The notes beneath the pieces were generated by a model. That model did not search any database. It saw only the letters and a list, made by a program, of their open reading frames with translations, and was not told where the DNA came from. A stretch of 64,000 nt of DNA from the NCBI GenBank assembly GCA_964568075.1, contig CAZMOM010000015.1:7385-71384 (forward strand), read 5' to 3'. Within the stretch, counting starts at the first letter, position 1, and each line of letters starts with the position of its first letter. Position numbers and translations under genes: made by a program. Positions 1 to 64,000 of this stretch are shown in pieces. The stretch comes from an uncultured Gammaproteobacteria bacterium. Lineage in GTDB: Bacteria > Pseudomonadota > Gammaproteobacteria > Steroidobacterales > MnTg04.

Positions 1-2
1 TC

Positions 3-470
3 ATCTATCACTCGAAACATGTCGAACAGGAAGCGGCGCTGGCGGATGACCGAGCCTTTTTCGAGACGAAGTGCAGTTATTGTCATTCGCTGCAACGCGT
101 TTTCCTGATACCGTTCGACGAAGAGAGCCGGCGCCATGTCGTTGAGAGAATGCAGAATCGCGCCGGAACGGACTGGTTGAGCGATACCGACGCGGAACGA
201 ATCCTGTCCTACCTGGCGAAAGCGACGCCTGAGGTACAGGCGCCGGAGCGGCTGGACGGGCGCAGCGGTCAGGAAATCCTGAAGGCACGGTGTACAGCCT
301 GTCACACCCTGGAACGTATCTTTCTGGAGCGTGATGAACATCCGGGCGATTCTGAAATGTGGACACATATTGTGGGGCGGATGAGGGGCAAGGCGCCGCA
401 ATGGATCAGCGAGGGCGAAGCACAAAGCGTCATTGAATATCTCGAGACAATTGAGCCACAGACCCGGTAG
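3..470 (+). CDS. c-type cytochrome domain protein, 5' end outside window (two tandem haem-binding repeats)
   Basis: Frame-3 reading frame is open from the window edge to TAG at 468-470. It holds two ~55-aa tandem repeats, each with CxxCH (CSYCH at nt 72-86, CTACH at nt 291-305) followed by L-x-R-[VI]-F-L ... [VG]-R-M ... [IV]-[LI]-x-Y-L. Confidence 0.7.
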   Translation: MYHSKHVEQEAALADDRAFFETKCSYCHSLQRVFLIPFDEESRRHVVERMQNRAGTDWLSDTDAERILSYLAKATPEVQAPERLDGRSGQEILKARCTACHTLERIFLERDEHPGDSEMWTHIVGRMRGKAPQWISEGEAQSVIEYLETIEPQTR

Positions 471-479
471 GTCTTTTCG

Positions 480-1247
480 ATGGCGGGGCTATTCAGAAAA
501 CTCGTTTTTGTCTCCGCCGCTACGATTTTTATACCGGCCCAGCTTCTGGCGGCCTGCTGGCAAATCTCTCTTAACAATGGCGAAGTCATCGAAACCGACG
601 ACGTTTGGCAGATTCACAACAGGATGACGGAAAAGAGTTTTCTTATAGGCGAGGAAAACCGTCGCGACAGCATGATAGATCTCGCATATGTCGCATCCTG
701 GTCGGTCATCGAGGGTCGGGTGGAAGGCGGCAGCAAGGCGCATCGCCAGCATTTTCAGGTCGAAATGAATAATGGCACTACCCGCACACTGGGCAGCTCG
801 CAACCGCTGTTTTATCGGAGCGGGAACAAGAAATCTGAAGCACCATTGCGTGATGTTCGGTACGTGGCAAGCTGTGCCGAAATCTCGGGATCGGCGGATG
901 CCGAAACTCCCGCGCCTGAACACCCACTGGTGCCAGCAACCAGCGTTGACGTGAGTGGTTTATTTACTTTGAAAATGCGCAACGGTGATGTACTTTACGG
1001 GCGCCTCGCCGAACAGACCATAGCCTGGAAAGCGCCTTACGCAATCTTCAATTTTGATGCGCGGCAAATAAAGTCCATCGACCTGGGTGAAGACGCGGCC
1101 CCGCCGGGTCGACTTTTTACCTGGTCAGGCAATGATATTAGCGGCGAACTGGATATTGATACCCTTGTCCTGACGCTTGACACCGGCCTGACGGTCGATA
1201 TCGACGCCAGCGCTATTCAGTCCTTGTCTGCGGAACTGCCGGAATAA
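480..1247 (+). CDS. hypothetical lipoprotein
   Basis: 255-aa ORF starting 10 nt after the upstream stop. N-terminal hydrophobic signal with lipobox-like LLAAC. No recognisable family. Confidence 0.6.
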   Translation: MAGLFRKLVFVSAATIFIPAQLLAACWQISLNNGEVIETDDVWQIHNRMTEKSFLIGEENRRDSMIDLAYVASWSVIEGRVEGGSKAHRQHFQVEMNNGTTRTLGSSQPLFYRSGNKKSEAPLRDVRYVASCAEISGSADAETPAPEHPLVPATSVDVSGLFTLKMRNGDVLYGRLAEQTIAWKAPYAIFNFDARQIKSIDLGEDAAPPGRLFTWSGNDISGELDIDTLVLTLDTGLTVDIDASAIQSLSAELPE

Positions 1248-1420
1248 GACCAAACCAAAGAACAGCATCCGCATCGACGATGTTTATACACTGATGCTCA
1301 CGGCGTTCCGGCTGAACATCAGGGCGCTGCCCGGGATAAAGTTCCGGAAGCCCTGCTAAATGAGAGAGACTGCACAAATCCCTTGTTTCAGTGGCAACAG
1401 GGCGGAAAACTCGCACGGTT

Positions 1421-4012
1421 TCAGAATTCGTACAGAAAGCCGAGAGCGGCCAATCGTGGCAGCCAGTCGTCCTCGTTTTTTTCAAGAAATATATTGCCTG
1501 CCAGGTCTTCGTCCAGGTCGAAATCAGAGCAACAGGGATTTTTCCGATTCAGGGCGTTGGTGAGCTCAAAAAACCCGGTCAATGTGCCTTTGCCCAGCCT
1601 GAATTTTCTGCTCGCGCGTAGGTCGAGGCTTGCGTATATATCGTATCGCTCTGCGTTTCTGAGTCCCGGAGTAACAACGGGCTCGCCCAGTGCGTCGAAT
1701 GTCAGCACCAGGTCGGTTTTTGGCCAGCCACTGTGCACGCTGGCGGCAATGTCGAGTTCCCAGTTGCCAGGATGCCACGACAACCCGGCCTGCAATGCGT
1801 GTCGTTGATCCCAGCTGCGGGCGACATCGCTGTCATTCACCTGGTCTTCAACCGTCGAAAAGGAATAGGACCCCCACCAGTTCAGCTGTCCGCCGATCTT
1901 TTCCAGGTACAGTTCGACGCCCCTGGCCCGCGCTTCCTCCGGGTCGATCCGCACTCGGTCGGATTGAATTTCGGGCAGAATTGACAATGTGTCGAACAGG
2001 TTTTCGAAACGGGGTTTCAGGCTTTCCATCGTTTTGCTAAACGCCTCGACTCGCAACAGGAATGAACCGGGTAACCGGTGCTGCATGCCAACGATCAACT
2101 GGTCTGCCCGTTGCGCTGGGAAGAAAGTGCTTCCGCCATCTTCGACCTGAAGCTCCTGGATATCCTGAAACTGATAATAACGGCCCCAGCTCAAACGCAG
2201 GTCCGTCTTTGGACCCAGCGAGTACAAGAAACTGGCTCTCGGACTCAACCGTGCATCGGGTTCCGCGTTCAAAAACTTCTGCCTGTCCCAGCGAAAACCC
2301 AGCTCCATGACTGCATGCGGCCCCAGACGCAACCGGTTCGATACATATGCTGCATAGGTATCGCCTTCGGGCCGGGCGCTTATATCCCGACTGATCGATG
2401 CCGGCAGACCTGCAACAGCCTCGTTGATCTCAAAATAATCCACAGTGCTTCGATACTGGTAAACCGCCTCTGACCGCTGTGCCTCAAATCCCCACTGCAG
2501 CAGATATCCGGCATTGACAAACCACTGCCAGTCCTGTCGCAGGTTCACGATGTCTGCCTCTCGTCGATCGTCGACGGATCCGACGATCGCCGGGTCAATG
2601 ACGAATCCGGCGCGGTCGTTACGAATGGCATCCACGGAAAGTACGGTCGTGCTGCTCAAGTCCTCGCTCCACTGATTTTTCAGCCTGATCCAGTACTGGG
2701 TATTGTCTGCTTCGCTTGCTGACCGCTCCTGCTCACCGGGCTTATCGTCAGTAATAACCAGCACGCGATCACTGGCCAGCAGAACATTCAGCGACAAAGT
2801 CGCGTTTGGTGAAATCTCGCCGCCAAGTTCAAGAAAAAAATCGCTGTATCTAGGCTGCCCGAGAGCTGACTTGATAACCAGATCCAGGTTGCCGCGCCTC
2901 GCCGAAACCAGCCAGTCTATGTTGCCCCCCGAAAAACTACCGGCCGACAAAAACGACGTGTTATACGCGCTCAAACCGATTTCGGTATGCCTCAATTTCT
3001 CTGGTTTCATCGATTCGATCAGGACGACCCCGCTCATCCGGTCACCGTAGCGAACAGGAAAGCCCCCGGTGTAAACCTCCATGCCGCTGATCGCCCTGAC
3101 ATCCACGGTGCTGAAAATATTCTGGAAGTTGCGAACGTGAAAAGGATCAAGCAGGCGGTGTCCATTCAGGATAATCGCGATTTCGTCGTCGACACCGCCA
3201 CGGAAATGCGTTTTTGCCGAAATGCCACCTGCAGCCGCTCCAGGCAGTCGCTGGGCCGCGCGGATCGGATCGTCTCCCAGGTCCGGAAGACTCTGGATCG
3301 CTCGCTGGTTGATATGAAAAACAGAGGCCGATAGTTCTCGCTGCAATTGATAGCGGCTGGTTGTCACGATGACTGTTTCGAACTCCCAGCGACTTGGCGC
3401 CGGTTCGAAAAGAACAACCGATATATTGCCCGGCTTAATCTCAATCGTGTGGTGTTCTGTGACAAAACCCGGAATGGAAATGTCAACTTCAACAGTCCCG
3501 GCGTTCAGGCCGGTAAATTTTAGCGCTCCGTTGCCGAGCACCGTCGGTGCTGGCAGTGCCACGGACGCGGTCACCGAAATCCCCTCCAGCTCGACTGTCG
3601 ACGATGCATTATTTACCAAAACCAGTAACGAGCCCTGGTTTTTTCTTTCCATGGCATCTTCGGTTCGCACGACCAAATAAAGATCGTCGATCTGCAGCAG
3701 CGTCAGGTCATAAGACCCAAGAATTTCCCGGACGATGCTGACCGGGTCGGCTCCGGCGGGTTCGTCGCGAACCAGCATCGAGTCATCGATCAGGTTTGAA
3801 CTGTAGGTAATCGACCAGCCCTCGCTCCTGTATTGTTCGAGGACGCTCGTGATCGTGCGTCCAGTGAACAGGCCGATCTCAACCGCCGGAGCCGATAGGG
3901 AAATCAGGCAAAGCACGGCTGCAAAAAAAAGAAATATTGAGCGAAGTGGGCGGGTGTTGCTCTGGCTGACTTCGCATCGATCACCGGATATCGATTTATC
4001 GATATGACGCAT
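1421..4012 (-). CDS. TonB-dependent receptor/transducer with N-terminal STN signalling domain and CarboxypepD_reg-like domain
   Basis: Long ORF ending in the typical terminal aromatic (..GFLYEF). Contains an STN-like segment (SVLEQYRSEGWSITYSS..), a plug and barrel-type sequence. ATG at 4012 is preferred over TTG at 4045. Sits directly downstream of the FecR/ECF sigma genes. Confidence 0.85.
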   Translation of the reverse strand: MRHIDKSISGDRCEVSQSNTRPLRSIFLFFAAVLCLISLSAPAVEIGLFTGRTITSVLEQYRSEGWSITYSSNLIDDSMLVRDEPAGADPVSIVREILGSYDLTLLQIDDLYLVVRTEDAMERKNQGSLLVLVNNASSTVELEGISVTASVALPAPTVLGNGALKFTGLNAGTVEVDISIPGFVTEHHTIEIKPGNISVVLFEPAPSRWEFETVIVTTSRYQLQRELSASVFHINQRAIQSLPDLGDDPIRAAQRLPGAAAGGISAKTHFRGGVDDEIAIILNGHRLLDPFHVRNFQNIFSTVDVRAISGMEVYTGGFPVRYGDRMSGVVLIESMKPEKLRHTEIGLSAYNTSFLSAGSFSGGNIDWLVSARRGNLDLVIKSALGQPRYSDFFLELGGEISPNATLSLNVLLASDRVLVITDDKPGEQERSASEADNTQYWIRLKNQWSEDLSSTTVLSVDAIRNDRAGFVIDPAIVGSVDDRREADIVNLRQDWQWFVNAGYLLQWGFEAQRSEAVYQYRSTVDYFEINEAVAGLPASISRDISARPEGDTYAAYVSNRLRLGPHAVMELGFRWDRQKFLNAEPDARLSPRASFLYSLGPKTDLRLSWGRYYQFQDIQELQVEDGGSTFFPAQRADQLIVGMQHRLPGSFLLRVEAFSKTMESLKPRFENLFDTLSILPEIQSDRVRIDPEEARARGVELYLEKIGGQLNWWGSYSFSTVEDQVNDSDVARSWDQRHALQAGLSWHPGNWELDIAASVHSGWPKTDLVLTFDALGEPVVTPGLRNAERYDIYASLDLRASRKFRLGKGTLTGFFELTNALNRKNPCCSDFDLDEDLAGNIFLEKNEDDWLPRLAALGFLYEF

Positions 4013-4075
4013 AACTCGCAGTATACCAAGCGTAGGCTTGGCCAATGGTGGCGGCCCAACAGTGTTTGGCCTGCT

Positions 4076-5116
4076 TCAGTGGGCGTATGCCTGAACGATT
4101 TGACTGGTGCTTACCAGAATCACGCCATTGATCAGTTGGTAGGTCAGATCGCTGGTCTGGAACATGATTTCCAGCGCCCTCATCGGCGGAAGATCAATGC
4201 TGCCGTGAAGAATCGTCTCCTCAGCGAGGAACTTCGCGCTGTCGGTCGCAAACTCTATGTCATAACCCGATTCCCGGCGTATCCACTGCAGGAAATCAAA
4301 CATGCTGCGGCCGTCCAGTTCGTACACCGGCGCAATGTCCTGCACCCACTTCCAGTCTTCCGCATAAGGCAATATGGATTGGCGCACCTGAATACCGCTG
4401 TCGCTGATAATGATCTGTTCCCCCGCCAGCGCCAGCGTTTCGGTGTTGCTTCCGGTGATCGCTACCTCGCCCTCCCGAACGCTGACCGACAGGACGCCTT
4501 CTGCGAGATCGGTCATAAACTGCGTACCCATATGACGAACCGCACCAAACGGCGTGTTGATCAACAGGTTTACCAACGGCCGCTCGGTCGAGTACAAGGA
4601 ATCAGAATCATAGTGAATGCGGCCAAACAGGAGTTGCAGCTCACTGTTGCCGCTAATGGCGATCCTGGTTTTTTCGTCCACCCGCAACAGGCCGCCGGCA
4701 TTCCAGGCGATCGCCATCCTGGCGGCTTCGCCGGTTTCAAGCGTCTGCCCAACGACCAGAGTCCGTTGGTCCGGATCGAGTCTCTGCCACGACTCGTTCG
4801 ATTCATCAAAAACAATTATTTCGCCCACTTGTTTTTCAACATGGGCCACCTGCTGAACATCCATATCTTTCTCCGCAAATCGACCAGCATTGAACAAAAC
4901 TGTCAGCGCCAACAGCAACGATGCGGCGATGGCCAGTAACAGGAGCCGGCGACGCTCCCGCCGTTTTTCGGTCAGTTGTCTCCATTCCCCGAGTACCAGC
5001 TGGCGGATTTCCTGTTCATCCTTTTCCGGGGCCCTTTTTCGAGGCGACGCATGAGCGAAAAGACTTGTAAACACCTCGTTCGCCGTCTGGTTAGCGCTTT
5101 TTTTCCGGTCATTCAT
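4076..5116 (-). CDS. FecR-family anti-sigma factor / transmembrane sensor
   Basis: Short cytoplasmic N-terminus, one TM helix (RRLLLLAIAASLLLALTVLF) and a periplasmic FecR-like domain. The ATG at 5116 overlaps the sigma-factor stop (ATGAATGA). The ORF track start at 5125 is TTG. Confidence 0.85.
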   Translation of the reverse strand: MNDRKKSANQTANEVFTSLFAHASPRKRAPEKDEQEIRQLVLGEWRQLTEKRRERRRLLLLAIAASLLLALTVLFNAGRFAEKDMDVQQVAHVEKQVGEIIVFDESNESWQRLDPDQRTLVVGQTLETGEAARMAIAWNAGGLLRVDEKTRIAISGNSELQLLFGRIHYDSDSLYSTERPLVNLLINTPFGAVRHMGTQFMTDLAEGVLSVSVREGEVAITGSNTETLALAGEQIIISDSGIQVRQSILPYAEDWKWVQDIAPVYELDGRSMFDFLQWIRRESGYDIEFATDSAKFLAEETILHGSIDLPPMRALEIMFQTSDLTYQLINGVILVSTSQIVQAYAH

Positions 5117-5735
5117 GTAAATCAACCTCAGGTAGTAGTCTTGTATTCACTGGTTGAGTCAGCGATGTATAAACATCGTGAAATGCTCTGCGGGCTCTTG
5201 CGAGCATCGATTGCACCGCTTCTTCTCCGATCCCCAGTTTTGCCGCGATTTCTCTGATCGAATAACCCTCGATGTATTTCCACTCCAGCGCATCGCCATA
5301 TCTTGCAGGCAGCCGATCGAGAGCCACATGAATCATCCGGACGAGCTCCAGCCTCTCCATATTCCATGCCGGATCATCGGTGGGCGGCGTCTGGAAGGAA
5401 TCCACTGCGGCCTGAATCTCGGGAAAGTCCTCCGTCAGTAAAATATGCTTGTGGTATCGGCCCTGCGTTTCCAGCCAGTCGCTGATTTCATTCCTGCAGA
5501 TGGCGCATAGCCACGTGAACAAGGCAGCTTCACCCCGAAACTTTTGCAGGTTGCGGATCGCCTTGGTCATTGCCGAACTGACCACTTCCTTGCATGCTTC
5601 CGGTTCGCCGGAAACCCGGGTGGACGCAAATCGGTACAGGCGCTGAAAGTTCTCCGTGAAGAACTGATCGAATGCCCGTTGCTCATTCGCCAACATTCGT
5701 TTAACGAGCCGTTTGTCCTCGAGATAAAGAAGCAT
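5109..5735 (-). CDS. ECF-type RNA polymerase sigma-70 factor (FecI-like)
   Basis: Sigma-70 region 2 and region 4 signatures (..FTWLCAICRNEI.., ..YIEGYSIREIAAKLGIGEEAVQSML..). ATG at 5735 has AGGA 8 nt upstream; an alternative GTG lies at 5774. Confidence 0.85.
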   Translation of the reverse strand: MLLYLEDKRLVKRMLANEQRAFDQFFTENFQRLYRFASTRVSGEPEACKEVVSSAMTKAIRNLQKFRGEAALFTWLCAICRNEISDWLETQGRYHKHILLTEDFPEIQAAVDSFQTPPTDDPAWNMERLELVRMIHVALDRLPARYGDALEWKYIEGYSIREIAAKLGIGEEAVQSMLARARRAFHDVYTSLTQPVNTRLLPEVDLHE

Positions 5736-5930
5736 GGTCGATCCTGAATCCGCCTCTTTGTTAGACGGCGGCACGTTCGAATATCGGTCGGCCCAGAGCT
5801 GTATCCAATGGCCTTACTACTATAATTTGCGGCAACGCCACAAAGCGGTCAGAACAATTGACTGCCGAGGCCATCACCCGCCGACCCGGAGCACCGGCCG
5901 GCCACTTTCCCGGTCCCGCCGCCGGATGAG

Positions 5931-6317
5931 CTAGTTAAACAGGACCCATATCGCGCCAAGCAAACCGCCAAGCAGCAATATCGATTGTGATATCTGCCCG
6001 ATAGCGAACCCAAGCCCTCTCCCGGACGGTTCCCGAAGATAGGCGCGATAGTAAATAATCCGGGCAATCACGAACAATATACCCAGACCGGCAGCTGTCG
6101 GTTCATGAACATAAAAAGCGAACAGCCACATGGCTGGCAGAAAGACAATTAACTGCTCCAGCGTATTTTGTTGTACGCGGCTGGTCCTTTCGAACTCAGG
6201 CGCACCCTGCATGGCCGGAGCCTTCACGCCGGTCTTCTCTCTCGCCACGCCAACCAGGAAGGATATAATCCAATATTCGATCAAAATAAGACCGGTAACG
6301 ATGGCCACAACATCCAT
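5931..6317 (-). CDS. MAPEG-family membrane protein
   Basis: 128 aa with 3-4 TM helices and a conserved core (..QNTLEQLIVFLPAMWLF.., ..RIIYYRAY..) typical of the MAPEG/MGST-like family. Confidence 0.75.
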   Translation of the reverse strand: MDVVAIVTGLILIEYWIISFLVGVAREKTGVKAPAMQGAPEFERTSRVQQNTLEQLIVFLPAMWLFAFYVHEPTAAGLGILFVIARIIYYRAYLREPSGRGLGFAIGQISQSILLLGGLLGAIWVLFN

Positions 6318-6408
6318 ACTTCTCTCTCCTGTTTAACGTTGTCACTGTCCGATAGCCGGGCAGGCTCAAACCAACCGCGGGTATCATAATCCAGGCGCAG
6401 TACAAATA

Positions 6409-8592
6409 GTGCCGTGCTGGTCAAGCTGCCCGTGGGGCAGGTATTATTCGCACTCCCTCAAAGCATCAGGCATAGCATTTGTGAGCTCGGATTCAGCACA
6501 AGAAGCATCGGTTTGTTCCGACGACAGTATTGACCCCGCTTTTGACTGGCTGGAAATAGCCCGCCTGGTACTGACCTCGCGGGCCATAGATCGGATCGAG
6601 GAAAGCGAGCTCGTCCCGCAAAAGAAAGTGCTTTATCAATTCTCTGCGCGCGGCCACGACCTGGCCGAGATTCTGCTGGGCTCATTAATGAACCACCCGC
6701 ATGACGCGAGCAGCGGTTATTACCGATCCAGACCATCGCTCCTGGCGATGGGCCTGTCGATCGAGGAAGCGTTCGCCGGCCCATTGGCCCGCTCCGGCGG
6801 ATTCAGCGATGGCCGCGACATCGGTGTTGTTTTCAACCGCCCAACGGCAGGCGGCGCCACGGTACTGCCGATGTGCGGCGGTGTCGGGGCACAGTACACG
6901 CCGGTCGCCGGCTGGGCGCAGGCGATTCGGTATCACGCAGATGAACTGGGTGACGATAGCTACCAGGGTGCGATCGGCGCTGCCCTCGGTGGTGACGCAT
7001 CGGTAGCAACCAATGGTTTCTGGTCGGCGCTGACGATCGCGACCACGCTGAAATTGCCGATGCTGTTCTATATCGAGGACAACGATTATGGCATCTCGAC
7101 ACCATCGACGTTGCAAACGCCAGGGGCAAATATAGCGGACAACCTAAAGTCCTTTAATAACTTGAGCGTTCTGGACGGCGATGGCACAGAGCCAGCCGAG
7201 GCGGCCGGTCTGATACGCCAGGCGGTCGCTCACGTACGCAGCGGTGCCGGCCCGGCCCTGCTGAGGCTTTCCGTGCCCCGGCTGGGCGGCCATTCGGCGC
7301 AGGACACGCAGAAATACAAGTCCGCCGAGATTATCGCGGAAGAAGAGTCTCGTGATCCCCTGCCAAAACTGCATGACTACCTGGTGCCGGCGTTGATCGA
7401 TGCGGACACTTGGAAAAAACTGGAGCAGGATGTCGAGCGGGAGGTCGCCGAGGGGCTCGCGGCGGCACTTGCGAGAGCCCAGCCCGATACCGCCGGGATT
7501 GAGCGGCATGCTTTTTGTGAAACCGGACCGGATAGCGAACCCGAAATCCAGCAACAAGGTGGCCTGGCCGTCAGCGGCCATGTTTTTCCTGAGTCCAGCG
7601 AGCAGGCGGAACCCGAGCCTGCGCGAATCAACATGCTGACGGCAATCCGCCGTACGCTTGAATATGAACTGGCAACCAACCCGAAAGTCGTTGTCTTCGG
7701 CGAAGACGTCGGACCCAAAGGCGGTGTGCATGCAGCGACGAGGGGTCTGCAGGAAAAATTCGGTATCAATCGGGTTTTCGATACCAGCCTTTCGGAAGAA
7801 GGCATCATCGGTCGCGCCGTTGGTATGGCGGTAGCCGGCCTGATGCCGGTACCGGAGATTCAGTTTCGCAAGTATGCCGACCCGGCAACAGAGCAACTGA
7901 ATGATTGCGGTACAATGAGATGGCGGACCAATAATCGATTCGCCGCCCCGATCGTCGTCAGAATGCCCGGCGGTTTTTTCAAATGCGGCGATCCCTGGCA
8001 CAGCCAGACCAATGAAGTGCAATGGGCGCACGGCATCGGCTGGCAGGTGGCCGTGCCGTCTAACGCTGAGGATGCGACCGGGCTGCTGCGCACAGCGTTG
8101 CGCGGCAATAATCCGACCATTTTTTTTGAGCACCGTTCCATGCTGGACGACGTGTGGGCGCGCCGGCCCTATCCCGGAGACAAATATGTCCTGCCATTCG
8201 GCAAGGCAAGGATCACCAAACCGGGTACGGACCTGACCGTGGTGACCTGGGGCGCGATGGTGCCTCGATGTGAGAGCGCGGCTGAAACAGTTGCTGGAAG
8301 CGTGGAGATTATTGACCTGCGCACGATGATGCCATGGGATAAGAAAACCGTGCTGGCCTCGATCGCGAAGACGAGGCGTTGCCTGGTCGTACACGAGGAC
8401 AACATGACCGCCGGTTTTGGCGCGGAGATAGTCGCGACCGTGGTCAGCGAATCTTTTTTCGACCTCGACGCGCCAGTTGAGAGAGTGGCAACGCCGGATA
8501 TACCCAGTCCACACAATCCGTCGTTGATGAATGCGGTGGTTCCGGATGCAGCTGGAATAGCCGGAAAAATGACCGAGCTGCTTGAGTGCTGA
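6409..8592 (+). CDS. 2-oxoacid dehydrogenase E1 component, fused alpha+beta subunits (TPP-dependent)
   Basis: The N-terminal half resembles E1 alpha (..YQFSARGHD.., ..GDASVATNGFWSAL..LPMLFYIEDNDYGIS..). The C-terminal half resembles E1 beta (..VVVFGEDVG.KGGV..TRGLQEKFG..RVFDT.LSEEGIIG..). The start is uncertain: GTG 6409 or GTG 6481. Confidence 0.85.
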   Translation: MPCWSSCPWGRYYSHSLKASGIAFVSSDSAQEASVCSDDSIDPAFDWLEIARLVLTSRAIDRIEESELVPQKKVLYQFSARGHDLAEILLGSLMNHPHDASSGYYRSRPSLLAMGLSIEEAFAGPLARSGGFSDGRDIGVVFNRPTAGGATVLPMCGGVGAQYTPVAGWAQAIRYHADELGDDSYQGAIGAALGGDASVATNGFWSALTIATTLKLPMLFYIEDNDYGISTPSTLQTPGANIADNLKSFNNLSVLDGDGTEPAEAAGLIRQAVAHVRSGAGPALLRLSVPRLGGHSAQDTQKYKSAEIIAEEESRDPLPKLHDYLVPALIDADTWKKLEQDVEREVAEGLAAALARAQPDTAGIERHAFCETGPDSEPEIQQQGGLAVSGHVFPESSEQAEPEPARINMLTAIRRTLEYELATNPKVVVFGEDVGPKGGVHAATRGLQEKFGINRVFDTSLSEEGIIGRAVGMAVAGLMPVPEIQFRKYADPATEQLNDCGTMRWRTNNRFAAPIVVRMPGGFFKCGDPWHSQTNEVQWAHGIGWQVAVPSNAEDATGLLRTALRGNNPTIFFEHRSMLDDVWARRPYPGDKYVLPFGKARITKPGTDLTVVTWGAMVPRCESAAETVAGSVEIIDLRTMMPWDKKTVLASIAKTRRCLVVHEDNMTAGFGAEIVATVVSESFFDLDAPVERVATPDIPSPHNPSLMNAVVPDAAGIAGKMTELLEC

Positions 8593-8606
8593 AAAACAGG
8601 TAAAAA

Positions 8607-9797
8607 ATGGCGGAACTGATCGACATCGTCGTGCCCGAAGGCCAGCAGGAGGGAACCGAATCGACGCTGATGCAATGGCTCAAAAAGGCCGGAGACAGGG
8701 TGAATTTGCACGAGCCCTTGATCGAACTGGAAACCGACAAGGTCGTCGTTGAGATCGCCTCGCCCGCCAGCGGAATATTGCTGGAGCGACTGGTCGAAGA
8801 ACAAAGCCAGGTAGAGCCTGGTGCCGTATTGGGCCGTATTGAGCCCGGCAAAGGGGCGAAGGCTGACAGCGGCGAGGCAAAAGACTCGGCCAAAGCCAGT
8901 CAGAGCGACCGGCCACCAGAAGGCAAGCACGCAAAACTCAGCCCGGCCGTACGCCGGCTGCTCAAGCAGCACGGCCTGGACGCCTCACAGATTGTGGGCA
9001 GCGGCCGCGATGGTCGCGTGACCCGCGAAGACGTCGAAAACCACATCGCGGGTGGTGCGACAGTCGTTGCCGGTGACCAGGACCGCATCGCGGCAGCTGT
9101 AAAAGGATCGATCGTGCCGCATTCCCCAATGCGCAAACGCATCGCGACTCACATGGTAAAAAGCATGCGGACCGCACCCCATGTGACCAGCGTGTTCCAG
9201 GTCGACATGTCGGCGGTTAGCGCTCATCGCAAATCCCATCGCAACGCGTTTGAGAAAAAAGGCGGCAAACTGACTTTCACCGCCTACTTCGTGAAAGCCG
9301 CCGTGGCGGCACTGCAGTCGGTGCCCGAGGTTAACAGCCGATTCCTCGATGAGGGACTGGAACTATTCGGTTCAATCAATATCGGCGTCGGCACCGCGTT
9401 GGGTGACGAAGGCCTGATCGTGCCGGTTATCCACGGCGCGCAGGACATGGATCTCGGGCTTATTGCCAAAAGGCTACAGACGCTGACCGACAAAGCACGC
9501 AAGGGCGACCTCGATCAATCCGATGTTGCCGGCGGAACCTTCACGATTTCAAATCATGGCGTCAGCGGCAGCCTGATGGCGGCACCCGTCATTATCAACC
9601 AGCCGCAGAGTGCGATCCTCGGGATCGGCAAGCTGGAAAAGCGCGTTGTCGTCGTTGAAGACGGAGACCAGGACCGAATGGAGATCCGGCTGATGTGCTA
9701 TGTCACATTAACCATAGATCATCGCGCGCTGGATGCTCATCAGACCAACCGGTTCCTGTCCGTTTTTGCCGAAACCTTGGAGAACTGGCCCGGCTGA
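8607..9797 (+). CDS. dihydrolipoamide acyltransferase E2 component
   Basis: Lipoyl domain with ELETDKVVVEI, a peripheral subunit-binding domain (SPAVRRLLKQHGLDASQIVGSGRDGRVTRED) and a catalytic domain with DHRALDA. Starts 15 nt after E1. Confidence 0.9.
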   Translation: MAELIDIVVPEGQQEGTESTLMQWLKKAGDRVNLHEPLIELETDKVVVEIASPASGILLERLVEEQSQVEPGAVLGRIEPGKGAKADSGEAKDSAKASQSDRPPEGKHAKLSPAVRRLLKQHGLDASQIVGSGRDGRVTREDVENHIAGGATVVAGDQDRIAAAVKGSIVPHSPMRKRIATHMVKSMRTAPHVTSVFQVDMSAVSAHRKSHRNAFEKKGGKLTFTAYFVKAAVAALQSVPEVNSRFLDEGLELFGSINIGVGTALGDEGLIVPVIHGAQDMDLGLIAKRLQTLTDKARKGDLDQSDVAGGTFTISNHGVSGSLMAAPVIINQPQSAILGIGKLEKRVVVVEDGDQDRMEIRLMCYVTLTIDHRALDAHQTNRFLSVFAETLENWPG

Positions 9798-9801
9798 GCG
9801 C

Positions 9802-11841
9802 TCACGTTGACAGTGGCCGGATTGCCACCATCGTCAGAACATCGTATGCCGCGACGATCTCGTCGTCCTGATTGCTAACCTCGGTATCCCAGCGAACTTC
9901 ACCGTATTCCTCGCCCTCCCGCATCGTTTTTTGCTTGCAGGTCAGACGAACTTTGAGTTCGTCTCCGATGTTGACGGGCTTGGCAAAACGAAGATCGTCG
10001 AGACCGTAGTTGGCCAGTACCGGTCCGTAATCGGGTTCGACAAACAAGCCCGCCGCCAGCGAGACGATGAAATAACCATGCGCGACACGTCCATCGAAGA
10101 AAGGATTTTTCGCAGCCAGCTCATCGTTCATGTGCGCATAAAACTTGTCGCCGCTGAGTTCGGCGAAACTATCGATATCCTCAACTGTTATTTTGCGCGA
10201 CGCGGTGCGCAAGGTATCGCCGATCTGCAGGTCTTCAAAATATTTTGTGAATGGATGAGCGTCGTCACGATTTTCCTCGCCACCCCGAATCCAGCGTCTG
10301 GCGATTTTTCCCAGAGTCGTGGGTGATCCCTGCAAGGCGGTACGCTGCATGTAATGAAGCACGCCGCGAACACCACCCATCTCTTCGCCCCCCCCTGCCC
10401 GACCAGGTCCGCCGTGTATCAGGTGGGGCAGCGGTGAGCCATGACCCGTCGACTCGGCGGCGGAATGCCGATTGGTGATCACCAAACGCCCGTGATACGG
10501 CGCGATCCCCAGCGCCAGTTTTTCGGCGATCTCATCGTCATTGGTGAAAATTGATCCGGCCAGGCTGCCCTCGCCGAGGCGCGCCAGCGCGATGGCCTGG
10601 TCGACCGTATCGTATGGCATAACCGTACTGACCGGACCAAATGCTTCCACGTTGTGAACCGATCGGCTCTGCATCGGATTTTGACAGTGCAGCAGCACCG
10701 GCGCGAAAAAAGCCCCTTTGCTGGCATCGGCATCGATGACATCGAATTTTTCAACGTCGCCAAAAACGATGTCGGCATCGCCGCTAAGATCGGCTACCCG
10801 ACCCCTGACTTCATCCCGCTGCCCGTGACTGGCCAGTGCACCCATCTGCACGTCCTTGTTACCGGGATTACCGACCCGGACTTCACCCAGGGCCTTTGCA
10901 AGCTCGGTGATCAGCTCGTCGCTAAAATCGGCAGGCGCGATAATTCTTCGAATGGCCGTACATTTCTGTCCGGCTTTGATCGTCATCTCACGGACCACTT
11001 CCTGTATATACAGATCGAATTCGGGTGTACCGGGCTTCGCATCCGGACCGAGAATCGATGCGTTCAATGAGTCGGTTTCCGCTGTAAACCGAACCGACTG
11101 GTCGATCACCGTCTTGTTTTGTTGCAAGTGTTCAGCCGTGCTCTTTGAGCCGGTGAAAGAAATAATATCCTGGCAGGTGAGATGGTCAAACAAATCGCCG
11201 ACTCCGCCGCAAATCAACTGTACCGATCCCTCCGGCAGAATCCCGGACTCGACGATTCTTCTGAACATCGCCTCGGTCAGATACGAAGTACTGGTCGCCG
11301 GCTTGACGATCGCGGGCACCCCCGCGAGCAGACAGGGCGCCAGTTTTTCCAGCATCCCCCAGCAAGGAAAATTGAACGCATTGATATGCAGCGCAACGCC
11401 CTCCAGAGGAAGGAAAATATGCTGACCGACAAAACTGCCTTTTTTACTCAGAAACTCGGGTTGGCCATCCACATAGACATGATCGTTCGGCATCTCACGA
11501 CGACCCTTGCTGGAAAAAACAAAGAGCGTTGAAATACCGCCATCCACATCGATCCAGGTATCAGTTCGCGTCGCGCCGGTTTTGGTCGACACCCCGTAAA
11601 ACTCTTTCTTGTGCTCCATCAGGTACTTTGCCAGCGCCTTGAGCATGTTGGCACGCTGGTGGAAGGTATATTGACGCAGATTTTTACCGCCGACTGTACG
11701 TGCAAAATCTGCCATCGAGGAAAAATCGAGCCCGTCGCTCGATGAGGTCGCAATTAACTCACCATCAACCGCGCTTCTCAATTTAACGCCATCTTCCTTA
11801 CCTTGTTGCCAGCGATTTTCGGCGAACGACTGCAGCTTCAT
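9802..11841 (-). CDS. paaZ: bifunctional oxepin-CoA hydrolase / 3-oxo-5,6-dehydrosuberyl-CoA semialdehyde dehydrogenase
   Basis: Collinear similarity (from memory) to E. coli PaaZ: ..HINAFNFPCWGMLEKLAP.., ..EMT.KAGQKCTAIRRII.., ..ESTGHGSPLP.L.HGGPGRAGGGEE.., and a C-terminal MaoC hot-dog domain. The start is set at the ATG giving MKLQSF (11841); the upstream extension to 11967 is unsupported. Confidence 0.93.
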   Translation of the reverse strand: MKLQSFAENRWQQGKEDGVKLRSAVDGELIATSSSDGLDFSSMADFARTVGGKNLRQYTFHQRANMLKALAKYLMEHKKEFYGVSTKTGATRTDTWIDVDGGISTLFVFSSKGRREMPNDHVYVDGQPEFLSKKGSFVGQHIFLPLEGVALHINAFNFPCWGMLEKLAPCLLAGVPAIVKPATSTSYLTEAMFRRIVESGILPEGSVQLICGGVGDLFDHLTCQDIISFTGSKSTAEHLQQNKTVIDQSVRFTAETDSLNASILGPDAKPGTPEFDLYIQEVVREMTIKAGQKCTAIRRIIAPADFSDELITELAKALGEVRVGNPGNKDVQMGALASHGQRDEVRGRVADLSGDADIVFGDVEKFDVIDADASKGAFFAPVLLHCQNPMQSRSVHNVEAFGPVSTVMPYDTVDQAIALARLGEGSLAGSIFTNDDEIAEKLALGIAPYHGRLVITNRHSAAESTGHGSPLPHLIHGGPGRAGGGEEMGGVRGVLHYMQRTALQGSPTTLGKIARRWIRGGEENRDDAHPFTKYFEDLQIGDTLRTASRKITVEDIDSFAELSGDKFYAHMNDELAAKNPFFDGRVAHGYFIVSLAAGLFVEPDYGPVLANYGLDDLRFAKPVNIGDELKVRLTCKQKTMREGEEYGEVRWDTEVSNQDDEIVAAYDVLTMVAIRPLST

Positions 11842-11978
11842 GATGTCCCTCATTGCGATTTGGTACCGAGCGGCACAGAATAGCTGATCGCTCGATCGAG
11901 CGCATACGAAAAAGTCCGTCCGGGCCGGCAAACTGAGCAAACTTTCCCGCCCACAATGAAGAAACATCTGGAGCGAAA

Positions 11979-12767
11979 ATGAGTTTTGAAAACATAGAGT
12001 TCAGCATCACCGACAATATCGCGCGGCTGACGCTAAACCGGCCAAAAAGCCTGAACAGTTTTAACGAAGCCATGCATGGCGAAGTCAGATCCGCGCTCGA
12101 CGAAGTCGAATCCGGATCGTGTCGTGTGCTGCTAATGACAGGTGCCGGACGCGGTTTCTGTGCCGGTCAGGATTTGACAGACCGGCATGTAGCTCCCGGC
12201 GATGCGCCGCCGGATCTTGGCTATACGCTGGAAAATTTCTACAACCCGCTGATCAGGCGGCTACGTAACCTGGAGATGCCGGTGATCTGCGCGGTTAACG
12301 GTGTGGCGGTCGGCGCCGGCGCCAACCTGGCTTTCGCCGCGGATATTGTCATCGCCGCACAATCGGCAAAATTTATCCAGGCATTTTGCAAGCTCGGCCT
12401 GGTCCCGGATTCGGGGGGCACCTATATTTTGCCGCGGCTGCTGGGTCCGGCGAGAGCAACCGCCCTGGCAATGCTTGGTGAAGCGGTCACCGCGAAACAG
12501 GCAGAGGCCTGGGGTCTGATTTGGCGTTGCGTTAAAAATGAGCAATTGATGCCGGAGGCAGAGGCGCTGTGTACTCATTTCGCCAGCCAGCCGACCCGCG
12601 GCCTGGCGCTGATCAAGAAAGCGTTAAATGCCAGTTGGAGCAATTCGCTGGATCAACAGTTGGACCTGGAGCGCAACCTGCAACAGCAGGCGGGCCGCAC
12701 GGAGGATTACCGTGAGGGCGTCAGCGCCTTCATGGAAAAACGCGATCCGGTTTTCAAAGGTAGTTAG
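11979..12767 (+). CDS. paaG: 2-(1,2-epoxy-1,2-dihydrophenyl)acetyl-CoA isomerase (crotonase family)
   Basis: Close match (from memory) to PaaG: ..LTLNRP..LNSFN..MH.., ..TGAGRGFCAGQDL.DR.., ..DYREGVSAF..KR.P.F.G. A GGAG Shine-Dalgarno sequence lies upstream. Confidence 0.9.
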   Translation: MSFENIEFSITDNIARLTLNRPKSLNSFNEAMHGEVRSALDEVESGSCRVLLMTGAGRGFCAGQDLTDRHVAPGDAPPDLGYTLENFYNPLIRRLRNLEMPVICAVNGVAVGAGANLAFAADIVIAAQSAKFIQAFCKLGLVPDSGGTYILPRLLGPARATALAMLGEAVTAKQAEAWGLIWRCVKNEQLMPEAEALCTHFASQPTRGLALIKKALNASWSNSLDQQLDLERNLQQQAGRTEDYREGVSAFMEKRDPVFKGS

Positions 12768-12778
12768 GAGTCTGCTCG

Positions 12779-13210
12779 GTGGATGATCTTGAACGGGCGA
12801 TTGCCTGCCGGGACGCAATGGTTGCCAAAGACCGGGCATCGAAGGCGCTGCGTATTGTTATCAGTATTCCGCAACCCGGCTCCGCCGAAGCCTGCATGAC
12901 GATAACGGACAATATGCTCAACGGATTCGGCGTTTGCCATGGCGGTTATGTGTTTACGCTCGCCGATAATGCGTTTGCATTCGCCTGCAACGCCTGGGAC
13001 CGCGTCACCGTTGCTGCTGGCGCCAGCATCGACTACCTGAAACCGGTACATGAGAACGACAAGCTGGTTGCGACGGCGGTTGCACGGTATCGCGGAAAAC
13101 GAGCGGGCGTATATGATGTCACCGTACATAATCAGAATAACGAGATCGTTGCCGTTTTCCGGGGACGCTCGAGCGCTCTGAAAGAAACGTTGCTCGACGG
13201 GTCTGAATGA
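12779..13210 (+). CDS. paaI: hydroxyphenylacetyl-CoA thioesterase (hot-dog fold)
   Basis: 143 aa, GTG start with AGGAG 9 nt upstream. Motif ..NGFGVCHGGYVFTLADNAFAFACN.. is typical of PaaI. Confidence 0.88.
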   Translation: MDDLERAIACRDAMVAKDRASKALRIVISIPQPGSAEACMTITDNMLNGFGVCHGGYVFTLADNAFAFACNAWDRVTVAAGASIDYLKPVHENDKLVATAVARYRGKRAGVYDVTVHNQNNEIVAVFRGRSSALKETLLDGSE

Positions 13211-13288
13211 GTCGGGTCAATCGTCGCGGCCGCCAAATACGCCTATAATCCTCTTAAGTTTTCATCCCACCATTCGTGAGGCGACTCG

Positions 13289-14281
13289 ATGTACACGCAG
13301 GGCCTTGACCAAAAACGAGACTCGTCCGACAAGGCGGACCCCGGCGATACGCCCGAACGGCTGGCTGCTTTCCAGAAGAGAATAGACGCCGATGAGAAAA
13401 TCGAACCCAAGGACTGGATGCCATCGGCCTACCGCAAGACCCTGATCCGGCAGATGTCGCAACATGCGCATTCGGAAATCGTCGGCATGCTGCCCGAAGG
13501 TAACTGGATCACCCGCGCACCAACTTTGAGACGCAAGGCCATCCTGCTGGCCAAGGTACAAGATGAAGCGGGTCATGGGCTGTATATATACGGCGGTACG
13601 GAGACGCTTGGCGTTTCCCGCGACGACCTTGTCGCAGACTTGCTCAGCGGGAAAGCCAAATATTCGAGTATTTTCAATTACCCGACCATCACCTGGGCCG
13701 ATATCGGTACGATCGGCTGGCTCGTCGATGGCGCGGCCATCATGAACCAGATTCCCTTGTGCCGCTGCTCCTATGGCCCTTACGCCCGCGCCATGGTTCG
13801 AGTCTGCAAGGAGGAAAGCTTTCACCAGCGCCAGGGCTACGAAATCATGCTCGAGCTGTGCCGGGGAACCGACGAGCAAAAACGTATGGCCCAGGACGCA
13901 CTGGACCGCTGGTGGTGGCCTTCGCTGATGATGTTCGGCCCAAGCGACAAGACCTCGGAGCACAGCGCCCAGTCAATGGCCTGGAAAATCAAGCGCGTCA
14001 GCAACGACGAACTGCGCCAGAAGTTTGTCGACGTGACCGTGCCGCAGGCCGAGTACCTGGGGCTGAAGATGCCGGATGAGGATCTCGTTTTTGACAAAAA
14101 AACCGGCCATTACCGATTCGGAGAAATCGACTGGCAGGAGTTTTGGGAAGTGCTCAAGGGCAACGGAAAATGCAACCGCGAGCGGCTGGAAACGCGAAAC
14201 AGGGCCCACGATGAAGGCCGCTGGGTTCGCGAAGCCGCATCCGCCTACGCCGCAAAACAAGCGGCAAAAGCCGCAGCATGA
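13289..14281 (+). CDS. paaA: 1,2-phenylacetyl-CoA epoxidase, catalytic subunit A
   Basis: 330 aa with di-iron ferritin-like motifs (..QDEAGHG.., ..EESFHQRQG..) and the conserved operon position. Confidence 0.93.
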
Positions 14282-14288
14282 GGGAATC

Positions 14289-14576
14289 ATGAGTAAACAG
14301 GACTGGCCATTATTCGAAGTATTCATCCGCGCCCGATCGGGTCTGAGCCACCGGCATTTTGGCAGTATTCACGCTGCCGACGAGGCGATGGCGCTTGACC
14401 ATGCACGCGATCTGTATACCCGTCGCAACGAGGGTGTCAGCATCTGGGTTGTCAGATCCACCGATATCATCGCATCCGATCCGGTGGACAGCGACTCATT
14501 GTTCGAGCCGGCCGCCGATAAGATCTATCGCCACCCGACTTTTTACGAGATACCGGACGATGTCGAAAACATGTAA
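14289..14576 (+). CDS. paaB: 1,2-phenylacetyl-CoA epoxidase subunit B
   Basis: 95 aa starting at MSKQDWPLFEVF.., the typical PaaB N-terminus. The ORF-track start at 14076 overlaps paaA and is rejected. Confidence 0.9.
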   Translation: MSKQDWPLFEVFIRARSGLSHRHFGSIHAADEAMALDHARDLYTRRNEGVSIWVVRSTDIIASDPVDSDSLFEPAADKIYRHPTFYEIPDDVENM

Positions 14577-14591
14577 GGACCGGCCGGCGAG

Positions 14592-15350
14592 ATGACCAAA
14601 GAACAAGCACTGATCGCGTATGTCACGCGCATGGGAGACAACGCCATTATCATGGCGCAGCGGCTTTCAGAATGGGTTGGCCACGGCCCGGAATTGGAAG
14701 AAGAAATGGCGATGGCCAATTTCGCGCTGGACTATGTCGGGCAGGCGCGAATGTTTTTCTCATGCGCCGGTGAACTCGAGGGCAAGGGAAAGAGCGAGGA
14801 CGATATCTGTTTTCTCAGAGATGGCTGGGATTACGGCAACATTCTGCTGGTGGAGCAGCCCAACGGGGACTTCGGCGAGACCATCGCCCGGCTGGTGTTG
14901 TTCGAAACATTCTATGCCCTTCAGCTGGAGGCCCTGATGTCATCCCCGGCCACAAAACTTGCTGAAATAGCCGCGCGTGTGATCAAGGAATCCGCATACC
15001 ACCTGCGCCACGCCGGCCACTGGCTGATTCGTCTCGGCGACGGCACTGAAGAAAGTCACCGGCGGGTGCAAAACGCGATCGATCGCCTGTGGACCTATAC
15101 CGGAGAGCTGTTCGAGGCCGACCAAGTCGATGAAATCATGCGGTCAGAATGGGAAGCGCCCGATCTGGCCGTCCTGCGCGAACAATGGCATCGGCAAATC
15201 GGTGAGTTGCTGGCCAAAGCCACTTTAAAAAAACCGGAAGATGGCTGGATGGATTCAGGTGGCAAGCAAGGCCATCACAGCGAACACCTGGGCTATATGC
15301 TGACCGAGATGCAAAGCCTGCAACGGACCTACCCGGGTGCCAGCTGGTAG
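14592..15350 (+). CDS. paaC: 1,2-phenylacetyl-CoA epoxidase subunit C
   Basis: 252-aa ferritin-like structural subunit in the conserved position after paaB. Confidence 0.9.
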   Translation: MTKEQALIAYVTRMGDNAIIMAQRLSEWVGHGPELEEEMAMANFALDYVGQARMFFSCAGELEGKGKSEDDICFLRDGWDYGNILLVEQPNGDFGETIARLVLFETFYALQLEALMSSPATKLAEIAARVIKESAYHLRHAGHWLIRLGDGTEESHRRVQNAIDRLWTYTGELFEADQVDEIMRSEWEAPDLAVLREQWHRQIGELLAKATLKKPEDGWMDSGGKQGHHSEHLGYMLTEMQSLQRTYPGASW

Positions 15351-15617
15351 GACCATGACACCGCGGCATAACCCGCATACTTCACCAAGGCGGTAGCCGC
15401 CGGGTATAAGGAACGGAAGGATCAGGTATTTTGAGGAATCGATCATTGATTGCCGATTACAGTTTGTACGCCGGCGTCCACCTATCGCGGCCCTGGCTGG
15501 TTCTCGGACAGCTGAGCTTGGTCTTCACTCAACCCATAGCTAGTGCGATGGGTTTCGCTCCAGACCCGCCCTCAGCCGTCCGAGCCCTCACCCAGAATCC
15601 GCGATCCGTGGTGAAAT

Positions 15618-16121
15618 ATGCGGCCTAAAACTCTTGAGGCATCGGCCTGGGAAGTGCTGGAGCGGATACCCGACCCGGAAATCCCCGTGTTGAGCATCGT
15701 CGATCTCGGCATCGTGCGCTCGGTGGAAGTCGCCGACGGCAAAGTAACTGTCGGCATCGCGCCAACTTATTCGGGTTGCCCGGCGACGGAAGTCATCGAG
15801 GACAGCGTCGTCAAGTCCCTGCAATCCGGCGGCATCGATCATGTATCCATACAGCGCGTATTATCGCCGCCGTGGACCAGCGACTGGATCAGCGATCGCG
15901 GGCGCGAGAAATTGCGGAAGTATGGCATTGCGCCACCAGAAAAAGGGGCGACACACGGCCAGTTGTTCGGCGATGCGATGCCTGCAGAGCGAATCGTCGC
16001 CTGTCCGAGATGCGGAACCGAGAACACGGAAAAGGTCAGCGAATTTGGCTCGACGGCCTGCAAGGCCTCCTACAAATGCAACGAATGCCTCGAGCCTTTC
16101 GAGTATTTCAAATGCATTTAA
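15618..16121 (+). CDS. paaD: phenylacetate-CoA oxygenase subunit PaaD (Fe-S assembly-like)
   Basis: ..IPDPEIPVLSIVDLGIVR.., ..PTYSGCPATE.., and a C-terminal ..CPRCG...SEFGSTACKA.YKC..C.EPFEYFKCI. A stop codon lies immediately upstream in frame, so the 267-bp gap after paaC is real. Confidence 0.9.
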   Translation: MRPKTLEASAWEVLERIPDPEIPVLSIVDLGIVRSVEVADGKVTVGIAPTYSGCPATEVIEDSVVKSLQSGGIDHVSIQRVLSPPWTSDWISDRGREKLRKYGIAPPEKGATHGQLFGDAMPAERIVACPRCGTENTEKVSEFGSTACKASYKCNECLEPFEYFKCI

Positions 16122-16166
16122 AAATGCGCGGGTCTCGGACCGACGACACAAATAGAAAGTGACCAA

Positions 16167-17249
16167 ATGAAACATTTTCACAAACTGAAGATCGCCCGGA
16201 TCGAGCCAGAGACACCGGATTCGGTCTGCGTTTATCTGAATGTGCCGGAGGAACTACGCGATGAGTATGCCTTTCTCCAGGGCCAGCACTTGCCGGTGCG
16301 CGCCGAGATCGACGGCGAACAGGTCAGGCGAACTTATTCGATTTGCAGCGCGGTCGGCGACCCGGAGCTCCGCATTGGTGTTCGTGTGCAGAAGAACGGT
16401 CTTTTTTCCGGTTATATCGCCAAGACTCTGAAAGCCGGGGATACGCTCGAGGTGATGCCGCCGGTCGGCCATTTCCAGACACTGTTATCAACGGAAAAAA
16501 AGAAAAACTACGTAGCGTTCGTCTCCGGCAGTGGAATTACTCCCTTGCTTTCGATAGTGAAGACCACACTGGTTACAGAACCGCGAAGCCGATTTTTCCT
16601 GTTCTACTGCAACAGGACTCAGGAAAGCACGATGTTTCTTGAGGAGCTGTACGCCCTGAAAAACCAGTACACGGACCGACTGTCGCTGCATTTCGTTTTC
16701 AGCCAGGAGGAGCAGGAATTCGAAATTGCCAGTGGACGTTTCGATGCGGAAAAAGTTCGTAAGCTCTACCAAGGTTTCTGTGCGGGCCTGACCGCCGATG
16801 CAGTCTTTGTCTGTGGGCCCGGCACGATGATCGACACAGTCAAGGATACTCTCACTGAACTTGGCATCTGCAGCAGCAGTATTCACAGCGAGCGGTTTGC
16901 GGCCAGCAAGAAGACTGAACAGAAGCCGGAAACCGTTGCACAACGGCCCACCGACCTGGCCGAGGATATCGTCAGCGTCATGGTAATCCTGGATGGACAT
17001 ACGAAGAAGTTCGATATGCCGATGGATGGCGTGTCGGTACTGGAGGCAGCCCGCGAAAATGGCCTGGACCTGCCTGCCTCCTGCGAGGCCGGGGTTTGCT
17101 CAACCTGCCGCACCCATCTTCGCGAAGGCGAAGTGGAGATGGAAGAAAACTATGCACTGGAGCCCTGGGAAATTGAGGAAGGATTTGTGCTGGCCTGCCA
17201 GGCACACCCGCTTAGCAAAAAATTGATCATCGACTACGACAAGACCTGA
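16167..17249 (+). CDS. paaE: phenylacetyl-CoA epoxidase reductase subunit (FNR-like + plant-type 2Fe-2S ferredoxin)
   Basis: FAD motif RTYSI, an NAD-binding region, and a C-terminal C-x4-C-x2-C (CEAGVCSTC) ferredoxin. Confidence 0.9.
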   Translation: MKHFHKLKIARIEPETPDSVCVYLNVPEELRDEYAFLQGQHLPVRAEIDGEQVRRTYSICSAVGDPELRIGVRVQKNGLFSGYIAKTLKAGDTLEVMPPVGHFQTLLSTEKKKNYVAFVSGSGITPLLSIVKTTLVTEPRSRFFLFYCNRTQESTMFLEELYALKNQYTDRLSLHFVFSQEEQEFEIASGRFDAEKVRKLYQGFCAGLTADAVFVCGPGTMIDTVKDTLTELGICSSSIHSERFAASKKTEQKPETVAQRPTDLAEDIVSVMVILDGHTKKFDMPMDGVSVLEAARENGLDLPASCEAGVCSTCRTHLREGEVEMEENYALEPWEIEEGFVLACQAHPLSKKLIIDYDKT

Positions 17250-17319
17250 TTTGCCGCTTCAGAGCCCCCTTTGAATAGCTACAATAGACGCCCACATTCA
17301 TCTTCGGGGACGACACTGG

Positions 17320-19413
17320 ATGAGTGACATGGTAACTCTGGACCGCCAGGGCCAGGTCGCAGTCATAAAGATCGATAACCCGCCGGTTAACGCACTGTCA
17401 CACGCGGTGCGGCAGGGCGTCAGCGATTGCCTGAAAACAGCGACCGCCGACCCATCGATCGGGATCATCGTGATTTTTTGTTCCGGGCGCACCTTTATCG
17501 CCGGCGCTGATATCCGGGAATTCGGCAAACCGCCACAAAGCCCATCGCTTCGCGATGTACTCGCAGAGTTGGATCAGTCCGCAAAACCGACCGTCGCCGC
17601 AATCCACGGCACCGCGCTGGGCGGCGGGCTGGAAACTGCATTGTGCTGTCATTACCGCGTCGCCGTCAGGGACGCCAGTCTCGGCCTTCCTGAAGTTAAA
17701 CTTGGCTTGTTGCCTGGTTCAGGTGGAACCCAGCGGCTACCCCGGCTAATTGGCGCCGGCCCCGCGCTGGACATGATCATCAGTGGCGAGCCTATAGACG
17801 CAATCAGTGCAAATGCATGCGGAATTGTCGATGAATGTGTCGATGGCGAATTATTGCCGGCTGCTGTCGAGTTTGCCCGACGGAAAATCGAACAGGATGA
17901 CAAGCCGCGACGAATCCGCGACCTGGCGGTCGCACCCGTCAAGGAGGATTTTTTTACCGACTACCGCAACAAGATCGCGCGGCGCACGCGCGGTTTCGAA
18001 GCGCCGGAGAGAATTATTCAGTGTGTGGAAGCCGCAGTTACCAGTTCATTTGACGATGGCATGGAAAAAGAGCGTGAACTATTCCGTCTTTGCCGTGACT
18101 CAGAGCAGAGCGCGTCGATGCGTCACTTGTTTTTCGCCGAGCGGGAGGTGTCGAGAGTTCCCGGGATAACCAGGGACACACCCGTACGTGATATTCAGAA
18201 TGTAGCGGTCGTAGGCGCCGGCACCATGGGAGCAGGAATCGCGCTGGCCTGCCTGAATTCGGGCCTCAATGTGCAGCTGCTCGACAAGGACAAAGACGGC
18301 CTCGAGCGGGGCCAAAAGACGATAGAAAAACTGCTGGGCGCCGCTTTGAAAAAAGGGCGCATCGACGAAGACTCGATGCAAAAGAGACTGGCCTCCCTGC
18401 AGCTGGTCGACGACTACCAGGCGCTTGCGCAAACCGATCTGGCGATCGAGGCTGTGTTCGAAAGCATGGCGATCAAGGAAGAAGTCTTTGGCCTGCTGGA
18501 CAATGTTTGTCGCGGTGGCGCGATCCTCGCGACCAACACCTCCACTTTGGACGTTGATCGGATCGCGGCGGCAACTTCCCGCCCCGAAGACGTGATCGGG
18601 CTGCATTTTTTTAGCCCTGCCAACATTATGAAACTGCTGGAAATTGTTCGCGGTGCCAAGACCTCGGCCGAAGTCATCGCCAGTTCGATGCGCTTTGCAA
18701 AGCAACTATCGAAGATCGGCGTCCTGGTCGGCAATTGCTTTGGCTTCGTCGGCAACCGCATGCTTTACGTCTATGGCCGCGAGAACCAGTTTCTGCTGCT
18801 CGAAGGCGCCGCGCCCGAATACATCGACAAAGTGCTAATCGACTGGGGCATGGCGATGGGACCGAACGCCGTCGGCGACCTGGCTGGCCTGGATGTCGGT
18901 TACAAAGTTCGTCAGGAGCGCACCGACCTCCCCGATGATCCCCGCTATTACCGGGTCTCAGACATGCTGGCCGAACAGGGCCGCTATGGTCAGAAAACCG
19001 GCCGCGGCATTTATTTGTACGCGAAAGGTTCGCGCAAGCCGATACCGGATCCTGAGGTAAGCAAAATGATCCGGCGGGAAGCCGGGCGCCTGGGTGTGGA
19101 GCAACGCGAGATCGGCAGCGAAGAGATCATCGAACGTTGTATTTATGCGCTGGTTCTGGAAGGAGCGAAAATACTCGAAGAGGGTTTCGCATTGCGCGCG
19201 AGTGACATAGACGTGGTCTGGGCGAACGGCTACGGTTTTCCGCGCTATCGCGGCGGGCCGATGTTTTATGCTGATACCATTGGCCTGGGCAAAGCCTATG
19301 ACAAGATTTGCCGGTTCCGGAATCAGTTCGGCGATCAATACTGGTCGGTCCCCGGACTGCTGGAAAGGCTGGCACGTGATGGCGGCACATTCGCCGAATT
19401 GGATAAGGAATAG
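17320..19413 (+). CDS. fused enoyl-CoA hydratase / 3-hydroxyacyl-CoA dehydrogenase (FadB/FadJ-like; probable PaaF+PaaH role)
   Basis: N-terminal crotonase domain (..FIAGADI.EF..), a central Rossmann motif (VAVVGAGTMGAGIA) and C-terminal 3HCDH domains. Lies between paaE and paaJ. Confidence 0.88.
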   Translation: MSDMVTLDRQGQVAVIKIDNPPVNALSHAVRQGVSDCLKTATADPSIGIIVIFCSGRTFIAGADIREFGKPPQSPSLRDVLAELDQSAKPTVAAIHGTALGGGLETALCCHYRVAVRDASLGLPEVKLGLLPGSGGTQRLPRLIGAGPALDMIISGEPIDAISANACGIVDECVDGELLPAAVEFARRKIEQDDKPRRIRDLAVAPVKEDFFTDYRNKIARRTRGFEAPERIIQCVEAAVTSSFDDGMEKERELFRLCRDSEQSASMRHLFFAEREVSRVPGITRDTPVRDIQNVAVVGAGTMGAGIALACLNSGLNVQLLDKDKDGLERGQKTIEKLLGAALKKGRIDEDSMQKRLASLQLVDDYQALAQTDLAIEAVFESMAIKEEVFGLLDNVCRGGAILATNTSTLDVDRIAAATSRPEDVIGLHFFSPANIMKLLEIVRGAKTSAEVIASSMRFAKQLSKIGVLVGNCFGFVGNRMLYVYGRENQFLLLEGAAPEYIDKVLIDWGMAMGPNAVGDLAGLDVGYKVRQERTDLPDDPRYYRVSDMLAEQGRYGQKTGRGIYLYAKGSRKPIPDPEVSKMIRREAGRLGVEQREIGSEEIIERCIYALVLEGAKILEEGFALRASDIDVVWANGYGFPRYRGGPMFYADTIGLGKAYDKICRFRNQFGDQYWSVPGLLERLARDGGTFAELDKE

Positions 19414-19416
19414 ATC

Positions 19417-20622
19417 ATGACCGACGCATTCATTTGCGATGCAGTAAGAACACCGATCGGCCGCTATGGCGGATCGCTGGCCAAAATTCGTGCCGATGAC
19501 CTCGCCGCAAAACCGATGACTGAGATCGTAAACCGGAACAAGGGTCTCGATCCGAAGTCGATCGACGATCTCTATTACGGTTGCGCCAACCAGGCCGGGG
19601 AAGACAATCGTAATGTCGCGCGCATGGCAGGCCTGCTCGCCGGATTGCCGGTGGATGTTCCCGCCTGCACGGTCAATCGCCTGTGTGGTTCAGGCATGGA
19701 GGCGATCGGTCTGGGCGCTCGCGCAATCAGGATCGGTGAAGCATCACTGGTGATGGCCGGCGGCGTGGAGTCGATGTCGCGTGCGCCGATGGTTATCGCG
19801 AAACAGGAAACCGCGTTCGGTCGGAAAGCCGAGATGTTCGATACGACGATGGGATGGCGGTTCATTAACCCATTACTTAAAGAGCGATATGGCGTTGAAT
19901 CGATGCCGGAAACCGGAGAAAACGTCGCCGAGCAATACAATATCAACCGCGAGGAACAGGATGCATTTGCGTTCGCCAGCCAGCAGCGTGTGACAAATGC
20001 ACAGGCGAAAGGGTTTTTCGCACACGAGATTATTCCGGTCAGCATTCCACAACGTCGTGGAGACCCGCTGATCGTCGATGCGGACGAACATCCCAGGGCC
20101 GATACGAGCCTGCAAAAACTGGCCGCGCTGCCGACGCCTTTTCGCAAAAACGGCACCGTGACCGCGGGCAATGCTTCCGGTATCAACGACGGCGCCTGTG
20201 CGCTTCTAATCGCCTCCGCCGATGCGGCGAAAAGCCATGGACTCAAACCGCTCGCACGGGTTGTCGCCATGGCGGTGGCCGGAGTGGAACCACGAATAAT
20301 GGGTATCGGCCCGGTACCGGCAACCCGGAAATTACTGGCGATGACCGGTCTTGAGCTTGCGCAGATGGATGTGATCGAAATCAATGAAGCGTTCGCGTCA
20401 CAGTCTCTTGCAGTCATGCGAGAACTTGGACTGGACGACGATGCGAAACAGGTAAACCCGAACGGTGGCGCGATCGCATTGGGTCACCCACTCGGCATGA
20501 CCGGCGCGCGGCTGGTGACGACGGCTGCGTATCAATTGCGCGAAACCGGCGGCCGCTACGCTTTGTGCACGATGTGTATCGGTGTCGGTCAGGGAATCGC
20601 GATGATCATCGAGCGCGTCTAG
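19417..20622 (+). CDS. paaJ: 3-oxoadipyl-CoA / 3-oxo-5,6-dehydrosuberyl-CoA thiolase
   Basis: Thiolase signatures (..VNRLCGSGMEA.., ..NPNGGAIALGHPLGMTGARL.., ..CIGVGQGIAM..). Starts 3 nt after the upstream gene. Confidence 0.9.
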   Translation: MTDAFICDAVRTPIGRYGGSLAKIRADDLAAKPMTEIVNRNKGLDPKSIDDLYYGCANQAGEDNRNVARMAGLLAGLPVDVPACTVNRLCGSGMEAIGLGARAIRIGEASLVMAGGVESMSRAPMVIAKQETAFGRKAEMFDTTMGWRFINPLLKERYGVESMPETGENVAEQYNINREEQDAFAFASQQRVTNAQAKGFFAHEIIPVSIPQRRGDPLIVDADEHPRADTSLQKLAALPTPFRKNGTVTAGNASGINDGACALLIASADAAKSHGLKPLARVVAMAVAGVEPRIMGIGPVPATRKLLAMTGLELAQMDVIEINEAFASQSLAVMRELGLDDDAKQVNPNGGAIALGHPLGMTGARLVTTAAYQLRETGGRYALCTMCIGVGQGIAMIIERV

Positions 20623-20628
20623 CAGGCT

Positions 20629-20704
20629 GTTGAAAAATCCTCAGCCAGCACTATACGGCGTTAAGAATCGGCGAGACGCCGCACTCGCCTGAGACTTTTT
20701 CAAC
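20629..20704. terminator. long imperfect inverted repeat between convergent paaJ and crotonase genes (probable bidirectional terminator)
   Basis: GTTGAAAAATCCTCAG (20629-20644) pairs with CTGAGACTTTTTCAAC (20689-20704), 14 of 16 positions complementary, with an inner CGGCGT/ACGCCG stem. Confidence 0.5.
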
Positions 20705-20722
20705 ACGTTGCTGGACCAATCT

Positions 20723-21538
20723 TCATAATGACGATTTCTTGTTGAAATCCGGCGGACGTTTTTCTTTTAACGAAGCCAGGCCCTCCCGTATATCGGGTTG
20801 CCTGAATCCCATAAACTCCAGCGCCAGCGACGTGTCGAAATTTGGCCCTGCCATGCGCAGCCAGTTGTTCAACGCATACTTGGTCCAGCGTATCGCGCTC
20901 GGGCTGCCATTTGATAACTCGATGGCCGTTGCCAGCGCCGTGGCATAAAGAGCGTCATTTTCGACGCACAAAGACACCAGCCCGATTCGCTCGGCTTCTT
21001 CGCCATCGATCGGTTTGTTGGTCAGCAAATAATATTTCGCCTTGGCGAGTCCGCACAGCAGCGGCCAGATAATCGCCGCGTGATCCCCTGCCGCCACACC
21101 GAGCCTCACATGTCCATCCAGGATCCGGGCATTTTTCGCCGCGATCGAAATATCGGCGAGCAGGCCCACCGCAAGACCGGCGCCGACTGCCGGACCGTGT
21201 ATCGCCGAAACGATCGGCCTGGAGCAATTGATCAGGTTATAAACAAGGTCACGCGCCTCTTTCCACAGACGCGCCAGCGTATCGTCGTCCTCGATCATCG
21301 ATTCGACCAACTCATAATCACCGCCCGCAGAAAATCCTTTTCCGCTGCCCTTGACCAGCACCACGCTGACCGATTCATCAAGATCGATCGTGCGCCAGAC
21401 ATAGGCCAGATCGTGGTGCATGCTCGCATCGGCGGCATTGAGTTTGCCAGGCGCCTCCAGCGTAATCTCGAGCACGCGATCGGCCGCTTCCGAAAACTTC
21501 AGCGACGGGAAATTGCTGGCATATTGTTCAATATTCAT
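20723..21538 (-). CDS. enoyl-CoA hydratase/isomerase family protein
   Basis: 271-aa crotonase fold (..KGFSAGGD.., ..[10 protein letters not shown]..). Confidence 0.85.
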
Positions 21539-21584
21539 TCGCTGCGCTCCACGCAGATTATTCTTGCGACCATCGCCTGTCCGC

Positions 21585-22931
21585 TTACATTACGCCATAG
21601 GCGAGAATCGCATCGGCGACTTTGACAAAACCGGCAATATTCGCACCACGAATATAATTGACCTGGCCATTGTCCTGACCATGCTCGACACAGCGGTCAT
21701 GAATACTCCCCATAATGGTTCGCAGGCGGCTATTGAGCTCATCCCTGGACCACGACAGGCGCAAACTGTTTTGCGTCATTTCCAGCCCGGAACAGGCGAC
21801 GCCGCCGGCGTTGGCCGCCTTGCTGGGGGCGAACAGGACCGATCCCTTCTTGAACACTTCGACGCCTTCGCGGTCGGTCGGCATATTCGCGCCCTCCGCG
21901 ACCGCGATGCAGCCGTTTTTCACCAATGCCCTGGCATCATCACCGTTGATCTCGTTCTGCGTCGCAGACGGAAACGCGAGCTCGGCGGGAACACTCCATG
22001 TCCTTTGTCCGGTATGAAACTCGAGTCCATACTCTTCAGCATACTCTGCCAGCGAGCCACGTCGCTTGCTCTTCAGTTCCTTGATGTACGCCAGTCGCTC
22101 GCCGCTGATTCCCGCCGGATCGTGGACGAAACCACCGGAGTCGGACATCGTCACTACCTTGGCACCGAGTTCGCCCAGTTTTTCAGTAGTGTATTGCGCA
22201 ACGTTACCCGCTCCCGAAACCACAGCAACCATGCCGTCTATGGCGCGTCCATGATGTTTAAGCATGTCTTCCATCATGTAAACACAACCATAACCGGTCG
22301 CCTCGACCCGAATCTGACTGCCGCCGTAAGCCAGCCCCTTGCCGGTCAGGGTCCCGGTAAACTGGTTCATCAAACGCTTGTACTGGCCGAAAAGATAGCT
22401 GATCTCTCGCGCCCCAACCCCGATGTCTCCCGCGGGGATGTCTGTATGTGGCCCGATATGTCGGTAAAGCTCGGACATCAGCGCATGGCAGAAGCGCATG
22501 ATCTCACGATCTGACTTACCCTTGGGATTGAAGTCGGAGCCGCCCTTGCCGCCGCCCATGGGCAGACCGGTCAGGCTGTTCTTGAATGTTTGTTCAAATG
22601 CCAGAAATTTCAAAACGCTCAACGAAACGTCCTTGTGGAATCTCAGGCCTCCCTTATACGGGCCAATGGCATTGCTCCACTGAACACGATACCCGCGGTT
22701 GATCTGGATGTGACCGTCATCATCCTCCCAGCCAATACGAAAAATAATGACCCGGTCCGGCTCGGTCAGACGCTCGAGGATCCTTGCTTGCTGATATTCT
22801 GGTCTCGTTTCAAGGAATGGGACAATGCTCTCAGCGACTTCGCGAACCGCTTGCTGGAACTCCCGCTCTCCCGGGTTTCGCCGCGCGACGTCTTCCATGA
22901 ACCGGTCGATTTTTCGGCTTTTCTTCGTCAT
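21585..22931 (-). CDS. gdhA: NADP-specific glutamate dehydrogenase
   Basis: 448 aa with classic GdhA motifs (..[18 protein letters not shown].., ..[10 protein letters not shown]..). Confidence 0.95.
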
Positions 22932-23197
22932 TTTCAGACTCCTCTGCTGTCATAATCTGGCCGTCTTAAGCCGGTATATCATGGCCAAATCGCTGCGTGC
23001 TCCTGAAATCTGCGCACAAGGGTACGAAAATGATCCCCGGGTAGCCAGACCGGAACAGAAATAAACGCCTGCCCCGGCTCAGCGCGTTCCTGGGTCCGAT
23101 CTGACCCTGGCCGCCGAGGCGACGCTACCCGGATTCAGCTTCGGTTCAGCTAGCAGGGGTTAATGTTGGGCTACGATAGAAGTTACGGGAGATTCAC

Positions 23198-24871
23198 ATG
23201 TTCAAGTCATTAAGAAATAACCGCTTACTGCCGCTGGCAGCGATATCGGCGGTCTTATGTCTAATGTTACTGACATCCGCTCCCGCAGGCGCCCAGCCCG
23301 TGGAAAGCGATGAGCCTGACCACGTGGTCCTCAACGATGCGGGCGACGAAGTGGCGCCAGGCATGGGCCTTGGACTGGAGGACCCCTTTACGGCTGAGGA
23401 GCTGACCAACCTGGTCGCTCCGGTCGCCCTTTACCCGGACGATCTGCTGGCGATCGTGCTGCCGGCATCCACCTATCCGCTGCAAATAGTGCAGGCCGCA
23501 CGATTCCTCGATGAATTCGAAAACGACAGTTCGCTGAAGCCCGACGAAGACTGGGACGAATCGGTGATTGCCCTGCTCAACTATCCTGAAGTCATCGATT
23601 TATTGAACAGCGATCTGGAATGGACCTGGCAGCTCGGCGAGGCCGTGATTAACCAGGAAACGGAAGTTATCGAGGCCGTCGAAGCGTTTCGCGATCGTGC
23701 GATGCTCGCCGGTAATCTGAAAACCGACGAACACCAGATCGTCAGCGAGGAGGACGGAACCATAGAAATCACTCCTGCGGAGGCGGAAGTGATCTATGTT
23801 CCTTATTACGAACCGGAACGAGTGGTCGTATATCAGCCGTATCCGGTCTACCACTACTATCCCAGGCCTTACCCGCTCTATTACTACCCGTATCCGGTCG
23901 GCTATCACTTTAGCTCCGGTTTCTTCTGGGGAATTACCACCGCCTTTACGATCGGCTGGCATTCGCATCACCTGAATGTGCACTTCTGGGATTACTACAG
24001 CCATCCGTACTACGGGCACACCTACTATCGCAGTCATCATTACTATCACTGGCCGTCGCGTCACTACGGTGGACACCGGTATGCAGGGGACCCACGGCAC
24101 GATGGCGATCATTGGCGACCGAACCGCCGGCATGGCGCCAGGCCCGATCACCGGAGCCCGAGGTTTGACCGCGGTGGCAATGATTTCGTCGCGACATCCG
24201 GTGGCTCGAGAATCGGACGGCCAGGCACGTTCAAACCGCGTCCCGGATTTCGCGGAAAGATCATCAACGCCGTCAATACTCGTTACGAAGGCGCAGACTT
24301 CAGGACGAACGTCAGACCCGCCGTACGGACGACCCGAGACGCCAGGAGACCTGCTCGGCGCGATGCGGTCTGGAAATACAATGCGACACCGAAATCGGAT
24401 TTTGTTCCGCGAAACAGTCGGTCGTCTGGCAAAGTCAGGCGCAGCCGCCCGGACCGGGACCAGGTGACGCGTGACAGTAGCCGCGAGCCGGTCGTTCAGA
24501 ACAGGTCACGCGGCAACCGCGTAAGCCGATCGGCCGTGCCGACAAATCAAGGCCGGCCTGTGAACCGGTCCGACCGCAGATACACAGTGCGGACCAGTCG
24601 GCCGGACTCTGTGGCGAGCGATCGGTCGCGCGGCAGACGTGCCGATGCCGGGGCAAATTCTAGCGGTCGTGTGGCAAGACCCTCACCGCCGCCAAGGCAG
24701 GCCAGGCCCGCCAGCCGGCCGTCCCAAAGCCGGGCGCCGGAAAGCAGGCCCTCGCCTGCTGCAAGCAGGCCCACGCCGCCGCCGCGATCTGAGAGGGGGC
24801 GGAGCGAGAAACACGCCGACCAGAAGGGAACGCGACGCAACGACCGGGGACGAAGCCGCGCGAGAAATTAG
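23198..24871 (+). CDS. DUF3300-family secreted protein with Tyr/His/Pro-rich core and Arg/Ser/Pro-rich tail
   Basis: Signal peptide; DUF3300-like ..LVAPVALYPDDLLAIVLPASTYPLQIVQAARF..; then low-complexity regions. Confidence 0.8.
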   Translation: MFKSLRNNRLLPLAAISAVLCLMLLTSAPAGAQPVESDEPDHVVLNDAGDEVAPGMGLGLEDPFTAEELTNLVAPVALYPDDLLAIVLPASTYPLQIVQAARFLDEFENDSSLKPDEDWDESVIALLNYPEVIDLLNSDLEWTWQLGEAVINQETEVIEAVEAFRDRAMLAGNLKTDEHQIVSEEDGTIEITPAEAEVIYVPYYEPERVVVYQPYPVYHYYPRPYPLYYYPYPVGYHFSSGFFWGITTAFTIGWHSHHLNVHFWDYYSHPYYGHTYYRSHHYYHWPSRHYGGHRYAGDPRHDGDHWRPNRRHGARPDHRSPRFDRGGNDFVATSGGSRIGRPGTFKPRPGFRGKIINAVNTRYEGADFRTNVRPAVRTTRDARRPARRDAVWKYNATPKSDFVPRNSRSSGKVRRSRPDRDQVTRDSSREPVVQNRSRGNRVSRSAVPTNQGRPVNRSDRRYTVRTSRPDSVASDRSRGRRADAGANSSGRVARPSPPPRQARPASRPSQSRAPESRPSPAASRPTPPPRSERGRSEKHADQKGTRRNDRGRSRARN

Positions 24872-24909
24872 CTGGCAGGGAAGGAAACGCCGCGACGGAT
24901 TGCGGCAAT

Positions 24910-24935
24910 AAAAAGGCCCCTGACGGGGCCTTTTT
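24910..24935. terminator. bidirectional rho-independent terminator
   Basis: AAAAA-GGCCCC-TGAC-GGGGCC-TTTTT, a perfect 6-bp GC stem flanked by an A-run and a T-run, between convergent genes ending at 24871 (+) and 24998 (-). Confidence 0.85.
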
Positions 24936-24997
24936 GTTTGGTGGCCCGGGGCAGATTTTCACTACCTCCGCGCCGCTGTTACGGGTGCGGTCTTTCG

Positions 24998-25420
24998 TCA
25001 GCAGCCGGCGGTACAGCTAGCCAATTCCGCGTCTGCCGTATCCATGCAGCCCTGCAAACTCGATTGATACAGATCCACACACCAGCTTTGTCCACCGCAG
25101 AGTGTGACTCCGGAGTCGAAAGCTGCCTGACATGCCTCGGCGTCGCCGTCGTGACTGGCCTGGCAGTCGGATTCACAGGTCGAAGGCGTCGGGCCCGGGT
25201 CTTCTCCGCCGCCAGACGTATCACCATTCATGCAGCTCTTTTTGGCGTCTTTTGCAGCCACCAGACAGGAAGCCAAAGCGCCACCGTTTAAACTTAAACC
25301 GTGACAACCTTTGACGGCGACCTGGTGCATCGCGTTACACTCGTGCGATCCCGCCTGTGCCGACATCGACAATGTCATCGACAAAGCGAATGCGAATAAA
25401 AGGGAAATAAAGCGTTTCAT
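24998..25420 (-). CDS. secreted 12-cysteine miniprotein (predicted disulfide-stapled helical hairpins)
   Basis: ATG at 25420 with GAGG 9 nt upstream. Signal peptide MKRFISLLFAFALSMTLSMSAQA. There are 12 Cys with regular spacing. The upstream part of the 210-aa ORF-track frame is rejected. Confidence 0.65.
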   Translation of the reverse strand: MKRFISLLFAFALSMTLSMSAQAGSHECNAMHQVAVKGCHGLSLNGGALASCLVAAKDAKKSCMNGDTSGGGEDPGPTPSTCESDCQASHDGDAEACQAAFDSGVTLCGGQSWCVDLYQSSLQGCMDTADAELASCTAGC

Positions 25421-25492
25421 AACTTGGCACCTCATAAAAGCTCGATTTGGGATATAAGTATCAGGTTTTCGGTGGGTGTGATTCTGTGAAGA

Positions 25493-25517
25493 AAGTCTCA
25501 ATTCACAGGCCATTCGT
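25493..25517. promoter_or_regulatory. perfect 7-bp inverted repeat CTGTGAA-N11-TTCACAG upstream of the Cys-rich gene (candidate operator)
   Basis: Read directly from the sequence. A third TTCACA half-site lies at 25526-25531. The repeat sits 73-97 bp upstream of the ATG at 25420. Confidence 0.35.
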
Positions 25518-25755
25518 TTCACATAATTCGTTTTGGAGCCAAAAAAGCCGCGCACCGGCAAGATGACGCATTTTTTCGCAATTTTATGTCCCCGGACACC
25601 GGTCGATGCGTGCAATGGACAATCAGACAAAACTGTTAACCACAGACTCGCTACGCGCCTGGATCAGCAGAAAAAAACGGGGCTAAGCCGGAAATCCACA
25701 GGAAATAAGGGCGGAACCTGCCAGGGGCGGCTCCAGAACAATGTCGTCAAACGTC

Positions 25756-27870
25756 TCAGTTTACCGGTGGGCAGGTCCGACCGGCCGGGCAGAACGCCGC
25801 ATCCTTGTCAAATCCCGTTGAATGTGTGTGGCAAGCCGCCGTGCAGGTTTTCCCGTTGTTATGGGTGTTACTCAGGTCATCGTTTTGATGATTACTCGTT
25901 TGCGTATGACAGGTCTCGCACGGGCCATCCATCCAGCCGTCATTATCCTCGTCCGTGTTGGTAAAGGAGTGTGTGTAATCGCTGAGGAAATTAGTGTCGT
26001 TATTATCGGTACCCCTGGATTCGAAAACGACCGGTCGCAGGCTGCCCGTGGACTGAATTGTTCCACCGCTGAGATAAGCCGGCACGCCGGCCAATGAACA
26101 ACCGGGTTGTCCAATGTCGTTGCGGAAAACCGGCGGACAGCGAACGGTAACGATCGGAAGCAGAGAAGACTCAACTTCCCACCGTCCGTTATAGCCATCA
26201 GGACTGGCGCCAAACACGGTAATAATGTCACCGTCGTGAATCCCGGCAGTTGCGACTTGAAACTGATTGATATTGCTGTTGTTGTTGGTCAGAGTGATTT
26301 CAAGAACCGGCGGTGGCCCAACCTCACCACTACCAATATACGTTCCGGGGTCAATATCGACTCCCCGGTAGGTCAGTGTGGTGGCACCGACGCCGTTAAC
26401 GGTAAACACGCCGTTGTAACCTGCCGGATCAATACCGGAAACGGATATAAGGTCATTGATCGCAATCGTGTGAACAACCCCAAAGGTCAGCTCAATCTCA
26501 CCGATGACTTCTGGACCGCCTTTGACATCGGCCCAGGCGGCGTCGGTAACCACAATTGGTGGCGGGTCAGGCGGGGTGACGACCGCCATGCTCTGCACGG
26601 TTTTGACCGAACCGAGGTATTCGACCAGGCCACCAGCCACATTGTTGGTACCTGGATCTGATGCGTCATAGGTAACTTCCGATCTCGTTGGAAGCGCGAT
26701 AGCACCGTTGGTGGTGTACGACCCGGGATCGCTTGGTAGAGAGTAGGAGACATCAAGGCCACTCACGACCGTGACCGTAAAGCGGCCGTTAAAACTTCCC
26801 GGTCCGGCGCTGATGACATCCGATACGACAATCGCATCGCCTCCCTCAAGCAAGTGATTTTCAGCCAGGGTCACGGTTGCAGTGTCTACGGACCAAAAGG
26901 CCGTGGTGATGCCGGTATTGGAAACGGCGGTAATCGTCTTCAGGCCATTAAAAGTGTCTAAATTTGTTTCGGAGACGCCGGTTACGTTGATCGTATCGCC
27001 GACCCGAATCGAAAAGGCATCATGCAGGCTCAACGTCGCGGTGCCGGGGGTGCCAGGCGCCCAGCTTGCGAGCCTGACCTTTGGCCGCTCATGCCAACCG
27101 GTGGATCTGACGAAAGCGAACACACTACTTATATCGGTTGGGTCTGACGATGGCGGCGTGTATGTCGCCGTTATCGGATCCGGATCATCGAAGCACACCC
27201 AACCCGTGGGCGGGTTCGCCTGAAAACCGTTCCAGTCGGTTTCCTTGACCCGGAACTCGCCATCGAACTCGTCATTCGAATTATTGATAATGAGCCGATC
27301 ACCAATCATGATCGACATCAGCGGGCCGTCACCGGCATTAAAGCGAGGCATGGCGATCTGGAGATCGGTGTTGCTATTCGGGCAGGAGGCCGAGGGCCCC
27401 ACACCGATAATTCTTAATGGGGTCGCTACCTTGGCAACACCCGTACCATCCTCGTCGCGCCCAAACAACTTGATGTTGATTCCATCGACCGCGGTGGTCA
27501 CATCGCCGCCAAGGGAGTGCGCATGCGGGGTGCCGCCGTCATAAAGGTGGTTAACCGTATCACCAGGATGTTGCGTATGGCAGACCACGCAACCCATCTC
27601 CCACTTGGGAGTACCGGTGCTGCCGCTGGCCAGGTTGACTGCCGGGTCCACATGCCGGTCGGTAAATTTGGCGGTGCCGGCAGGACCGTGACAGGAATCG
27701 CAAATCAGGTCGAATTCTGCGTTGGTATTCAATGTGCCGCCGGGCGAATTGTGGAGACTGTGACAAAAAACGCAATCCATGGTTTGCCCCAGGCTACTTC
27801 TCGGCACGAAGACAAGCACGACGGCAGCAAGGGCCAAAAGCAGAATATATACAGTGAGCCGCAGTTTCAT
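25756..27870 (-). CDS. secreted multihaem c-type cytochrome with five internal beta-module repeats
   Basis: Signal peptide; CxxCH at aa 33-37, 57-61, 94-98 and 651-655, plus CxxxCH at aa 676-681. Five GD-x-I-x-V...[FY][ND]G repeats lie between aa ~185 and 570. The start overlaps the NHL gene stop (ATGA). Confidence 0.85.
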   Translation of the reverse strand: MKLRLTVYILLLALAAVVLVFVPRSSLGQTMDCVFCHSLHNSPGGTLNTNAEFDLICDSCHGPAGTAKFTDRHVDPAVNLASGSTGTPKWEMGCVVCHTQHPGDTVNHLYDGGTPHAHSLGGDVTTAVDGINIKLFGRDEDGTGVAKVATPLRIIGVGPSASCPNSNTDLQIAMPRFNAGDGPLMSIMIGDRLIINNSNDEFDGEFRVKETDWNGFQANPPTGWVCFDDPDPITATYTPPSSDPTDISSVFAFVRSTGWHERPKVRLASWAPGTPGTATLSLHDAFSIRVGDTINVTGVSETNLDTFNGLKTITAVSNTGITTAFWSVDTATVTLAENHLLEGGDAIVVSDVISAGPGSFNGRFTVTVVSGLDVSYSLPSDPGSYTTNGAIALPTRSEVTYDASDPGTNNVAGGLVEYLGSVKTVQSMAVVTPPDPPPIVVTDAAWADVKGGPEVIGEIELTFGVVHTIAINDLISVSGIDPAGYNGVFTVNGVGATTLTYRGVDIDPGTYIGSGEVGPPPVLEITLTNNNSNINQFQVATAGIHDGDIITVFGASPDGYNGRWEVESSLLPIVTVRCPPVFRNDIGQPGCSLAGVPAYLSGGTIQSTGSLRPVVFESRGTDNNDTNFLSDYTHSFTNTDEDNDGWMDGPCETCHTQTSNHQNDDLSNTHNNGKTCTAACHTHSTGFDKDAAFCPAGRTCPPVN

Positions 27871-28760
27871 GGAGCCAATCCCTGGTTTTCAAATACTTCC
27901 AGTCGACGATTGCGGTTATTGGTCACATGAAGATCGCCGGTCTTACTATCCATAATCAGATCAAGCGGAAGCATCAGCTGCCCCGGACCTTTGCCGATTT
28001 GCCCTATGGTGTTAACGCCTTTTTGCGTTTCCCGATCGAAAACCAGAACCTGGCCAAGCAAACTGTCAACCAGGTAAATCAGGCCCTTTGAATCGACGGT
28101 CAGACCCTGTGGCCGTGAGAAATTGAAATCGCCGACACAGGCAAACCAGCCACACCCGGCCGAACCGTTGATACTCGCCTTAAAGAACCCATCGAAATCG
28201 TAGATGTTGACTGTCCCCGTCGGATTCTGCGGGTCGCCGAAATCACTGACCAGTACCTCTCCCCGGGTCGGGTCCACGGCAATTCCTGTTGGCCGGTAAA
28301 GTGGTATCTGACCGGCTGCCGGCAGAGACCGCAATAATTCTCCGCCTTTGTCGAACACCCAAACCTTCGCCGTTGCCGAGTCACTGACAAAAATCAGTCC
28401 CAGTTTTTTATCTATTGCGATATCGGACGGACGAGCAATATGAAAACTCTCTCCACCGAGGATATATTGGAGACGACCGTTTCTGCTCAGAACATCGACG
28501 GATTGCGTGACTTCATTACCAACAAAAAACCTGCCCCAGCCAAAAGCTACGCTGACTGGTCGTCCGGGAACGCTGATCAGGGTGTCCTCTTTCCTCGGGT
28601 TGGGACTGATCACCACCAGCGCCTGGCGTTTGGAGTCGACTACGACGACGCTGCCCGAAGGCATTTGAGTGATTCGCGTCGGTGACAGAAAGGTTTGTGC
28701 CGTCACGGGCAAGGCGACAAACGAGCAAAGCAAGGCCAGCACCAGGATTCGGGCAGGCAT
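27867..28760 (-). CDS. NHL-repeat six-bladed beta-propeller protein (secreted)
   Basis: ATG at 28760 gives the signal peptide MPARILVLALLCSFVALPVTAQT. Repeated NHL-like blades follow (..GLIFVSDSATAKVWVFD.., ..GEVLVSDFG.., ..GLIYLVDSLLGQVLVFD.., ..GDLHVTNNRNRRLEVFE..). Confidence 0.8.
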   Translation of the reverse strand: MPARILVLALLCSFVALPVTAQTFLSPTRITQMPSGSVVVVDSKRQALVVISPNPRKEDTLISVPGRPVSVAFGWGRFFVGNEVTQSVDVLSRNGRLQYILGGESFHIARPSDIAIDKKLGLIFVSDSATAKVWVFDKGGELLRSLPAAGQIPLYRPTGIAVDPTRGEVLVSDFGDPQNPTGTVNIYDFDGFFKASINGSAGCGWFACVGDFNFSRPQGLTVDSKGLIYLVDSLLGQVLVFDRETQKGVNTIGQIGKGPGQLMLPLDLIMDSKTGDLHVTNNRNRRLEVFENQGLAP

Positions 28761-28977
28761 GGTTTTGCAACGACCCGGCAGTCGCCGACCGCGATGGAAA
28801 ACGGAGAAACTGATTATTGGTTCCTGCGATGTTGACATAATACAAAGCCGCCCGGCGTCCATTTTGTCGAGCCTGTTTCCCTAAGTCTGACAGGCTCCTC
28901 GGCTTATTTGTACCAGCAAAAGCAGGTTTTTTCTGTACGTGAAAGCCGAGATAAAATGTGTGCTAACCGCGTTCCGC

Positions 28978-30270
28978 TTACGCTTCCCAGTCGCCCTCCA
29001 GCCAGCGGGAAGCCAGTACTAACAAGCCGGCGGCCACGAGATAGAGGCTCGTGCCGGCCAGTATGGAGTATCTCAGCGCATCGTCGCCGTACCGCCCTTG
29101 CAGCCCGTCCGACAACGCGCCGATGACCACGGTGCCTGCGCCGATTCCAATCAGGTTATTGATAAAAAGAAAAACCGCGGAAGCGGTGGCCCGCATATTG
29201 GGTTTGACCAGGTGCTGGATCGCGGATATCACCGGCCCTAGCCAGACCAGGCCCAGGGCGGTCGGCACCAGCAATACAAAAAAAGTCAGGGCCAGTGATT
29301 GTGATAACACTCCGGCAACATACAGGGGCACGGTGGCGACGAAGGCGACGGCCGGGATCTTCGCGTAGACCGAGCGGTTGTGCTGCCCGAAACGATCGGC
29401 CATCCAGCCGCCCATCCAGATGCCCGTCAGACCACCGATCAGGATGATGGCGCCATAGAAAAGCGATGCATCCAGCAATGTGATCCCGTAGCTGCGAACG
29501 AAAAACGATGGCAGCCAGAAAAACAGCGCATAGCCCATCATCGACGCGCAGGCGGAACCCACCGACAAAAACCAGAAGCTTTTCTTGCTCGCGAGTACCC
29601 GCAGAATTTGTCTGATACTCACCGGTGACTGGACCTGGCCGGGCCGGTCAAACCGGCCGCGTATCGGTTCCCTGATCGTCAGCCGGAAAACAGGCGCAAG
29701 GAGAACACCGGCAGCGCCGACCACAAAAAAAGCGACCCGCCAGTCCACGGCGCTGGCGACCAGGCCTCCAAACACCATCCCGAGAGCGCTGCCTATCGGA
29801 ATGCCAAAGGAATAAATGCTCAGTGCCCGCGCGCGCTGGTCGGGCGGGAAGTAATCCGAGATCAGCGAGTACGCCGGTGCGACGCCCCCGGCCTCGCCCA
29901 CGCCAACGCCGAGGCGCGCCAGGAAAATCTGCCAGAAATTCTGGGCGAGACCACAAACTGCAGTCATCGCGCTCCACAGGGTCAGCGCAATAGTCATAAT
30001 CCAGGTACGGCTGCTGCGATCGGCCAGCATCGCGATCGGAATACCCAGGCCCGTATAAAACAATGCGAACGCGAGACCGCCCATTAGCCCGAGCTGGGTA
30101 TCGCTCAGCATCAGGTCGGCCTTGATGGGCACCGCCAGGATGCCGATGATCTGGCGATCGATGAAATTGAAGGTGTAAACCACCACGAGTATGAAAAGCA
30201 CATACCCACGTTTCTCGAACAAGCCGGTCGCGGGCTGATTTGCTCCCGTTGACTTCATCTGATTACTCAA
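28978..30270 (-). CDS. MFS transporter (spinster-like subfamily)
   Basis: 430 aa, about 12 TM helices, MFS motif A-like ..LADRSSRTW.., and an N-terminus (..FNFIDRQIIGILAVPIK..) typical of Spns-like MFS. 4-bp overlap with the upstream acyltransferase. Confidence 0.85.
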   Translation of the reverse strand: MSNQMKSTGANQPATGLFEKRGYVLFILVVVYTFNFIDRQIIGILAVPIKADLMLSDTQLGLMGGLAFALFYTGLGIPIAMLADRSSRTWIMTIALTLWSAMTAVCGLAQNFWQIFLARLGVGVGEAGGVAPAYSLISDYFPPDQRARALSIYSFGIPIGSALGMVFGGLVASAVDWRVAFFVVGAAGVLLAPVFRLTIREPIRGRFDRPGQVQSPVSIRQILRVLASKKSFWFLSVGSACASMMGYALFFWLPSFFVRSYGITLLDASLFYGAIILIGGLTGIWMGGWMADRFGQHNRSVYAKIPAVAFVATVPLYVAGVLSQSLALTFFVLLVPTALGLVWLGPVISAIQHLVKPNMRATASAVFLFINNLIGIGAGTVVIGALSDGLQGRYGDDALRYSILAGTSLYLVAAGLLVLASRWLEGDWEA

Positions 30271-30863
30271 GGATTAGAAAAAACTTTGCCGGTCGGTGCC
30301 TGGTCCGGCGGAAACTCGATGGGCCCCATATTCCCTGTGTTACGCGGGGTGAACGCAGCATAAAACTCCCGTATAAACCCCAGATCCTGCTCAAGAATGC
30401 CGCTAGGCGTAAAAGTTTTCCCAATGCCCATTCTCTTTTCCTGGTAATCGATAAACCCCAGCACTATAGGCACACCGACTTCGATTGCGATGCGGTAGAA
30501 ACCGGTTCTCCAGTACGGCATCCACTTGCGAGTACCTTCAGGCGCCAGCCCAAGCAAAAACCGATCATGAGTTTTGAAGGTGTCGATCGCGTTCTGCACC
30601 AAGTCACCACTTTTTTCGCGATTGACCGGAATAGCGCCCATGTGTCTCAGAATGCTGCCAAGCGGCCACCAGAACAATGTGTGCTTGGCGAAAAACCTGG
30701 CATCTATCCCCATCGCAATCTTGTAGGCCAGCAACCAGAACCCGTCCCAGTTCGAGGTATGCGGGGCAACGATCAGAACGGCTTTATCGATGGTCGGCGC
30801 TTCACCGACCATCTCCCAGCCGGTAATTTTCAGCATGCCCCCGGCCAGTCTTTTCGCGATCAT
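30267..30863 (-). CDS. lysophospholipid (PlsC-family) acyltransferase
   Basis: H-x4-D catalytic motif (HTSNWD) and an APEGTR motif; 198 aa. Confidence 0.8.
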   Translation of the reverse strand: MIAKRLAGGMLKITGWEMVGEAPTIDKAVLIVAPHTSNWDGFWLLAYKIAMGIDARFFAKHTLFWWPLGSILRHMGAIPVNREKSGDLVQNAIDTFKTHDRFLLGLAPEGTRKWMPYWRTGFYRIAIEVGVPIVLGFIDYQEKRMGIGKTFTPSGILEQDLGFIREFYAAFTPRNTGNMGPIEFPPDQAPTGKVFSNP

Positions 30864-30980
30864 GGCGAGACAATGTCACAGACCCCAGCCAGGAACAAAT
30901 CCGGGTTTTCGAATACCTTATGGCCGGGCCAGCCGTCTTGCCGGATGCCACAGAATTAAGGAGACAGGCCCGGCATAATG

Positions 30981-31008
30981 AAAAAAAAGGCGCTCGACCC
31001 GGAGCGCC
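30981..31008 (-). terminator. rho-independent terminator (minus strand)
   Basis: On the minus strand: GGCGCTC-loop-GAGCGCC followed by T8 (plus-strand A8 at 30981-30988). Confidence 0.7.
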
Positions 31009-31268
31009 GCGTGCATCATCGGCACATTCATTACTACAGGGCAGCATTGTCAGGAAGGGGACAGGCGACGGCAGTGGAAGCCGTTGTCTGTGCCCTGTTT
31101 TCCGGGTGGGGATGTCACGCGGACGGGTTTGACTGGCAAGCGCTATCGAGACAAATTTCCGGTCGAAGGCCGGCGTTGCAGATTCAAAACGACACGCAAT
31201 GGCTGAACCGCGATCTCGCGGGACCCGGTCACGGGCCGCGACGCCACGAGTAAGGTTACCCGAGATGT

Positions 31269-31706
31269 TCAGCTGCTAACGAGTCCAGCCAATTCTGCGG
31301 GTGTGACCGCGAGCGCGTTGGTCACCATGTCGAAGAAATGGACTTCCTGGTAGCTGACTTCTGTATCGCTTCTTATGACTTCAGCAAGCGCTTTTACGGT
31401 CGCAACCCGATTCTGCGCGTCCAGCTTGCGGCCACAGCTCGTAAGATACTTCTCCAGAGGAGCCGTCTCGTAGAGCTCTGAACGAGCCGCAATTCGGATG
31501 TCGGCACGGCTGACTTTCTCCCCGATCAATTGCTGAAGAATGCTCTGAACGGTCTCTACTTCGACAGGATGGATGTGTGCGTCAGAGCTGGACGCTCGGG
31601 AGAGCGTCATAAGGAGAACCTCCCGGAACAACTCTTTCTCTTCCTCCGGGCTTATCTCGGTACCGCGAAAGATTTTGATGACATTACTAAGATTGACGAT
31701 ACTCAT
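31269..31706 (-). CDS. TerB-like (tellurite-resistance TerB family) protein
   Basis: 145 aa, all-helical, with a pattern (..SSSDAHIHPVEVETVQ.. / ..VIRSDTEVSYQEVHFF..) that resembles the TerB metal-binding repeat. Confidence 0.6.
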   Translation of the reverse strand: MSIVNLSNVIKIFRGTEISPEEEKELFREVLLMTLSRASSSDAHIHPVEVETVQSILQQLIGEKVSRADIRIAARSELYETAPLEKYLTSCGRKLDAQNRVATVKALAEVIRSDTEVSYQEVHFFDMVTNALAVTPAELAGLVSS

Positions 31707-32105
31707 GATTCAGGGTCTCTCTTGTTGCTCTTTATGAATACCGGACCGCCTTGACCGGCGGCGGGCAGAGACGGAGTATACACGGCGCCGGTTCAAGATT
31801 GCACACAGCCAACACACCGGCAACAGGTGGCGGTCAGCGGACCGCATAGACTGCCTCTTGCGGAAGACCGCTGGTTGCCGCGGCCGGCAATTGTGACCAA
31901 GACGGGACAGACCACGGTTTTCACCCAGCGCGTGGTCCGTGCCCTGATCAGCCGTAGATCAGGCAGGCATCGAGCCCAAATGCACCGTTCCAGTGCATTG
32001 CACCAAAAAACAGGCTTGGTAAACCCCCATTATCTAACATAATGCCGACCCGGCTTCCCTCACCGGTGCGACCGAGGCCAATGATTTCGCCTGTAACTGT
32101 CGAGT

Positions 32106-32126
32106 TGTTGTATTTTTGATACAACA
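32106..32126. promoter_or_regulatory. palindrome TGTTGTAT-N5-ATACAACA (candidate operator, distal)
   Basis: Perfect 8-bp arms read directly, in the AT-rich region upstream of the TonB-dependent receptor gene at 32282. Confidence 0.35.
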
Positions 32127-32210
32127 CGGCCGCAGCACTGCGTTCAATGTCAAAAAACTGATTTAAAGAGCCTTATTTACTATGGTCTCAATTGGTGGTA
32201 TAAACTCGCT

Positions 32211-32237
32211 ACATGTTGTATTTTTTATGCAACATGT
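32211..32237. promoter_or_regulatory. palindrome ACATGTTGTA-N7-TGCAACATGT (candidate operator, proximal) plus direct repeat TATGCAACAT x2
   Basis: 9 of 10 arm positions are complementary. It shares the core GTTGTA/T[AG]CAAC with the distal site. TATGCAACAT recurs at 32226 and 32243. Lies 45-70 bp upstream of the ATG at 32282. Confidence 0.4.
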
Positions 32238-32281
32238 GAATCATATGCAACATTATAAATACACTGCATAAGGGAAATTTC

Positions 32282-35200
32282 ATGTCTACTAATATAAAAT
32301 TGCAAACAGGAGTTCGCCTGGCGCTTGGTGTAAGCGCGGGTGCGCTTGCTGTATCCGTTGCGCCGAGTGCTTTTGCACAGGAAGGCGCAGATCAAGTAAT
32401 CGAGGAAGTCATTACCACCGGATCGCGCATCAAAAGGGCTGACCTCGAAAGCGCAAGCCCTGTTACCGTTCTCAGCCGGGAAGACATTCTGGCCGCCGGT
32501 ATCACCGATGTCGGTAGCCTGATTCAAAGTATGCCTTCGATGTCCGGCTCGCCGATAGGAACCACCACGAACAATGGCGGTAACGGTTCCGTACTAATCG
32601 ACCTTCGCGGCATGGGTGTTGACCGCACCCTGACCCTGATCAACGGCCAGCGGACTGTCGACGGTGGTGATTACCAAACCATCCCCGCCACGATGATCGA
32701 GCGTGTTGAAATCCTGAAAGACGGCGCTTCAGCTGTCTACGGTGCCGACGCGGTTTCCGGTGTCGTGAACATCATCACGCGCCGTGACTTCGAAGGCATA
32801 GAAGTTACCGTACAACAGGCTGACTTCTTTGATATGAAGTCGGGCGCGCAGCAAACCGTTAGCCTGATCGCCGGTACGGCCTTCGAGGGCGGTAACTTCG
32901 TGTTTGGCGCCGAGTATGTGGACCAGGAACAGGCTTTCCAAAGCGACGCGCCGTGGGATTTCTTCCAGGATTCTTTCTACATCTATCCTGGAGGCTGCGA
33001 AAACCAGGTCGCGGCGCCTTATACAGGCCTGCCGACTGGTGGCTGTTACCCGATCGGATCTTCGCGAATCCCGGAAAGTCGTCTGTCGTTTATCAATAGG
33101 AGAGATTTTCTCATCGACCCCCTCACCGGGCTTTGTCTTGAAGACGCCAACGGGGATTGTATTCCCTCAGCCAACGATTTCCCCGGCAATGGCCTGATGC
33201 TGATCGGCACGCCGGCGACGACGCCGTACGAAGTCGGTTTGATGATGCCGCATGATAACCGCACGTACAACTATGCGCCTGTGAACTACATCCAGACGCC
33301 GTACGAGCGGACCAACCTGTTTGCCGAAGCTCACTTCGATCTGAGCGACAACGTCCGGTTCAATGCGACGATTCGGGGTAACTTGCGCACATCGGCGCAG
33401 GAACTGGCGCCGCTGCCATTCACCGGTGGCGACCCGATGTTCGACGGCGTATTTACCAATCCGGTTACCAACGTAGCCATACCTTACACGGGTGTCTCCG
33501 AAGATAACTATTATCTTCGTCGTGCCGTCGATGCCTACAACCTGGCGACCGGTTCCAGTCTGTTGTACGAACCGTTGGAGACTCCGCGTCGACGCATGAT
33601 TGAAACCAACCGCCGGTTCGAGCAGAACATCACTCAGTATCAGTTCGTCGCCGGGCTGGAAGGTACGCTCGACAACGGCATGGACTGGGATGTCCACTAC
33701 AACGAGGGCTACCGTAGCCGCATAGATAGGGACTTCGGTCAGTTCTCCGGCGTTCGATTGACCAACGCAATGGGCCCGTCGGCCGACCTTCTGGATGCTG
33801 GTGGTCTACCAGGTATTGACGGTCAACCGGAGTGCTACACTGACGTCACGACTGCCATCGCTGATATTGCTGCCGGAGACCCCCCAAGCACCATTATCGC
33901 TGGCTGTGTGCCGCTGAATATGTTCGGCGGTGGCGCGGTGAACGCGGCGGGTAAGCCGACCGTTACGACGCTCACCCAGGACATGATCGACTACGTCGCT
34001 CTTGATACGACCGATAATTTCATTTCGAAACAGCAGATCGGCGGCTTTAGCATTAGCGGTTCCGCGTTCGACCTGCCGGGTGGACAAATGGGCTGGGCAG
34101 CCGGCCTTTCCAACTGGAGACAGGAGTTTACTTTCACCCCTGACTCGGCCAAGTTGATCGGTGCTGTGACCGGCAACGTTGGCGCAGGCACCGATGGGTC
34201 ACTGACGAACAACAGTGTCTTCCTCGAGGTACTGGCGCCGGTGATGGATAACGGTACACAATCGGTGCAGTTAAAAGCCGGTGTGCGTTACGACGAGTGG
34301 AACGCGTTCGAAAACGACACTACCGGGCAGTTCGGTATTGAGTTCCAGGCAGCCGAAAGCCTGAAACTGAGGGCGACGGCCGGTACGGTTTTCCGTGCGC
34401 CGACGGTCTCCGACCTGTTCGGTGGCGTGGTTGACAGCTTCCCGACGTACAGCGATCCCTGCATTCCGGCCGCGGGAGACCCGTTGCCGGCAGGATGCGG
34501 AGGGCGGGTCGGCATTCAGACCGACAGCCAGCTCCTGGCAAAGGTCGGTGGTAATCCGCTCCTGGTCCCTGAGACCGGCGATACGTTCACAGCTGGTCTT
34601 GTGTGGACGCCAGAGTTCGGTAACGGTGACCTGTCGCTGACGCTCGACTACTGGCAAGTCGATATCGAGGATGGCATCAGCTCGCTTGGTGTTCAGTTCA
34701 TCCTGGACGACTGCTATCTCCGTGAGAATCCGGTATCTTGTGCTCTGATCACGCGTACGGCGACTTTCGATATCGATCACATCGATGACCAAAGCCTGAA
34801 CGTCGCCGACCAGGGCGCCAAGGGTGTCGATACCGAGATTCGCTACAGCCTTGATTCTGACATTGGTCAGTGGGAGTTTGCCCTTCTGTGGTCGCACCTG
34901 AACGAGCGCACCAAGACGCCGTTTGCCGGTGCTGCGGAAGAGCAGTTGGCAGGTAGGTACACCAACATTACTGGGGAAGACGGTGGTGGGTACCCCGACG
35001 ACAAGCTCAACTACTCGGCTCAGTGGCGTCGGAACGATCTGTCGATCGCCTACCTGGGTGAATACATCGGCCCGATGGACACGCTGGATGCTGGCTTCAT
35101 CGGCGACTATCTCTACGAGATCGATTCTCAGTTGTACCATGACGTCGTCGCCACGTATGACTTCGTTGGCAGTGGTACCTCGGTCTCCGTGGGCATAACC

Positions 35201-35320
35201 AACATCACGGATGAGGCTCCGCCGTACATTGATCTGGGCTTCAATGCGAAGACGGATGTGGCAATTTACCGGCAGTTCGGCACGGGCTATTTTCTGCGTC
35301 TGACGCAGAGCTTCGAATAA
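32282..35320 (+). CDS. TonB-dependent receptor (~1010 aa class)
   Basis: Signal peptide ending AFAQE, a TonB-box/plug region (..IEEVITTGSRIKRADLESASPVTVLSREDI.., ..IERVEILKDGASAVYGADAVSGVVNIITR..), and a long barrel. Confidence 0.92.
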   Translation: MSTNIKLQTGVRLALGVSAGALAVSVAPSAFAQEGADQVIEEVITTGSRIKRADLESASPVTVLSREDILAAGITDVGSLIQSMPSMSGSPIGTTTNNGGNGSVLIDLRGMGVDRTLTLINGQRTVDGGDYQTIPATMIERVEILKDGASAVYGADAVSGVVNIITRRDFEGIEVTVQQADFFDMKSGAQQTVSLIAGTAFEGGNFVFGAEYVDQEQAFQSDAPWDFFQDSFYIYPGGCENQVAAPYTGLPTGGCYPIGSSRIPESRLSFINRRDFLIDPLTGLCLEDANGDCIPSANDFPGNGLMLIGTPATTPYEVGLMMPHDNRTYNYAPVNYIQTPYERTNLFAEAHFDLSDNVRFNATIRGNLRTSAQELAPLPFTGGDPMFDGVFTNPVTNVAIPYTGVSEDNYYLRRAVDAYNLATGSSLLYEPLETPRRRMIETNRRFEQNITQYQFVAGLEGTLDNGMDWDVHYNEGYRSRIDRDFGQFSGVRLTNAMGPSADLLDAGGLPGIDGQPECYTDVTTAIADIAAGDPPSTIIAGCVPLNMFGGGAVNAAGKPTVTTLTQDMIDYVALDTTDNFISKQQIGGFSISGSAFDLPGGQMGWAAGLSNWRQEFTFTPDSAKLIGAVTGNVGAGTDGSLTNNSVFLEVLAPVMDNGTQSVQLKAGVRYDEWNAFENDTTGQFGIEFQAAESLKLRATAGTVFRAPTVSDLFGGVVDSFPTYSDPCIPAAGDPLPAGCGGRVGIQTDSQLLAKVGGNPLLVPETGDTFTAGLVWTPEFGNGDLSLTLDYWQVDIEDGISSLGVQFILDDCYLRENPVSCALITRTATFDIDHIDDQSLNVADQGAKGVDTEIRYSLDSDIGQWEFALLWSHLNERTKTPFAGAAEEQLAGRYTNITGEDGGGYPDDKLNYSAQWRRNDLSIAYLGEYIGPMDTLDAGFIGDYLYEIDSQLYHDVVATYDFVGSGTSVSVGITNITDEAPPYIDLGFNAKTDVAIYRQFGTGYFLRLTQSFE

Positions 35321-35343
35321 GCCAGTCCAGGCTGGTGAAAATG

Positions 35344-35374
35344 GAAGGGCCGCTCAAAGCGGCCCTTCTTTTTT
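35344..35374 (+). terminator. rho-independent terminator
   Basis: GAAGGGCCGC-TCAAA-GCGGCCCTTC followed by T6, 24 nt after the receptor stop codon. Confidence 0.85.
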
Positions 35375-35388
35375 AGGTGCGTTCGGAA

Positions 35389-35434
35389 GGGTCAGACCAC
35401 GGATTTACCGAAACCGTGGTCTGACCCTTTTTTT
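35389..35434 (+). terminator. second strong hairpin + T7 (tandem terminator / insulator between convergent genes)
   Basis: 14-bp perfect stem GGGTCAGACCACGG / CCGTGGTCTGACCC with an 11-nt loop, followed by TTTTTTT. Confidence 0.75.
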
Positions 35435-35441
35435 GGCAGCC

Positions 35442-35891
35442 TCAGAGGCTGCTTCGTCGCTGCCATAAACTTGCGTCATCCACCAACGCATACAACGCTT
35501 CGGCCGTTTCCGCCAGCCGGCTGCCGAAATATCCCGGGCGCGATCCCGGCGCCGGCCCACGGGATTTCTTTATCGACAGATCCTGCTGCCGGGCGGCATC
35601 CAGTTGCCATTTCATTGCGAAATGTCTCGCGGCCTCTCTCGGGGTGGATACGGTCGCAGAGTCAAAGTAGTCCGTCGGAACTTCGCCGCAGATAATCCAT
35701 TTAAACTCTTCGCCCTGTTCGCGAATCCTGCCGAGCAATACCTGGAATGGAAAGACCCACGCAGGTTTTGCCTCGATCATCACGCTCTCGAAAACGCCAC
35801 CGTCTATCAATTCGTGTACTGCCGCATCGAGTCGCTGCTTTATCCAGGCTTGCAGCTCCTCCCGTCCGCGCTTTTCCAGGTTCTCTGCCAT
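35442..35891 (-). CDS. DUF4826-family protein
   Basis: The ATG at 35891 (MAENLEK..) avoids overlap with the upstream methyltransferase. The motif ..WIICGEVPTDYF....REAARHFAMKWQ.. matches my recollection of DUF4826. Confidence 0.6.
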   Translation of the reverse strand: MAENLEKRGREELQAWIKQRLDAAVHELIDGGVFESVMIEAKPAWVFPFQVLLGRIREQGEEFKWIICGEVPTDYFDSATVSTPREAARHFAMKWQLDAARQQDLSIKKSRGPAPGSRPGYFGSRLAETAEALYALVDDASLWQRRSSL

Positions 35892-35943
35892 GTCCTTACT
35901 CTGACACCTATCTATGACCGACGCCAAAGCGTGTCGTAAAAAA

Positions 35944-36915
35944 TCATTTCGTCGCGATGAGGACCCAGGCCAACGGGAGATCATCGTCCGGAGTTGCCAG
36001 CGGGTCGGCACGTTTTGTCGTGTAGCCCTGGTTGCGTAGTCCGCCGCAAATCCGGTCAAACACCTCACGATCGATAGCGGATTGACACATGGATGACATG
36101 CGTCCCGCATAGGCGTCCAGCTCCCCATCCATTCTGTTCAGCCAGTCCAGTACCTCGGTTGGCTCGTACCGCTGCATTTGACTATGAATCTGGTCCACGT
36201 CACCGTAGAGGCGAGCGATGGTATCACCGGCGACGTGCTCTCCGTGTTGCGTCATGATCGCCTCAAGAGCCTGTACCGCAGGAGCGAGCTGTGTCGCGGC
36301 AGCCTCGTAGGGCGCCCTGTCGGCTCCGCGGCACGCTGCGAAACCCGCGCTGAGCATCTCGATGGAATACGGAATAAACCTGGATTCCTGCAATCGTAAT
36401 ATCGCCTCCAGGCTTGCCGAACACTCGCGGTGGATGCTGCTTTCCAGGCTGTGCAGCAAGAGTGCAAGCCGCCCGCCTGCCGCAACCAGGCGGGCGACCT
36501 CGTCGATAGCCTCCAGGCCGGCATATTCCACGCCAAACTGGCTCGTGGCGACGTCGAAGCCAGCGGAGTCCAGCGGGATGGAGCGTGCGTCTGCGACCAC
36601 GCCGCGTACATCGGGAAATCTGTCGCGGATATTTGTGATAGCCGCAGCAGACACATCGAGAGAGGTGAAATCGGGTGGCTGGTCTCCGAATACGGCCAGT
36701 GCGCGTTCGACCACCGCGCCGTTGCCGCTGGCAATATCGATTAACTTCGGCGCGTCGAAATCCCGTTTCACCGCAGCAAAGAAATCATCCCAGAACGCCA
36801 GGATGGCGGGATGGCTGACGCCGCCGCTGGAATACGCGCCGACGTCGCCGGTGCCGTGCCAGTAGGTATCCCAGCTTTCGGCTACCTGTGAAAAGTCAGA
36901 CTTGGGGTCGATCAT
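35944..36915 (-). CDS. class I SAM-dependent methyltransferase
   Basis: Motif I ..LIDIASGNGAV.. and post-I/II acidic residues (..SLDVS.., ..VVADARS..); 323 aa. Confidence 0.8.
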   Translation of the reverse strand: MIDPKSDFSQVAESWDTYWHGTGDVGAYSSGGVSHPAILAFWDDFFAAVKRDFDAPKLIDIASGNGAVVERALAVFGDQPPDFTSLDVSAAAITNIRDRFPDVRGVVADARSIPLDSAGFDVATSQFGVEYAGLEAIDEVARLVAAGGRLALLLHSLESSIHRECSASLEAILRLQESRFIPYSIEMLSAGFAACRGADRAPYEAAATQLAPAVQALEAIMTQHGEHVAGDTIARLYGDVDQIHSQMQRYEPTEVLDWLNRMDGELDAYAGRMSSMCQSAIDREVFDRICGGLRNQGYTTKRADPLATPDDDLPLAWVLIATK

Positions 36916-37081
36916 GATTGGGCGAATTTATTAAATGGCGCAATCAGTCAGTATAACAATCGCAATTCGATAATAATACCGCCGACCGCCTGCACCGGTC
37001 AGGCTCTGCGCCAAAAATGATTCATAGTGTTCGGCAAATGTTTTTGATAGATTTGAAGCGCTACGATTTCCGGCAAATTAA

Positions 37082-38665
37082 ATGACCAGCGTACTTTCAA
37101 AAATCAGCGTGACCGCCAGACGAGCTGCGCGCTCCCAGGACTGGGCAACAGTCGATGCCTGTGCCAATGAAATTCTGCGGCAGGACCAGACCAGTGCCGA
37201 GGGGTATTTTCTGGCCGGGATCGTGCAAAGGGCCGCGGGCAAACCGGCGAAAGCCGCGCAGGCATTCGAAAAAGCGCTGGCGCTGGACGCAGATCGTTAC
37301 GATGCCGCTGTTGAACTGGCCAATCAGTTTTCGATTGCGCGGCGTAACCGTGACGCGGCGGCGCTCCTCGCAAAATACGAGGAGAAACTAGCTAACAGTC
37401 CGATGTATCTGGATCTGGCCGGTACGGTTTATGTAGATATCGGGATGTCCCAGAGAGCCTGGCCTTTGTATCAGAAAGCCACGACGTTGCAACCGGGCGT
37501 CGATCTGTTTCAGGCGAACCTCGCCTCCTGCGGAGTTTATCTCGGCAAAATCAAGGAAGCCAAGGCTATTTACCGGGCCTTGCTGGAGCGATTTCCAGGT
37601 CACCGGCGAAACCATTACCAGTTGTCTCGCCTGGAGACGGCAACGGACGCCACGCATGTGGAACAGATGAAAGAGATCCTGCGCACCAGCGATGACCCGC
37701 CCGACAAGAATGTGTTCATGTATTACGCGATCGGCAAGGAACTGGAAGACCTGGAACAGTGGGACGAGTCGTTCGAGTATTACCAGAAGGCCGGCGACGC
37801 AGTGACCGGTGTCGCTGCCTATGATATCGCCGCAGACATCGCGGTAATCGACAAGATCATCGACGTTTGTAACGCCGAGTGGCTGGCCGATGAGGCAGGC
37901 AGGGGCCCGGCGGATGACTCGGAAAAGACGCCGATATTTATCGTCGGTCTCCCGCGTACCGGTACGACCTTGGCCGAGCGAATCGTTTCCAGCCATACCC
38001 AGGTCGAAAGTGTCGGTGAGACGCAGTTCCTGCAGATGGTGCTACGACGTGAAAGCGGTATCCACAGTGTCGAGAATATGAACCCGGCGATGGTCGAGGC
38101 CGTGGCGCAGAAAGATATGGGCCTGATCGCCAGAGGATACCTGGACGAAGTGCGGTATAGACTCGGCGATGAGCCGATGTTTATCGACAAGCTGCCGTTC
38201 AATTTCCTGTTTCTCGGATTTATTGCCAAGGCGTATCCGAATGCGCGGATTATTCACCTCGGGCGAAATCCGATGGACGCCTGTTTCTCCATGTACAAGC
38301 AGGTATTTACCTGGGCGTACAAATTTTCCTATTCGCTGGAGGGACTCGGTCAGTACTATGTGGCCCATGATCGATTGCGAAATCATTGGCGGGAAGTCTT
38401 GAAAGATCGCATGGTCGAGGTCGAATACGAATCGCTGGTGACCGATCAGGAAGGTCAGACACGTTTCATGCTGGACAAATTGGGTCTGGAGTTCGAGGAA
38501 GCCTGTCTCGATTTCGATAAGAACAAGGCGCCGAGCGCTACGGCGAGTTCTGTCCAAGTGCGGGAAAAAGTCCACAGCCGTTCCATCAATAAGTGGAGCC
38601 GATACGCCAAACAACTGCAGCCGCTCAGGGAATATTTCGAGAGCGCAGGCATTTCGGTTGATTGA
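37082..38665 (+). CDS. TPR-repeat + sulfotransferase domain protein (paralogue 1)
   Basis: N-terminal ~250 aa of TPR-like repeats. C-terminal sulfotransferase with the PAPS 5'-phosphosulfate loop GLPRTGTTL and the 3'-phosphate motif RNPMDACFSMYKQ. Confidence 0.85.
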   Translation: MTSVLSKISVTARRAARSQDWATVDACANEILRQDQTSAEGYFLAGIVQRAAGKPAKAAQAFEKALALDADRYDAAVELANQFSIARRNRDAAALLAKYEEKLANSPMYLDLAGTVYVDIGMSQRAWPLYQKATTLQPGVDLFQANLASCGVYLGKIKEAKAIYRALLERFPGHRRNHYQLSRLETATDATHVEQMKEILRTSDDPPDKNVFMYYAIGKELEDLEQWDESFEYYQKAGDAVTGVAAYDIAADIAVIDKIIDVCNAEWLADEAGRGPADDSEKTPIFIVGLPRTGTTLAERIVSSHTQVESVGETQFLQMVLRRESGIHSVENMNPAMVEAVAQKDMGLIARGYLDEVRYRLGDEPMFIDKLPFNFLFLGFIAKAYPNARIIHLGRNPMDACFSMYKQVFTWAYKFSYSLEGLGQYYVAHDRLRNHWREVLKDRMVEVEYESLVTDQEGQTRFMLDKLGLEFEEACLDFDKNKAPSATASSVQVREKVHSRSINKWSRYAKQLQPLREYFESAGISVD

Positions 38666-38710
38666 GTCTTTGGTGGCGCTGTCGCCGGAAAACGATGTCC
38701 GATTAAGCAC

Positions 38711-40285
38711 GTGAACGACAATCTCTCAAAGGTCAGTGCCATCGCCAGGAGAGCGGCCCAGGCCCGGAACTGGAAGACCGTCAGCGCCTGCGCCGGTAAG
38801 ATACTGCAGCAGGACAGAAAAAGCCCGGAGGGCTATTTCCTGTCCGGGCTGGTGGATAAAGCCGCCAGGCGGGCAGAGAAAGCCAGCGACTCATTTACCA
38901 AAGCGATTACTCTCGACGCCGAGCGTTACGATGCGGCGATAGAGCTGGCCGGTCAGTATGCGATATTGCTACGCCATGACGAGGCGCTCGACTTGCTGCA
39001 GCAATATGAGTCACGCTTGGGTAACAGCCCGCTCTACCTCGACATGGCTGCGACCACCTATACGAGGCTCGGATTGCACGCACAGGCCGGGCCCTTGTAT
39101 CAGAAGGCCAACGAGCTGCAACCAGGCATCGATCTGTTTCAGGCAAACCTCGCCGCTTGTTCCGTGTATCTGGGTAAGATCGAAGAAGCGAAAGCCATCT
39201 ATCGAACTCTGCTGGAGCGACACCCTGACCATCAGAGAAATCATTACCAGTTGTCTCGCCTGGAAAGGGCGAGTGACACGGCGCACGTGGAGCAGATGCA
39301 GAAAAGTCTTGATTCGACCAAGCTGCCGGCGGAAAAAAACATCTTCATGTATTACGCGATCGGCAAGGAGCTTGAGGATCTGGAGCGATGGCAGGAGGCG
39401 TTTCACTATTACAAACTGGCCGGCGATGCGGTGGCCGGCGTGGCCAACTACGATGTCGGCAACGATATCGAGGTGATCGACAAGATTATCGAGGTTTGCG
39501 ATGCCGACTGGCTGTCCAGCGGGAATGCAAGACCACGATCGGACGACCCACGAAAAACCCCGATTTTTATTGTGGGCCTTCCACGTACGGGTACGACCTT
39601 GACCGAGCGAATCGTTTCCAGCCACTCACAGGTCGAAAGCGCGGACGAAACATTTTTCATGCAGATACTGGTTCAGCGTGTCAGCGGAACCAATAGCAGA
39701 GAAAACATCAGCCCGGCGATAATCGCGGCGGCGGCGAAACAAGATATTGCACGCATTGCCAAAGGGTATCTGGATGCGGTGGATTACAGACTCAGCGACC
39801 GACCAATGTTCATTGACAAACTTCCTGAGAATTTCTTGTATCTCGGATTCATAGCCAAAGCCTTTCCCGATGCGCACATTATCCACCTCCGGCGAAATCC
39901 GCTGGATGCCTGCTTCGCCATGTATAAACAATCTTTTTTCAAGTTCGCCTACACGCTGGAAAGTCTGGGTAAATATTACGTGGCTTACGATCGTCTTCAT
40001 CATCACTGGCGAGAGGTTCTAAAGGATCGCCTGATCGAAATCGAATACGAATCGCTGGTAGCGGATCAGGAGGGCCAGACCAGAGCGCTGCTGGACAAGC
40101 TGGGTCTGGATTTCGAGCAAGCGTGCCTCGATTTCGACCAGAACAAGGCCCCCAGCGCCACCGCGAGTTCGGTGCAGGTACGCGAAAAGGTCCATAGCCG
40201 ATCGGTCAACAAGTGGAAAAATTTCGCCAGCGAATTGCAGCCTCTGAAGGATCAGCTTGAAAAAGCCGGCATCTCAGTGAACTAG
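38711..40285 (+). CDS. TPR-repeat + sulfotransferase domain protein (paralogue 2)
   Basis: GTG start. Full-length collinear paralogue of 37082-38665 (GLPRTGTTL, RNPLDACFAMYKQ, identical ..NKAPSATASSVQVREKVHSRS..). Confidence 0.85.
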   Translation: MNDNLSKVSAIARRAAQARNWKTVSACAGKILQQDRKSPEGYFLSGLVDKAARRAEKASDSFTKAITLDAERYDAAIELAGQYAILLRHDEALDLLQQYESRLGNSPLYLDMAATTYTRLGLHAQAGPLYQKANELQPGIDLFQANLAACSVYLGKIEEAKAIYRTLLERHPDHQRNHYQLSRLERASDTAHVEQMQKSLDSTKLPAEKNIFMYYAIGKELEDLERWQEAFHYYKLAGDAVAGVANYDVGNDIEVIDKIIEVCDADWLSSGNARPRSDDPRKTPIFIVGLPRTGTTLTERIVSSHSQVESADETFFMQILVQRVSGTNSRENISPAIIAAAAKQDIARIAKGYLDAVDYRLSDRPMFIDKLPENFLYLGFIAKAFPDAHIIHLRRNPLDACFAMYKQSFFKFAYTLESLGKYYVAYDRLHHHWREVLKDRLIEIEYESLVADQEGQTRALLDKLGLDFEQACLDFDQNKAPSATASSVQVREKVHSRSVNKWKNFASELQPLKDQLEKAGISVN

Positions 40286-40337
40286 CGCTTGTTTGTTTCG
40301 CGATCCTCCTGACCGTCGCCCCGGGCGTCACCGCGGG

Positions 40338-42077
40338 CTAATGGCGCGAGGTCGCGTTCGCCGGCAGCGAGAAGAATTGCAACTCTCCAAGCTCGTCTTC
40401 CAGCGACTCCAGAACTTCGGGCGGCTCATCTTGGAGCCGGTTGGCCCAGCGTTCCGCTTCGGTCATGTAATGATCGTAAAGCTGTTTGCGCAATTCCAGC
40501 GACAGGATCGCCGGCTCCCCTGCCTCATTGCCTAGCGCCGCATCGAGCGAGAAGCTCTGCAGCTCATCTGTTGTCTGCCTGTGCGACCAGGTGCCGCTGC
40601 ACAGATCGAAGTTATACAGACCGAGGAAGCGGTATCCATGCATCGCAATGAAGCGCACCGCCTCGATGACGTAGTTTGCCTCGGCGTCATCCATGACCCA
40701 GTGCAGGCCGATCCGGCACCATCCCGGCTTCATACCGCAGTATCCGTTCTGCACCACGTGCCGGTAACGATCCGACGTGTCCTGATCGATGTTCAGCAGC
40801 CTGTGACCATAAGGTCCCGCACAGGAGCAACCGGCACGAGACTGAATGCCGAAGAGGTCGTTGAGCAAAGCGGTAACGAATTTGTGGTGCAGGTAATTCC
40901 CCTCCCGGTCCTTTACGTTGAAGGAGATAATGCCAACCCGCCGCGCCGGATCCGGGCTGCCGAGGATTTCGATGTTGTCCTCATCGCCCCAACTCTTCAG
41001 CGCACGCCGCGTCAGCTCATGCTCTCTCTTTTCGATGACATCAGTGCCGACTCGATCCTTGATCTGAAATACCAGCCCCGCCTTTAATGTCTGCAGCACG
41101 CCCGGGGTGCCGGCTTTCTCACGCTCCTCGATCCCGCTGATAAAATCCTGCCCTTCCATGCCGACATAGTCGACCGTTCCGCCGGCGCTGACACTCGGTG
41201 GCAACTCGCGATGGTAGATGCGCTCGTTGAAAACCAGTACGCCACTTGAGCCCGGCCCACCGAGAAACTTGTGGGGTGAAATGAACAGCGCATCGATTGC
41301 CGGATCATCACCCTCGCCCGCCGGTTCGGGGTTCATGTCGATATCGATATATGGTGCACAGGCGGCAAAATCGAAACAGGCGATCGCACCATGAGCGTGC
41401 AGCAAGCTCGCGACCTTGCCAACATTTGTGCGAATGCCCGTGACGTTCGAGGCCGCCGAAAATGACCCGATGCGCAGGCGATCCTGGAACGCCGGATCCT
41501 GTAAAAGTTCTTCCAATTGTGCGAGATCGATATTTCCACCGGCGTCCAACCGGACTTCGATCGTGGTTGCCAGTGACTGCCGCCAGGAAATTTCGTTCGA
41601 ATGATGTTCGTAAGGCCCGATAAAGACGACCGGTTGCTTATCTCCGCTGAGCTTGCGGAATGCCTCGCTGTCGAAGCCGGAGTCAGCGCTATCCAGCAAC
41701 TGATAGATGTTCTGCCGAGTGGCCGGCGCCAGCGCGACGCCAATGATTTGCTGCAATTTGTCGATCGCACCGGTTGCCCCCGTACCACAACAGATTATTC
41801 GCCCGCTGGGCCCGGCGTTTACCGATCGCTTGATGGCCTCTTCCGCTTCATGCAGCAACTGGCTCATGCTGCGTCCGGTGATGTCATCTTCCGTGTGGGT
41901 GTTCGCATATACCCTCTGCAAGCTTTGCAGGTAGGATTCCACGAAACGCAGGCACCGGCCCGATGCCGTATAGTCGCAATAGACCATTAGCCGTTCGCCG
42001 AATGGTGTTTCGAAAGTCGAATCCACACCGACAATTTGTTGCCGCAGATATGCAGGATCGAGTGGTTGAATGCTCAT
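40338..42077 (-). CDS. aminotransferase class V-fold PLP-dependent enzyme with ~150-aa C-terminal extension
   Basis: ..CCGTGATGAI.. and the PLP-lysine context ..FISPHKFLGGPGSSGVLVF..; 579 aa. Confidence 0.75.
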   Translation of the reverse strand: MSIQPLDPAYLRQQIVGVDSTFETPFGERLMVYCDYTASGRCLRFVESYLQSLQRVYANTHTEDDITGRSMSQLLHEAEEAIKRSVNAGPSGRIICCGTGATGAIDKLQQIIGVALAPATRQNIYQLLDSADSGFDSEAFRKLSGDKQPVVFIGPYEHHSNEISWRQSLATTIEVRLDAGGNIDLAQLEELLQDPAFQDRLRIGSFSAASNVTGIRTNVGKVASLLHAHGAIACFDFAACAPYIDIDMNPEPAGEGDDPAIDALFISPHKFLGGPGSSGVLVFNERIYHRELPPSVSAGGTVDYVGMEGQDFISGIEEREKAGTPGVLQTLKAGLVFQIKDRVGTDVIEKREHELTRRALKSWGDEDNIEILGSPDPARRVGIISFNVKDREGNYLHHKFVTALLNDLFGIQSRAGCSCAGPYGHRLLNIDQDTSDRYRHVVQNGYCGMKPGWCRIGLHWVMDDAEANYVIEAVRFIAMHGYRFLGLYNFDLCSGTWSHRQTTDELQSFSLDAALGNEAGEPAILSLELRKQLYDHYMTEAERWANRLQDEPPEVLESLEDELGELQFFSLPANATSRH

Positions 42078-42209
42078 TTAATATGCCTTCGTTATATGCC
42101 TTCGCCTGATTCCGGTTGGCTCAAGTGTGCGGCCAGGAGTTGCCAGGAACTATTGTGCCCTATTCGGCACCGTGCGAGGAAGCGCTGGTAGCTGGCGAAA
42201 TATGCATCC

Positions 42210-43361
42210 CTAACGCTCAAGGATAAGACGATAATTTTCGAGTTTGAGTGGCGTCACGACTGGCTCATTCATCCCGCTCAGGCCGCCGAGTTCATCGAGT
42301 ATCGGATCGATGTGCGCTTTTTGCCCGGAAGACAGGGACTGGTAATGGGCCAATGGTCGCTGAAACATCCATTGAGCGTATGGCATCACATAGCGGGTCG
42401 CCTTGACCTTGCCAAGAAAAAATTGGTGTTTGCCGATGAAGCGGGGAATTCCTCTGGCGTCCGGATGCTCTGCCGCCCATCGCCCGACTCGCCGTACAGT
42501 ATCCACGAGTACCGGCAATTGCTCATCGAACATGCGTTCCAGCAACGGATACAGTGTTTCCGGCACTTCATCATCGGCAAGAAAGCTGCCATCGAAATCA
42601 GTGGGCCGCTGCATGCGCTCGACCCATTTTGCGACATTCGGAGACTGCTGCCTCATCAGTTTGCCCGGGAAGGGGTCGCGATAAAGATGAGCATACAGCG
42701 GCCCGATCAGGCCGAAGTCGCCAATGCTCGGCCTGCTGCCCAGGAGATATGAATGGTCTTCGAGGTGCCGGTTGAAGTCACCGAGAAACGACTCATAACT
42801 CTTTTCTATTTCACCGATATTGCCTCGGCTCCGCCCCATGACGGGCTTGTACAGCGTACCGAACAGCATCGCCTTCGGAATCCCGCCTATTGGCCGTAAC
42901 ATACGTGGCCATCCCGGTTTAATGATGTCACCGAAATTTTTCAGGATATACGCCAGATTCTGTCGCTTGAAATGCCAGCGATAGTGCATCGCCGGCAACA
43001 CCAGCCACTCGTCGCCATAGACCTCAAACAGCAGCGAAACCAGCCTCTGCCACGGCCCCTCCGGATACACCGATGGTTCGGGATAGCGGCGTTCGAGGCA
43101 GTCGATGATCAGGGTCGTGTCCTGCACGTAATCGCCCTCGGGTGTCACGACCACCGGTATCACGCGACGCCCCACATGCTGATCGATGAGCTTGCGGTCC
43201 TCAGTCGTGACGCTCTCGGTAAACGGGATCTGCTTGTGGCGCAGATAGGCGCGGGCCTTCCCCGAATACAACGAGAATTCGTGACCCAGAAGGCGAAAAA
43301 GAGGGTCTGAGCCTTGCGGAAAATGGGGGGCAGACCACGGATTTCGCTGCCTATCGCTCAA
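42210..43361 (-). CDS. GST N-terminal (thioredoxin-fold) domain protein, long form
   Basis: ..LLGHEFSLYSGKARAYLRHKQIPF.. and ..VIPVVVTPEGDYVQDTTLIIDCLE.. resemble the GST_N/Grx2-like fold; 383 aa. Confidence 0.6.
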   Translation of the reverse strand: MSDRQRNPWSAPHFPQGSDPLFRLLGHEFSLYSGKARAYLRHKQIPFTESVTTEDRKLIDQHVGRRVIPVVVTPEGDYVQDTTLIIDCLERRYPEPSVYPEGPWQRLVSLLFEVYGDEWLVLPAMHYRWHFKRQNLAYILKNFGDIIKPGWPRMLRPIGGIPKAMLFGTLYKPVMGRSRGNIGEIEKSYESFLGDFNRHLEDHSYLLGSRPSIGDFGLIGPLYAHLYRDPFPGKLMRQQSPNVAKWVERMQRPTDFDGSFLADDEVPETLYPLLERMFDEQLPVLVDTVRRVGRWAAEHPDARGIPRFIGKHQFFLGKVKATRYVMPYAQWMFQRPLAHYQSLSSGQKAHIDPILDELGGLSGMNEPVVTPLKLENYRLILER

Positions 43362-43576
43362 TTGGATAGCCTGTAATTCAAGTTCGGGAGCGCATAGCGT
43401 AGCACGGCGGGAAAGCCAGCCCGGCCACTACGCACCGAATCGAATTGAAACGCTGGTGGGTCCCTTTTTTACGTGCGTGACCAGAATGTAGCAGGCACAG
43501 GGCGCTATTCGGATTTCGCAGCGCGATTGTTCGCGCAATGCGCCAGACGATTCTTTCGCGAAAATGACCCGACCTC

Positions 43577-43608
43577 AAAAAAACCGATGGGGGCCCGAAG
43601 GCTCCCAT
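43577..43608 (-). terminator. rho-independent terminator (minus strand) after the TonB-dependent receptor
   Basis: Minus strand: ATGGGAGCC-TTCG-GGCCCCCAT (one G-U pair), then CGG and T7. Begins 12 nt after the stop at 43620. Confidence 0.8.
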
Positions 43609-43619
43609 TCCTGATCCGC

Positions 43620-46600
43620 TTAACCACCGAAGTCGAATTTCATGTCGAAGTAGTAGTACCTGCCCAGATCCCTGTGCGCATCGGCAAAATATCCGAAAGA
43701 ATCATCGGTCAGCGGCGCTCTTTCGTCGGTGAGGTTGCTGATACCGAGACGAACCCTGGCATCGATACCGCCGCCAGCGCCGAAACTGTAATCGACCGAC
43801 CCGTTGAACGTCGTCATCGAGGGAAGAACGTATTCAGTGCCATCGGCCAGCGTCAACGACGTCTGTATAAAATCGCTGAGCCTCACCCCTGTAATGGCAG
43901 CGCCCCAGTCACCATTGCGCCAGCCGACGCGCAGCGTCTGCTTCAGCTCCGGGTTGCCATTCTGACGAATCAGGTCTGCAAAACCCGTCACCGGAATATT
44001 CAGCGGCAGCAGACCGGAATTCGCAGCCTCGAGCAACAACGCCGCGTCGCCGCCGGCAACCTGCTCGTATTTATCGAGAAAGGCGGCAAGCAGGCGCACA
44101 TCGAAAATACCGATCTCGCTGTCAATATTGTAATACAGGCCGATGTCATGCCCGCGAACGGTTCGTTTATCGAGATTGGCATATTGATCATCGATCCGCA
44201 GGATCGTTCCCGCCGGACAGATTCCCGCAGCGAGATACACTGCCGCTTCGGCTGGATCGACGATCGGATCCCGGACAACCGCCGGGTTTCCTTGAAAATT
44301 CGCACAATCGGCCGTGCCTGCCTGCTGACGCTGGACCAGGTCGAAAATAGTGTGATTTTCTTCACCAAAGAGGCCGATGGTGTCGTCTTTTTCAATCGAC
44401 CAGAAGTCCAAAGTGAATGTCAGCCCATCGACAGGCTCGAACACGATTCCAATCGATGTATTTGTTGACTCCTCCGGTACCAGCAAGTCACTACCCTGCG
44501 CGGTGCGCTGCATGCTGTAGCGGCAGTCGATTGTGACCTCGTTCGGATCCGCAAAGAAGCATACCCAGTCGTTGCGCGTGTTCGATCTCGCGACGCCAGC
44601 TTCATTGATCGTCACCAGATTCGGCGCTCTGAATGCCTCGGACCACGATGCACGCAGCAGTACCTGATCGACGGGCCGGTAACCCACAGCAAATTTACCA
44701 ACCGTCGTGTTACCGACGTCGGAAAAATCCTCATAGCGCAGCGCCAACTGCACGTCGACGTTATCCAGCACCGGAATCTGTAACTCGCTAAACAGCGAGG
44801 TTACGTTTCGGCTGCCCTGACTGTCGGGCGTCGGACTGGAGTTCACGACGTCGGAAATAAATGGATACGTATTGCCGCTGTTATCGGTGAATACGATCGT
44901 TCCGTCCAAACGCGGGTCCCGTGCGTCTACAAACGACTCCTTGCGATATTCGAATCCAGCCAGAAAACCGACTGGGCCGGCCGGGAGCCCGAAAATATCG
45001 CTTTGCGATATCTTGAAGTCGAACATTTTTAGCTCAGTCTCGTTGTCCCGGCGGACATCAACCAGTGCCCGTTCGATGTTGCTGTTATCACGACCGCTAA
45101 ATGGATTGATCGCCGCTGCCGTCGGATCGTTCAGGCCCTCTTGCAACAGCGTATTTGAAATCCGGTTGTGGGTGATGTCTTCTTTCTCGGCCCGCGACCA
45201 GGTAACCGCGGTTTCCCAGTCCCAGTCTCCCCAGTATCCTCTGAAGCCCTGCAGGAAGCGGTAAGTCTTGCCGTCATTGTCGACAATACGTGGCACCTGC
45301 GCCCAGCGGTAGAAATCGAGCTCGAGCGCCAGGCCCGTGCACGGCACGTCGGGGATCAGGGCGGCCGACAGGCGATTCGGCGAACCACATGGCCCGAACG
45401 GGTTGTAAAAATTATCCGCGGCGACCCTGTGCTTGGCGACGGCCCCAAGTTTTGTCGAAGCATGCCGGATCGTGTTCGTGTTTGACAGATAGGCGGAAAA
45501 TTCGGTGAAACTCTCAATGCCGTTCTCGAATTCGTGGTTGACGAAAACGAACAAATGGGTCCGGTCGAGTTCGGAGTACAGGTCGCGGTTTTCGTTCTGG
45601 TTGTAGCGGAACGTACCCTGCCCGTCGATACCACCGCAGGTCCCGAACCCGAGATCCCACTGGCAGCGCGCATCGCCCACAGGATAGGTCTCGAACTCCC
45701 CGGACCCATCTGTAAATACACCGTCCAACCCAAAGCCCGTGATACTGCCGAGGATATCGTACTGACCATATTCCGAATTTGAACTGGTGTTGTTAAACGC
45801 CGACGACCCCGTCCAGGGTGAGCCGGTGGGAATCAAACCCCGCAGGTCGCTGTTCGCCCACCTCGGGTCGTCCTGCGAGTTGACACGATCGCGTCTATAG
45901 TGGTTCAGGAATGTGCTGACATTGGTGCGCCCGCCATTGAAATTCTTGCCCCATTCCAGGGTGTAGGTCTGGCGACCACCCGGGATGTTATCGAATTCGG
46001 TGAACCTGGAACGCAGGCTGAATCCTTCGAAATCGGTTTTCAGTACATAATTAACGACGCCGGCAACGGCATCGGCACCATAAATCGCCGACGCGCCATC
46101 ACGCAGTACTTCGACCCGCTGCAAACCGGCCACCGGCAGCGACTGGGAATTCACGGTGTTGACCGGGACAAAACTGCCGCCAACTGCTTCGGTCTGGTAG
46201 CTCGCCGAGTTCACTAAGCGGCGGCCATTCAGCAATACCAAGGTGTTTCCCGTGCCGAGATTTCTAAGGTTGTAAGCGCCGATGTCGCCGCGAGCAGAGT
46301 TTATGCCACCGCTGATGTTTTCAGACTCACTGAAAAAGTTTTGCCCTTGCTCCGCCATATACTCAAGCAGCTCATCACCGGAATCTATGCCAAGCGCTTC
46401 GATATCTGCGGCGTCGATGACAGAAACCGGTAGCGCTTCTGAAATACTGGCTCCCCGAATCTGACTGCCCGTAACGATAACCTCCTCGATCTCCCGAGCG
46501 GGGGTTTGCTGCTCAGACGCAGCGGGCTGCTGAGCGGAGCCTGAATCTTCCTGAGCGAAGGCGCCGCCTGAAGACAGCGTGAAAATCAGGATACCTGCGA

Positions 46601-46625
46601 TCCCGAACGTTGCGCGCGTATGCAT
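43620..46625 (-). CDS. TonB-dependent receptor (~1000 aa class)
   Basis: ATG at 46625 gives the signal peptide MHTRATFGIAGILIFTLSSGGAFAQE. Plug region (..IEEVIVTGSQIRGASISEALPVSVIDAADI.., ..RVEVLRDGASAIYGADAVAGVVNYVLK..). Ends ..KFDFGG. Confidence 0.92.
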   Translation of the reverse strand: MHTRATFGIAGILIFTLSSGGAFAQEDSGSAQQPAASEQQTPAREIEEVIVTGSQIRGASISEALPVSVIDAADIEALGIDSGDELLEYMAEQGQNFFSESENISGGINSARGDIGAYNLRNLGTGNTLVLLNGRRLVNSASYQTEAVGGSFVPVNTVNSQSLPVAGLQRVEVLRDGASAIYGADAVAGVVNYVLKTDFEGFSLRSRFTEFDNIPGGRQTYTLEWGKNFNGGRTNVSTFLNHYRRDRVNSQDDPRWANSDLRGLIPTGSPWTGSSAFNNTSSNSEYGQYDILGSITGFGLDGVFTDGSGEFETYPVGDARCQWDLGFGTCGGIDGQGTFRYNQNENRDLYSELDRTHLFVFVNHEFENGIESFTEFSAYLSNTNTIRHASTKLGAVAKHRVAADNFYNPFGPCGSPNRLSAALIPDVPCTGLALELDFYRWAQVPRIVDNDGKTYRFLQGFRGYWGDWDWETAVTWSRAEKEDITHNRISNTLLQEGLNDPTAAAINPFSGRDNSNIERALVDVRRDNETELKMFDFKISQSDIFGLPAGPVGFLAGFEYRKESFVDARDPRLDGTIVFTDNSGNTYPFISDVVNSSPTPDSQGSRNVTSLFSELQIPVLDNVDVQLALRYEDFSDVGNTTVGKFAVGYRPVDQVLLRASWSEAFRAPNLVTINEAGVARSNTRNDWVCFFADPNEVTIDCRYSMQRTAQGSDLLVPEESTNTSIGIVFEPVDGLTFTLDFWSIEKDDTIGLFGEENHTIFDLVQRQQAGTADCANFQGNPAVVRDPIVDPAEAAVYLAAGICPAGTILRIDDQYANLDKRTVRGHDIGLYYNIDSEIGIFDVRLLAAFLDKYEQVAGGDAALLLEAANSGLLPLNIPVTGFADLIRQNGNPELKQTLRVGWRNGDWGAAITGVRLSDFIQTSLTLADGTEYVLPSMTTFNGSVDYSFGAGGGIDARVRLGISNLTDERAPLTDDSFGYFADAHRDLGRYYYFDMKFDFGG

Positions 46626-47013
46626 GTGTGCTCCCTTCGGATGTGCCGCAAGATGATGACGCACCTGTTTTTTTTGTTGGGTATGATCGATGGCTGGGGT
46701 CAGAATGGCCCTGCCAAAAAAGCAGACCCGTTAACCAAAAACTATCAGTCAACACGATGACTGGCAAGCTGTATTGTCTCTACAGATCAATAATCCGTGG
46801 CTATGGTATGTCTTCTGCAGGTTTGTTGCCTGCCGGTCGCTCCCGGGCGAAATCGGCCAATGACCGGTCACCAGCGGGCAGCAAGCCGATTCGTGGACTC
46901 TATCTCAATTCCCGGCATGCCATGCCTGGCTGGCCCATGACTTGCGGCGGCGCCAATGATGCAGTGCTCGCAATAAACCGTTACGGTCGGCACCAGTAAT
47001 TCGGAGAACTCCT

Positions 47014-48195
47014 ATGGCATTATTCCGGCGACTTGCGCTCGTTATCGTCTTGGTCACAGCGCCCGGCGCCTGCGCCACCATCCAGATGCGGGCAAATGCC
47101 GGCAGCATCTGCACAACCGAAACCTTCACGGTGGACGATCAGTTCATTGGCGCTCGGCGGGGCGCATGCGCCGCTTATTCGAATAGGACCGTCCTGCTCG
47201 CTATCGCTCCGGAGGATCCTGCTCCTATCAATGACAGTGCCTGGTTTGCATTTCGGCTGACCCCGCAATCGCCGGGTAACGCAACGATCAAACTGAGCTA
47301 CACCGATGGCCACCATCGCTATATCCCCAAAACGAGCACCGACGGCATTCACTGGACACCGTTGCCCGAACGGGCAATCCGGCGTGGTTGGTGGAATCGT
47401 TCTGCAAAATTTACCGTCCCGCTCGAAGGCCAGCCCGTCTGGGTCGCCGCTCACGAACTCATAACGCCTGCTGGCGATCAGAGCTGGCTATATAACCTTG
47501 CCGCCAGCAGCGAAGCGGAAATGCGCTTGCTCGGGCCTTCGGCAGGCGGCCGGCCCATCTCAATGCTGGATTCCGGTGCGCACAACGATGACCTGATCTT
47601 GCTGGTGGGGCGGCAGCATCCGCCCGAAGTCTCCGGCACGTTCGCGATGAAAGCTTTCATCGCCACGCTATATGCAGATTCGGCGCTCGCTAAAGCCTTC
47701 CGCCACCGTTTCGCGATAATGGCTATACCCATGCTGAACCCTGACGGTGTTGCCGCAGGCCATTGGCGCAACAATCTTGGCGGCAAAGACCTGAACCGCG
47801 ACTGGGGTCCGTTCACGCAGCCCGAGACTCAACTGGTGCAATCGCTGATCGACGATTTCGTTGCGGCTGGTCGACGCATCCGTTTGTTTCTCGATTTCCA
47901 TTCGACGCGAAGCAATCTGTTCTATACGCAAGCGGACGAAGAACAGACGGATCCACATAATTTTGCGAATCGCTGGCTCGAAGCAGCGCGTGCGCGCCTC
48001 ACGGATTATCCGTTCTCCCAGGAAAGGCGGCACAATGAGGGTCGGCCGACCGCAAAAAGCTACATGTACGACCGCTTTGGCATACCGTCGATTACCTACG
48101 AGGTCGGCGATGAGATCGACCGACTTGTTGCGGCCGATGCTGCGGTGGTTTTCGCCGAAGAAATGATGCGCACGTTGATGGAAAATAATGGCTAA
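47014..48195 (+). CDS. M14-family zinc carboxypeptidase (cytosolic-carboxypeptidase-like subfamily) with signal peptide
   Basis: GGAG Shine-Dalgarno sequence; N-terminal beta-sandwich-like domain; Zn ligand motif HPPE (..GRQHPPEVSG..); ..NPDG.., ..NRDW.., ..LDFHS... Confidence 0.8.
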   Translation: MALFRRLALVIVLVTAPGACATIQMRANAGSICTTETFTVDDQFIGARRGACAAYSNRTVLLAIAPEDPAPINDSAWFAFRLTPQSPGNATIKLSYTDGHHRYIPKTSTDGIHWTPLPERAIRRGWWNRSAKFTVPLEGQPVWVAAHELITPAGDQSWLYNLAASSEAEMRLLGPSAGGRPISMLDSGAHNDDLILLVGRQHPPEVSGTFAMKAFIATLYADSALAKAFRHRFAIMAIPMLNPDGVAAGHWRNNLGGKDLNRDWGPFTQPETQLVQSLIDDFVAAGRRIRLFLDFHSTRSNLFYTQADEEQTDPHNFANRWLEAARARLTDYPFSQERRHNEGRPTAKSYMYDRFGIPSITYEVGDEIDRLVAADAAVVFAEEMMRTLMENNG

Positions 48196-48408
48196 CCCGC
48201 ATATTTTACCAGGGATCGCGAATTCTGGATGAAGCTAGTACTCCGTCAAAATGATATTGATGGAGTACTCAGGCGGCCTAGGGCAGGCCTTGGAGTCTGC
48301 GCCGTAGAAAGTATTCCTACTCGGCAACTGCGGCAAATATCAGAACGACCGTATCCAGAAAACCGTAAACTTGTAAGGACGTAAAAAGAGAAAAGTGGTG
48401 GCCAGCGG

Positions 48409-50664
48409 CTACGCCATGAACGGCTCCGCACGTTTGATAAGCTCCTCCAGGCCAGGCTCGTTCTGGTTTCGCGGTTTGCCGGGATGAATGATGGCGACCT
48501 GACAGAGTTCGGCTGCCTCGACGAGGTCTTTGAAAGTACCGGCATCGAGGTCCTTGATGTACGCCTGTTTGTTTTCATCGTAGGCAAACATTCGGTCGTT
48601 TTTGTTGGTGCACTCATCACAGGTGGTGCAGCGGGGCGTATCGATGTAAGGGTCGTCTGAAACCGCAGGCAAAGCAGCCTCTGCAGGGGTATCCGGTTCC
48701 CTCGCGTCCTCCGTGACCGCTGGCACGGTCACGGCCTCGACGGGCTGCGAATGATCCGCCTGCGCAGGCTCTGCCCTGATCGCCTGGATCTGTTTCTCTT
48801 TTTCTTTTTCCCAGGCGATCCGTTCCTTCAAGAGCAATGCAGACGCGTACGAATTATTGACGCCGCCCTGCTCCTGAAGCACACGCCAGCGATCGCCGCA
48901 GCGGCGCGCAATGCGAATCAAATTGTCGTCAACGACCAGCCGCCGCAAAATATTGCTGCCATTGACGACCGACACATAAGGAACCTTGCCGAAAGTCTCG
49001 TCGTCCGCCAGATCCAGGTAATCTGCGACCGGTAGCATATCGTCGTTCCAACTTTCTCTCGGGGCCGATGCAAAGTATTCGCTATACCGCGAATCGGTGA
49101 CCGCAAAGTCGACCAAGGTAAAGGCCTGCTCCTCGGTGACCGTTTGCAGGTCTTCATCCTCGAAGCGAAGTTCCCTGTGCGGCCAGGTTGCCTCGATCTC
49201 GGGATTGCTGCTTATGCTAAAGCGATCCGCCAGGCCGGGGCCGGCCGCCGGATCGTAACTGAATGCCGGAAACACCCGCGACTCCATTGCCGCGGCGGCT
49301 ATCAAGTAAGCCGGAAGGCCCGTCGTGGGTTGGGTGCGGCCTGAAAAAATGCTGAAGATCGCCGGCCCGCTGAATTCCAGCCCTTTCCTTATCTCTTCTT
49401 TTTTCTGGTACAGATTGGAACTTGCAGACTGCAGCACATAAGCGTTGCCCGGCGCAACGAATGTGCTGGCCAATTGCCGCACGAACCCGTCGTGATGCAG
49501 TTTCCTGTCGACAGACGCCGGCTCGCCAAGCACATCGCTCACTTGCAACAAAACCTTCATCGGCAGGTCTGACGATGCGATCTCCATCAACCGCGCCGTA
49601 TCCCGCAAATCACACTCACGCTCATCCAGACAGATCAGATACGACGGAAACAGCGCCAGGTCGGCCGGTGCCAGAGCCTGCACGCCGAAGCGATCGAAAT
49701 AGGCTGCGTGCTTCCGTTCACGATAGGCGTTCTCGCATTCGAGTTCTGCGACAGCGACGGCCTTGATGACTTTCGCTATTTCGGGCAGGCGATCGTTATA
49801 GGCTTTCAGCGCGCCAGACGCGCTGTTGAAGTCGAATCGATACTGCGTGCCATCTTGCCTGCGTTTCTCGCGACCGCCCGGCGCAAAAAATTTCTGTGAC
49901 TCCAGAACCGAAAGTGCGGACCCGACTCGGCGCCGCCGGTCAGCCGGCAACCTGTTTTGTGGAGTTGCGTCATTCAAAAGTTCGGACATCAGCTCGAAAT
50001 CAAACGCCTCCTGGTAACGCCTGCCCAGCGTTTGCTTGATTCTTTTCGGTGTTCGCGCCCGCCCGGATTTCAGGTCGTCGACCTTGAGAATGTTGCGCAG
50101 TCTGATGATCAGCGTGTTAATTTGTTCGAACGATTTTCGTGTGCGCCGTGCTTCAACGTTCGCCCAGGCGTGCTGCAGCAACAACGAGGGCAAGCGGTCG
50201 TCACAGTCGACAACCCGTCCGTCTAACCTGAGCGCGAAGCGCGCAGTGGCCAGACTGTCTTTGAGTAACTCGGCCTCGGACTTCTCACATTCGGCCAACA
50301 GAGACTTCTCCGCATGATCCCAGAGCCTGGCCAGGGATGATTCGAAGCCATCGGCAACCAACCCGCGCATTCTGGTCTCGAGCCGAAGCACATGGTGGCG
50401 AAGTTGTGCACCTGCGTTGCCCTCAGGCGCAATCTCCCGCAGCAGTCGACCCATCACACCCGAAAGCGTATCCAGGAACGCGTGGCTATCGCCGTCATCG
50501 AGCAGTATCAATGGATAGTCGTAGCGCAGTTTTGACAGCTGTTGATATGGCGCCAGCAGTGCCGGGCAAATATCGCGCGGCATGGTATCCCCGACTTCGC
50601 TGTCACGGCGCTTACCGGTCAGGTGGAAGTGAATCATTTCCTGCATTTCCACGCTCACGGCCAT
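48409..50664 (-). CDS. 751-aa protein: uncharacterised N-terminal region + degenerate PFOR TPP-domain-like region + C-terminal single-cluster ferredoxin
   Basis: The ATG abuts the korB stop (TAGATG). aa ~338-600 align by eye to the C-terminal part of the PFOR encoded at 59041-62613 in this window, but lack GDG...N. The C-terminus is CTTCDEC...C (C-x2-C-x2-C...C). Confidence 0.8.
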   Translation of the reverse strand: MAVSVEMQEMIHFHLTGKRRDSEVGDTMPRDICPALLAPYQQLSKLRYDYPLILLDDGDSHAFLDTLSGVMGRLLREIAPEGNAGAQLRHHVLRLETRMRGLVADGFESSLARLWDHAEKSLLAECEKSEAELLKDSLATARFALRLDGRVVDCDDRLPSLLLQHAWANVEARRTRKSFEQINTLIIRLRNILKVDDLKSGRARTPKRIKQTLGRRYQEAFDFELMSELLNDATPQNRLPADRRRRVGSALSVLESQKFFAPGGREKRRQDGTQYRFDFNSASGALKAYNDRLPEIAKVIKAVAVAELECENAYRERKHAAYFDRFGVQALAPADLALFPSYLICLDERECDLRDTARLMEIASSDLPMKVLLQVSDVLGEPASVDRKLHHDGFVRQLASTFVAPGNAYVLQSASSNLYQKKEEIRKGLEFSGPAIFSIFSGRTQPTTGLPAYLIAAAAMESRVFPAFSYDPAAGPGLADRFSISSNPEIEATWPHRELRFEDEDLQTVTEEQAFTLVDFAVTDSRYSEYFASAPRESWNDDMLPVADYLDLADDETFGKVPYVSVVNGSNILRRLVVDDNLIRIARRCGDRWRVLQEQGGVNNSYASALLLKERIAWEKEKEKQIQAIRAEPAQADHSQPVEAVTVPAVTEDAREPDTPAEAALPAVSDDPYIDTPRCTTCDECTNKNDRMFAYDENKQAYIKDLDAGTFKDLVEAAELCQVAIIHPGKPRNQNEPGLEELIKRAEPFMA

Positions 50665-51633
50665 CTACTCCACCGGCCAGATCGTAAATTTGTCCAGCTC
50701 TTCGTTCAGCCCTTTCCTGATGAGCGCCGGCGTATACAGCCGATCCGGCTTGCGAAGATCCTCATAGCAGGGCACATCCGGATTGCGGTAAATGATGCCA
50801 ACCGGCAGGTGCTCGCTGGTGCCGACAATTCGTCTGGCCTCGACAAGATCGGCAGGGTCGTGCTGATCCTGATGCCGGTAGACGCGCGACAGCGCGGGCG
50901 ATAGCTCGATGCCGTTTTCGTGGGTCAGTATCAGCAGGCGATCCGGATTTTGTATGCACGGCTCCCAGCGATCCTCCAGGAACTCGGGACATCGCTGCAG
51001 GATACGTATAAAGGAGAATCCGTGATGCTTGTGCGCCGCGGAGATAATTTTGTAAAGCAGCTCCGGAATCCAATCGACAACCTGGGCGACGAAAGACAAA
51101 TTCGACATACCGAGTGTCGCCTGCAAGGGATCAAACGCCTCGAGATCCGAGCCACGCGGTGTCGTGTTGCTGCGCGTTCCTTTCGGTGACGTCGGTGATA
51201 CCTGATTCTTGGTCAGACCATAGATGTTGTTGTCGTGCATCATGACGGTCATGTTCATGTTGTAACGCGTCGCATGTACCCAATGCGCGGTGCCGATACT
51301 GCAGCAATCACCGTCGCCCATATTGACAAATACGTGCAGGTCCGGCCGGCGCATTCTAATGCCTTCCGCAACAGGGAGCGCGCGACCATGCAGCCCGTGG
51401 AAGCCGTAGGTGCCCATGTAGTGAGGAAAGCGGCTGGAACAGCCGATACCCGAAACAAATACGGTTTTCTCCAGCGGCAGTTGCTCATCGCGGCAAACCC
51501 GCTGCACGGCGGCAAGGATGGCGAGATCGCCGCAACCGGTACACCAGCGCGGCACACGCCCTGCGTAGTCCTCGAGGCTGTGTTCTTCCTGGCCTGCGTG
51601 TCGTAAGAATTCCGTAGCCCGAACTACCATCAC
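50665..51633 (-). CDS. korB: 2-oxoacid:ferredoxin oxidoreductase beta subunit (TPP-binding)
   Basis: ..WCTGCGDLAIL.., ..GIGCSSRF.., and the TPP motif ..NMGDGDCCSIG...N. 4-bp overlap with korA. Confidence 0.92.
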   Translation of the reverse strand: MMVVRATEFLRHAGQEEHSLEDYAGRVPRWCTGCGDLAILAAVQRVCRDEQLPLEKTVFVSGIGCSSRFPHYMGTYGFHGLHGRALPVAEGIRMRRPDLHVFVNMGDGDCCSIGTAHWVHATRYNMNMTVMMHDNNIYGLTKNQVSPTSPKGTRSNTTPRGSDLEAFDPLQATLGMSNLSFVAQVVDWIPELLYKIISAAHKHHGFSFIRILQRCPEFLEDRWEPCIQNPDRLLILTHENGIELSPALSRVYRHQDQHDPADLVEARRIVGTSEHLPVGIIYRNPDVPCYEDLRKPDRLYTPALIRKGLNEELDKFTIWPVE

Positions 51634-53510
51634 TGCAACCTCTCACGAATTACGCGTTCTACCGTGCCGGGTTTTATCGGTTGTTCACCCACTTCGCCCC
51701 AGCAGTCGATATCGACCAGACAACGTGCCCGCAACAACCAGGCGAGATTCGAGTAGCGGCGATTTTCCTCATCGATCAATTCGTCATCCAGAGAATCCGC
51801 CCAGTTATTCTCGACCGCCAGGACCTTGTCGAATCGCTGTAGTATCTCTTTGATGCCGGACGCCAGCGGCTGCAGGATTCTGAGGTGCAACGACGACACC
51901 TTGTGGCCATCGGCGCGTACCCTTTGTACGGCCTCTTCGATCGCGCCCCGTGTGCTGCCCCAGCCGACGACGAGCAGTTCACCCTTGTCATCACCAAACA
52001 CCGGCGGCGTTTTGATAGTTTTTTGCAGCGCCGCGAGCTTCAGACTACGGTGCCTGATGCCTTCCTTGTTGATTTGCAGGTCGTAGGCTACGCAGCTCCG
52101 GCGATCATGTGCGAGGCCCGTCACTGTGTGCATACCGTTTGGCTGCCCTGGGATGACACGCTGCCGCTGGCCGCTGCGCTGATCCCAGTCGTACGGAAGA
52201 TCTCCATTGACCACGGGGCTTTGATCGACAGGCGGCGCCAGCCAGTCGTCGCTGGCCTCCGGTCGCGGAAACGGTTGTTGCGCTGTTGCGAGACTGGCAT
52301 CGGACAGCAGCACAACGACTGTGTTGAAGGTCTCTGCTATTTTTCGGGCGGTGATGACTGAATAAAAACAGTCCTCGATATCGCTTGCGGCCATAACCAC
52401 TTTCGGGGCATCTCCGTGACTGCCGAAACAGGCGGTCAGCAGGTCGCCCTGTTCGGCTTTCGTCGGTTGCCCGGTGGACGGGCCACCACGCTGGACATCG
52501 ATCACCACCAGCGGTATCTCCGCCATTACGGCAAGACCGATACATTCCTGCTTTAACGAGTAACCCGGCCCCGACGTGATCGTCAACGCACATTTGCCCG
52601 CATAGGATGCGCCAATCGCGAACGCACATGCAGCGATCTCATCCTCAGCCTGGTGCACGACGCCGCCGACCTTTTCGAAAACGTCGCACAGATAATGTGA
52701 TGCCGAGGTGGCCGGCGTGATGGGGTACATCGCACAGACTTCCATACCCGAGGCCATGACACCGAGAGCCATAGAAGTGTTTCCGTTGACAACGATGTTC
52801 GGTTCCTTGGGCGGCGTCGCCTGTATCTTGAACTTGATGTCCAGGTTGTGCTCGGCCCATGCGAAACCCGCGTTGAGCAGTTTTTGGTTGGCGGAGATGA
52901 CAAGATCGCCTTTCTTGCCGAATATGAATCGGATCTGCTCGCGGGCCGCATCCATGTCCAGACTGTAAACACTGCTCAGCAGGCCGAGTACAAACATGTT
53001 CTTGCCGCGGCGAGCATCGCTGACGACCTTGAGGCACTCGACTTCCATGGGAATCTCGTAAACCTTGAATCCGCGCTCGATCAGTTCGTCGTACACGCTG
53101 ACGTACGACGCCGCAATCGACGGGCCATCGTCGCTGCGCCACTTGTCTTCGAGGAGAATAATGCTGCCGGGTTTGAGTTCGTCGGCCCGCAATCGACCGA
53201 GAAGCACCTGATCATTGAATGCCACCGTGAGATCGACTTCGTCGCCGCCATTGGTTACCCGGTGGTTTGCTACGCGAATTCGATTTCCGCTGGCCCCGTC
53301 GATGCTGCGTGCCGGCGGCTGAATTTCAGCCGGGATGATTTCCACGGTCCAGATTCCGTAGCCCAGCCGTGCCGCGATAGCGCCAAAGGACTGACCGCAT
53401 TTCTGCGCCCCTTCACCTGAGTCGCTGAGTATCTCGACGATGTGTTCGTCAATCTCCATCGCCGGCTTCCTGCCCGGCGTTGTCATCCCTTTCTGTCTCG
53501 TTACCGGCAT
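51630..53510 (-). CDS. korA: 2-oxoacid:ferredoxin oxidoreductase alpha subunit
   Basis: 626 aa, typical KorA (..GEGAQKCGQSF.., ..AMYPITPATS.., ..AEDEIAA..). An alternative start at 53459 (ATG with AGGAAG upstream) is possible. Confidence 0.92.
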   Translation of the reverse strand: MPVTRQKGMTTPGRKPAMEIDEHIVEILSDSGEGAQKCGQSFGAIAARLGYGIWTVEIIPAEIQPPARSIDGASGNRIRVANHRVTNGGDEVDLTVAFNDQVLLGRLRADELKPGSIILLEDKWRSDDGPSIAASYVSVYDELIERGFKVYEIPMEVECLKVVSDARRGKNMFVLGLLSSVYSLDMDAAREQIRFIFGKKGDLVISANQKLLNAGFAWAEHNLDIKFKIQATPPKEPNIVVNGNTSMALGVMASGMEVCAMYPITPATSASHYLCDVFEKVGGVVHQAEDEIAACAFAIGASYAGKCALTITSGPGYSLKQECIGLAVMAEIPLVVIDVQRGGPSTGQPTKAEQGDLLTACFGSHGDAPKVVMAASDIEDCFYSVITARKIAETFNTVVVLLSDASLATAQQPFPRPEASDDWLAPPVDQSPVVNGDLPYDWDQRSGQRQRVIPGQPNGMHTVTGLAHDRRSCVAYDLQINKEGIRHRSLKLAALQKTIKTPPVFGDDKGELLVVGWGSTRGAIEEAVQRVRADGHKVSSLHLRILQPLASGIKEILQRFDKVLAVENNWADSLDDELIDEENRRYSNLAWLLRARCLVDIDCWGEVGEQPIKPGTVERVIRERLQ

Positions 53511-53520
53511 TGTTCAGTTC

Positions 53521-55023
53521 CTATGCCACACGAATACGAACACGCGATCGTTCCGTCGAGTCGATTCCGAATATCCTGGCTTCGCTGCCGTTTTGCGCTC
53601 GCTTATAGACCGCTTCGGTGTCGCGTATACCGAGATAGGCCTTCATGCTGTGCGCCGCCTGCCGCCCTGTCCCCATTGCCAGAATTACTGTTGCGGCGCC
53701 AGTCACGATATCGCCGCCGGCGTATACGCCTGCCATCGAGGTGGCGAGATTGTCATCGACCTCTATGTAGCCCCATTTGTTTAGTGCGATCTTTGACGTC
53801 TGGCCGATAATCGGATTGGCATTGGTGCCGATCGCATAGACCACCGTGTCGACTTCGAACTCGAAGTCACTTCCTTTTATCGGTACCGGACGGCGCCGGC
53901 CCGAATCGTCGGGTTCACCGAGTTCCATGCGCTGGCAGCGCATCGCGCGCACATTACGCTCGCCATCGCCGAGTATTTCAACCGGCGCGGTAAGCCACTC
54001 AAACTGTATGCCTTCCTCTTCGGCATGATCGATTTCTTCGTCCCTCGCAGGGCTCTCGTTTCGTGTGCGGCGATAGACGCAGTACACCTGCTCAGCCCCG
54101 GCCCGCAACGACACACGTAAGGCATCCATGGCGGTATTGCCGGCGCCGATCACCGCAACGCGTTTGCCGAGGCCCAGCGGAGTGTCGTAGGCGGGAAATT
54201 CTGTGGCGCCCATCAGGTTACAGCGGGTCAGCAGTTCGTTCGCCGAAAGCACACCATTCAGCGATTCGCCGCCGATTCCCATGAAACTCGGGTAACCCGC
54301 CCCGGTGCCGATGAAAACGGCGTCGAAGCCGAGTTCGTCCAGCATTTGTTCAATGGTGAACAACCTGCCGACCAGTGTATTGCACTCGATCCTGACGCCA
54401 AGCCTCACCAGATTCTCGATCTCACCATCGAGCACGTCGTTCGGCAAGCGAAATTCGGGGATGCCGTAGCGCAATACGCCGCCGGCCTGATGCAACGCTT
54501 CGTAGATCGTGACGTCGCAGCCGGCTTTGGCCATGTCCGCTGCGCAGGCCATCCCCGCGGGCCCCGAACCGACGATGCCAATTTTGAGCCCATTGGGTTC
54601 TATATAAGGCGTGTTATGCCACCCCTCGGCGATAGCCATGTCGCCAACCCAGCGTTCGAGCCGGCCGATGGCCACCGGCTCCAGCCTGTCGCCGACCGGA
54701 CATACTCCTTCGCACTGATCTTCCTGCGGACAGACTCTTCCGCAGATCGCCGGCAGCAAAGTAGACTCGGTCAGGATGTCATAGGCGCCGCGGTAGTCTT
54801 TTTCGCAAATCTTGACGATAAATCCGGGAATATCGATATTGACCGGGCACGCCGGGACACACAGTGGATTCGGACAAACGAGGCAACGCTCGCATTCGAT
54901 CAGTGCATCCTCGAGGCCGTAGCCGAGCGTCACCTCATCGAAATTTCTGGCCCGCACCGCCGGCTCCTGGGCCGGCATGCGGGCGCGGTCCTGCGGAATA
55001 TTCCGTATGGTTTTTTTTGCCAT
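53521..55023 (-). CDS. NfnB/GltD-like NAD(P)H-dependent FAD/Fe-S oxidoreductase (glutamate synthase small-subunit family)
   Basis: N-terminal Cys clusters (..CERCLVCPNPLCVPACPV.., ..CGRVCPQEDQCEGVCP..), the dinucleotide motifs GIVGSGPAGMA and VIGAGNTAMD, and ..GVYAGGD... Confidence 0.9.
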   Translation of the reverse strand: MAKKTIRNIPQDRARMPAQEPAVRARNFDEVTLGYGLEDALIECERCLVCPNPLCVPACPVNIDIPGFIVKICEKDYRGAYDILTESTLLPAICGRVCPQEDQCEGVCPVGDRLEPVAIGRLERWVGDMAIAEGWHNTPYIEPNGLKIGIVGSGPAGMACAADMAKAGCDVTIYEALHQAGGVLRYGIPEFRLPNDVLDGEIENLVRLGVRIECNTLVGRLFTIEQMLDELGFDAVFIGTGAGYPSFMGIGGESLNGVLSANELLTRCNLMGATEFPAYDTPLGLGKRVAVIGAGNTAMDALRVSLRAGAEQVYCVYRRTRNESPARDEEIDHAEEEGIQFEWLTAPVEILGDGERNVRAMRCQRMELGEPDDSGRRRPVPIKGSDFEFEVDTVVYAIGTNANPIIGQTSKIALNKWGYIEVDDNLATSMAGVYAGGDIVTGAATVILAMGTGRQAAHSMKAYLGIRDTEAVYKRAQNGSEARIFGIDSTERSRVRIRVA

Positions 55024-56100
55024 TCAGGTCAAACCTTTCTTCCAGTTGTCCAGCGCGCGCGCCTCGTCGCTACGGAAGCGTCCCAGCCGACTCATCAGGT
55101 CATCGAAATCGACCTTGTGGGCATCGAACTCCGGACCATCGACACAAGCGAATTTGATTTCGTCACCCACCGTTACCCGGCAACCACCACACATCCCGGT
55201 ACCATCGACGACGATCGGATTCATGCTGACGATGGTCTCAATCTTATACGGCCGCGTCGTCTCGGCACAGGCCTTCATCATGATCGGTGGACCGATCGCA
55301 ATGACCCGATCGACATCGGCGTGTTTGTTGAGCGCCGCTTCCAGACCCAGCGTCACCCGACCTTCGATACCGGCCGAACCGTCATCGGTACAAATGATGA
55401 GTTCATCGCAGTACCGCTCGAATTTTTCCTGCCAGAAAATCAGCTCTTTGGAGCGAAATCCGACCACACCGATCACATAGGCGCCGCTGTCCTTGAACGC
55501 CCGAAGTTGCGGGAATATCGGGGCAACGCCAAGGCCGCCGCCAACACAGACGACCTTTTTGGTGCCGAGTTCACCGGGATATCCCATCGGACCGACGAGA
55601 GCATGAAAATGTGTACCTGCCTGACAACGCCGCTGCATCTCAAAAGTGGATTTGCCGACCGCCTGGACAACGAGCGTAATCGTGCCCTTGTCGCGATCGA
55701 AATCAGCGATGGTCAGCGGTATGCGTTCCCCACGCTTGTGCAAAATGACGATGACGAACTGGCCGGGTTTCGCCGCTTTGGCGAGTAACGGCGCAGCGAC
55801 TTCGAGGAGAAACGTGATATCCGAGAAATCTTCGCGGGCGACAATTTCGAAGCCGCTGTCGTCGTCCGGCTCTACGGACTCCCGGCATGCCCGGCTACTC
55901 CGCAACTGCTCCCGCGCGTCGGTAATTTTCCGTCGCAATGCGGGCAAGACGGTGTCTCGTGCCACTTTAGCCTCTTCCAAATCCTGAGTGTGCAGCGAGC
56001 GGCGCAGGTCATACCCCAGCGCCCCGCGGAGCGTCCGCGGCACCGCAACCTTCACCCACCAGGTCTGGTCACGCTTGAACAGGTATTTGGCGTCTTCCAT
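55024..56100 (-). CDS. NfnA/SudB-like ferredoxin-NADP reductase subunit carrying an 83-aa foreign N-terminal extension (integrase arm-domain-like)
   Basis: From aa 84 onward it matches the NfnA pattern (..AKPGQFVIVILHKRGERIPLTIADFDRDKGTITLVVQAVGKST.., and a C-terminal ..CGGCRV...FACVDGPEF.. 2Fe-2S site). No start codon exists at the homology boundary. aa 1-62 resemble a tyrosine-integrase N-terminus. Confidence 0.85.
   Translation of the reverse strand: MEDAKYLFKRDQTWWVKVAVPRTLRGALGYDLRRSLHTQDLEEAKVARDTVLPALRRKITDAREQLRSSRACRESVEPDDDSGFEIVAREDFSDITFLLEVAAPLLAKAAKPGQFVIVILHKRGERIPLTIADFDRDKGTITLVVQAVGKSTFEMQRRCQAGTHFHALVGPMGYPGELGTKKVVCVGGGLGVAPIFPQLRAFKDSGAYVIGVVGFRSKELIFWQEKFERYCDELIICTDDGSAGIEGRVTLGLEAALNKHADVDRVIAIGPPIMMKACAETTRPYKIETIVSMNPIVVDGTGMCGGCRVTVGDEIKFACVDGPEFDAHKVDFDDLMSRLGRFRSDEARALDNWKKGLT
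55915..56100 (-). mobile_element. remnant of a tyrosine-integrase 5' end (arm-type DNA-binding / DUF6538-like N-terminus) fused in frame to the nfnA-like gene
   Basis: MEDAKYLFKRDQTWWVKVAVPRTLRGALGYDLRRSLHTQDLEEAKVARD.. follows the pattern [YL]-x-K/R-R-x-x-T-[YW]-[YW]-x-[RK]-[IV]-x-VP-x-x-L-R...G...[IL]-x-x-SL-x-T-x-D-x-x-EA that I recall for integrase N-termini. No integrase catalytic domain follows. Confidence 0.5.
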
Positions 56101-56148
56101 CCGTTCTGGCCTGCCTGCCGGATTTCCGCTGGGCCGTGCCCAAAAACC

Positions 56149-56253
56149 TGTACCTTTTCGTATCGTACGTTGTGTACCTTACGATGCGTACAATCGGGAA
56201 CGGCCTGTTGGTTTCCGATTTTGTACCTTTCCCACCATGACCCAAACTGTACC
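56149..56253 (+). repeat. four same-orientation TGTACC(TT) repeats upstream of the chimeric gene
   Basis: TGTACCTT at 56149, 56173 and 56222; TGTACCGG at 56248. The second copy lies in the loop of a 9-bp hairpin (56159-56167 / 56180-56188). Confidence 0.6.
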
Positions 56254-56554
56254 GGTTGAATATACGCATATTCCGCATGTGCCCAATCGAAGACCGCCCA
56301 GACAGTGGCGCGTCGAAACAAGAGCAAAATGGCGCTCTGGCCCCGAAAGCGGAGATTTGGCGGGCTGTTTTCGACCAGGTCGATCAGGTCTGCTTACGAC
56401 CCTAAACGGACATTCGTCACCAGAAGGCAACAAGCTCTCACGTTACACCCCGCGCTTCGATTTGACGTCGATCGAACTGAGTGTTCTAGTCCTTAATTCG
56501 AGCAAATTTGCTCTTTCGACTCTGGGCCGTCTACTAATCGTAATAACCCTGTGC

Positions 56555-57223
56555 ATGAATCGTCTCGTTTCACTGTCTTCTGTCGCGCTAGTGCTTGCAA
56601 GCGGCGTCGCGGGGGGCCAGGACAATGGAAGCTCAGAATTCAGCGTGTATCAGGTCGACTCCGCGGGCTCTGACATTCGATTGTTGATACATCGAGCTGG
56701 CGTTCTTTCCCGGTTCGGACATAGCCATGTAATCTCGGTCGGACAGCTAGTCGGCACGATCTATGTGCACCCCGACCTCGAGCAGTCACGCTTTGAGTTG
56801 GAAATTCCGGTGCATGGATTGATCGTGGATGACCCACTTCTTAGACGCGAGGAGGGGGACGAATTTTCCACCGAACCATCGAAACATGATATTGCCCGCA
56901 CACGCAGCAACATGCTCGGCAAGCGGGTACTAAAGGCCAAACAGTATCCGATCGTCAAGCTCACTGGGACAGGGCCCAGGGGCGACGCGCCGGAGTTCGT
57001 GCTCGAATTGACCATTGAGCTTCTGGATAATGTCGTCGAATTACGGGTTCCATCTACTGTGCGGCTGGACGGGGATATATTGGAAGCGACGGGCGCCTTT
57101 CGGCTCAGCCATAGTGACCTGGGCATACGGCCATTCAGCGCGATGTTGGGAGCGCTTCGTGTCGCCGATGAAATAGATTTCAAGTATCGCATCCGAGCGC
57201 AACGGATACGGGCGAAGGACTAG
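56555..57223 (+). CDS. YceI-family periplasmic protein
   Basis: ATG at 56555 gives the signal peptide MNRLVSLSSVALVLASGVAGG. YceI-like ..FGHSHVI.. and a beta-barrel pattern follow. The 189 upstream in-frame codons of the ORF-track frame are rejected. Confidence 0.7.
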   Translation: MNRLVSLSSVALVLASGVAGGQDNGSSEFSVYQVDSAGSDIRLLIHRAGVLSRFGHSHVISVGQLVGTIYVHPDLEQSRFELEIPVHGLIVDDPLLRREEGDEFSTEPSKHDIARTRSNMLGKRVLKAKQYPIVKLTGTGPRGDAPEFVLELTIELLDNVVELRVPSTVRLDGDILEATGAFRLSHSDLGIRPFSAMLGALRVADEIDFKYRIRAQRIRAKD

Positions 57224-57507
57224 CGGCGATGATGGTTAATTGCCGAGCGCTCTTTTATTAGCAATCCTTCCTCAATTGGCCCGTCCCTGATGAAGAGCTT
57301 CACTTCCTCATCCCCGAGGAGGTCGTTCACTCTTGATAACTGTCATTTGACGACAGCCTGTGCCTGAAGGGCACCAAAAACTCCGTAAACCTGGGAACGG
57401 CGACCACATGGACCTCCCAGCGCATTATCGCGCTAAAGTCAGGTGTCCACGAAACCGAAACAAGATTAGAAAGCGGACGATGTGGGCTCCGAATGATCGG
57501 CGACGGG

Positions 57508-58815
57508 CTAAAACTCGAGATACCGGGTTGGCCTTTCTCTGAACCATTTGGTGACCACCCACTTTTCACCCTGCTCAACAGGATCGCCGCCATGCAGGCT
57601 GCGGTCGTCCACCTGGCCATTCTCGAGACAATTCCTGAACCACAGGGTGCTGCCAGCCAAGGGCGGTACCGTCAGGTTCAATCTTGGAAAACTGGTACCG
57701 CCTCCCGCCGACGGCGAAGCCAGATAGGTCACAGCGGAGACCGTTCTCTGCCCACCATCCTCCATGAACCCTTGGGATACGGTGAGCTTTGGATCGAAAT
57801 AATCGACGTGAGGCCGATAGCACTCTCCGGGGGCGTAATGCAGAATCGACATCGGCTCGGAAAACATCAGATCCTCACCGGTTTGACGGATAATTTTCAG
57901 CTCAACGCAGCGACCGATGATGTCGACTATCCCAAACGGGAGATAGGTGGACATATTGGTACGAACGTCCGAGACCATACCGCCCCTTTGGCTGTCGGGA
58001 TCGATCACATTTGCGCGCTTTAAAAAGGGGCGTGAGAGAAAGATGAGGTACGCACAATCGACGACATTCAAGACGTCATTGAACAGGGTGATGGCCGGGT
58101 CTGCACTCACAACCTGGTGATCAACCATCGGTGATTCTGGATAGAGTGAAAAGGACGCCCCCAATTCGCTCCTCTCTTCAGGGAGTTGCGGGGGCCGGGC
58201 AGCCTGTACGCCTTGATACGGCACCAGCAGCGTCTCGGCAAACGGATATTGCGCACCGGCGGCGCGCTGCAACCAGTGCACGGCCTCTTGCTCCGCGCCC
58301 TCGCCGCCCCAGCCCTGCAATAGACACCAACCCAGGTTGAAACTCGAAACCGGATCACCGCCCTGAGCGGCTCGCCGAAGGCAGTCAATGGCCATGTTTC
58401 TGCTTGATGCATGCTGCATAGCCAGGTATCCAACGGCCCTGAGCGCGAGAACAAAGTGCGCTTCTGCCGCCATCAGGAGTAAGTCGCTGATGAGACTATT
58501 GTTGGCGGGTCCCCGTTGCGACTTATACAACAGTTCCGCTTTGCGGTAGGCCGCCTGGCTGGAACCTCCTTCGACAGCCCGATCGTAGTGCGCCAGCGCC
58601 GCGACATAATCTTGCGGAATTCCCAGGCCCTTTTCGTAACAATGCCCGAGCGCGTCCAGCGCATCTGGAAGACCTTTGGCGCTCGCCTGCAGCAACCAAT
58701 GGATCATGCCTTCGACGTCTCTGTTCTGAAGGCAGATCTGGCTCAATAGAAACTGCGATTCGAGCTGACCGCCTTCGGCCTTGGCACGTAGTTGTTGGAT
58801 TTGCATCGTAGACAT
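57508..58815 (-). CDS. Sel1-repeat + prolyl 4-hydroxylase-like 2OG-Fe(II) oxygenase
   Basis: N-terminal Sel1/TPR-like repeats (..LGHCYEKGLGIPQDYVAALAHYDRA..). The C-terminal P4Hc has H-x-D (..YRPHVDYF..), a distal His (..SLHGG..) and ..KWVVTKW... Confidence 0.8.
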   Translation of the reverse strand: MSTMQIQQLRAKAEGGQLESQFLLSQICLQNRDVEGMIHWLLQASAKGLPDALDALGHCYEKGLGIPQDYVAALAHYDRAVEGGSSQAAYRKAELLYKSQRGPANNSLISDLLLMAAEAHFVLALRAVGYLAMQHASSRNMAIDCLRRAAQGGDPVSSFNLGWCLLQGWGGEGAEQEAVHWLQRAAGAQYPFAETLLVPYQGVQAARPPQLPEERSELGASFSLYPESPMVDHQVVSADPAITLFNDVLNVVDCAYLIFLSRPFLKRANVIDPDSQRGGMVSDVRTNMSTYLPFGIVDIIGRCVELKIIRQTGEDLMFSEPMSILHYAPGECYRPHVDYFDPKLTVSQGFMEDGGQRTVSAVTYLASPSAGGGTSFPRLNLTVPPLAGSTLWFRNCLENGQVDDRSLHGGDPVEQGEKWVVTKWFRERPTRYLEF

Positions 58816-59040
58816 GAATGGGATTTGCGGACCTCTGGCTGGGATCGCACATCATCCTGCAACCGTAGATTGAAGTCTACGCCATCGATCGATTGGGCAC
58901 TGATGCAACCCGGCTTCGACCCACGGCCAGTACGCCAGGAGTCCACTTTTTGGCCACAAGCAGACGAGCAAATTGATTTAAGCGATCAGCGCCGCATCGC
59001 CGACACGCGGTTTCAATCAGATAGCGTGTTTTTTGTGGCT

Positions 59041-62000
59041 TTAGCCGGCGGGCTGAAATTTCGCAGGTTCCTGCTTGGCCATGTGCTCGTAGGTCTGCCA
59101 GCGTAACTCCACGAGTTCCTGTGCACTCTGCATTAACTTTTCCGCTTCTTCTGGATTGGTTCGCGTCAAAATCTTGTAACGCATCTCGTTGTAAGCGTAT
59201 TCCTTGAGTGGAATGCTCGGGCGTGGCGAATCCAGGACCAGCGGTTTCTTGCCCGCTGCACGCAGCGCCGGGTTGTAACGAATCAGCGGCCAGTAGCCGC
59301 TGGCCGCCGCCAGCTTTTGCTGTCTGAGGCCATCGGCCATGTCATAGCCATGGGCGATGCAGTGGCTGTAGGCGAGAATCAGCGAAGGACCCTGATACTC
59401 CTCCGCCTCACGCATGGCGAGCAGAGTCTGCTGTGAATTTGCCCCCATCGCGACCTGGGCGACATAGACGTTACCATACGAGATCGCCTGCAAGGCCAGA
59501 TCTTTTTTGCCGCTGCGTTTACCGGCGGATGCGAACCGGGCGGATGCGCCCAGCGGAGTCGCCTTGGACATCTGACCGCCCGTATTGGAATACACCTCGG
59601 TATCGAGCACCAGTACGTTGACATTGCGGCCGCCGGCCAATACATGATCCAGTCCACCGGCTCCGATGTCATAAGCCCAGCCGTCACCGCCCACCAGCCA
59701 GATACTGCGGCGGACCAGGTGATCGACGATGGAAAGCAACGCGGCAGCTTTATCGTTATGGTCCTGGTCGCACATTCGACGCAACTGGATTTTGAGGCGT
59801 GCGACTCTTCGCCGCTGGGCTCGAATCTCGCTGCCGACGCGCTGACTGGCGTTGACGAGTTCATCGGCGAACTGCGCACCGATCTGCAGCTCAAGTTCCA
59901 TGACGAGCCGCTTCGCGATTTTCATGTGGTGGTCGGCGGCGATGCGCATACCGAGACCAAACTCGGCGTTGTCCTCGAACAGGGAATTCGACCAGGCTGG
60001 TCCGCTGCCCTCCCTGTTCTTACTCCACGGAGTGGTCGGCAGGTTGCCGCCGAAGATGGACGAACAACCGGTGGCATTGGCGACCAGCAGTCGCGGACCA
60101 AACAGCTGTGACAGAAGCTTTATATAAGGAGTCTCGCCGCAGCCGGCGCAGGCGCTGGAGAATTCGAACAGCGGCTCCAGGAACTGGGCGCCGCGAACCG
60201 AGGAAAAATCCACTTTCGCACGATCGCTGAACTGAAGGCTCTCGAAAAACTCGACATTGGTCTTGCCCTGTTCGAGCAGCGGGGCCTTATCGGTCATATT
60301 GATCGCGCGCACCTGTTCATCGTCGGGACTTCGCACGGGGCAGGCATCGACACAGAGGTTGCAACCGGTACAGTCCTCCGGATACACCTGCAGCGTATAG
60401 CGCGTCTCGGGAAAACCGCGGGCGCTGATCGGCGCGGATTGAAATCCCTGCGGCGCATCATCCAGTACGCTCTCGTGATAAAACTTGGCGCGGATGACGC
60501 TGTGCGGGCAGACGAAGCCGCAATTACCGCACTGTATGCATAGATCTGGCTCCCAGGCAGGTACGCGGTCCGAGACATTGCTCTTCTCCCAGCGTGCTGT
60601 GCCGCTGGGGAAAGTGCCGTCGACCGGCAGCTTGCTGACGGGCAGGTCGTCGCCGTGGCCGCGCATCATTGCTGCCGTGACCTCGCGCACGAACCGGGGC
60701 GCCTCGCTCGGCACAACCTCGTCGAGCGGACGCGTGCTGCTGATGGTGCCGGTGATCTCGACTGCGCACAGATGATCGAGCGCCGCATCAACGGCCGCGA
60801 AGTTCTGATCGATGACGGTTTGACCCTTGGCGCGGTAGGTTTTTTCGATCGATTTCTTGATCTGCCGGATAGCTTCAGCACGCGGCAGCACGTCGGACAG
60901 GGCGAAGAAGCAGGCTTGCATGACCGTGTTGATCCGTTCGCCCATACCGGCTTCCCGCGCGACGCTGGAGGCATCGATAACATGGAACCTGATACCACGA
61001 ATCACGATCGCTTCCTGCACCGGCTGCGGCAGCTTGTCCCAGACCTCGTCCGCTGAATAAGGACTGTTGAGCAGGAATACCGAGCCGGCGGCAGCGTTTC
61101 GCAGCACTTCGATTTTTTCGATCAGGTTAAATTGGTGACAGGCGATGAAGTTCGCCGACTGGATCAGATAGGGCGCGTGGATCTGCTCGGGCCCGAAGCG
61201 CAGATGCGAGACAGTCTGTGAACCTGATTTCTTCGAGTCGAAGACGAAGTAGCCCTGGCAGTAGAGATCCGTATTCTCGCCGATGATCTTGATGCTGTTC
61301 TTGTTGGCGCCGACCGTACCATCGGAACCCAGGCCGAAGAACAACGCCCGGGTGACCTCATCGCTCTCGATCTCGAATTTCGGGTCGTAGTCGAGGCTCG
61401 TGTGGGTAACGTCGTCGTGGATCCCGATCGTGAAATGATTTTTTGGTTGCGGCTTGCCGAGTTCATCGAAAATCGCCTTGACCATGGCCGGCGTGAATTC
61501 CTTCGATGACAAGCCATAGCGACCACCGATTACCTTTGGCATCGACTCCAGGCGGCCGTCGCCCGCCGCTTCGGCCAGTACCGTAACCACGTCCTGGTAT
61601 AGCGGCTCCCCGCTGGCCCCGATTTCCTTGGTTCGATCGAGCACCGCGATCGATCGGGCCGCACCGGGAATAGCCGCCAGCAGGTGCTCGGCCGAGAACG
61701 GGCGATAAAGTCTGACGTTGACCAGGCCCAGCCCCTGTTCCGGTAACGCGTCGATCGTCTGCATCACGGTGTCGGCGCCGGAGCCCATGAGAATGATGAT
61801 GCGCTTCGCCTCCGGGTCGCCGTGGTAGTCGAACAGCCCGTACTGCCGGCCCGTCAGTTCGGCGAAGCGGTCCATCGTCTGTTGCACGATTCGCGGAGTC
61901 ACTGCGTAGAACCGGTTGACGCTCTCACGCGCCTGAAAGTAGACGTCCGGGTTCTGAGCGGTGCCGCGGATGAACGGATTATCGGGGTTCAGCGCACGCT

Positions 62001-62613
62001 TCCGGTGCTCATAGACCAGTTCCGCGTCGATCATCGCGCGTATTTGATCGACCGACAGCAAGTTAATTTTGCTGATCTCGTGCGAGGTTCGGAATCCGTC
62101 GAAGAAATGAATGAACGGAACGCGGGCCTCGAGCGTCGCGGCATGACTGATCAGGGCCAGGTCCTGGGCGGCCTGCACGGATGAAGCCGCGAGCAAACCG
62201 AAACCCGTCGTGCGGGCGGCCATGACATCCTGGTGATCACCGAAGATGGACAAGGCCTGCGCCGCCAGGGACCGCGATGCGACATGGAAAACCGCCGAGG
62301 TCAGTTCCCCCGCGATTTTGTACATATTCGGCAGCATCAGCATCAGGCCCTGTGAGGCCGTGAAGGTCGTGGTTAATGCACCGGTCTGTAACGCCCCGTG
62401 CGCGGTACCTGCGGCGCCACCCTCGCTTTGCATCTGAATGATGTCGGGGACATGACCCCAGATATTCTCCTTACCACTTGCGGACCATACGTCGGCCAGC
62501 TCAGCCATCGGTGAAGAGGGCGTAATAGGATAGATCGAGCAAATCTCACTGACCGAGTAGGCGACCCGCGCGACCGCCTCGTTGGCATCGAGTGTGCGTT
62601 TCTCGGTCATCAC
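59041..62613 (-). CDS. nifJ: pyruvate:ferredoxin (flavodoxin) oxidoreductase, single-polypeptide type
   Basis: 1190 aa. Domain order I-VII with two 4Fe-4S motifs (CIQCGNCGFVCP, CTGCNLCVDACP) and a TPP motif (GGDGWAYDIG...NTGGQ). Confidence 0.95.
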   Translation of the reverse strand: MMTEKRTLDANEAVARVAYSVSEICSIYPITPSSPMAELADVWSASGKENIWGHVPDIIQMQSEGGAAGTAHGALQTGALTTTFTASQGLMLMLPNMYKIAGELTSAVFHVASRSLAAQALSIFGDHQDVMAARTTGFGLLAASSVQAAQDLALISHAATLEARVPFIHFFDGFRTSHEISKINLLSVDQIRAMIDAELVYEHRKRALNPDNPFIRGTAQNPDVYFQARESVNRFYAVTPRIVQQTMDRFAELTGRQYGLFDYHGDPEAKRIIILMGSGADTVMQTIDALPEQGLGLVNVRLYRPFSAEHLLAAIPGAARSIAVLDRTKEIGASGEPLYQDVVTVLAEAAGDGRLESMPKVIGGRYGLSSKEFTPAMVKAIFDELGKPQPKNHFTIGIHDDVTHTSLDYDPKFEIESDEVTRALFFGLGSDGTVGANKNSIKIIGENTDLYCQGYFVFDSKKSGSQTVSHLRFGPEQIHAPYLIQSANFIACHQFNLIEKIEVLRNAAAGSVFLLNSPYSADEVWDKLPQPVQEAIVIRGIRFHVIDASSVAREAGMGERINTVMQACFFALSDVLPRAEAIRQIKKSIEKTYRAKGQTVIDQNFAAVDAALDHLCAVEITGTISSTRPLDEVVPSEAPRFVREVTAAMMRGHGDDLPVSKLPVDGTFPSGTARWEKSNVSDRVPAWEPDLCIQCGNCGFVCPHSVIRAKFYHESVLDDAPQGFQSAPISARGFPETRYTLQVYPEDCTGCNLCVDACPVRSPDDEQVRAINMTDKAPLLEQGKTNVEFFESLQFSDRAKVDFSSVRGAQFLEPLFEFSSACAGCGETPYIKLLSQLFGPRLLVANATGCSSIFGGNLPTTPWSKNREGSGPAWSNSLFEDNAEFGLGMRIAADHHMKIAKRLVMELELQIGAQFADELVNASQRVGSEIRAQRRRVARLKIQLRRMCDQDHNDKAAALLSIVDHLVRRSIWLVGGDGWAYDIGAGGLDHVLAGGRNVNVLVLDTEVYSNTGGQMSKATPLGASARFASAGKRSGKKDLALQAISYGNVYVAQVAMGANSQQTLLAMREAEEYQGPSLILAYSHCIAHGYDMADGLRQQKLAAASGYWPLIRYNPALRAAGKKPLVLDSPRPSIPLKEYAYNEMRYKILTRTNPEEAEKLMQSAQELVELRWQTYEHMAKQEPAKFQPAG

Positions 62614-64000
62614 ATCCGGGCCTCGCCGGCATCAGGTTCATCGATCATCTCGATCGCATGGCAGGGACACTGTTCATAACAAACGGCGCACCCCGTGCAC
62701 AGATCGAAGTCGAAGCGATAGCGCTTGCCGGGGCCGAGCTTGATGATCGCGCTTTCGGGACACGCGCCATAACAGCCATCACACTCGAAACAATTGCCGC
62801 AGGACAGGCAACGCTTCGCCTCGAACAGGGCATCTGCCGCCGACAGATTCTGCATGATCTCATCGAAACCACTTTGACGATCCGCTACCGGCAATCGTTC
62901 CTGCTCTACCTGCGGCGCCGACGTGCGATACCAAAGCTGCAGCTTCTCGTGCCCGATCAACGTGTGCCGGGGTGAGCGGCGGTAAGTCGTGCCATTGAGA
63001 TAAGCGTCAATATGGCGTGCCGCCTGTTTGCCATGACCGACGGCGATCGTCACGGAGCGCTCGCTCGGGACCATGTCGCCACCGGCAAAAATGCCTGCAT
63101 GACCGGTCATCATGTTGTCGTCGACAATCACGCTGTGGTCGGGCTTGAACTCGATGTCCGGTACTGCTTCCAGGAAAGCCGTGTCAGTATCCTGTCCGAC
63201 GGCCAGAATCAGTGAATCAGCCTCCAGGGATTCAAATTTTCCGGTCGGTTGCGGACGGCCGCTCTCGTCGAGTTCCATCACCTCAACCTTGAAGGTCGAC
63301 CGGTCGATCTCCTTGATTGTGCGCAACCAGTTGATCTTGATGCCTTCTTCCAGCGCTTCGTCCGCTTCGAAGTCATGGGCCGGCATGCTGGTGCGATCGC
63401 GCCGGTAAATTATCATCGCCTCATCGGCGCCGAGCCTTTTGGCGGTTCGGGCCGCGTCCATGGCCGTGTTGCCACCACCGTAAATTGCGACTCGACGGCC
63501 GATCTTCGGCGGGTCCCCCTCGCTGGTACTGCTGAGAAAACTGACGGCATCGAGAATCTTGCCGGCATCCCGCGTCGGGATATCGATCTTCTTGCTGATA
63601 TGCGCGCCGACCGCAACGAAGACCGCATCGAATCCGCCCGCCTCCTGTTCGGCGAGAACATCCTCGACGCGATGGTTCAGCGTGATCTTTACGCCCGCAT
63701 CCTCGATGCGCTCAATTTCAGCAAGCAATTCATCGCGCGGCATCCGGTAAGCCGGGATGCCAAAATGGATCATGCCACCCGGTACCGGCCCGGCCTCGCG
63801 AATCTCGACCGCATGTCCCATGCCGGTCAGGTGATAGGCGGCCGAGAGTCCGCTCGGCCCGGCGCCGACGATCAGGATCCTTTTGCCGCTACTGCTATCC
63901 GACTTCGAAAATCTCCAGCCTTTTTCCAACGCCAGGTCGCCGAGAAAGCGCTCTACTGCATGGATGCTGACCGCGCTGTCGGTGAACGCGCGATTGCAGA
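62610..64000 (-). CDS. GltD-like NAD(P)H oxidoreductase with C-terminal 2x[4Fe-4S] ferredoxin domain; 5' end beyond window
   Basis: GAGPSGLSAA and GGGNTAMD dinucleotide motifs. C-terminal CLSCGNCFECDGC..CP and CTGCAVCYEQCP. The frame stays open upstream of the TTG at 63929 to the window edge (..NRAFTDSAVSIHAVERFLGDLALEKGW.., typical GltD N-domain). 4-bp overlap with the PFOR start. Confidence 0.88.
   Translation of the reverse strand, partial: CNRAFTDSAVSIHAVERFLGDLALEKGWRFSKSDSSSGKRILIVGAGPSGLSAAYHLTGMGHAVEIREAGPVPGGMIHFGIPAYRMPRDELLAEIERIEDAGVKITLNHRVEDVLAEQEAGGFDAVFVAVGAHISKKIDIPTRDAGKILDAVSFLSSTSEGDPPKIGRRVAIYGGGNTAMDAARTAKRLGADEAMIIYRRDRTSMPAHDFEADEALEEGIKINWLRTIKEIDRSTFKVEVMELDESGRPQPTGKFESLEADSLILAVGQDTDTAFLEAVPDIEFKPDHSVIVDDNMMTGHAGIFAGGDMVPSERSVTIAVGHGKQAARHIDAYLNGTTYRRSPRHTLIGHEKLQLWYRTSAPQVEQERLPVADRQSGFDEIMQNLSAADALFEAKRCLSCGNCFECDGCYGACPESAIIKLGPGKRYRFDFDLCTGCAVCYEQCPCHAIEMIDEPDAGEARM

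What the first reader, a model, noticed from the sequence alone, without database searches (positions are those of the whole stretch)
48409..56100. Five-gene translationally coupled operon joining KorAB to an NfnAB/GltD-type NAD(P)H module
**Seen:** five minus-strand genes have essentially no intergenic space.
- nfnA-like stop and nfnB-like start are adjacent (TGA-ATG at 55021-55026).
- A 10-nt gap precedes korA.
- korA and korB overlap by 4 bp (51630-51633).
- The korB stop and the 751-aa gene start are adjacent.

**Established:**
- KorAB reduces ferredoxin with a 2-oxoacid.
- NfnAB and GltD-family proteins move electrons between ferredoxin and NAD(P)H.
- From memory, a 2-oxoglutarate:NADP+ oxidoreductase containing KorAB plus an Nfn/GltD-related subunit was described biochemically in Azoarcus evansii.

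**Inference:** this operon encodes a 2-oxoacid:NAD(P)+ oxidoreductase supercomplex, or its reverse, a reductive carboxylase. It has two extra components, a split NfnA/NfnB pair and the ferredoxin-tailed adaptor. This is unexpected beside an O2-dependent paa pathway.
Basis: partly seen in the sequence, partly recalled or inferred. Interest (0 to 1): 0.55.

Follow-up and report, generated by a model that had tools for sequence, protein, structure and literature searches.

The report
Conserved KorAB–NfnAB–tethered-ferredoxin redox operon
Five tightly packed genes form a widely conserved but undescribed module. It probably wires a 2-oxoacid:ferredoxin oxidoreductase to NADH/NADPH through a degenerate, ferredoxin-tailed relative of pyruvate:ferredoxin oxidoreductase, and it appears to carry its own nucleic-acid-binding "head" domain and repeat sites.

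Summary
Five minus-strand genes (48409-56100) have junctions of 0, 10, -4 and 0 nt. They encode NfnA-like, NfnB-like, KorA, KorB and a 751-aa protein with no Pfam or NCBIfam match.

- **Synteny.** The same order occurs in all 51 related loci that have enough upstream DNA, across several phyla. No flanking gene is conserved, so the five genes form a self-contained module.
- **The 751-aa protein.** It is homologous over its whole length to the C-terminal half of "long" PFORs. It has lost the TPP motif and the internal cluster cysteines. It keeps one invariant CxxCxxC...C ferredoxin domain on a 31-55-residue Ala/Glu/Pro-rich linker.
- **Best model (inferred).** KorAB passes electrons to the tethered ferredoxin and then to NfnAB, giving a reversible 2-oxoacid/NADH/NADP+ system.
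- **Unanticipated feature.** NfnA carries an N-terminal DUF6538-like domain. In other genomes this domain is fused to KorA, fused to a GltD-like subunit, or free-standing. It always sits at the operon head, behind same-strand AGGTACA repeats (41 sites in 14 loci, against 1 in 40 loci without the domain). This suggests autoregulation.

No description was found in the literature searched. Activity and complex formation are untested.

The parts
56149..56259 (-). Leader/control region. It holds three exact same-strand AGGTACA copies (56228-56222, 56179-56173, 56155-56149), spaced 49 and 24 nt apart, plus degenerate GTAC cores near 56253, 56193 and 56168.
   Evidence: The motif is present upstream of all 14 loci that carry the head domain (41 sites), against 1 of 40 loci without it. 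No Rfam family matches this region.
55891..56100 (-). N-terminal 'head' domain of the first ORF (residues 1 to about 70). It is DUF6538-like and is followed by a short linker containing RAC[RK].
   Evidence: Pfam PF20172, E 1.6e-9, 37.7 bits against a cut-off of 27. Divergence by codon position is 0.25/0.22/0.56, so it is a real coding domain. The AF2 model has three strands plus a long helix, pLDDT 79.6. Homologues are fused to KorA, to NfnA or to a GltD-like protein, or are free-standing.
55024..55851 (-). NfnA/PyrK-like core (residues 84-358), with FAD/NAD(H) and [2Fe-2S] motifs.
   Evidence: NF004862, 370 bits against a cut-off of 220. P. furiosus NfnI-S 5jca_S scores 307 bits and T. maritima NfnA 4ylf_A 233 bits. 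The motif DGTGMCGGCRV...FACVDGP is retained.
53521..55023 (-). NfnB/GltD-like subunit, with FAD, an NADP(H) site and 2x[4Fe-4S].
   Evidence: Pfam Fer4_20 plus Pyr_redox_2. TIGR01316, 569 bits against a cut-off of 472. T. maritima NfnB 4ylf_B scores 527 bits. The Cys/Glu cluster motifs and YRRT are retained.
51630..53510 (-). KorA, the fused gamma+alpha subunit of a two-subunit 2-oxoacid:ferredoxin oxidoreductase.
   Evidence: TIGR03710, 501.5 bits against a cut-off of 482.75. Pfam POR, POR_N and PFOR_II. Magnetococcus OGOR 6n2n_A scores 287 bits. Conservation supports the start at 53510.
50665..51633 (-). KorB, the TPP-binding beta subunit with one [4Fe-4S].
   Evidence: Pfam TPP_enzyme_C and PFO_beta_C. 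The motifs CxxC, GIGCS and RCP and the GDGD...NN TPP motif are visible in the translation. TIGR02177 scores 222.6 bits, below its cut-off of 261.9.
49675..50664 (-). 751-aa protein, N-terminal helical region (residues 1-330). It is homologous to the PFOR domain-V region but lacks the two ferredoxin Cys motifs.
   Evidence: hhalign of A1 against the Persicobacter long PFOR: Prob 100, E 4e-53, columns 14-753 aligned to residues 739-1629. AF2 model, pLDDT 78.9.
48865..49647 (-). 751-aa protein, pseudo-TPP (PP/domain VI-like) alpha/beta domain (residues 340-600).
   Evidence: Foldseek's best hits are PFORs (6ciq, 1b0p) and OFOR beta subunits (5exe_C, 9bt4_C, 6n2n_B). BLASTP gives 29% identity, E 7e-63, to the long PFOR; GGDGSMYDIG is replaced by CLDE---RECDL. 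No Pfam TPP hit.
48649..48792 (-). 751-aa protein, flexible Ala/Glu/Pro-rich linker (residues 625-672).
   Evidence: pLDDT is below 50 for residues 636-681. Linker length is 31-55 residues in 31 homologues, and A+E+P make up 54% of it.
48409..48648 (-). 751-aa protein, C-terminal single-cluster ferredoxin domain (C679, C682, C685 and C721 are invariant), plus the stop codon.
   Evidence: Profile hit to D. africanus ferredoxin I, 1dax, E 8e-5. PF13370 is recorded in homologues. It is the most conserved segment, with 84% mean column identity.

Best explanation
The five genes are one conserved redox module.

**Shown**
- The gene identities, the retained cofactor motifs, the invariant synteny and the ancestry of the 751-aa protein.

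**Inferred electron path**
- KorAB, a two-subunit TPP/[4Fe-4S] 2-oxoacid:ferredoxin oxidoreductase that has no ferredoxin (delta) module of its own, oxidises a 2-oxoacid plus CoA. The substrate is most likely 2-oxoglutarate.
- KorAB hands electrons to the C-terminal [4Fe-4S] ferredoxin domain of the 751-aa protein.
- That protein is a catalytically dead descendant of the C-terminal half of a long PFOR. It acts as a scaffold, and the ferredoxin swings on a flexible Ala/Glu/Pro linker.
- The ferredoxin delivers electrons to the [4Fe-4S] chain of NfnB.
- NfnAB then confurcates them with NADH to reduce 2 NADP+. Net reaction: 2-oxoacid + CoA + NADH + 2 NADP+ -> acyl-CoA + CO2 + NAD+ + 2 NADPH.

**Reversibility (from textbook potentials)**
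- At physiological NAD(P)H ratios the reaction is close to equilibrium. It could also run backwards as an NADPH-driven reductive carboxylase.

**Control (inferred)**
- In this clade the first protein carries a DUF6538-like head domain that probably binds the AAGGTACA repeats in its own promoter or 5' leader, giving PutA-style autoregulation.
For: - **Identities and motifs:**
- **Synteny:** NfnA-NfnB-KorA-KorB-751 aa in the same order and strand in all 51 loci that hold all five genes. These come from Gamma-, Beta- and Alphaproteobacteria, Myxococcota, Nitrospiraceae, Chloroflexia, Gaiellaceae and Acidimicrobiia.
- **Self-contained unit:** no flanking family is shared by more than 5 loci.
- **The 751-aa protein as KorAB's ferredoxin partner:**
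  - It follows KorAB in every locus with enough upstream DNA, and also in an operon without NfnAB (L087, 34% identity over the full length).
  - The one KorAB operon seen without it (L089) has a GltD-like subunit that carries its own Fe-S/Fer4 domains.
- **PFOR ancestry and loss of cofactor sites:**
- **Invariant ferredoxin cysteines and a variable, low-complexity linker:**
- **Precedent for OFOR plus a GltD-family NADP+ module:** PMC10134865, citing Ebenau-Jehle 2003.
- **A second such pairing in the same window:** a PRK12771-type flavoprotein overlapping a NifJ-type PFOR.
- **Head domain and repeats:**
Against: - There are no expression, interaction or activity data.
- Complex formation could not be modelled, because only single chains could be predicted.
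- Substrate specificity is undetermined. The KorA match is only to a subfamily model, KorB is below the TIGR02177 cut-off, and the best-matching beta subunit with a solved structure is a broad-specificity Sulfolobus enzyme.
- High similarity to NfnAB does not prove bifurcation. Close homologues include enzymes annotated as sulfide dehydrogenase or ferredoxin-NADP reductase (5vj7).
- The AF2 confidence for the ferredoxin domain is only moderate (block means 59-75).
- The fold search for the head domain was not significant.
- The strictly same-strand repeats, some of which overlap the Shine-Dalgarno sequence, leave DNA binding versus RNA binding open.
- The 80 retrieved loci are those closest to the query, so the fraction of the whole family that is linked to NfnAB is unknown.
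Confidence: 0.55

Rival explanations
1. The parts are the same, but the physiological direction is reductive. NfnAB bifurcates NADPH to make reduced ferredoxin (the tethered domain) plus NADH. KorAB then carboxylates succinyl-CoA, or another acyl-CoA, to the 2-oxoacid. This would give aerobic or facultative bacteria an NADPH-driven 2-oxoacid synthase.
For: - NfnAB and OFORs are reversible (established knowledge).
- With textbook potentials the coupled reaction is near equilibrium (inference).
- The closest KorA with a solved structure is the reverse-TCA OGOR of Magnetococcus.
- From my own knowledge, some lineages that hold the module (Woeseiaceae, Nitrospiraceae, Sulfuritalea; listed) include autotrophs.
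Against: - No carbon-fixation or carboxylation-related genes are conserved next to the module.
- Direction cannot be read from sequence.
- The window also carries catabolic pathways, such as paa and a 2-oxoacid dehydrogenase.
Confidence: 0.3
2. The genes are co-regulated but there is no supercomplex. KorAB, the 751-aa ferredoxin protein and NfnAB are separate soluble enzymes that exchange electrons by diffusion. The large body of the 751-aa protein has another role, such as oxygen protection or stabilisation of KorAB (compare domain VII of D. africanus PFOR), or regulation.
For: - The 751-aa family also occurs with KorAB but without NfnAB.
- Intergenic gaps of about 50 nt are typical outside the Woeseiaceae clade.
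- Canonical NfnAB uses free ferredoxin (established knowledge).
Against: - The five-gene order is invariant across phyla.
- The ferredoxin is permanently tethered to a 670-residue body derived from an OFOR that normally docks such domains.
- The body is conserved throughout (55-70% mean column identity), which suggests a specific interaction surface.
Confidence: 0.25
3. The NfnAB-like pair is not bifurcating. It would act as a simple ferredoxin:NADP+ reductase (or a SudAB-like reductase), making the system a plain 2-oxoacid:NADP+ oxidoreductase like Azoarcus KGOR.
For: - The Azoarcus enzyme reduces NADP+ only (from my memory of Ebenau-Jehle 2003; that paper's subunit is placed in the GltD family in PMC10134865).
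- NCBIfam's best subfamily name for NfnA is 'sulfide/dihydroorotate dehydrogenase-like'.
Against: - Both subunits are much closer to structurally characterised bifurcating NfnAB/NfnI (527 and 307 bits) than to GltD or PyrK.
- NfnA, the NAD(H)-side subunit, is retained in all 51 loci. It would be dispensable for a simple NADP+ reductase.
- A single-subunit GltD-like solution exists elsewhere (L089, and window 62610-64000).
Confidence: 0.15
4. The N-terminal extension of NfnA is only a dead remnant of an integrase gene that fused by accident, and the upstream repeats are unrelated.
For: - The Pfam match is to DUF6538. From my own knowledge this domain is otherwise found at the N-terminus of tyrosine recombinases.
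- No tRNA gene or integrase catalytic domain was seen nearby in the ORFs examined.
Against: - Substitution by codon position shows purifying selection.
- 21 columns are invariant across 45 homologues.
- The domain is fused independently to three different proteins or stands alone, and is always the first gene of a KorAB operon.
- Domain and AGGTACA repeats co-occur strictly: 14 of 14 loci with the domain, against 1 of 40 without.
Confidence: 0.03

Closest known systems
Three-subunit 2-oxoglutarate:NADP+ oxidoreductase (KGOR) of Azoarcus evansii / Aromatoleum (Ebenau-Jehle, Boll & Fuchs 2003)
   Same: A two-subunit KorAB core is coupled to a GltD/NfnB-superfamily FAD/Fe-S protein, so that 2-oxoacid oxidation reduces NADP+. 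The genes are adjacent.
   Different: - In Azoarcus there is one flavoprotein subunit of about 62 kDa. PMC10134865 places it in the NsoC/KGOR clade, not the NfnB clade.
- Here there is a canonical NfnA+NfnB pair plus a 751-aa pseudo-PFOR with a tethered ferredoxin.
- The Azoarcus-like layout does exist separately in L089.
- A PRK12771-type protein sits next to the PFOR in this same window.
- Subunit details of the Azoarcus enzyme are from memory, because that paper was not held.
[quoted passage not shown]
   Same: Sequence similarity is high over both subunits, and all cofactor motifs are retained.
   Different: - The canonical enzyme uses free ferredoxin.
- It is not encoded together with an OFOR.
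- Its NfnA has no N-terminal DUF6538-like domain.
Two-subunit OFORs: Magnetococcus marinus OGOR (6n2n) and Sulfolobus tokodaii OFOR (5b46/5b48)
   Same: The architecture is alpha(gamma+alpha)/beta with a single [4Fe-4S], a TPP motif and no delta subunit.
   Different: - Similarity is only moderate (287 and 167 bits).
- Those enzymes use free ferredoxins.
- Substrate specificity here is unknown.
Pyruvate:ferredoxin oxidoreductase (PFOR), especially 'long' about 1600-aa forms with a C-terminal ferredoxin (Persicobacter pPP1, Gemmatirosa plasmid 1)
   Same: The 751-aa protein aligns over its whole length with residues 739-1629 of the long PFOR, including the C-terminal ferredoxin domain.
   Different: - It lacks domains I-III.
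- It lacks the TPP GDG motif and the cysteines for the three internal clusters, so it is a pseudoenzyme.
- Intermediate degenerate forms of 1240-1460 aa exist.
Other OFOR-to-pyridine-nucleotide couplings: phenylglyoxylate:NAD+ oxidoreductase PadEFGHI (Azoarcus) and pyruvate:NADP+ oxidoreductase of Euglena/Cryptosporidium
   Same: The concept is the same: an OFOR core plus a flavoprotein, so that NAD(P)+ is the final acceptor. This comparison rests on my own knowledge; the NF045764 name appears.
   Different: The flavoprotein modules differ (GltD-like/ferredoxin subunits, or a fused P450-reductase domain). None has an NfnAB pair or a pseudo-PFOR.
PutA (proline utilisation flavoenzyme with an N-terminal DNA-binding domain): an analogy for the head domain only
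   Same: A nucleic-acid-binding domain sits on the N-terminus of a flavoenzyme subunit, and repeated sites lie in the enzyme's own control region. The description of PutA is from my own knowledge.
   Different: The fold family is unrelated (ribbon-helix-helix versus DUF6538). Binding here is untested.

Membership tests
[quoted passage not shown] | Adjacent genes for a PyrK-like small subunit and a GltD-like large subunit | tested here: met
   The genes are adjacent at 55024-56100 and 53521-55023. The best PDB hits are 5jca_S/4ylf_A and 4ylf_B/5jca_L.
[quoted passage not shown] | Ligand motifs for the [2Fe-2S] cluster in NfnA and the two [4Fe-4S] clusters in NfnB, plus the YRR(T) NADPH motif | tested here: met
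   These are conserved in the printed alignments: DGTGMCGGCRV..FACVDGP, CLVCPNPLCVPACP, CGRVCPQEDQCEGVC and VYRRTR. Assigning these motifs to their cofactors rests on my own knowledge.
[quoted passage not shown] | Flavin-based electron bifurcation or confurcation activity | not testable with these tools
   This needs an enzyme assay.
Two-subunit KorAB-type 2-oxoacid:ferredoxin oxidoreductase (TIGR03710/TIGR02177) | Alpha subunit with fused gamma (POR), POR_N and PFOR_II domains, scoring above the curated cut-off | tested here: met
   TIGR03710 scores 501.5 bits against 482.75. Pfam finds POR, POR_N and PFOR_II.
Two-subunit KorAB-type 2-oxoacid:ferredoxin oxidoreductase (TIGR03710/TIGR02177) | Beta subunit with the TPP motif and four Cys for one [4Fe-4S] | tested here: met
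   The translation shows GDGD...NN, WCTGCG, GIGCS and RCP. Note that TIGR02177 scores 222.6 bits, below its cut-off of 261.9.
Two-subunit KorAB-type 2-oxoacid:ferredoxin oxidoreductase (TIGR03710/TIGR02177) | Specificity for 2-oxoglutarate | not testable with these tools
   Only subfamily-level model hits were found. The best alpha structure is an OGOR, and the best beta structure is a broad-specificity OFOR.
Azoarcus-type three-subunit 2-oxoglutarate:NADP+ oxidoreductase | A single GltD-family flavoprotein subunit (FAD plus 2x[4Fe-4S]) as the only partner of KorAB | tested here: not met
   Here the partners are NfnA, NfnB and a 751-aa protein. The single-subunit layout is seen instead in L089.
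Pyruvate:ferredoxin oxidoreductase (for the 751-aa protein) | Homology to PFOR domains | tested here: met
   hhalign gives Prob 100, E 4e-53, to residues 739-1629 of a long PFOR. The best Foldseek hits are PFORs and OFOR beta subunits.
Pyruvate:ferredoxin oxidoreductase (for the 751-aa protein) | TPP/Mg-binding GDG...NN motif, domains I-III, and cysteines for the three [4Fe-4S] clusters | tested here: not met
   There is no Pfam or NCBIfam hit. The GDG region is replaced, and the domain-V Cys motifs are absent from the alignment. The only invariant cysteines are C154 and the four of the C-terminal ferredoxin.
Single-cluster [4Fe-4S] ferredoxin (Fer4_13, D. africanus Fd I type; for the C-terminal domain) | CxxCxxC...C ligand pattern and sequence similarity | tested here: met
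   1dax matches at E 8e-5. C679, C682, C685 and C721 are invariant in 31 sequences. PF13370 is recorded in homologues.
Tyrosine recombinase/integrase (for the DUF6538-like head domain) | A catalytic integrase domain following the N-terminal domain | tested here: not met
   The domain is followed by NfnA, KorA or a GltD-like protein, or by a stop codon. So it is not an integrase.
Tyrosine recombinase/integrase (for the DUF6538-like head domain) | Arm-type DNA-binding fold and binding to repeated sites | tested here: inconclusive
   The AF2 topology is beta-beta-beta plus a helix. Foldseek finds nothing significant. Repeats co-occur with the domain, but binding is untested.

The most novel reading that the evidence does not exclude
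This would be a previously undescribed class of self-regulating, electron-confurcating/bifurcating 2-oxoacid:NAD(P)+ oxidoreductase supercomplex.
- It is built on a pseudo-PFOR scaffold whose tethered ferredoxin swings between KorAB and NfnAB.
- It is widespread in bacteria of sediments, soils and groundwater, many of them probably aerobic or facultative: at least 556 GTDB species encode the scaffold family.
- Expression is controlled by an exapted integrase-type head domain that binds AAGGTACA repeats in the operon's own leader.
- Such an enzyme would let organisms that respire oxygen make or use low-potential electrons from NAD(P)H without membrane energy.
Probability: 0.25. Interest if true: 0.8.

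Novelty: new variant of a known kind. Interest (0 to 1): 0.62.

Why it matters
- **A missing link in aerobe metabolism.** How bacteria that live with oxygen connect ferredoxin-level chemistry (2-oxoacid oxidation, reductive carboxylation) to the NADH/NADPH pools is poorly understood. A conserved KorAB-NfnAB module would be a compact, membrane-independent answer. It would convert the extra driving force of 2-oxoacid oxidation into NADPH or, in reverse, make a 2-oxoacid from CO2 using NADPH.
- **A large uncharacterised family.** The 751-aa family has 2804 representatives at 50% identity and matches no Pfam or NCBIfam model. Recognising it as a dead PFOR half with a tethered ferredoxin gives it a testable role.
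- **A candidate regulatory pair.** The head domain and its repeats are a new, easily tested case of an enzyme subunit that may regulate its own operon.

Tried and rejected
- **Integrase remnant or genomic-island edge** as the explanation for the NfnA extension. Rejected: there are no tRNA genes, the domain is under purifying selection, and it recurs as independent fusions.
- **Internal promoters or terminators** that would split the operon. Nothing was found above chance.
- **Conserved neighbouring genes** that might hint at a pathway. None was found; at most 5 of about 50 loci share any flanking family.
- **Rfam** search of the leader. No match.
- **RNA fold of the leader.** It is only modestly better than shuffled sequence (z = -2.1). 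Sequence outside the motif is not conserved, so a structured riboswitch is unlikely.
- **Fold searches with the head-domain model.** Nothing significant in PDB; the BFVD hits were weak, including integrases at E about 1.
- **Literature searches**. No paper describing the five-gene set, the 751-aa family or DUF6538 was found. The Azoarcus KGOR paper itself is not held.
- **A cultured organism carrying the module.** Only MAG and metagenome records surfaced.
- **Plasmid search.** It gave no module, but it revealed the long PFOR relatives.
- **Substrate-specificity residues.** These could not be evaluated, because the structural paper on Magnetococcus OGOR was not retrievable.

Full report
**1.

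The window carries five consecutive minus-strand ORFs:
- 55024-56100 (358 aa)
- 53521-55023 (500 aa)
- 51630-53510 (626 aa)
- 50665-51633 (322 aa)
- 48409-50664 (751 aa)

Reading the junctions directly gives:
- TGA|ATG between genes 1 and 2;
- a 10-nt spacer before the korA ATG at 53510;
- a GTGA overlap between korA and korB (or a 1-nt TGATG overlap if the ATG is used);
- TAG|ATG between korB and the last gene.

The ENA gene call starts korA at Met18. In close relatives that residue is Ile or Val, and the basic N-terminal tail is conserved as protein. Consensus scans find no internal promoter-like or terminator-like sites beyond chance.

The source contig is a 126-kb metagenome scaffold. Its closest relative is an uncultured Woeseiaceae MAG.

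**2. What the genes are**

*Gene 2 (NfnB-type).* It has Fer4_20 plus Pyr_redox_2 and scores 569 bits on TIGR01316. It scores 527 bits against T. maritima NfnB (4ylf_B), and the Cys/Glu cluster motifs and the YRRT motif are intact.

*Gene 1 (NfnA-type).* Residues 84-355 score 307 bits against P. furiosus NfnI-S, and the [2Fe-2S] motif is intact.

*Genes 3 and 4 (KorAB).* They form a two-subunit KorAB-type OFOR.
- The alpha subunit exceeds the TIGR03710 cut-off, and its best solved relative is Magnetococcus OGOR.
- The beta subunit has the TPP motif and four Cys for a single cluster.
- There is no delta (ferredoxin) module.

*Gene 5 (the 751-aa protein).* It matches no Pfam or NCBIfam model. It nevertheless belongs to a very large environmental family:
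- 2804 representatives at 50% identity;
- at least 556 GTDB species;
- annotated everywhere as 'hypothetical' or 'ferredoxin'.

**3. The module is conserved as a unit**

I ran tblastn with the five proteins against 84 loci retrieved through the 751-aa protein. Every locus with enough upstream DNA has NfnA-NfnB-KorA-KorB-751 aa in the same order and strand. That is 51 loci holding all five genes. They come from Gamma-, Beta- and Alphaproteobacteria, Myxococcota, Nitrospiraceae, Chloroflexia, Gaiellaceae and Acidimicrobiia.

Median intergenic gaps are about 50, 46, 5 and 48 nt. The near-zero gaps are a feature of the Woeseiaceae-like clade. No flanking gene family is shared by more than 5 loci. 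The five genes therefore travel together and seem to need nothing else nearby.

**4. The 751-aa protein is a dead half-PFOR with a tethered ferredoxin**

An AF2 model (pLDDT 78.9) shows five regions:
- a helical N-terminal region;
- an alpha/beta domain (residues 340-600);
- a long helix;
- a disordered segment (636-681);
- a small C-terminal domain.

*Structural and profile matches.*
- Foldseek's best hits are PFORs and the beta subunits of OFORs.
- A profile search matches the C-terminus to D. africanus ferredoxin I.

*Homology to long PFORs.*
- A plasmid search revealed a 1629-aa 'long' PFOR in Persicobacter, next to rnfC and rnfD. Its C-terminal 480 residues are 29% identical to the 751-aa protein (E 7e-63).
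- Profile-profile alignment extends the homology to the whole protein: columns 14-753 against PFOR residues 739-1629, Prob 100, E 4e-53.

*Loss of cofactor sites.*
- In that alignment the two domain-V ferredoxin motifs of the PFOR fall in gaps.
- The GDG TPP motif is replaced (CLDE---RECDL).
- Only one of the proximal-cluster cysteines survives (C154).
- The four ferredoxin cysteines are invariant.

*Linker and ferredoxin domain.* The linker is 31-55 residues long and 54% Ala, Glu and Pro. The ferredoxin domain is the most conserved part of the protein.

*Relatives that fill in the history.*
- Intermediate degenerate forms of 1240-1460 aa retain a weak PFOR_II signal.
- Gemmatirosa has KorAB next to a long PFOR.

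**5. Which partner is obligatory**

- A full-length family member (34% identity) follows KorAB in an operon that lacks NfnAB. That operon instead carries an RnfB-like protein and a long PFOR (L087).
- A KorAB operon without the 751-aa protein has a GltD-like subunit that brings its own ferredoxin-type domains (L089).
- The simplest reading is that this KorAB clade has no built-in ferredoxin and always recruits one. The 751-aa protein is that module. NfnAB is one of several interchangeable NAD(P)H- or ferredoxin-side partners.

**6. Mechanism (inferred)**

*Electron path.*
- KorAB oxidises a 2-oxoacid plus CoA.
- Electrons pass to the tethered [4Fe-4S] domain.
- They then enter the NfnB cluster chain and reach the bifurcating FAD.
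- From there they go to NADP(H), and via the NfnA [2Fe-2S]/FAD to NAD(H).

*Energetics.* Using textbook potentials (2-oxoglutarate/succinyl-CoA about -520 mV; in-vivo NADPH about -380 mV and NADH about -280 mV), the net reaction is near equilibrium and therefore reversible. The net reaction is 2-oxoacid + CoA + NADH + 2 NADP+ -> acyl-CoA + CO2 + NAD+ + 2 NADPH.

*Untested points.* The substrate, the direction, true bifurcation and a stable supercomplex.

**7. A feature nobody asked about: the head domain and its repeats**

*The domain.* Residues 6-63 of the first ORF match DUF6538 (E 1.6e-9). From my own knowledge this domain is otherwise found at the N-terminus of integrases. It is not a remnant, for three reasons.
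- It is conserved across Gamma, 'Delta'/Myxococcota, Pseudomonadales and Acidimicrobiia versions of the operon.
- It shows coding-type divergence by codon position (0.25/0.22/0.56).
- It has 21 invariant columns in 45 homologues.

*Its fusion partners.* It sits on whichever protein comes first in a KorAB operon:
- fused to NfnA (this window, P0243, P0244, P0247);
- fused to KorA (P0245, P0252, P0255);
- fused to a GltD-like subunit (P0256, P0259, and probably L089);
- free-standing at 74 aa (P0242 in L087).

*The repeats.* Upstream of all 14 such loci lie 1-6 same-strand copies of AGGTACA, with an extended consensus of about cG[T/A]AAGGTACA.
- There are 41 sites where about 0.3 would be expected by chance (my estimate from motif length and the sequence scanned).
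- These sites account for most copies in most loci.
- Of 40 loci whose NfnA lacks the domain, only one has a copy, and it is on the other strand.

*In the window.* The copies are at 56228-56222, 56179-56173 and 56155-56149. The whole 64-kb window has 8 copies, against 2.1 expected.

*Position relative to the start codon.* In several loci the last copy overlaps the Shine-Dalgarno sequence.

*Structure and interpretation.* The AF2 model is a three-stranded sheet plus a long helix, and fold searches were not significant. I read this as a nucleic-acid-binding autoregulatory domain, analogous to PutA. Whether it binds DNA or RNA is unresolved.

**8. Comparison with what is known**

- The idea of an OFOR coupled to a GltD-family flavoprotein is established for Azoarcus KGOR. 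PMC10134865 cites Ebenau-Jehle 2003 and places that subunit in a clade separate from NfnB.
- The same window even holds a second such pairing. A PRK12771-type flavoprotein with a PorD-like ferredoxin domain runs off the window end and overlaps a NifJ-type PFOR by 4 bp.
- Three things are new here:
  - the use of a canonical two-subunit NfnAB;
  - the pseudo-PFOR tethered-ferredoxin subunit;
  - the head domain with its repeat circuit.
- No paper describing these was found.
- The paa genes are about 28 kb away and have no bearing on the module.

**9. Verdict**

This is a new variant of a known kind, of moderate to high interest.

Noticed in passing
window 59041-62613 (-) and 62610-64000 (-): A NifJ-type PFOR (TIGR02176, 1718 bits) is overlapped by 4 bp by a PRK12771-type GltD/NfnB-family flavoprotein with a C-terminal PorD-like 2x[4Fe-4S] domain. 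That ORF runs off the window end. This is a second OFOR plus NAD(P)H-flavoprotein pairing, and it resembles the Azoarcus KGOR layout with pyruvate as the substrate.
   Followed up: partly
window 56149-56259 (-); loci L002, L005, L007-L011, L014, L082, L084, L087, L089-L091: Same-strand AGGTACA repeats lie upstream of every operon that begins with the DUF6538-like head domain: 41 sites in 14 loci, against 1 in 40 loci without the domain. In some loci the last copy overlaps the Shine-Dalgarno sequence.
   Followed up: yes
P0245, P0252, P0255 (KorA fusions); P0256, P0259 (GltD-like fusions); P0242 in L087:8001-8225 (free-standing): The head domain is fused to three different first-gene products or stands alone, and it is always at the head of a KorAB operon.
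   Followed up: yes
window about 55880-55900 (-), residues about 68-75 of the first ORF: A conserved R-A-C-[RK] motif sits in the linker between the head domain and the NfnA core in the Woeseiaceae-like clade. Its function is unknown.
   Followed up: no
L085:5548-10437 (Persicobacter psychrovividus pPP1) and L086: about 6311-11335 (Gemmatirosa kalamazoonensis plasmid 1): These are 'long' PFORs. The Persicobacter one is 1629 aa; the Gemmatirosa ORF is up to 1961 aa, with an uncertain start. Each has an extended C-terminus ending in the same type of ferredoxin domain. In Persicobacter the gene is followed by rnfC and rnfD; in Gemmatirosa it is preceded by KorAB homologues (57% and 51% identity).
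   Followed up: partly
P0344, P0353, P0402, P0407, P0424 (1236-1460 aa): These are longer members of the 751-aa family. Their N-terminal 450-660 residues retain only a weak PFOR_II signal. They appear to be intermediate stages in the decay of PFOR into a pseudoenzyme.
   Followed up: partly
L087:13867-14763 and 14732 onwards: In the variant operon that lacks NfnAB, the 824-aa family member is followed by an RnfB-like FeS/Fer4_21 protein and a long PFOR.
   Followed up: no
window 9802-20622; 21585-22931; 6409-9797: This stretch holds an aerobic phenylacetate pathway (PaaZ, PaaG, PaaA, PaaC, PaaE, a FadJ/PaaH-like protein, 3-oxoadipyl-CoA thiolase), an NADP-specific glutamate dehydrogenase, and a 2-oxoacid dehydrogenase with a fused E1 alpha/beta subunit plus E2. 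The paa genes lie about 28 kb from the operon, not beside it.
   Followed up: partly
window 56555-57223 (+) and 57508-58815 (-): The 1.4-kb region upstream of the operon contains a divergently called 222-aa ORF with no family match. Beyond it lies a Sel1-repeat/2OG-Fe(II) oxygenase protein.
   Followed up: no
window 53459-53510 (-): The public (ENA) gene call for korA starts 17 codons too late. The conserved basic N-terminal tail, and Ile or Val at the alternative Met position in relatives, support the ATG at 53510.
   Followed up: yes

Follow-up and report, generated by a model that had tools for sequence, protein, structure and literature searches.

The window analysed here, a 64-kb stretch of DNA, contains an operon of five genes on the reverse strand, the first of which encodes a DUF6538 domain joined through a linker to an NfnA-type subunit (Table 1). 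The fusion gene ends in a TGA codon that shares bases with the ATG of the gene behind it, and direct repeats lie upstream of the fusion gene. In the window, its own ATG at 56100 is preceded by a weak Shine–Dalgarno sequence.

Table 1. Features of the fusion operon and of its upstream region in the window.
Feature	Coordinates	Strand	Basis or remark
DUF6538–NfnA fusion ORF, complete (first gene)	55024..56100	(-)	358 aa + stop, ATG start; at least 120 homologous clusters full-length
DUF6538 domain, aa 6–63	55912..56085	(-)	Pfam; homologous to tyrosine integrase N-terminal domain
Linker, aa 64–83; variable, acidic, flexible	55852..55911	(-)	pLDDT, identity, dN/dS
Small subunit of NfnA type (FAD/NAD(P)H-binding, [2Fe-2S]), aa 84–358	55027..55851	(-)	PRK06222, PF10418, 5jca_S, Foldseek
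NfnB/GltD-like large subunit (Fer4_20 + Pyr_redox_2), second gene	53521..55023	(-)	Domains, synteny
KorA (51630–53510) and KorB (50665–51633), subunits of 2-oxoacid:ferredoxin oxidoreductase, genes three and four	50665..53510	(-)	Synteny
Fifth gene (unk751), 751 aa, conserved, without Pfam match	48409..50664	(-)	In fused and unfused operons
AAGGTACA repeat, site C, proximal	56149..56156	(-)	AGGTACA start at -55 from ATG
AAGGTACA repeat, site B, middle	56173..56180	(-)	-79; 24 nt from site C
AAGGTACA repeat, site A, distal	56222..56229	(-)	-128; 49 nt from site B
Weaker fourth copy, CCGGTACA	56248..56253	(-)	GGTACA start at -153

The NCBIfam model PRK06222 (sulfide/dihydroorotate dehydrogenase-like, NfnA/SudB type) matched aa 84–355 of the fusion protein over positions 2–273 of its 281, with a score of 370.4 bits at a cut-off of 220 bits, and the small subunit of P. 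furiosus NfnI (5jca_S) aligned to the same residues (E 1e-90). The comparison of the NfnA part with 5jca_S by Foldseek gave a TM score of 0.91 (normalised by target length) at 51% identity. The C-terminal [2Fe-2S]-binding domain PF10418 was found at aa 295–331, and C304, C307 and C319 are invariant. As the PRK06222 and 5jca_S alignments both begin at aa 84, the junction is located where a preceding sequence-only reading, which had recognised NfnA homology from this residue onwards, had placed it. By homology, this half of the protein is an NfnA/SudB-type subunit with a putative electron-bifurcating NADH/ferredoxin:NADP+ activity. Like NfnA/SudB of the NADH-dependent ferredoxin:NADP+ oxidoreductase (5jca_S, 4ylf_A), the first of which it matches end to end, it is followed by an NfnB/GltD-like gene. 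Unlike them, it carries an 83-aa N-terminal extension, and its operon is coupled to korAB instead of standing alone.

The beginning of the extension had been likened, in the sequence-only reading, to the N-terminus of tyrosine integrases, and the HMM search that was called for there bore this out. The Pfam family DUF6538 (PF20172, gathering cut-off of 27 bits) matched aa 6–63 over model positions 1–59/60, with 41.6 bits when the 83-aa piece was searched alone (E 1e-10) and 37.7 bits in the whole protein. A profile of the domain matched residues 1 to ~65 of proteins of 384–488 aa, of which the full-length ones tested combined PF20172 with PF00589. Among proteins other than fusions, such integrases are the domain's best relatives, and by tblastn, DUF6538 integrases showed 38–45% identity to it. 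The enzyme-linked DUF6538 subtype is set apart from the integrases by the signature KYLFKR..WWVK.AVP..LG[YF]DLR. A total of 14 residues are invariant in a 39-sequence alignment of the domain, and 13 stay invariant over 68 full-length homologues (invariant residues of the domain: R10, W14, K17, V20, P21, L28, G29, R33, S35, L36, T38, A44 and R48). No confirmed match was obtained when viral contigs were scanned with this profile.

The domain is predicted to have the topology strand–strand–short helix–strand–long helix (model pLDDT of 88.8). It is followed by the acidic linker that had also been noticed from the sequence, and that was borne out here at aa 64–83. The block-mean pLDDT is 69 for aa 61–70 and 55 for aa 71–80, with values below 50 at aa 70–75. 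The linkers of homologues show 47% identity to that of the window protein and differ in length, and a nearly invariant Cys72 lies within the linker motif RAC(R/K). According to the model, a flexible linker would tether a well-folded domain to NfnA.

Besides this domain, no part of an integrase was found in the window. The tblastn searches of the 64 kb with eight DUF6538 integrases detected neither core-binding nor catalytic domains and matched only 55903–56100, confirming the earlier observation that no integrase body lies nearby. The PF00589 catalytic domain (RKHRH pentad and Tyr nucleophile) is absent from the 358-aa protein, and the linker leads straight into NfnA at aa 84, with no core-binding (SAM-like) domain in between. 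There are also no tRNA genes in the 64-kb window.

The same fusion, with the same length and junction, recurs in at least 120 clusters of proteins grouped at 90% identity; the best 120 clusters listed are 67–98% identical to the window protein, and nearly all of these are 356–381 aa long and contain both PF20172 and PF10418. Of the GTDB species representatives, 14 carry the fusion, and these are mainly MAGs of Woeseiaceae and of other Gammaproteobacteria. A further 66 orthologous loci lack the fusion, and a DUF6538 profile search within 6 kb of these unfused loci revealed no copy of the domain. Partial N-terminal matches at some of them (tblastn query starts at residues 24–67) were spurious; no DUF6538 is present in the upstream frames. 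The order nfnA-nfnB-korA-korB-unk751 is identical in the fused and unfused loci, the genes upstream differ, and the fused gene is always the first one. With synonymous sites near saturation, the NfnA part gave a dN/dS of 0.10, the domain one of ~0.17 and the linker one of ~0.55. Purifying selection acts on the DUF6538 domain. Taken together, these sequence comparisons indicate that the fusion is an old, conserved and derived state in a clade consisting mainly of Woeseiaceae and related Gammaproteobacteria.

The alignment with orthologues from the 66 unfused operons, which have a normal start (M-S-N-F-E-I-V), placed their Met at window codon 81, which is GAC. The earlier claim that no start codon is present at the boundary holds for codons 67–90, which include no ATG, GTG or TTG, but an in-frame TTG at codon 66 (55903–55905), with GGGAG before it, had been missed. 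This TTG is the sole internal candidate start. Were NfnA translated from it, or from a non-canonical codon near 84, the DUF6538 frame would remain outside the enzyme. Such an internal start would fit the GGGAG ahead of codon 66 and the weakness of the Shine–Dalgarno sequence ahead of ATG 56100. However, we consider it very improbable, since the frame from the DUF6538 Met to NfnA is open in all homologues despite the varying length of the linker, and since the homologues do not consistently have Leu at codon 66. A dual product, with a full-length protein accompanied by one from an internal start, may occur. The proposal that the start codon of the fusion gene comes from the integrase-like N-terminal domain was borne out.

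Upstream of the fusion gene, three exact AGGTACA copies lie within 80 nt, all oriented with the gene, while the whole window contains eight. At the background rate of the window, three or more copies within 200 nt have a Poisson probability of ~8e-8, and thus the adjacent repeats invoked in the sequence-only reading are real and far above chance. From two to four copies of AGGTACR were found within 200 nt upstream of the gene in 15/15 NfnA-fusion loci, again all gene-oriented, and the spacing of ~49 and ~24 nt recurs over these loci while the other intergenic sequence diverges. In the 400 nt upstream of the unfused loci, in contrast, GGTACR was either missing (54/66) or present once (12/66). 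The 1.03 Mb examined contained 25 clusters with two or more AGGTACR, and 23 of them were at DUF6538 genes. Our new observation is that AAGGTACA direct repeats accompany the fused genes and are essentially absent from the unfused loci. The Woeseiaceae-type copies near the gene are all in sense orientation. In eight loci (L002–L008 and L012), the proximal copy, placed at -7 to -11 relative to the start codon, provides the AAGG of the Shine–Dalgarno sequence. A scan of 55950–56650 revealed no sigma-70-like promoter, and a search of 55800–56800 against Rfam gave no match. The motif was also considered as a promoter element, as its low-GC form TGGTACAAT resembles an extended -10 box. This was rejected because the high-GC copies do not have the final T and because the leader would be nearly absent.

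These results bear on how the fusion arose. The sequence-only reading had traced it to an integrated element that underwent a deletion or an illegitimate recombination, and a local or recent event of this kind is contradicted by the recurrence of the same fusion across 14 species and at least 120 clusters, by purifying selection, and by the absence of element remnants. That reading had regarded orthologues carrying the extension as a conserved domain, with no integrase homology, as speaking against it. Orthologues elsewhere do share the extension as a conserved domain, but its homology to integrases is present, and therefore the second half of that argument does not apply. A related explanation is that the gene is a recent accidental chimera, in which a functionless integrase stub donates only the promoter, the ribosome-binding site and the start codon. 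The homology of the N-terminus to integrase N-termini, and the GAC at the ancestral Met position in the window, would agree with that. We find it hardly credible, however, as this explanation conflicts with the same spread over clusters and species, with the selection on the domain and its 14 invariant residues, with the lack of both element remnants and tRNA genes in the window, and with the retention of the repeats in diverging intergenic DNA.

The motif was found at other DUF6538 genes as well. The same domain subtype is fused to the OFOR gamma subunit, with the motif in 4/4 loci, whereas an unfused OFOR gamma orthologue has no motif and has a divergent LysR gene instead. It is also fused to IscS on contigs of 33–36% GC, where an inverted pair TGTACCTTA...GGTACA lies not more than 45 nt from the start (5/5). 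At an unfused iscS gene with a divergent, separate DUF6538 gene, the shared intergenic region contains three AAGGTACA. A GltD-like protein with Fer4_20 (P0153) is a putative further fusion partner of the domain. Thus, the motif and the domain co-occur in four genomic contexts, although those of the NfnA and OFOR-gamma fusions are in the same lineage and hence not fully independent. A metagenome scan with integrase P0164 returned one close locus, L086, beside a tRNA cluster. In this locus, the sole close integrase relative with DNA examined, there are no GGTACA repeats, and therefore it is uninformative on arm sites.

Two explanations would leave the domain functional but not as a DNA-binding one. 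It could be, for example, a protein docking or assembly module for Fe-S/redox complexes, with another lineage-specific regulator binding AAGGTACA. In support of that, every partner is an Fe-S/redox protein (NfnA, OFOR gamma, IscS, possibly GltD-like), and the domain has no structural match to solved DNA-binding domains. Nevertheless, we regard this as unlikely: the motif–domain pairing is seen in four gene contexts and in lineages of 33–36% and ~57% GC, it holds even when the DUF6538 gene is separate and divergent, the unfused orthologues do not have the motif, and the homologous domain takes the arm-binding position in integrases (PMC8138268). Still less probable, in our view, is that the domain binds AAGGUACA in the mRNA leader and autoregulates translation, with the proximal copy overlapping the ribosome-binding site. 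The sense orientation of 53/53 motif-matrix sites would be expected in such a case, as would the Shine–Dalgarno AAGG supplied by the proximal copy in L002–L008 and L012. However, one of the two copies at the IscS-fusion loci is antisense, and L081 has a reverse copy; such independence of orientation fits double-stranded DNA. Moreover, the homologues belong to DNA recombinases, and the nearest copy in the window is 55 nt from the ATG.

The N-terminal domains of integrases bind arm-type repeats (PMC8138268), and many int promoters overlap arm-type sites, which leads to negative autoregulation (PMC2951348). The fold of the arm-binding (AB) domain consists of three beta-strands together with a single alpha-helix (PMC8138268), while the model of the window domain shows three strands with a short helix inserted and a long helix at the C-terminal end, and gave no significant match to solved AB domains. 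There was no match with E below 1 in a Foldseek search of the model against the PDB, no match of the domain profile to PDB sequences, and no match by hhalign to the N-terminus of lambda Int. Several features recall the AB domains found in heterobivalent tyrosine integrases such as lambda Int, Tn916 Int and KplE1 IntS, including integrases with PF20172. The window domain is clearly homologous in sequence to the N-termini of PF20172 + PF00589 integrases, and it is modelled as small and rich in strands, with a long helix after them. Additionally, short direct repeats adjoin the fusion gene, as arm-type sites adjoin int promoters. Unlike in integrases, the fusion is devoid of a core-binding or catalytic domain, an att core and a tRNA, and the partner is a metabolic enzyme. 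Unlike for AB domains, the binding of arm sites by DUF6538 itself is what we infer; literature searches on DUF6538 and PF20172 found no paper.

We consider it probable that the fusion gene encodes a two-domain protein, the DUF6538 part of which binds the AAGGTACA repeats, making NfnA an autoregulating 'trigger enzyme' of its own operon. Given the matching repeats just upstream of the fused gene, the operon is most likely under the control of the enzyme that it encodes. The 358-aa product, composed of the integrase-derived DUF6538, the flexible linker and the NfnA flavin/[2Fe-2S] subunit, would be translated whole. Its DUF6538 domain would recognise the upstream direct repeats, which are candidate sites, and by binding its own promoter or leader DNA the protein would exert feedback on the transcription of the operon. 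This feedback would presumably be negative and might be modulated by subunit assembly or redox state. Of the two alternatives offered in the sequence-only reading, the present evidence thus favours the second, a co-opted DNA-binding stub that would use the adjacent repeats for autoregulation, with the binding deduced from sequence.

PutA, BirA, NadR and RbkR are trigger enzymes, which have a fused DNA-binding domain and regulate genes of their own pathway. The window protein resembles them in that an N-terminal putative DNA-binding domain is placed on a flavoenzyme in one continuous, conserved ORF under selection, and multiple candidate operator copies lie ahead of its gene, in the putative control region. 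By analogy, the state of the enzyme could set the level of expression. It differs from them in having an integrase arm-type domain and not a ribbon-helix-helix or a winged helix, and in that the domain is attached to one of the several subunits that make up an Fe-S/flavin complex, with a function deduced from comparative genomics only.

As to the origin of the fusion gene, the 5' end of the int gene of an integrated element was likely captured together with its arm-type sites, and an ancient date of this capture is plausible. AP2/ERF-type transcription factor domains probably derive from the DNA-binding domains of integrases or endonucleases of mobile elements. As an idea, the exaptation of an integrase-associated strand-plus-helix domain for transcription control is common to both cases, although AP2/ERF domains belong to another kingdom and another family. 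More tentatively, a subfamily of integrase arm-binding domains may have been domesticated as a portable regulatory cassette of domain and AAGGTACA operators, which repeatedly became joined to the first gene in operons for Fe-S/redox enzymes (NfnA, OFOR gamma, IscS, possibly GltD-like) and also serves as a stand-alone divergent regulator.

If the cassette reading is true, each enzyme would occupy its own promoter and make transcription depend on its redox or assembly state, and the hosts would be abundant marine-sediment and low-GC planktonic bacteria. In public records the protein is called only a flavin reductase or sulfide/DHOD-like, and thus its putative regulatory half is invisible in annotation. 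The uncharacterised DUF6538 gains here its first functional lead, a specific candidate DNA motif. The case would show a route to a new regulator, in which an integrase arm-binding domain and its sites are captured and then attached to enzymes. It also suggests a mode of control for the widespread 2-oxoacid oxidoreductase/Nfn-type operon in Woeseiaceae MAGs and related Gammaproteobacteria.

The minus strand of the window carries an open reading frame (55024-56100, ATG at 56100) for a protein of 358 aa, which current public names describe only as a flavin reductase or a sulfide/DHOD-like protein. The sequence-only reading had described it as an NfnA-like gene whose start is supplied by an integrase arm-domain-like N-terminus, and its account of the frame and the junction proved correct: a DUF6538 domain (PF20172) is joined by a linker to an NfnA/SudB-type part (table). 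Residues 84-355 could be aligned to the small subunit of P. furiosus NfnI (5jca_S, E 1e-90), and the full-length AlphaFold model superposed on it with a TM score of 0.91, normalised by target length. As had been stated, there is no start codon at the junction (no ATG, GTG or TTG among codons 67-90), but a TTG at codon 66 (55903-55905), preceded by GGGAG and the sole internal candidate start, had been left out of the account. The ATG at 56100 is preceded by a weak Shine-Dalgarno sequence (…CCAGAACGGATG). We confirmed that no integrase body lies nearby: with eight DUF6538 integrases as tblastn queries, the window was matched at 55903-56100 only (38-45% identity), there were no matches to their core-binding and catalytic domains, and the 64-kb window contains no tRNA genes.

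Features of the fusion protein, its operon, its upstream repeats and related fusions. Residue numbers refer to the window protein, and identities are to it; median dN/dS was computed over 14 coding sequences whose synonymous sites are nearly saturated.
Feature	Position	Strand	Remarks
DUF6538 (PF20172)	aa 6-63		Pfam; 41.6 bits for the first 83 aa alone (gathering threshold 27); identity 68%; dN/dS 0.17
Linker	aa 64-83		identity 47%; dN/dS 0.55
NfnA part	aa 84-358		identity 82%; dN/dS 0.10
NfnA/SudB-type NCBIfam PRK06222	aa 84-355		model positions 2-273 of 281; 370 bits (cut-off 220)
AGGTACA, proximal (C)	56149-56155	-	exact; -55 from ATG
AGGTACA, middle (B)	56173-56179	-	exact; -79 from ATG
AGGTACA, distal (A)	56222-56228	-	exact; -128 from ATG
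Weaker copy, CCGGTACA			-153 from ATG
Fifth operon gene, 751 aa	48409-50664	-	no Pfam match
PFOR gene (nifJ-type, 1190 aa), preceded by a Pyr_redox_2/4Fe-4S gene	59041-63929	-	L001 counterpart 535-5420
DUF6538-OFOR gamma fusions	L081 6001-7119; L082 4379-5350; L089 3001-3912; L090 3001-3909		
DUF6538-IscS fusions	L083 2016-2753; L084 1665-2186; L085 1219-1740; L092 874-1734; L093 1593-2165		

The fusion is not confined to this genome. Searching ~5.8 billion proteins for homologues gave 8000 relatives with scores; among these, the 120 top-ranked clusters were 67-98% identical to the window protein, and nearly all were of 356-381 aa, covered 98-100% of the query and contained both PF20172 and PF10418. 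The reading frame is open throughout in all homologues despite varying linker length, and 13 residues are invariant in 68 homologues (R10, W14, K17, V20, P21, L28, G29, R33, S35, L36, T38, A44 and R48). The N-terminal domain is translated and under purifying selection. Its isolated model, of high confidence (pLDDT 88.8), consists of three strands (7-10, 13-19 and 31-35) and two helices, a short one at 22-28 and a long one at 41-65. The linker shows little order in the full-length model (pLDDT < 50 at aa 70-75), consistent with DUF6538 being a tethered module. The linker is variable except for Cys72 (55885-55887, in 'RACR', aa 70-73), which at least 90% of NfnA fusions retain. This residue has no counterpart in the OFOR-gamma and IscS fusions described below, and may be redox-sensitive or related to a cluster.

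In a GTDB survey with one representative genome per species, the full fusion was found in 14 loci (L001-L014, 63-84% identity) from Woeseiaceae, unclassified Gammaproteobacteria and "Chromatiales" MAGs, and also from two MAGs, one bearing the label Deltaproteobacteria and the other Myxococcota. In the 66 loci ranked next, which belong to Beta- and Alphaproteobacteria, Chloroflexi, Acidobacteria and further groups, the orthologues (61-71% identity) are unfused and begin "MSNFEIV...", their Met aligning with window codon 81, and a domain-profile scan found no DUF6538 copy anywhere in these 66 loci. A few N-terminal tblastn extensions in this survey were only apparent and were rejected as spurious. 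Fused or unfused, the nfnA gene comes first in an operon of the order nfnA, nfnB (product with Fer4_20 and Pyr_redox_2), korA, korB and the 751-aa gene, and the upstream neighbours vary from locus to locus. Since the same operon is headed by fused and unfused genes with differing upstream genes, the fusion is a derived state that arose on an already existing operon. The 751-aa gene is conserved across phyla at 33-71% identity, whether or not the operon carries the fusion. In L001, the locus of the closest species, the PFOR and Pyr_redox_2/4Fe-4S pair directly adjoins the fused operon; in the window it is separated from the operon by two genes, one for a Sel1/2OG-Fe(II) oxygenase (57508-58815) and one unassigned (56564-57223, plus strand).

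The upstream regions of 15 NfnA-fusion loci have almost nothing in common but copies of A(A/C)GGTACA. All fused loci have 2-4 copies within 200 nt upstream, every one in gene orientation, and 53 sites gave the consensus G-W-A-A-G-G-T-A-C-A-G. AGGTACA occurs eight times in the whole window, both strands counted (2.1 expected), and three per 200 nt would occur by chance at the background rate with a probability of ~8e-8. At least ten loci show the spacing A, ~49 nt, B, ~24 nt, C. The proximal copy lies 54-60 nt upstream in the window and five other loci and ~100 nt upstream in L013, and in eight loci it overlaps the Shine-Dalgarno position, itself supplying AAGG there. The stretch separating the proximal repeat from the ATG (56101-56148) is ~40 bases longer in the window than in L001. 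When GGTACR was counted on both strands over 400 nt upstream, fused loci had 2-6 copies, compared with none in 54 and a single one in 12 of the 66 unfused loci. In the 1.03 Mb examined, 23 of 25 AGGTACR clusters (at least two within 120 nt) were at DUF6538 genes. Several loci have an extra single CAGGTACA ~0.5 kb upstream, outside the main cluster (L001, position 5471; L002, L003, L006 and L008, ~-490 to -500; L009, -613).

Taken by itself, the fused clade amounts to a single evolutionary event, so we looked for this domain subtype in other genomic contexts as well. In Woeseiaceae-type MAGs its fusion partner is the gamma subunit (PF01558) of a second 2-oxoacid:ferredoxin oxidoreductase (OFOR), encoded first in an operon followed by alpha, beta and a ~800-aa protein; two longer loci additionally contain an FeS/Fer4_21 protein and a large PFOR-like gene. 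The ~800-aa protein, with a weak Fer4_13 match, occupies the place equivalent to that of the 751-aa gene. Copies of AAGGTACA are present upstream, near the start, in 4/4 of these loci. None occurs at the unfused orthologue of Ca. Reidiella endopervernicosa (L091 1869-2792, minus strand), where a divergent LysR-type regulator gene takes the place of the repeats, which suggests that the fused domain stands in for a conventional regulator. The third partner is an IscS/NifS-type cysteine desulfurase, found in contigs with a GC content of 33-36%. In each of the five loci the motif is present as its reverse complement, TGTACCTTA, 21-42 nt ahead of the start as annotated (the distance varies with the start codon chosen), and GGTACA lies ~27 nt downstream of it, forming a conserved inverted pair; these contigs are almost devoid of further GGTACA, and their upstream genes differ. 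At an unfused iscS-iscU locus (L094), a same-subtype DUF6538 protein is encoded divergently (3-227, minus strand, running off the contig end), and the shared intergenic region (228-482) contains three AAGGTACA. This is a classic regulator-target layout. A 118-aa database fragment (P0153) has DUF6538 followed by the apparent start of a Fer4_20 (GltD/NfnB-like) domain (E 0.004), weakly hinting at a fourth enzyme partner. The ends of library fragments are no guide to real domain junctions: P0141, P0158, P0159 and P0162 end in adaptor-like tails (…SLIHI, …SYTHLRAHETR, …CLLYTSPSPRD) and P0134 and P0157 are apparently chimeric.

In the simplest reading, this DUF6538 subtype would be a sequence-specific double-stranded-DNA-binding module for AAGGTACA, and NfnA bearing it is predicted to bind the regulatory DNA of the operon that encodes it, at sites that either separate the likely promoter region from the start codon or overlap the ribosome-binding site. 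In the DNA preceding the fused gene of the window we located no promoter and no known RNA element. The inverted copy in the IscS loci speaks for recognition of DNA rather than RNA, and a translational mechanism is less likely. The input may be the assembly or redox state of the flavin/[2Fe-2S] subunit, by analogy with PutA, an enzyme that sets a precedent for such input to regulation. Negative feedback on the operon is favoured because of the site positions and because integrase genes with promoters overlapping arm sites are negatively autoregulated (PMC2951348).

The relation to integrases was traced by a search of the domain profile against 1.84 billion representative proteins, which gave 823 matches at E <= 0.001. 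Beyond fragments of the fusion itself, the best were proteins of 384-488 aa aligned at their first ~65 residues, and most of nine such proteins tested (344-469 aa) had PF20172, PF00589 and SAM-like core-binding domains. A relative of one DUF6538 integrase adjoins a tRNA cluster in the manner of island integrases. Binding to arm-type repeats is a property of the N-terminal domain in integrases of this kind, which folds into three strands and a helix (PMC8138268); Foldseek against the PDB, profile searches of PDB sequences and hhalign gave no significant match of DUF6538 to solved arm-binding domains. Enzyme-linked domains share the signature KYLFKR..WWVK.AVP..LR..LG[YF]DLR, which the integrases lack, and are 38-75% identical within and between groups, compared with 25-53% to integrases. 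The 5' end of int with its arm sites, present at a terminus of many integrated elements, is already an autoregulatory cassette (PMC2951348). Capture from an integrated element, as first proposed, is therefore reasonable as the origin, but this genome bears no sign of a recent event: the fusion is older than the divergence of the whole fused family, and the cassette may have spread to other genes afterwards.

Both enzymes fused to DNA-binding domains and the domestication of DNA-binding domains of mobile elements are known principles. Our literature search found no paper mentioning DUF6538, and fusions of an integrase arm-type domain to NfnA, OFOR gamma and IscS that share a candidate operator appear to be undescribed. 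The finding yields a concrete, cheaply testable prediction, namely that residues 1-83 bind AAGGTACA.
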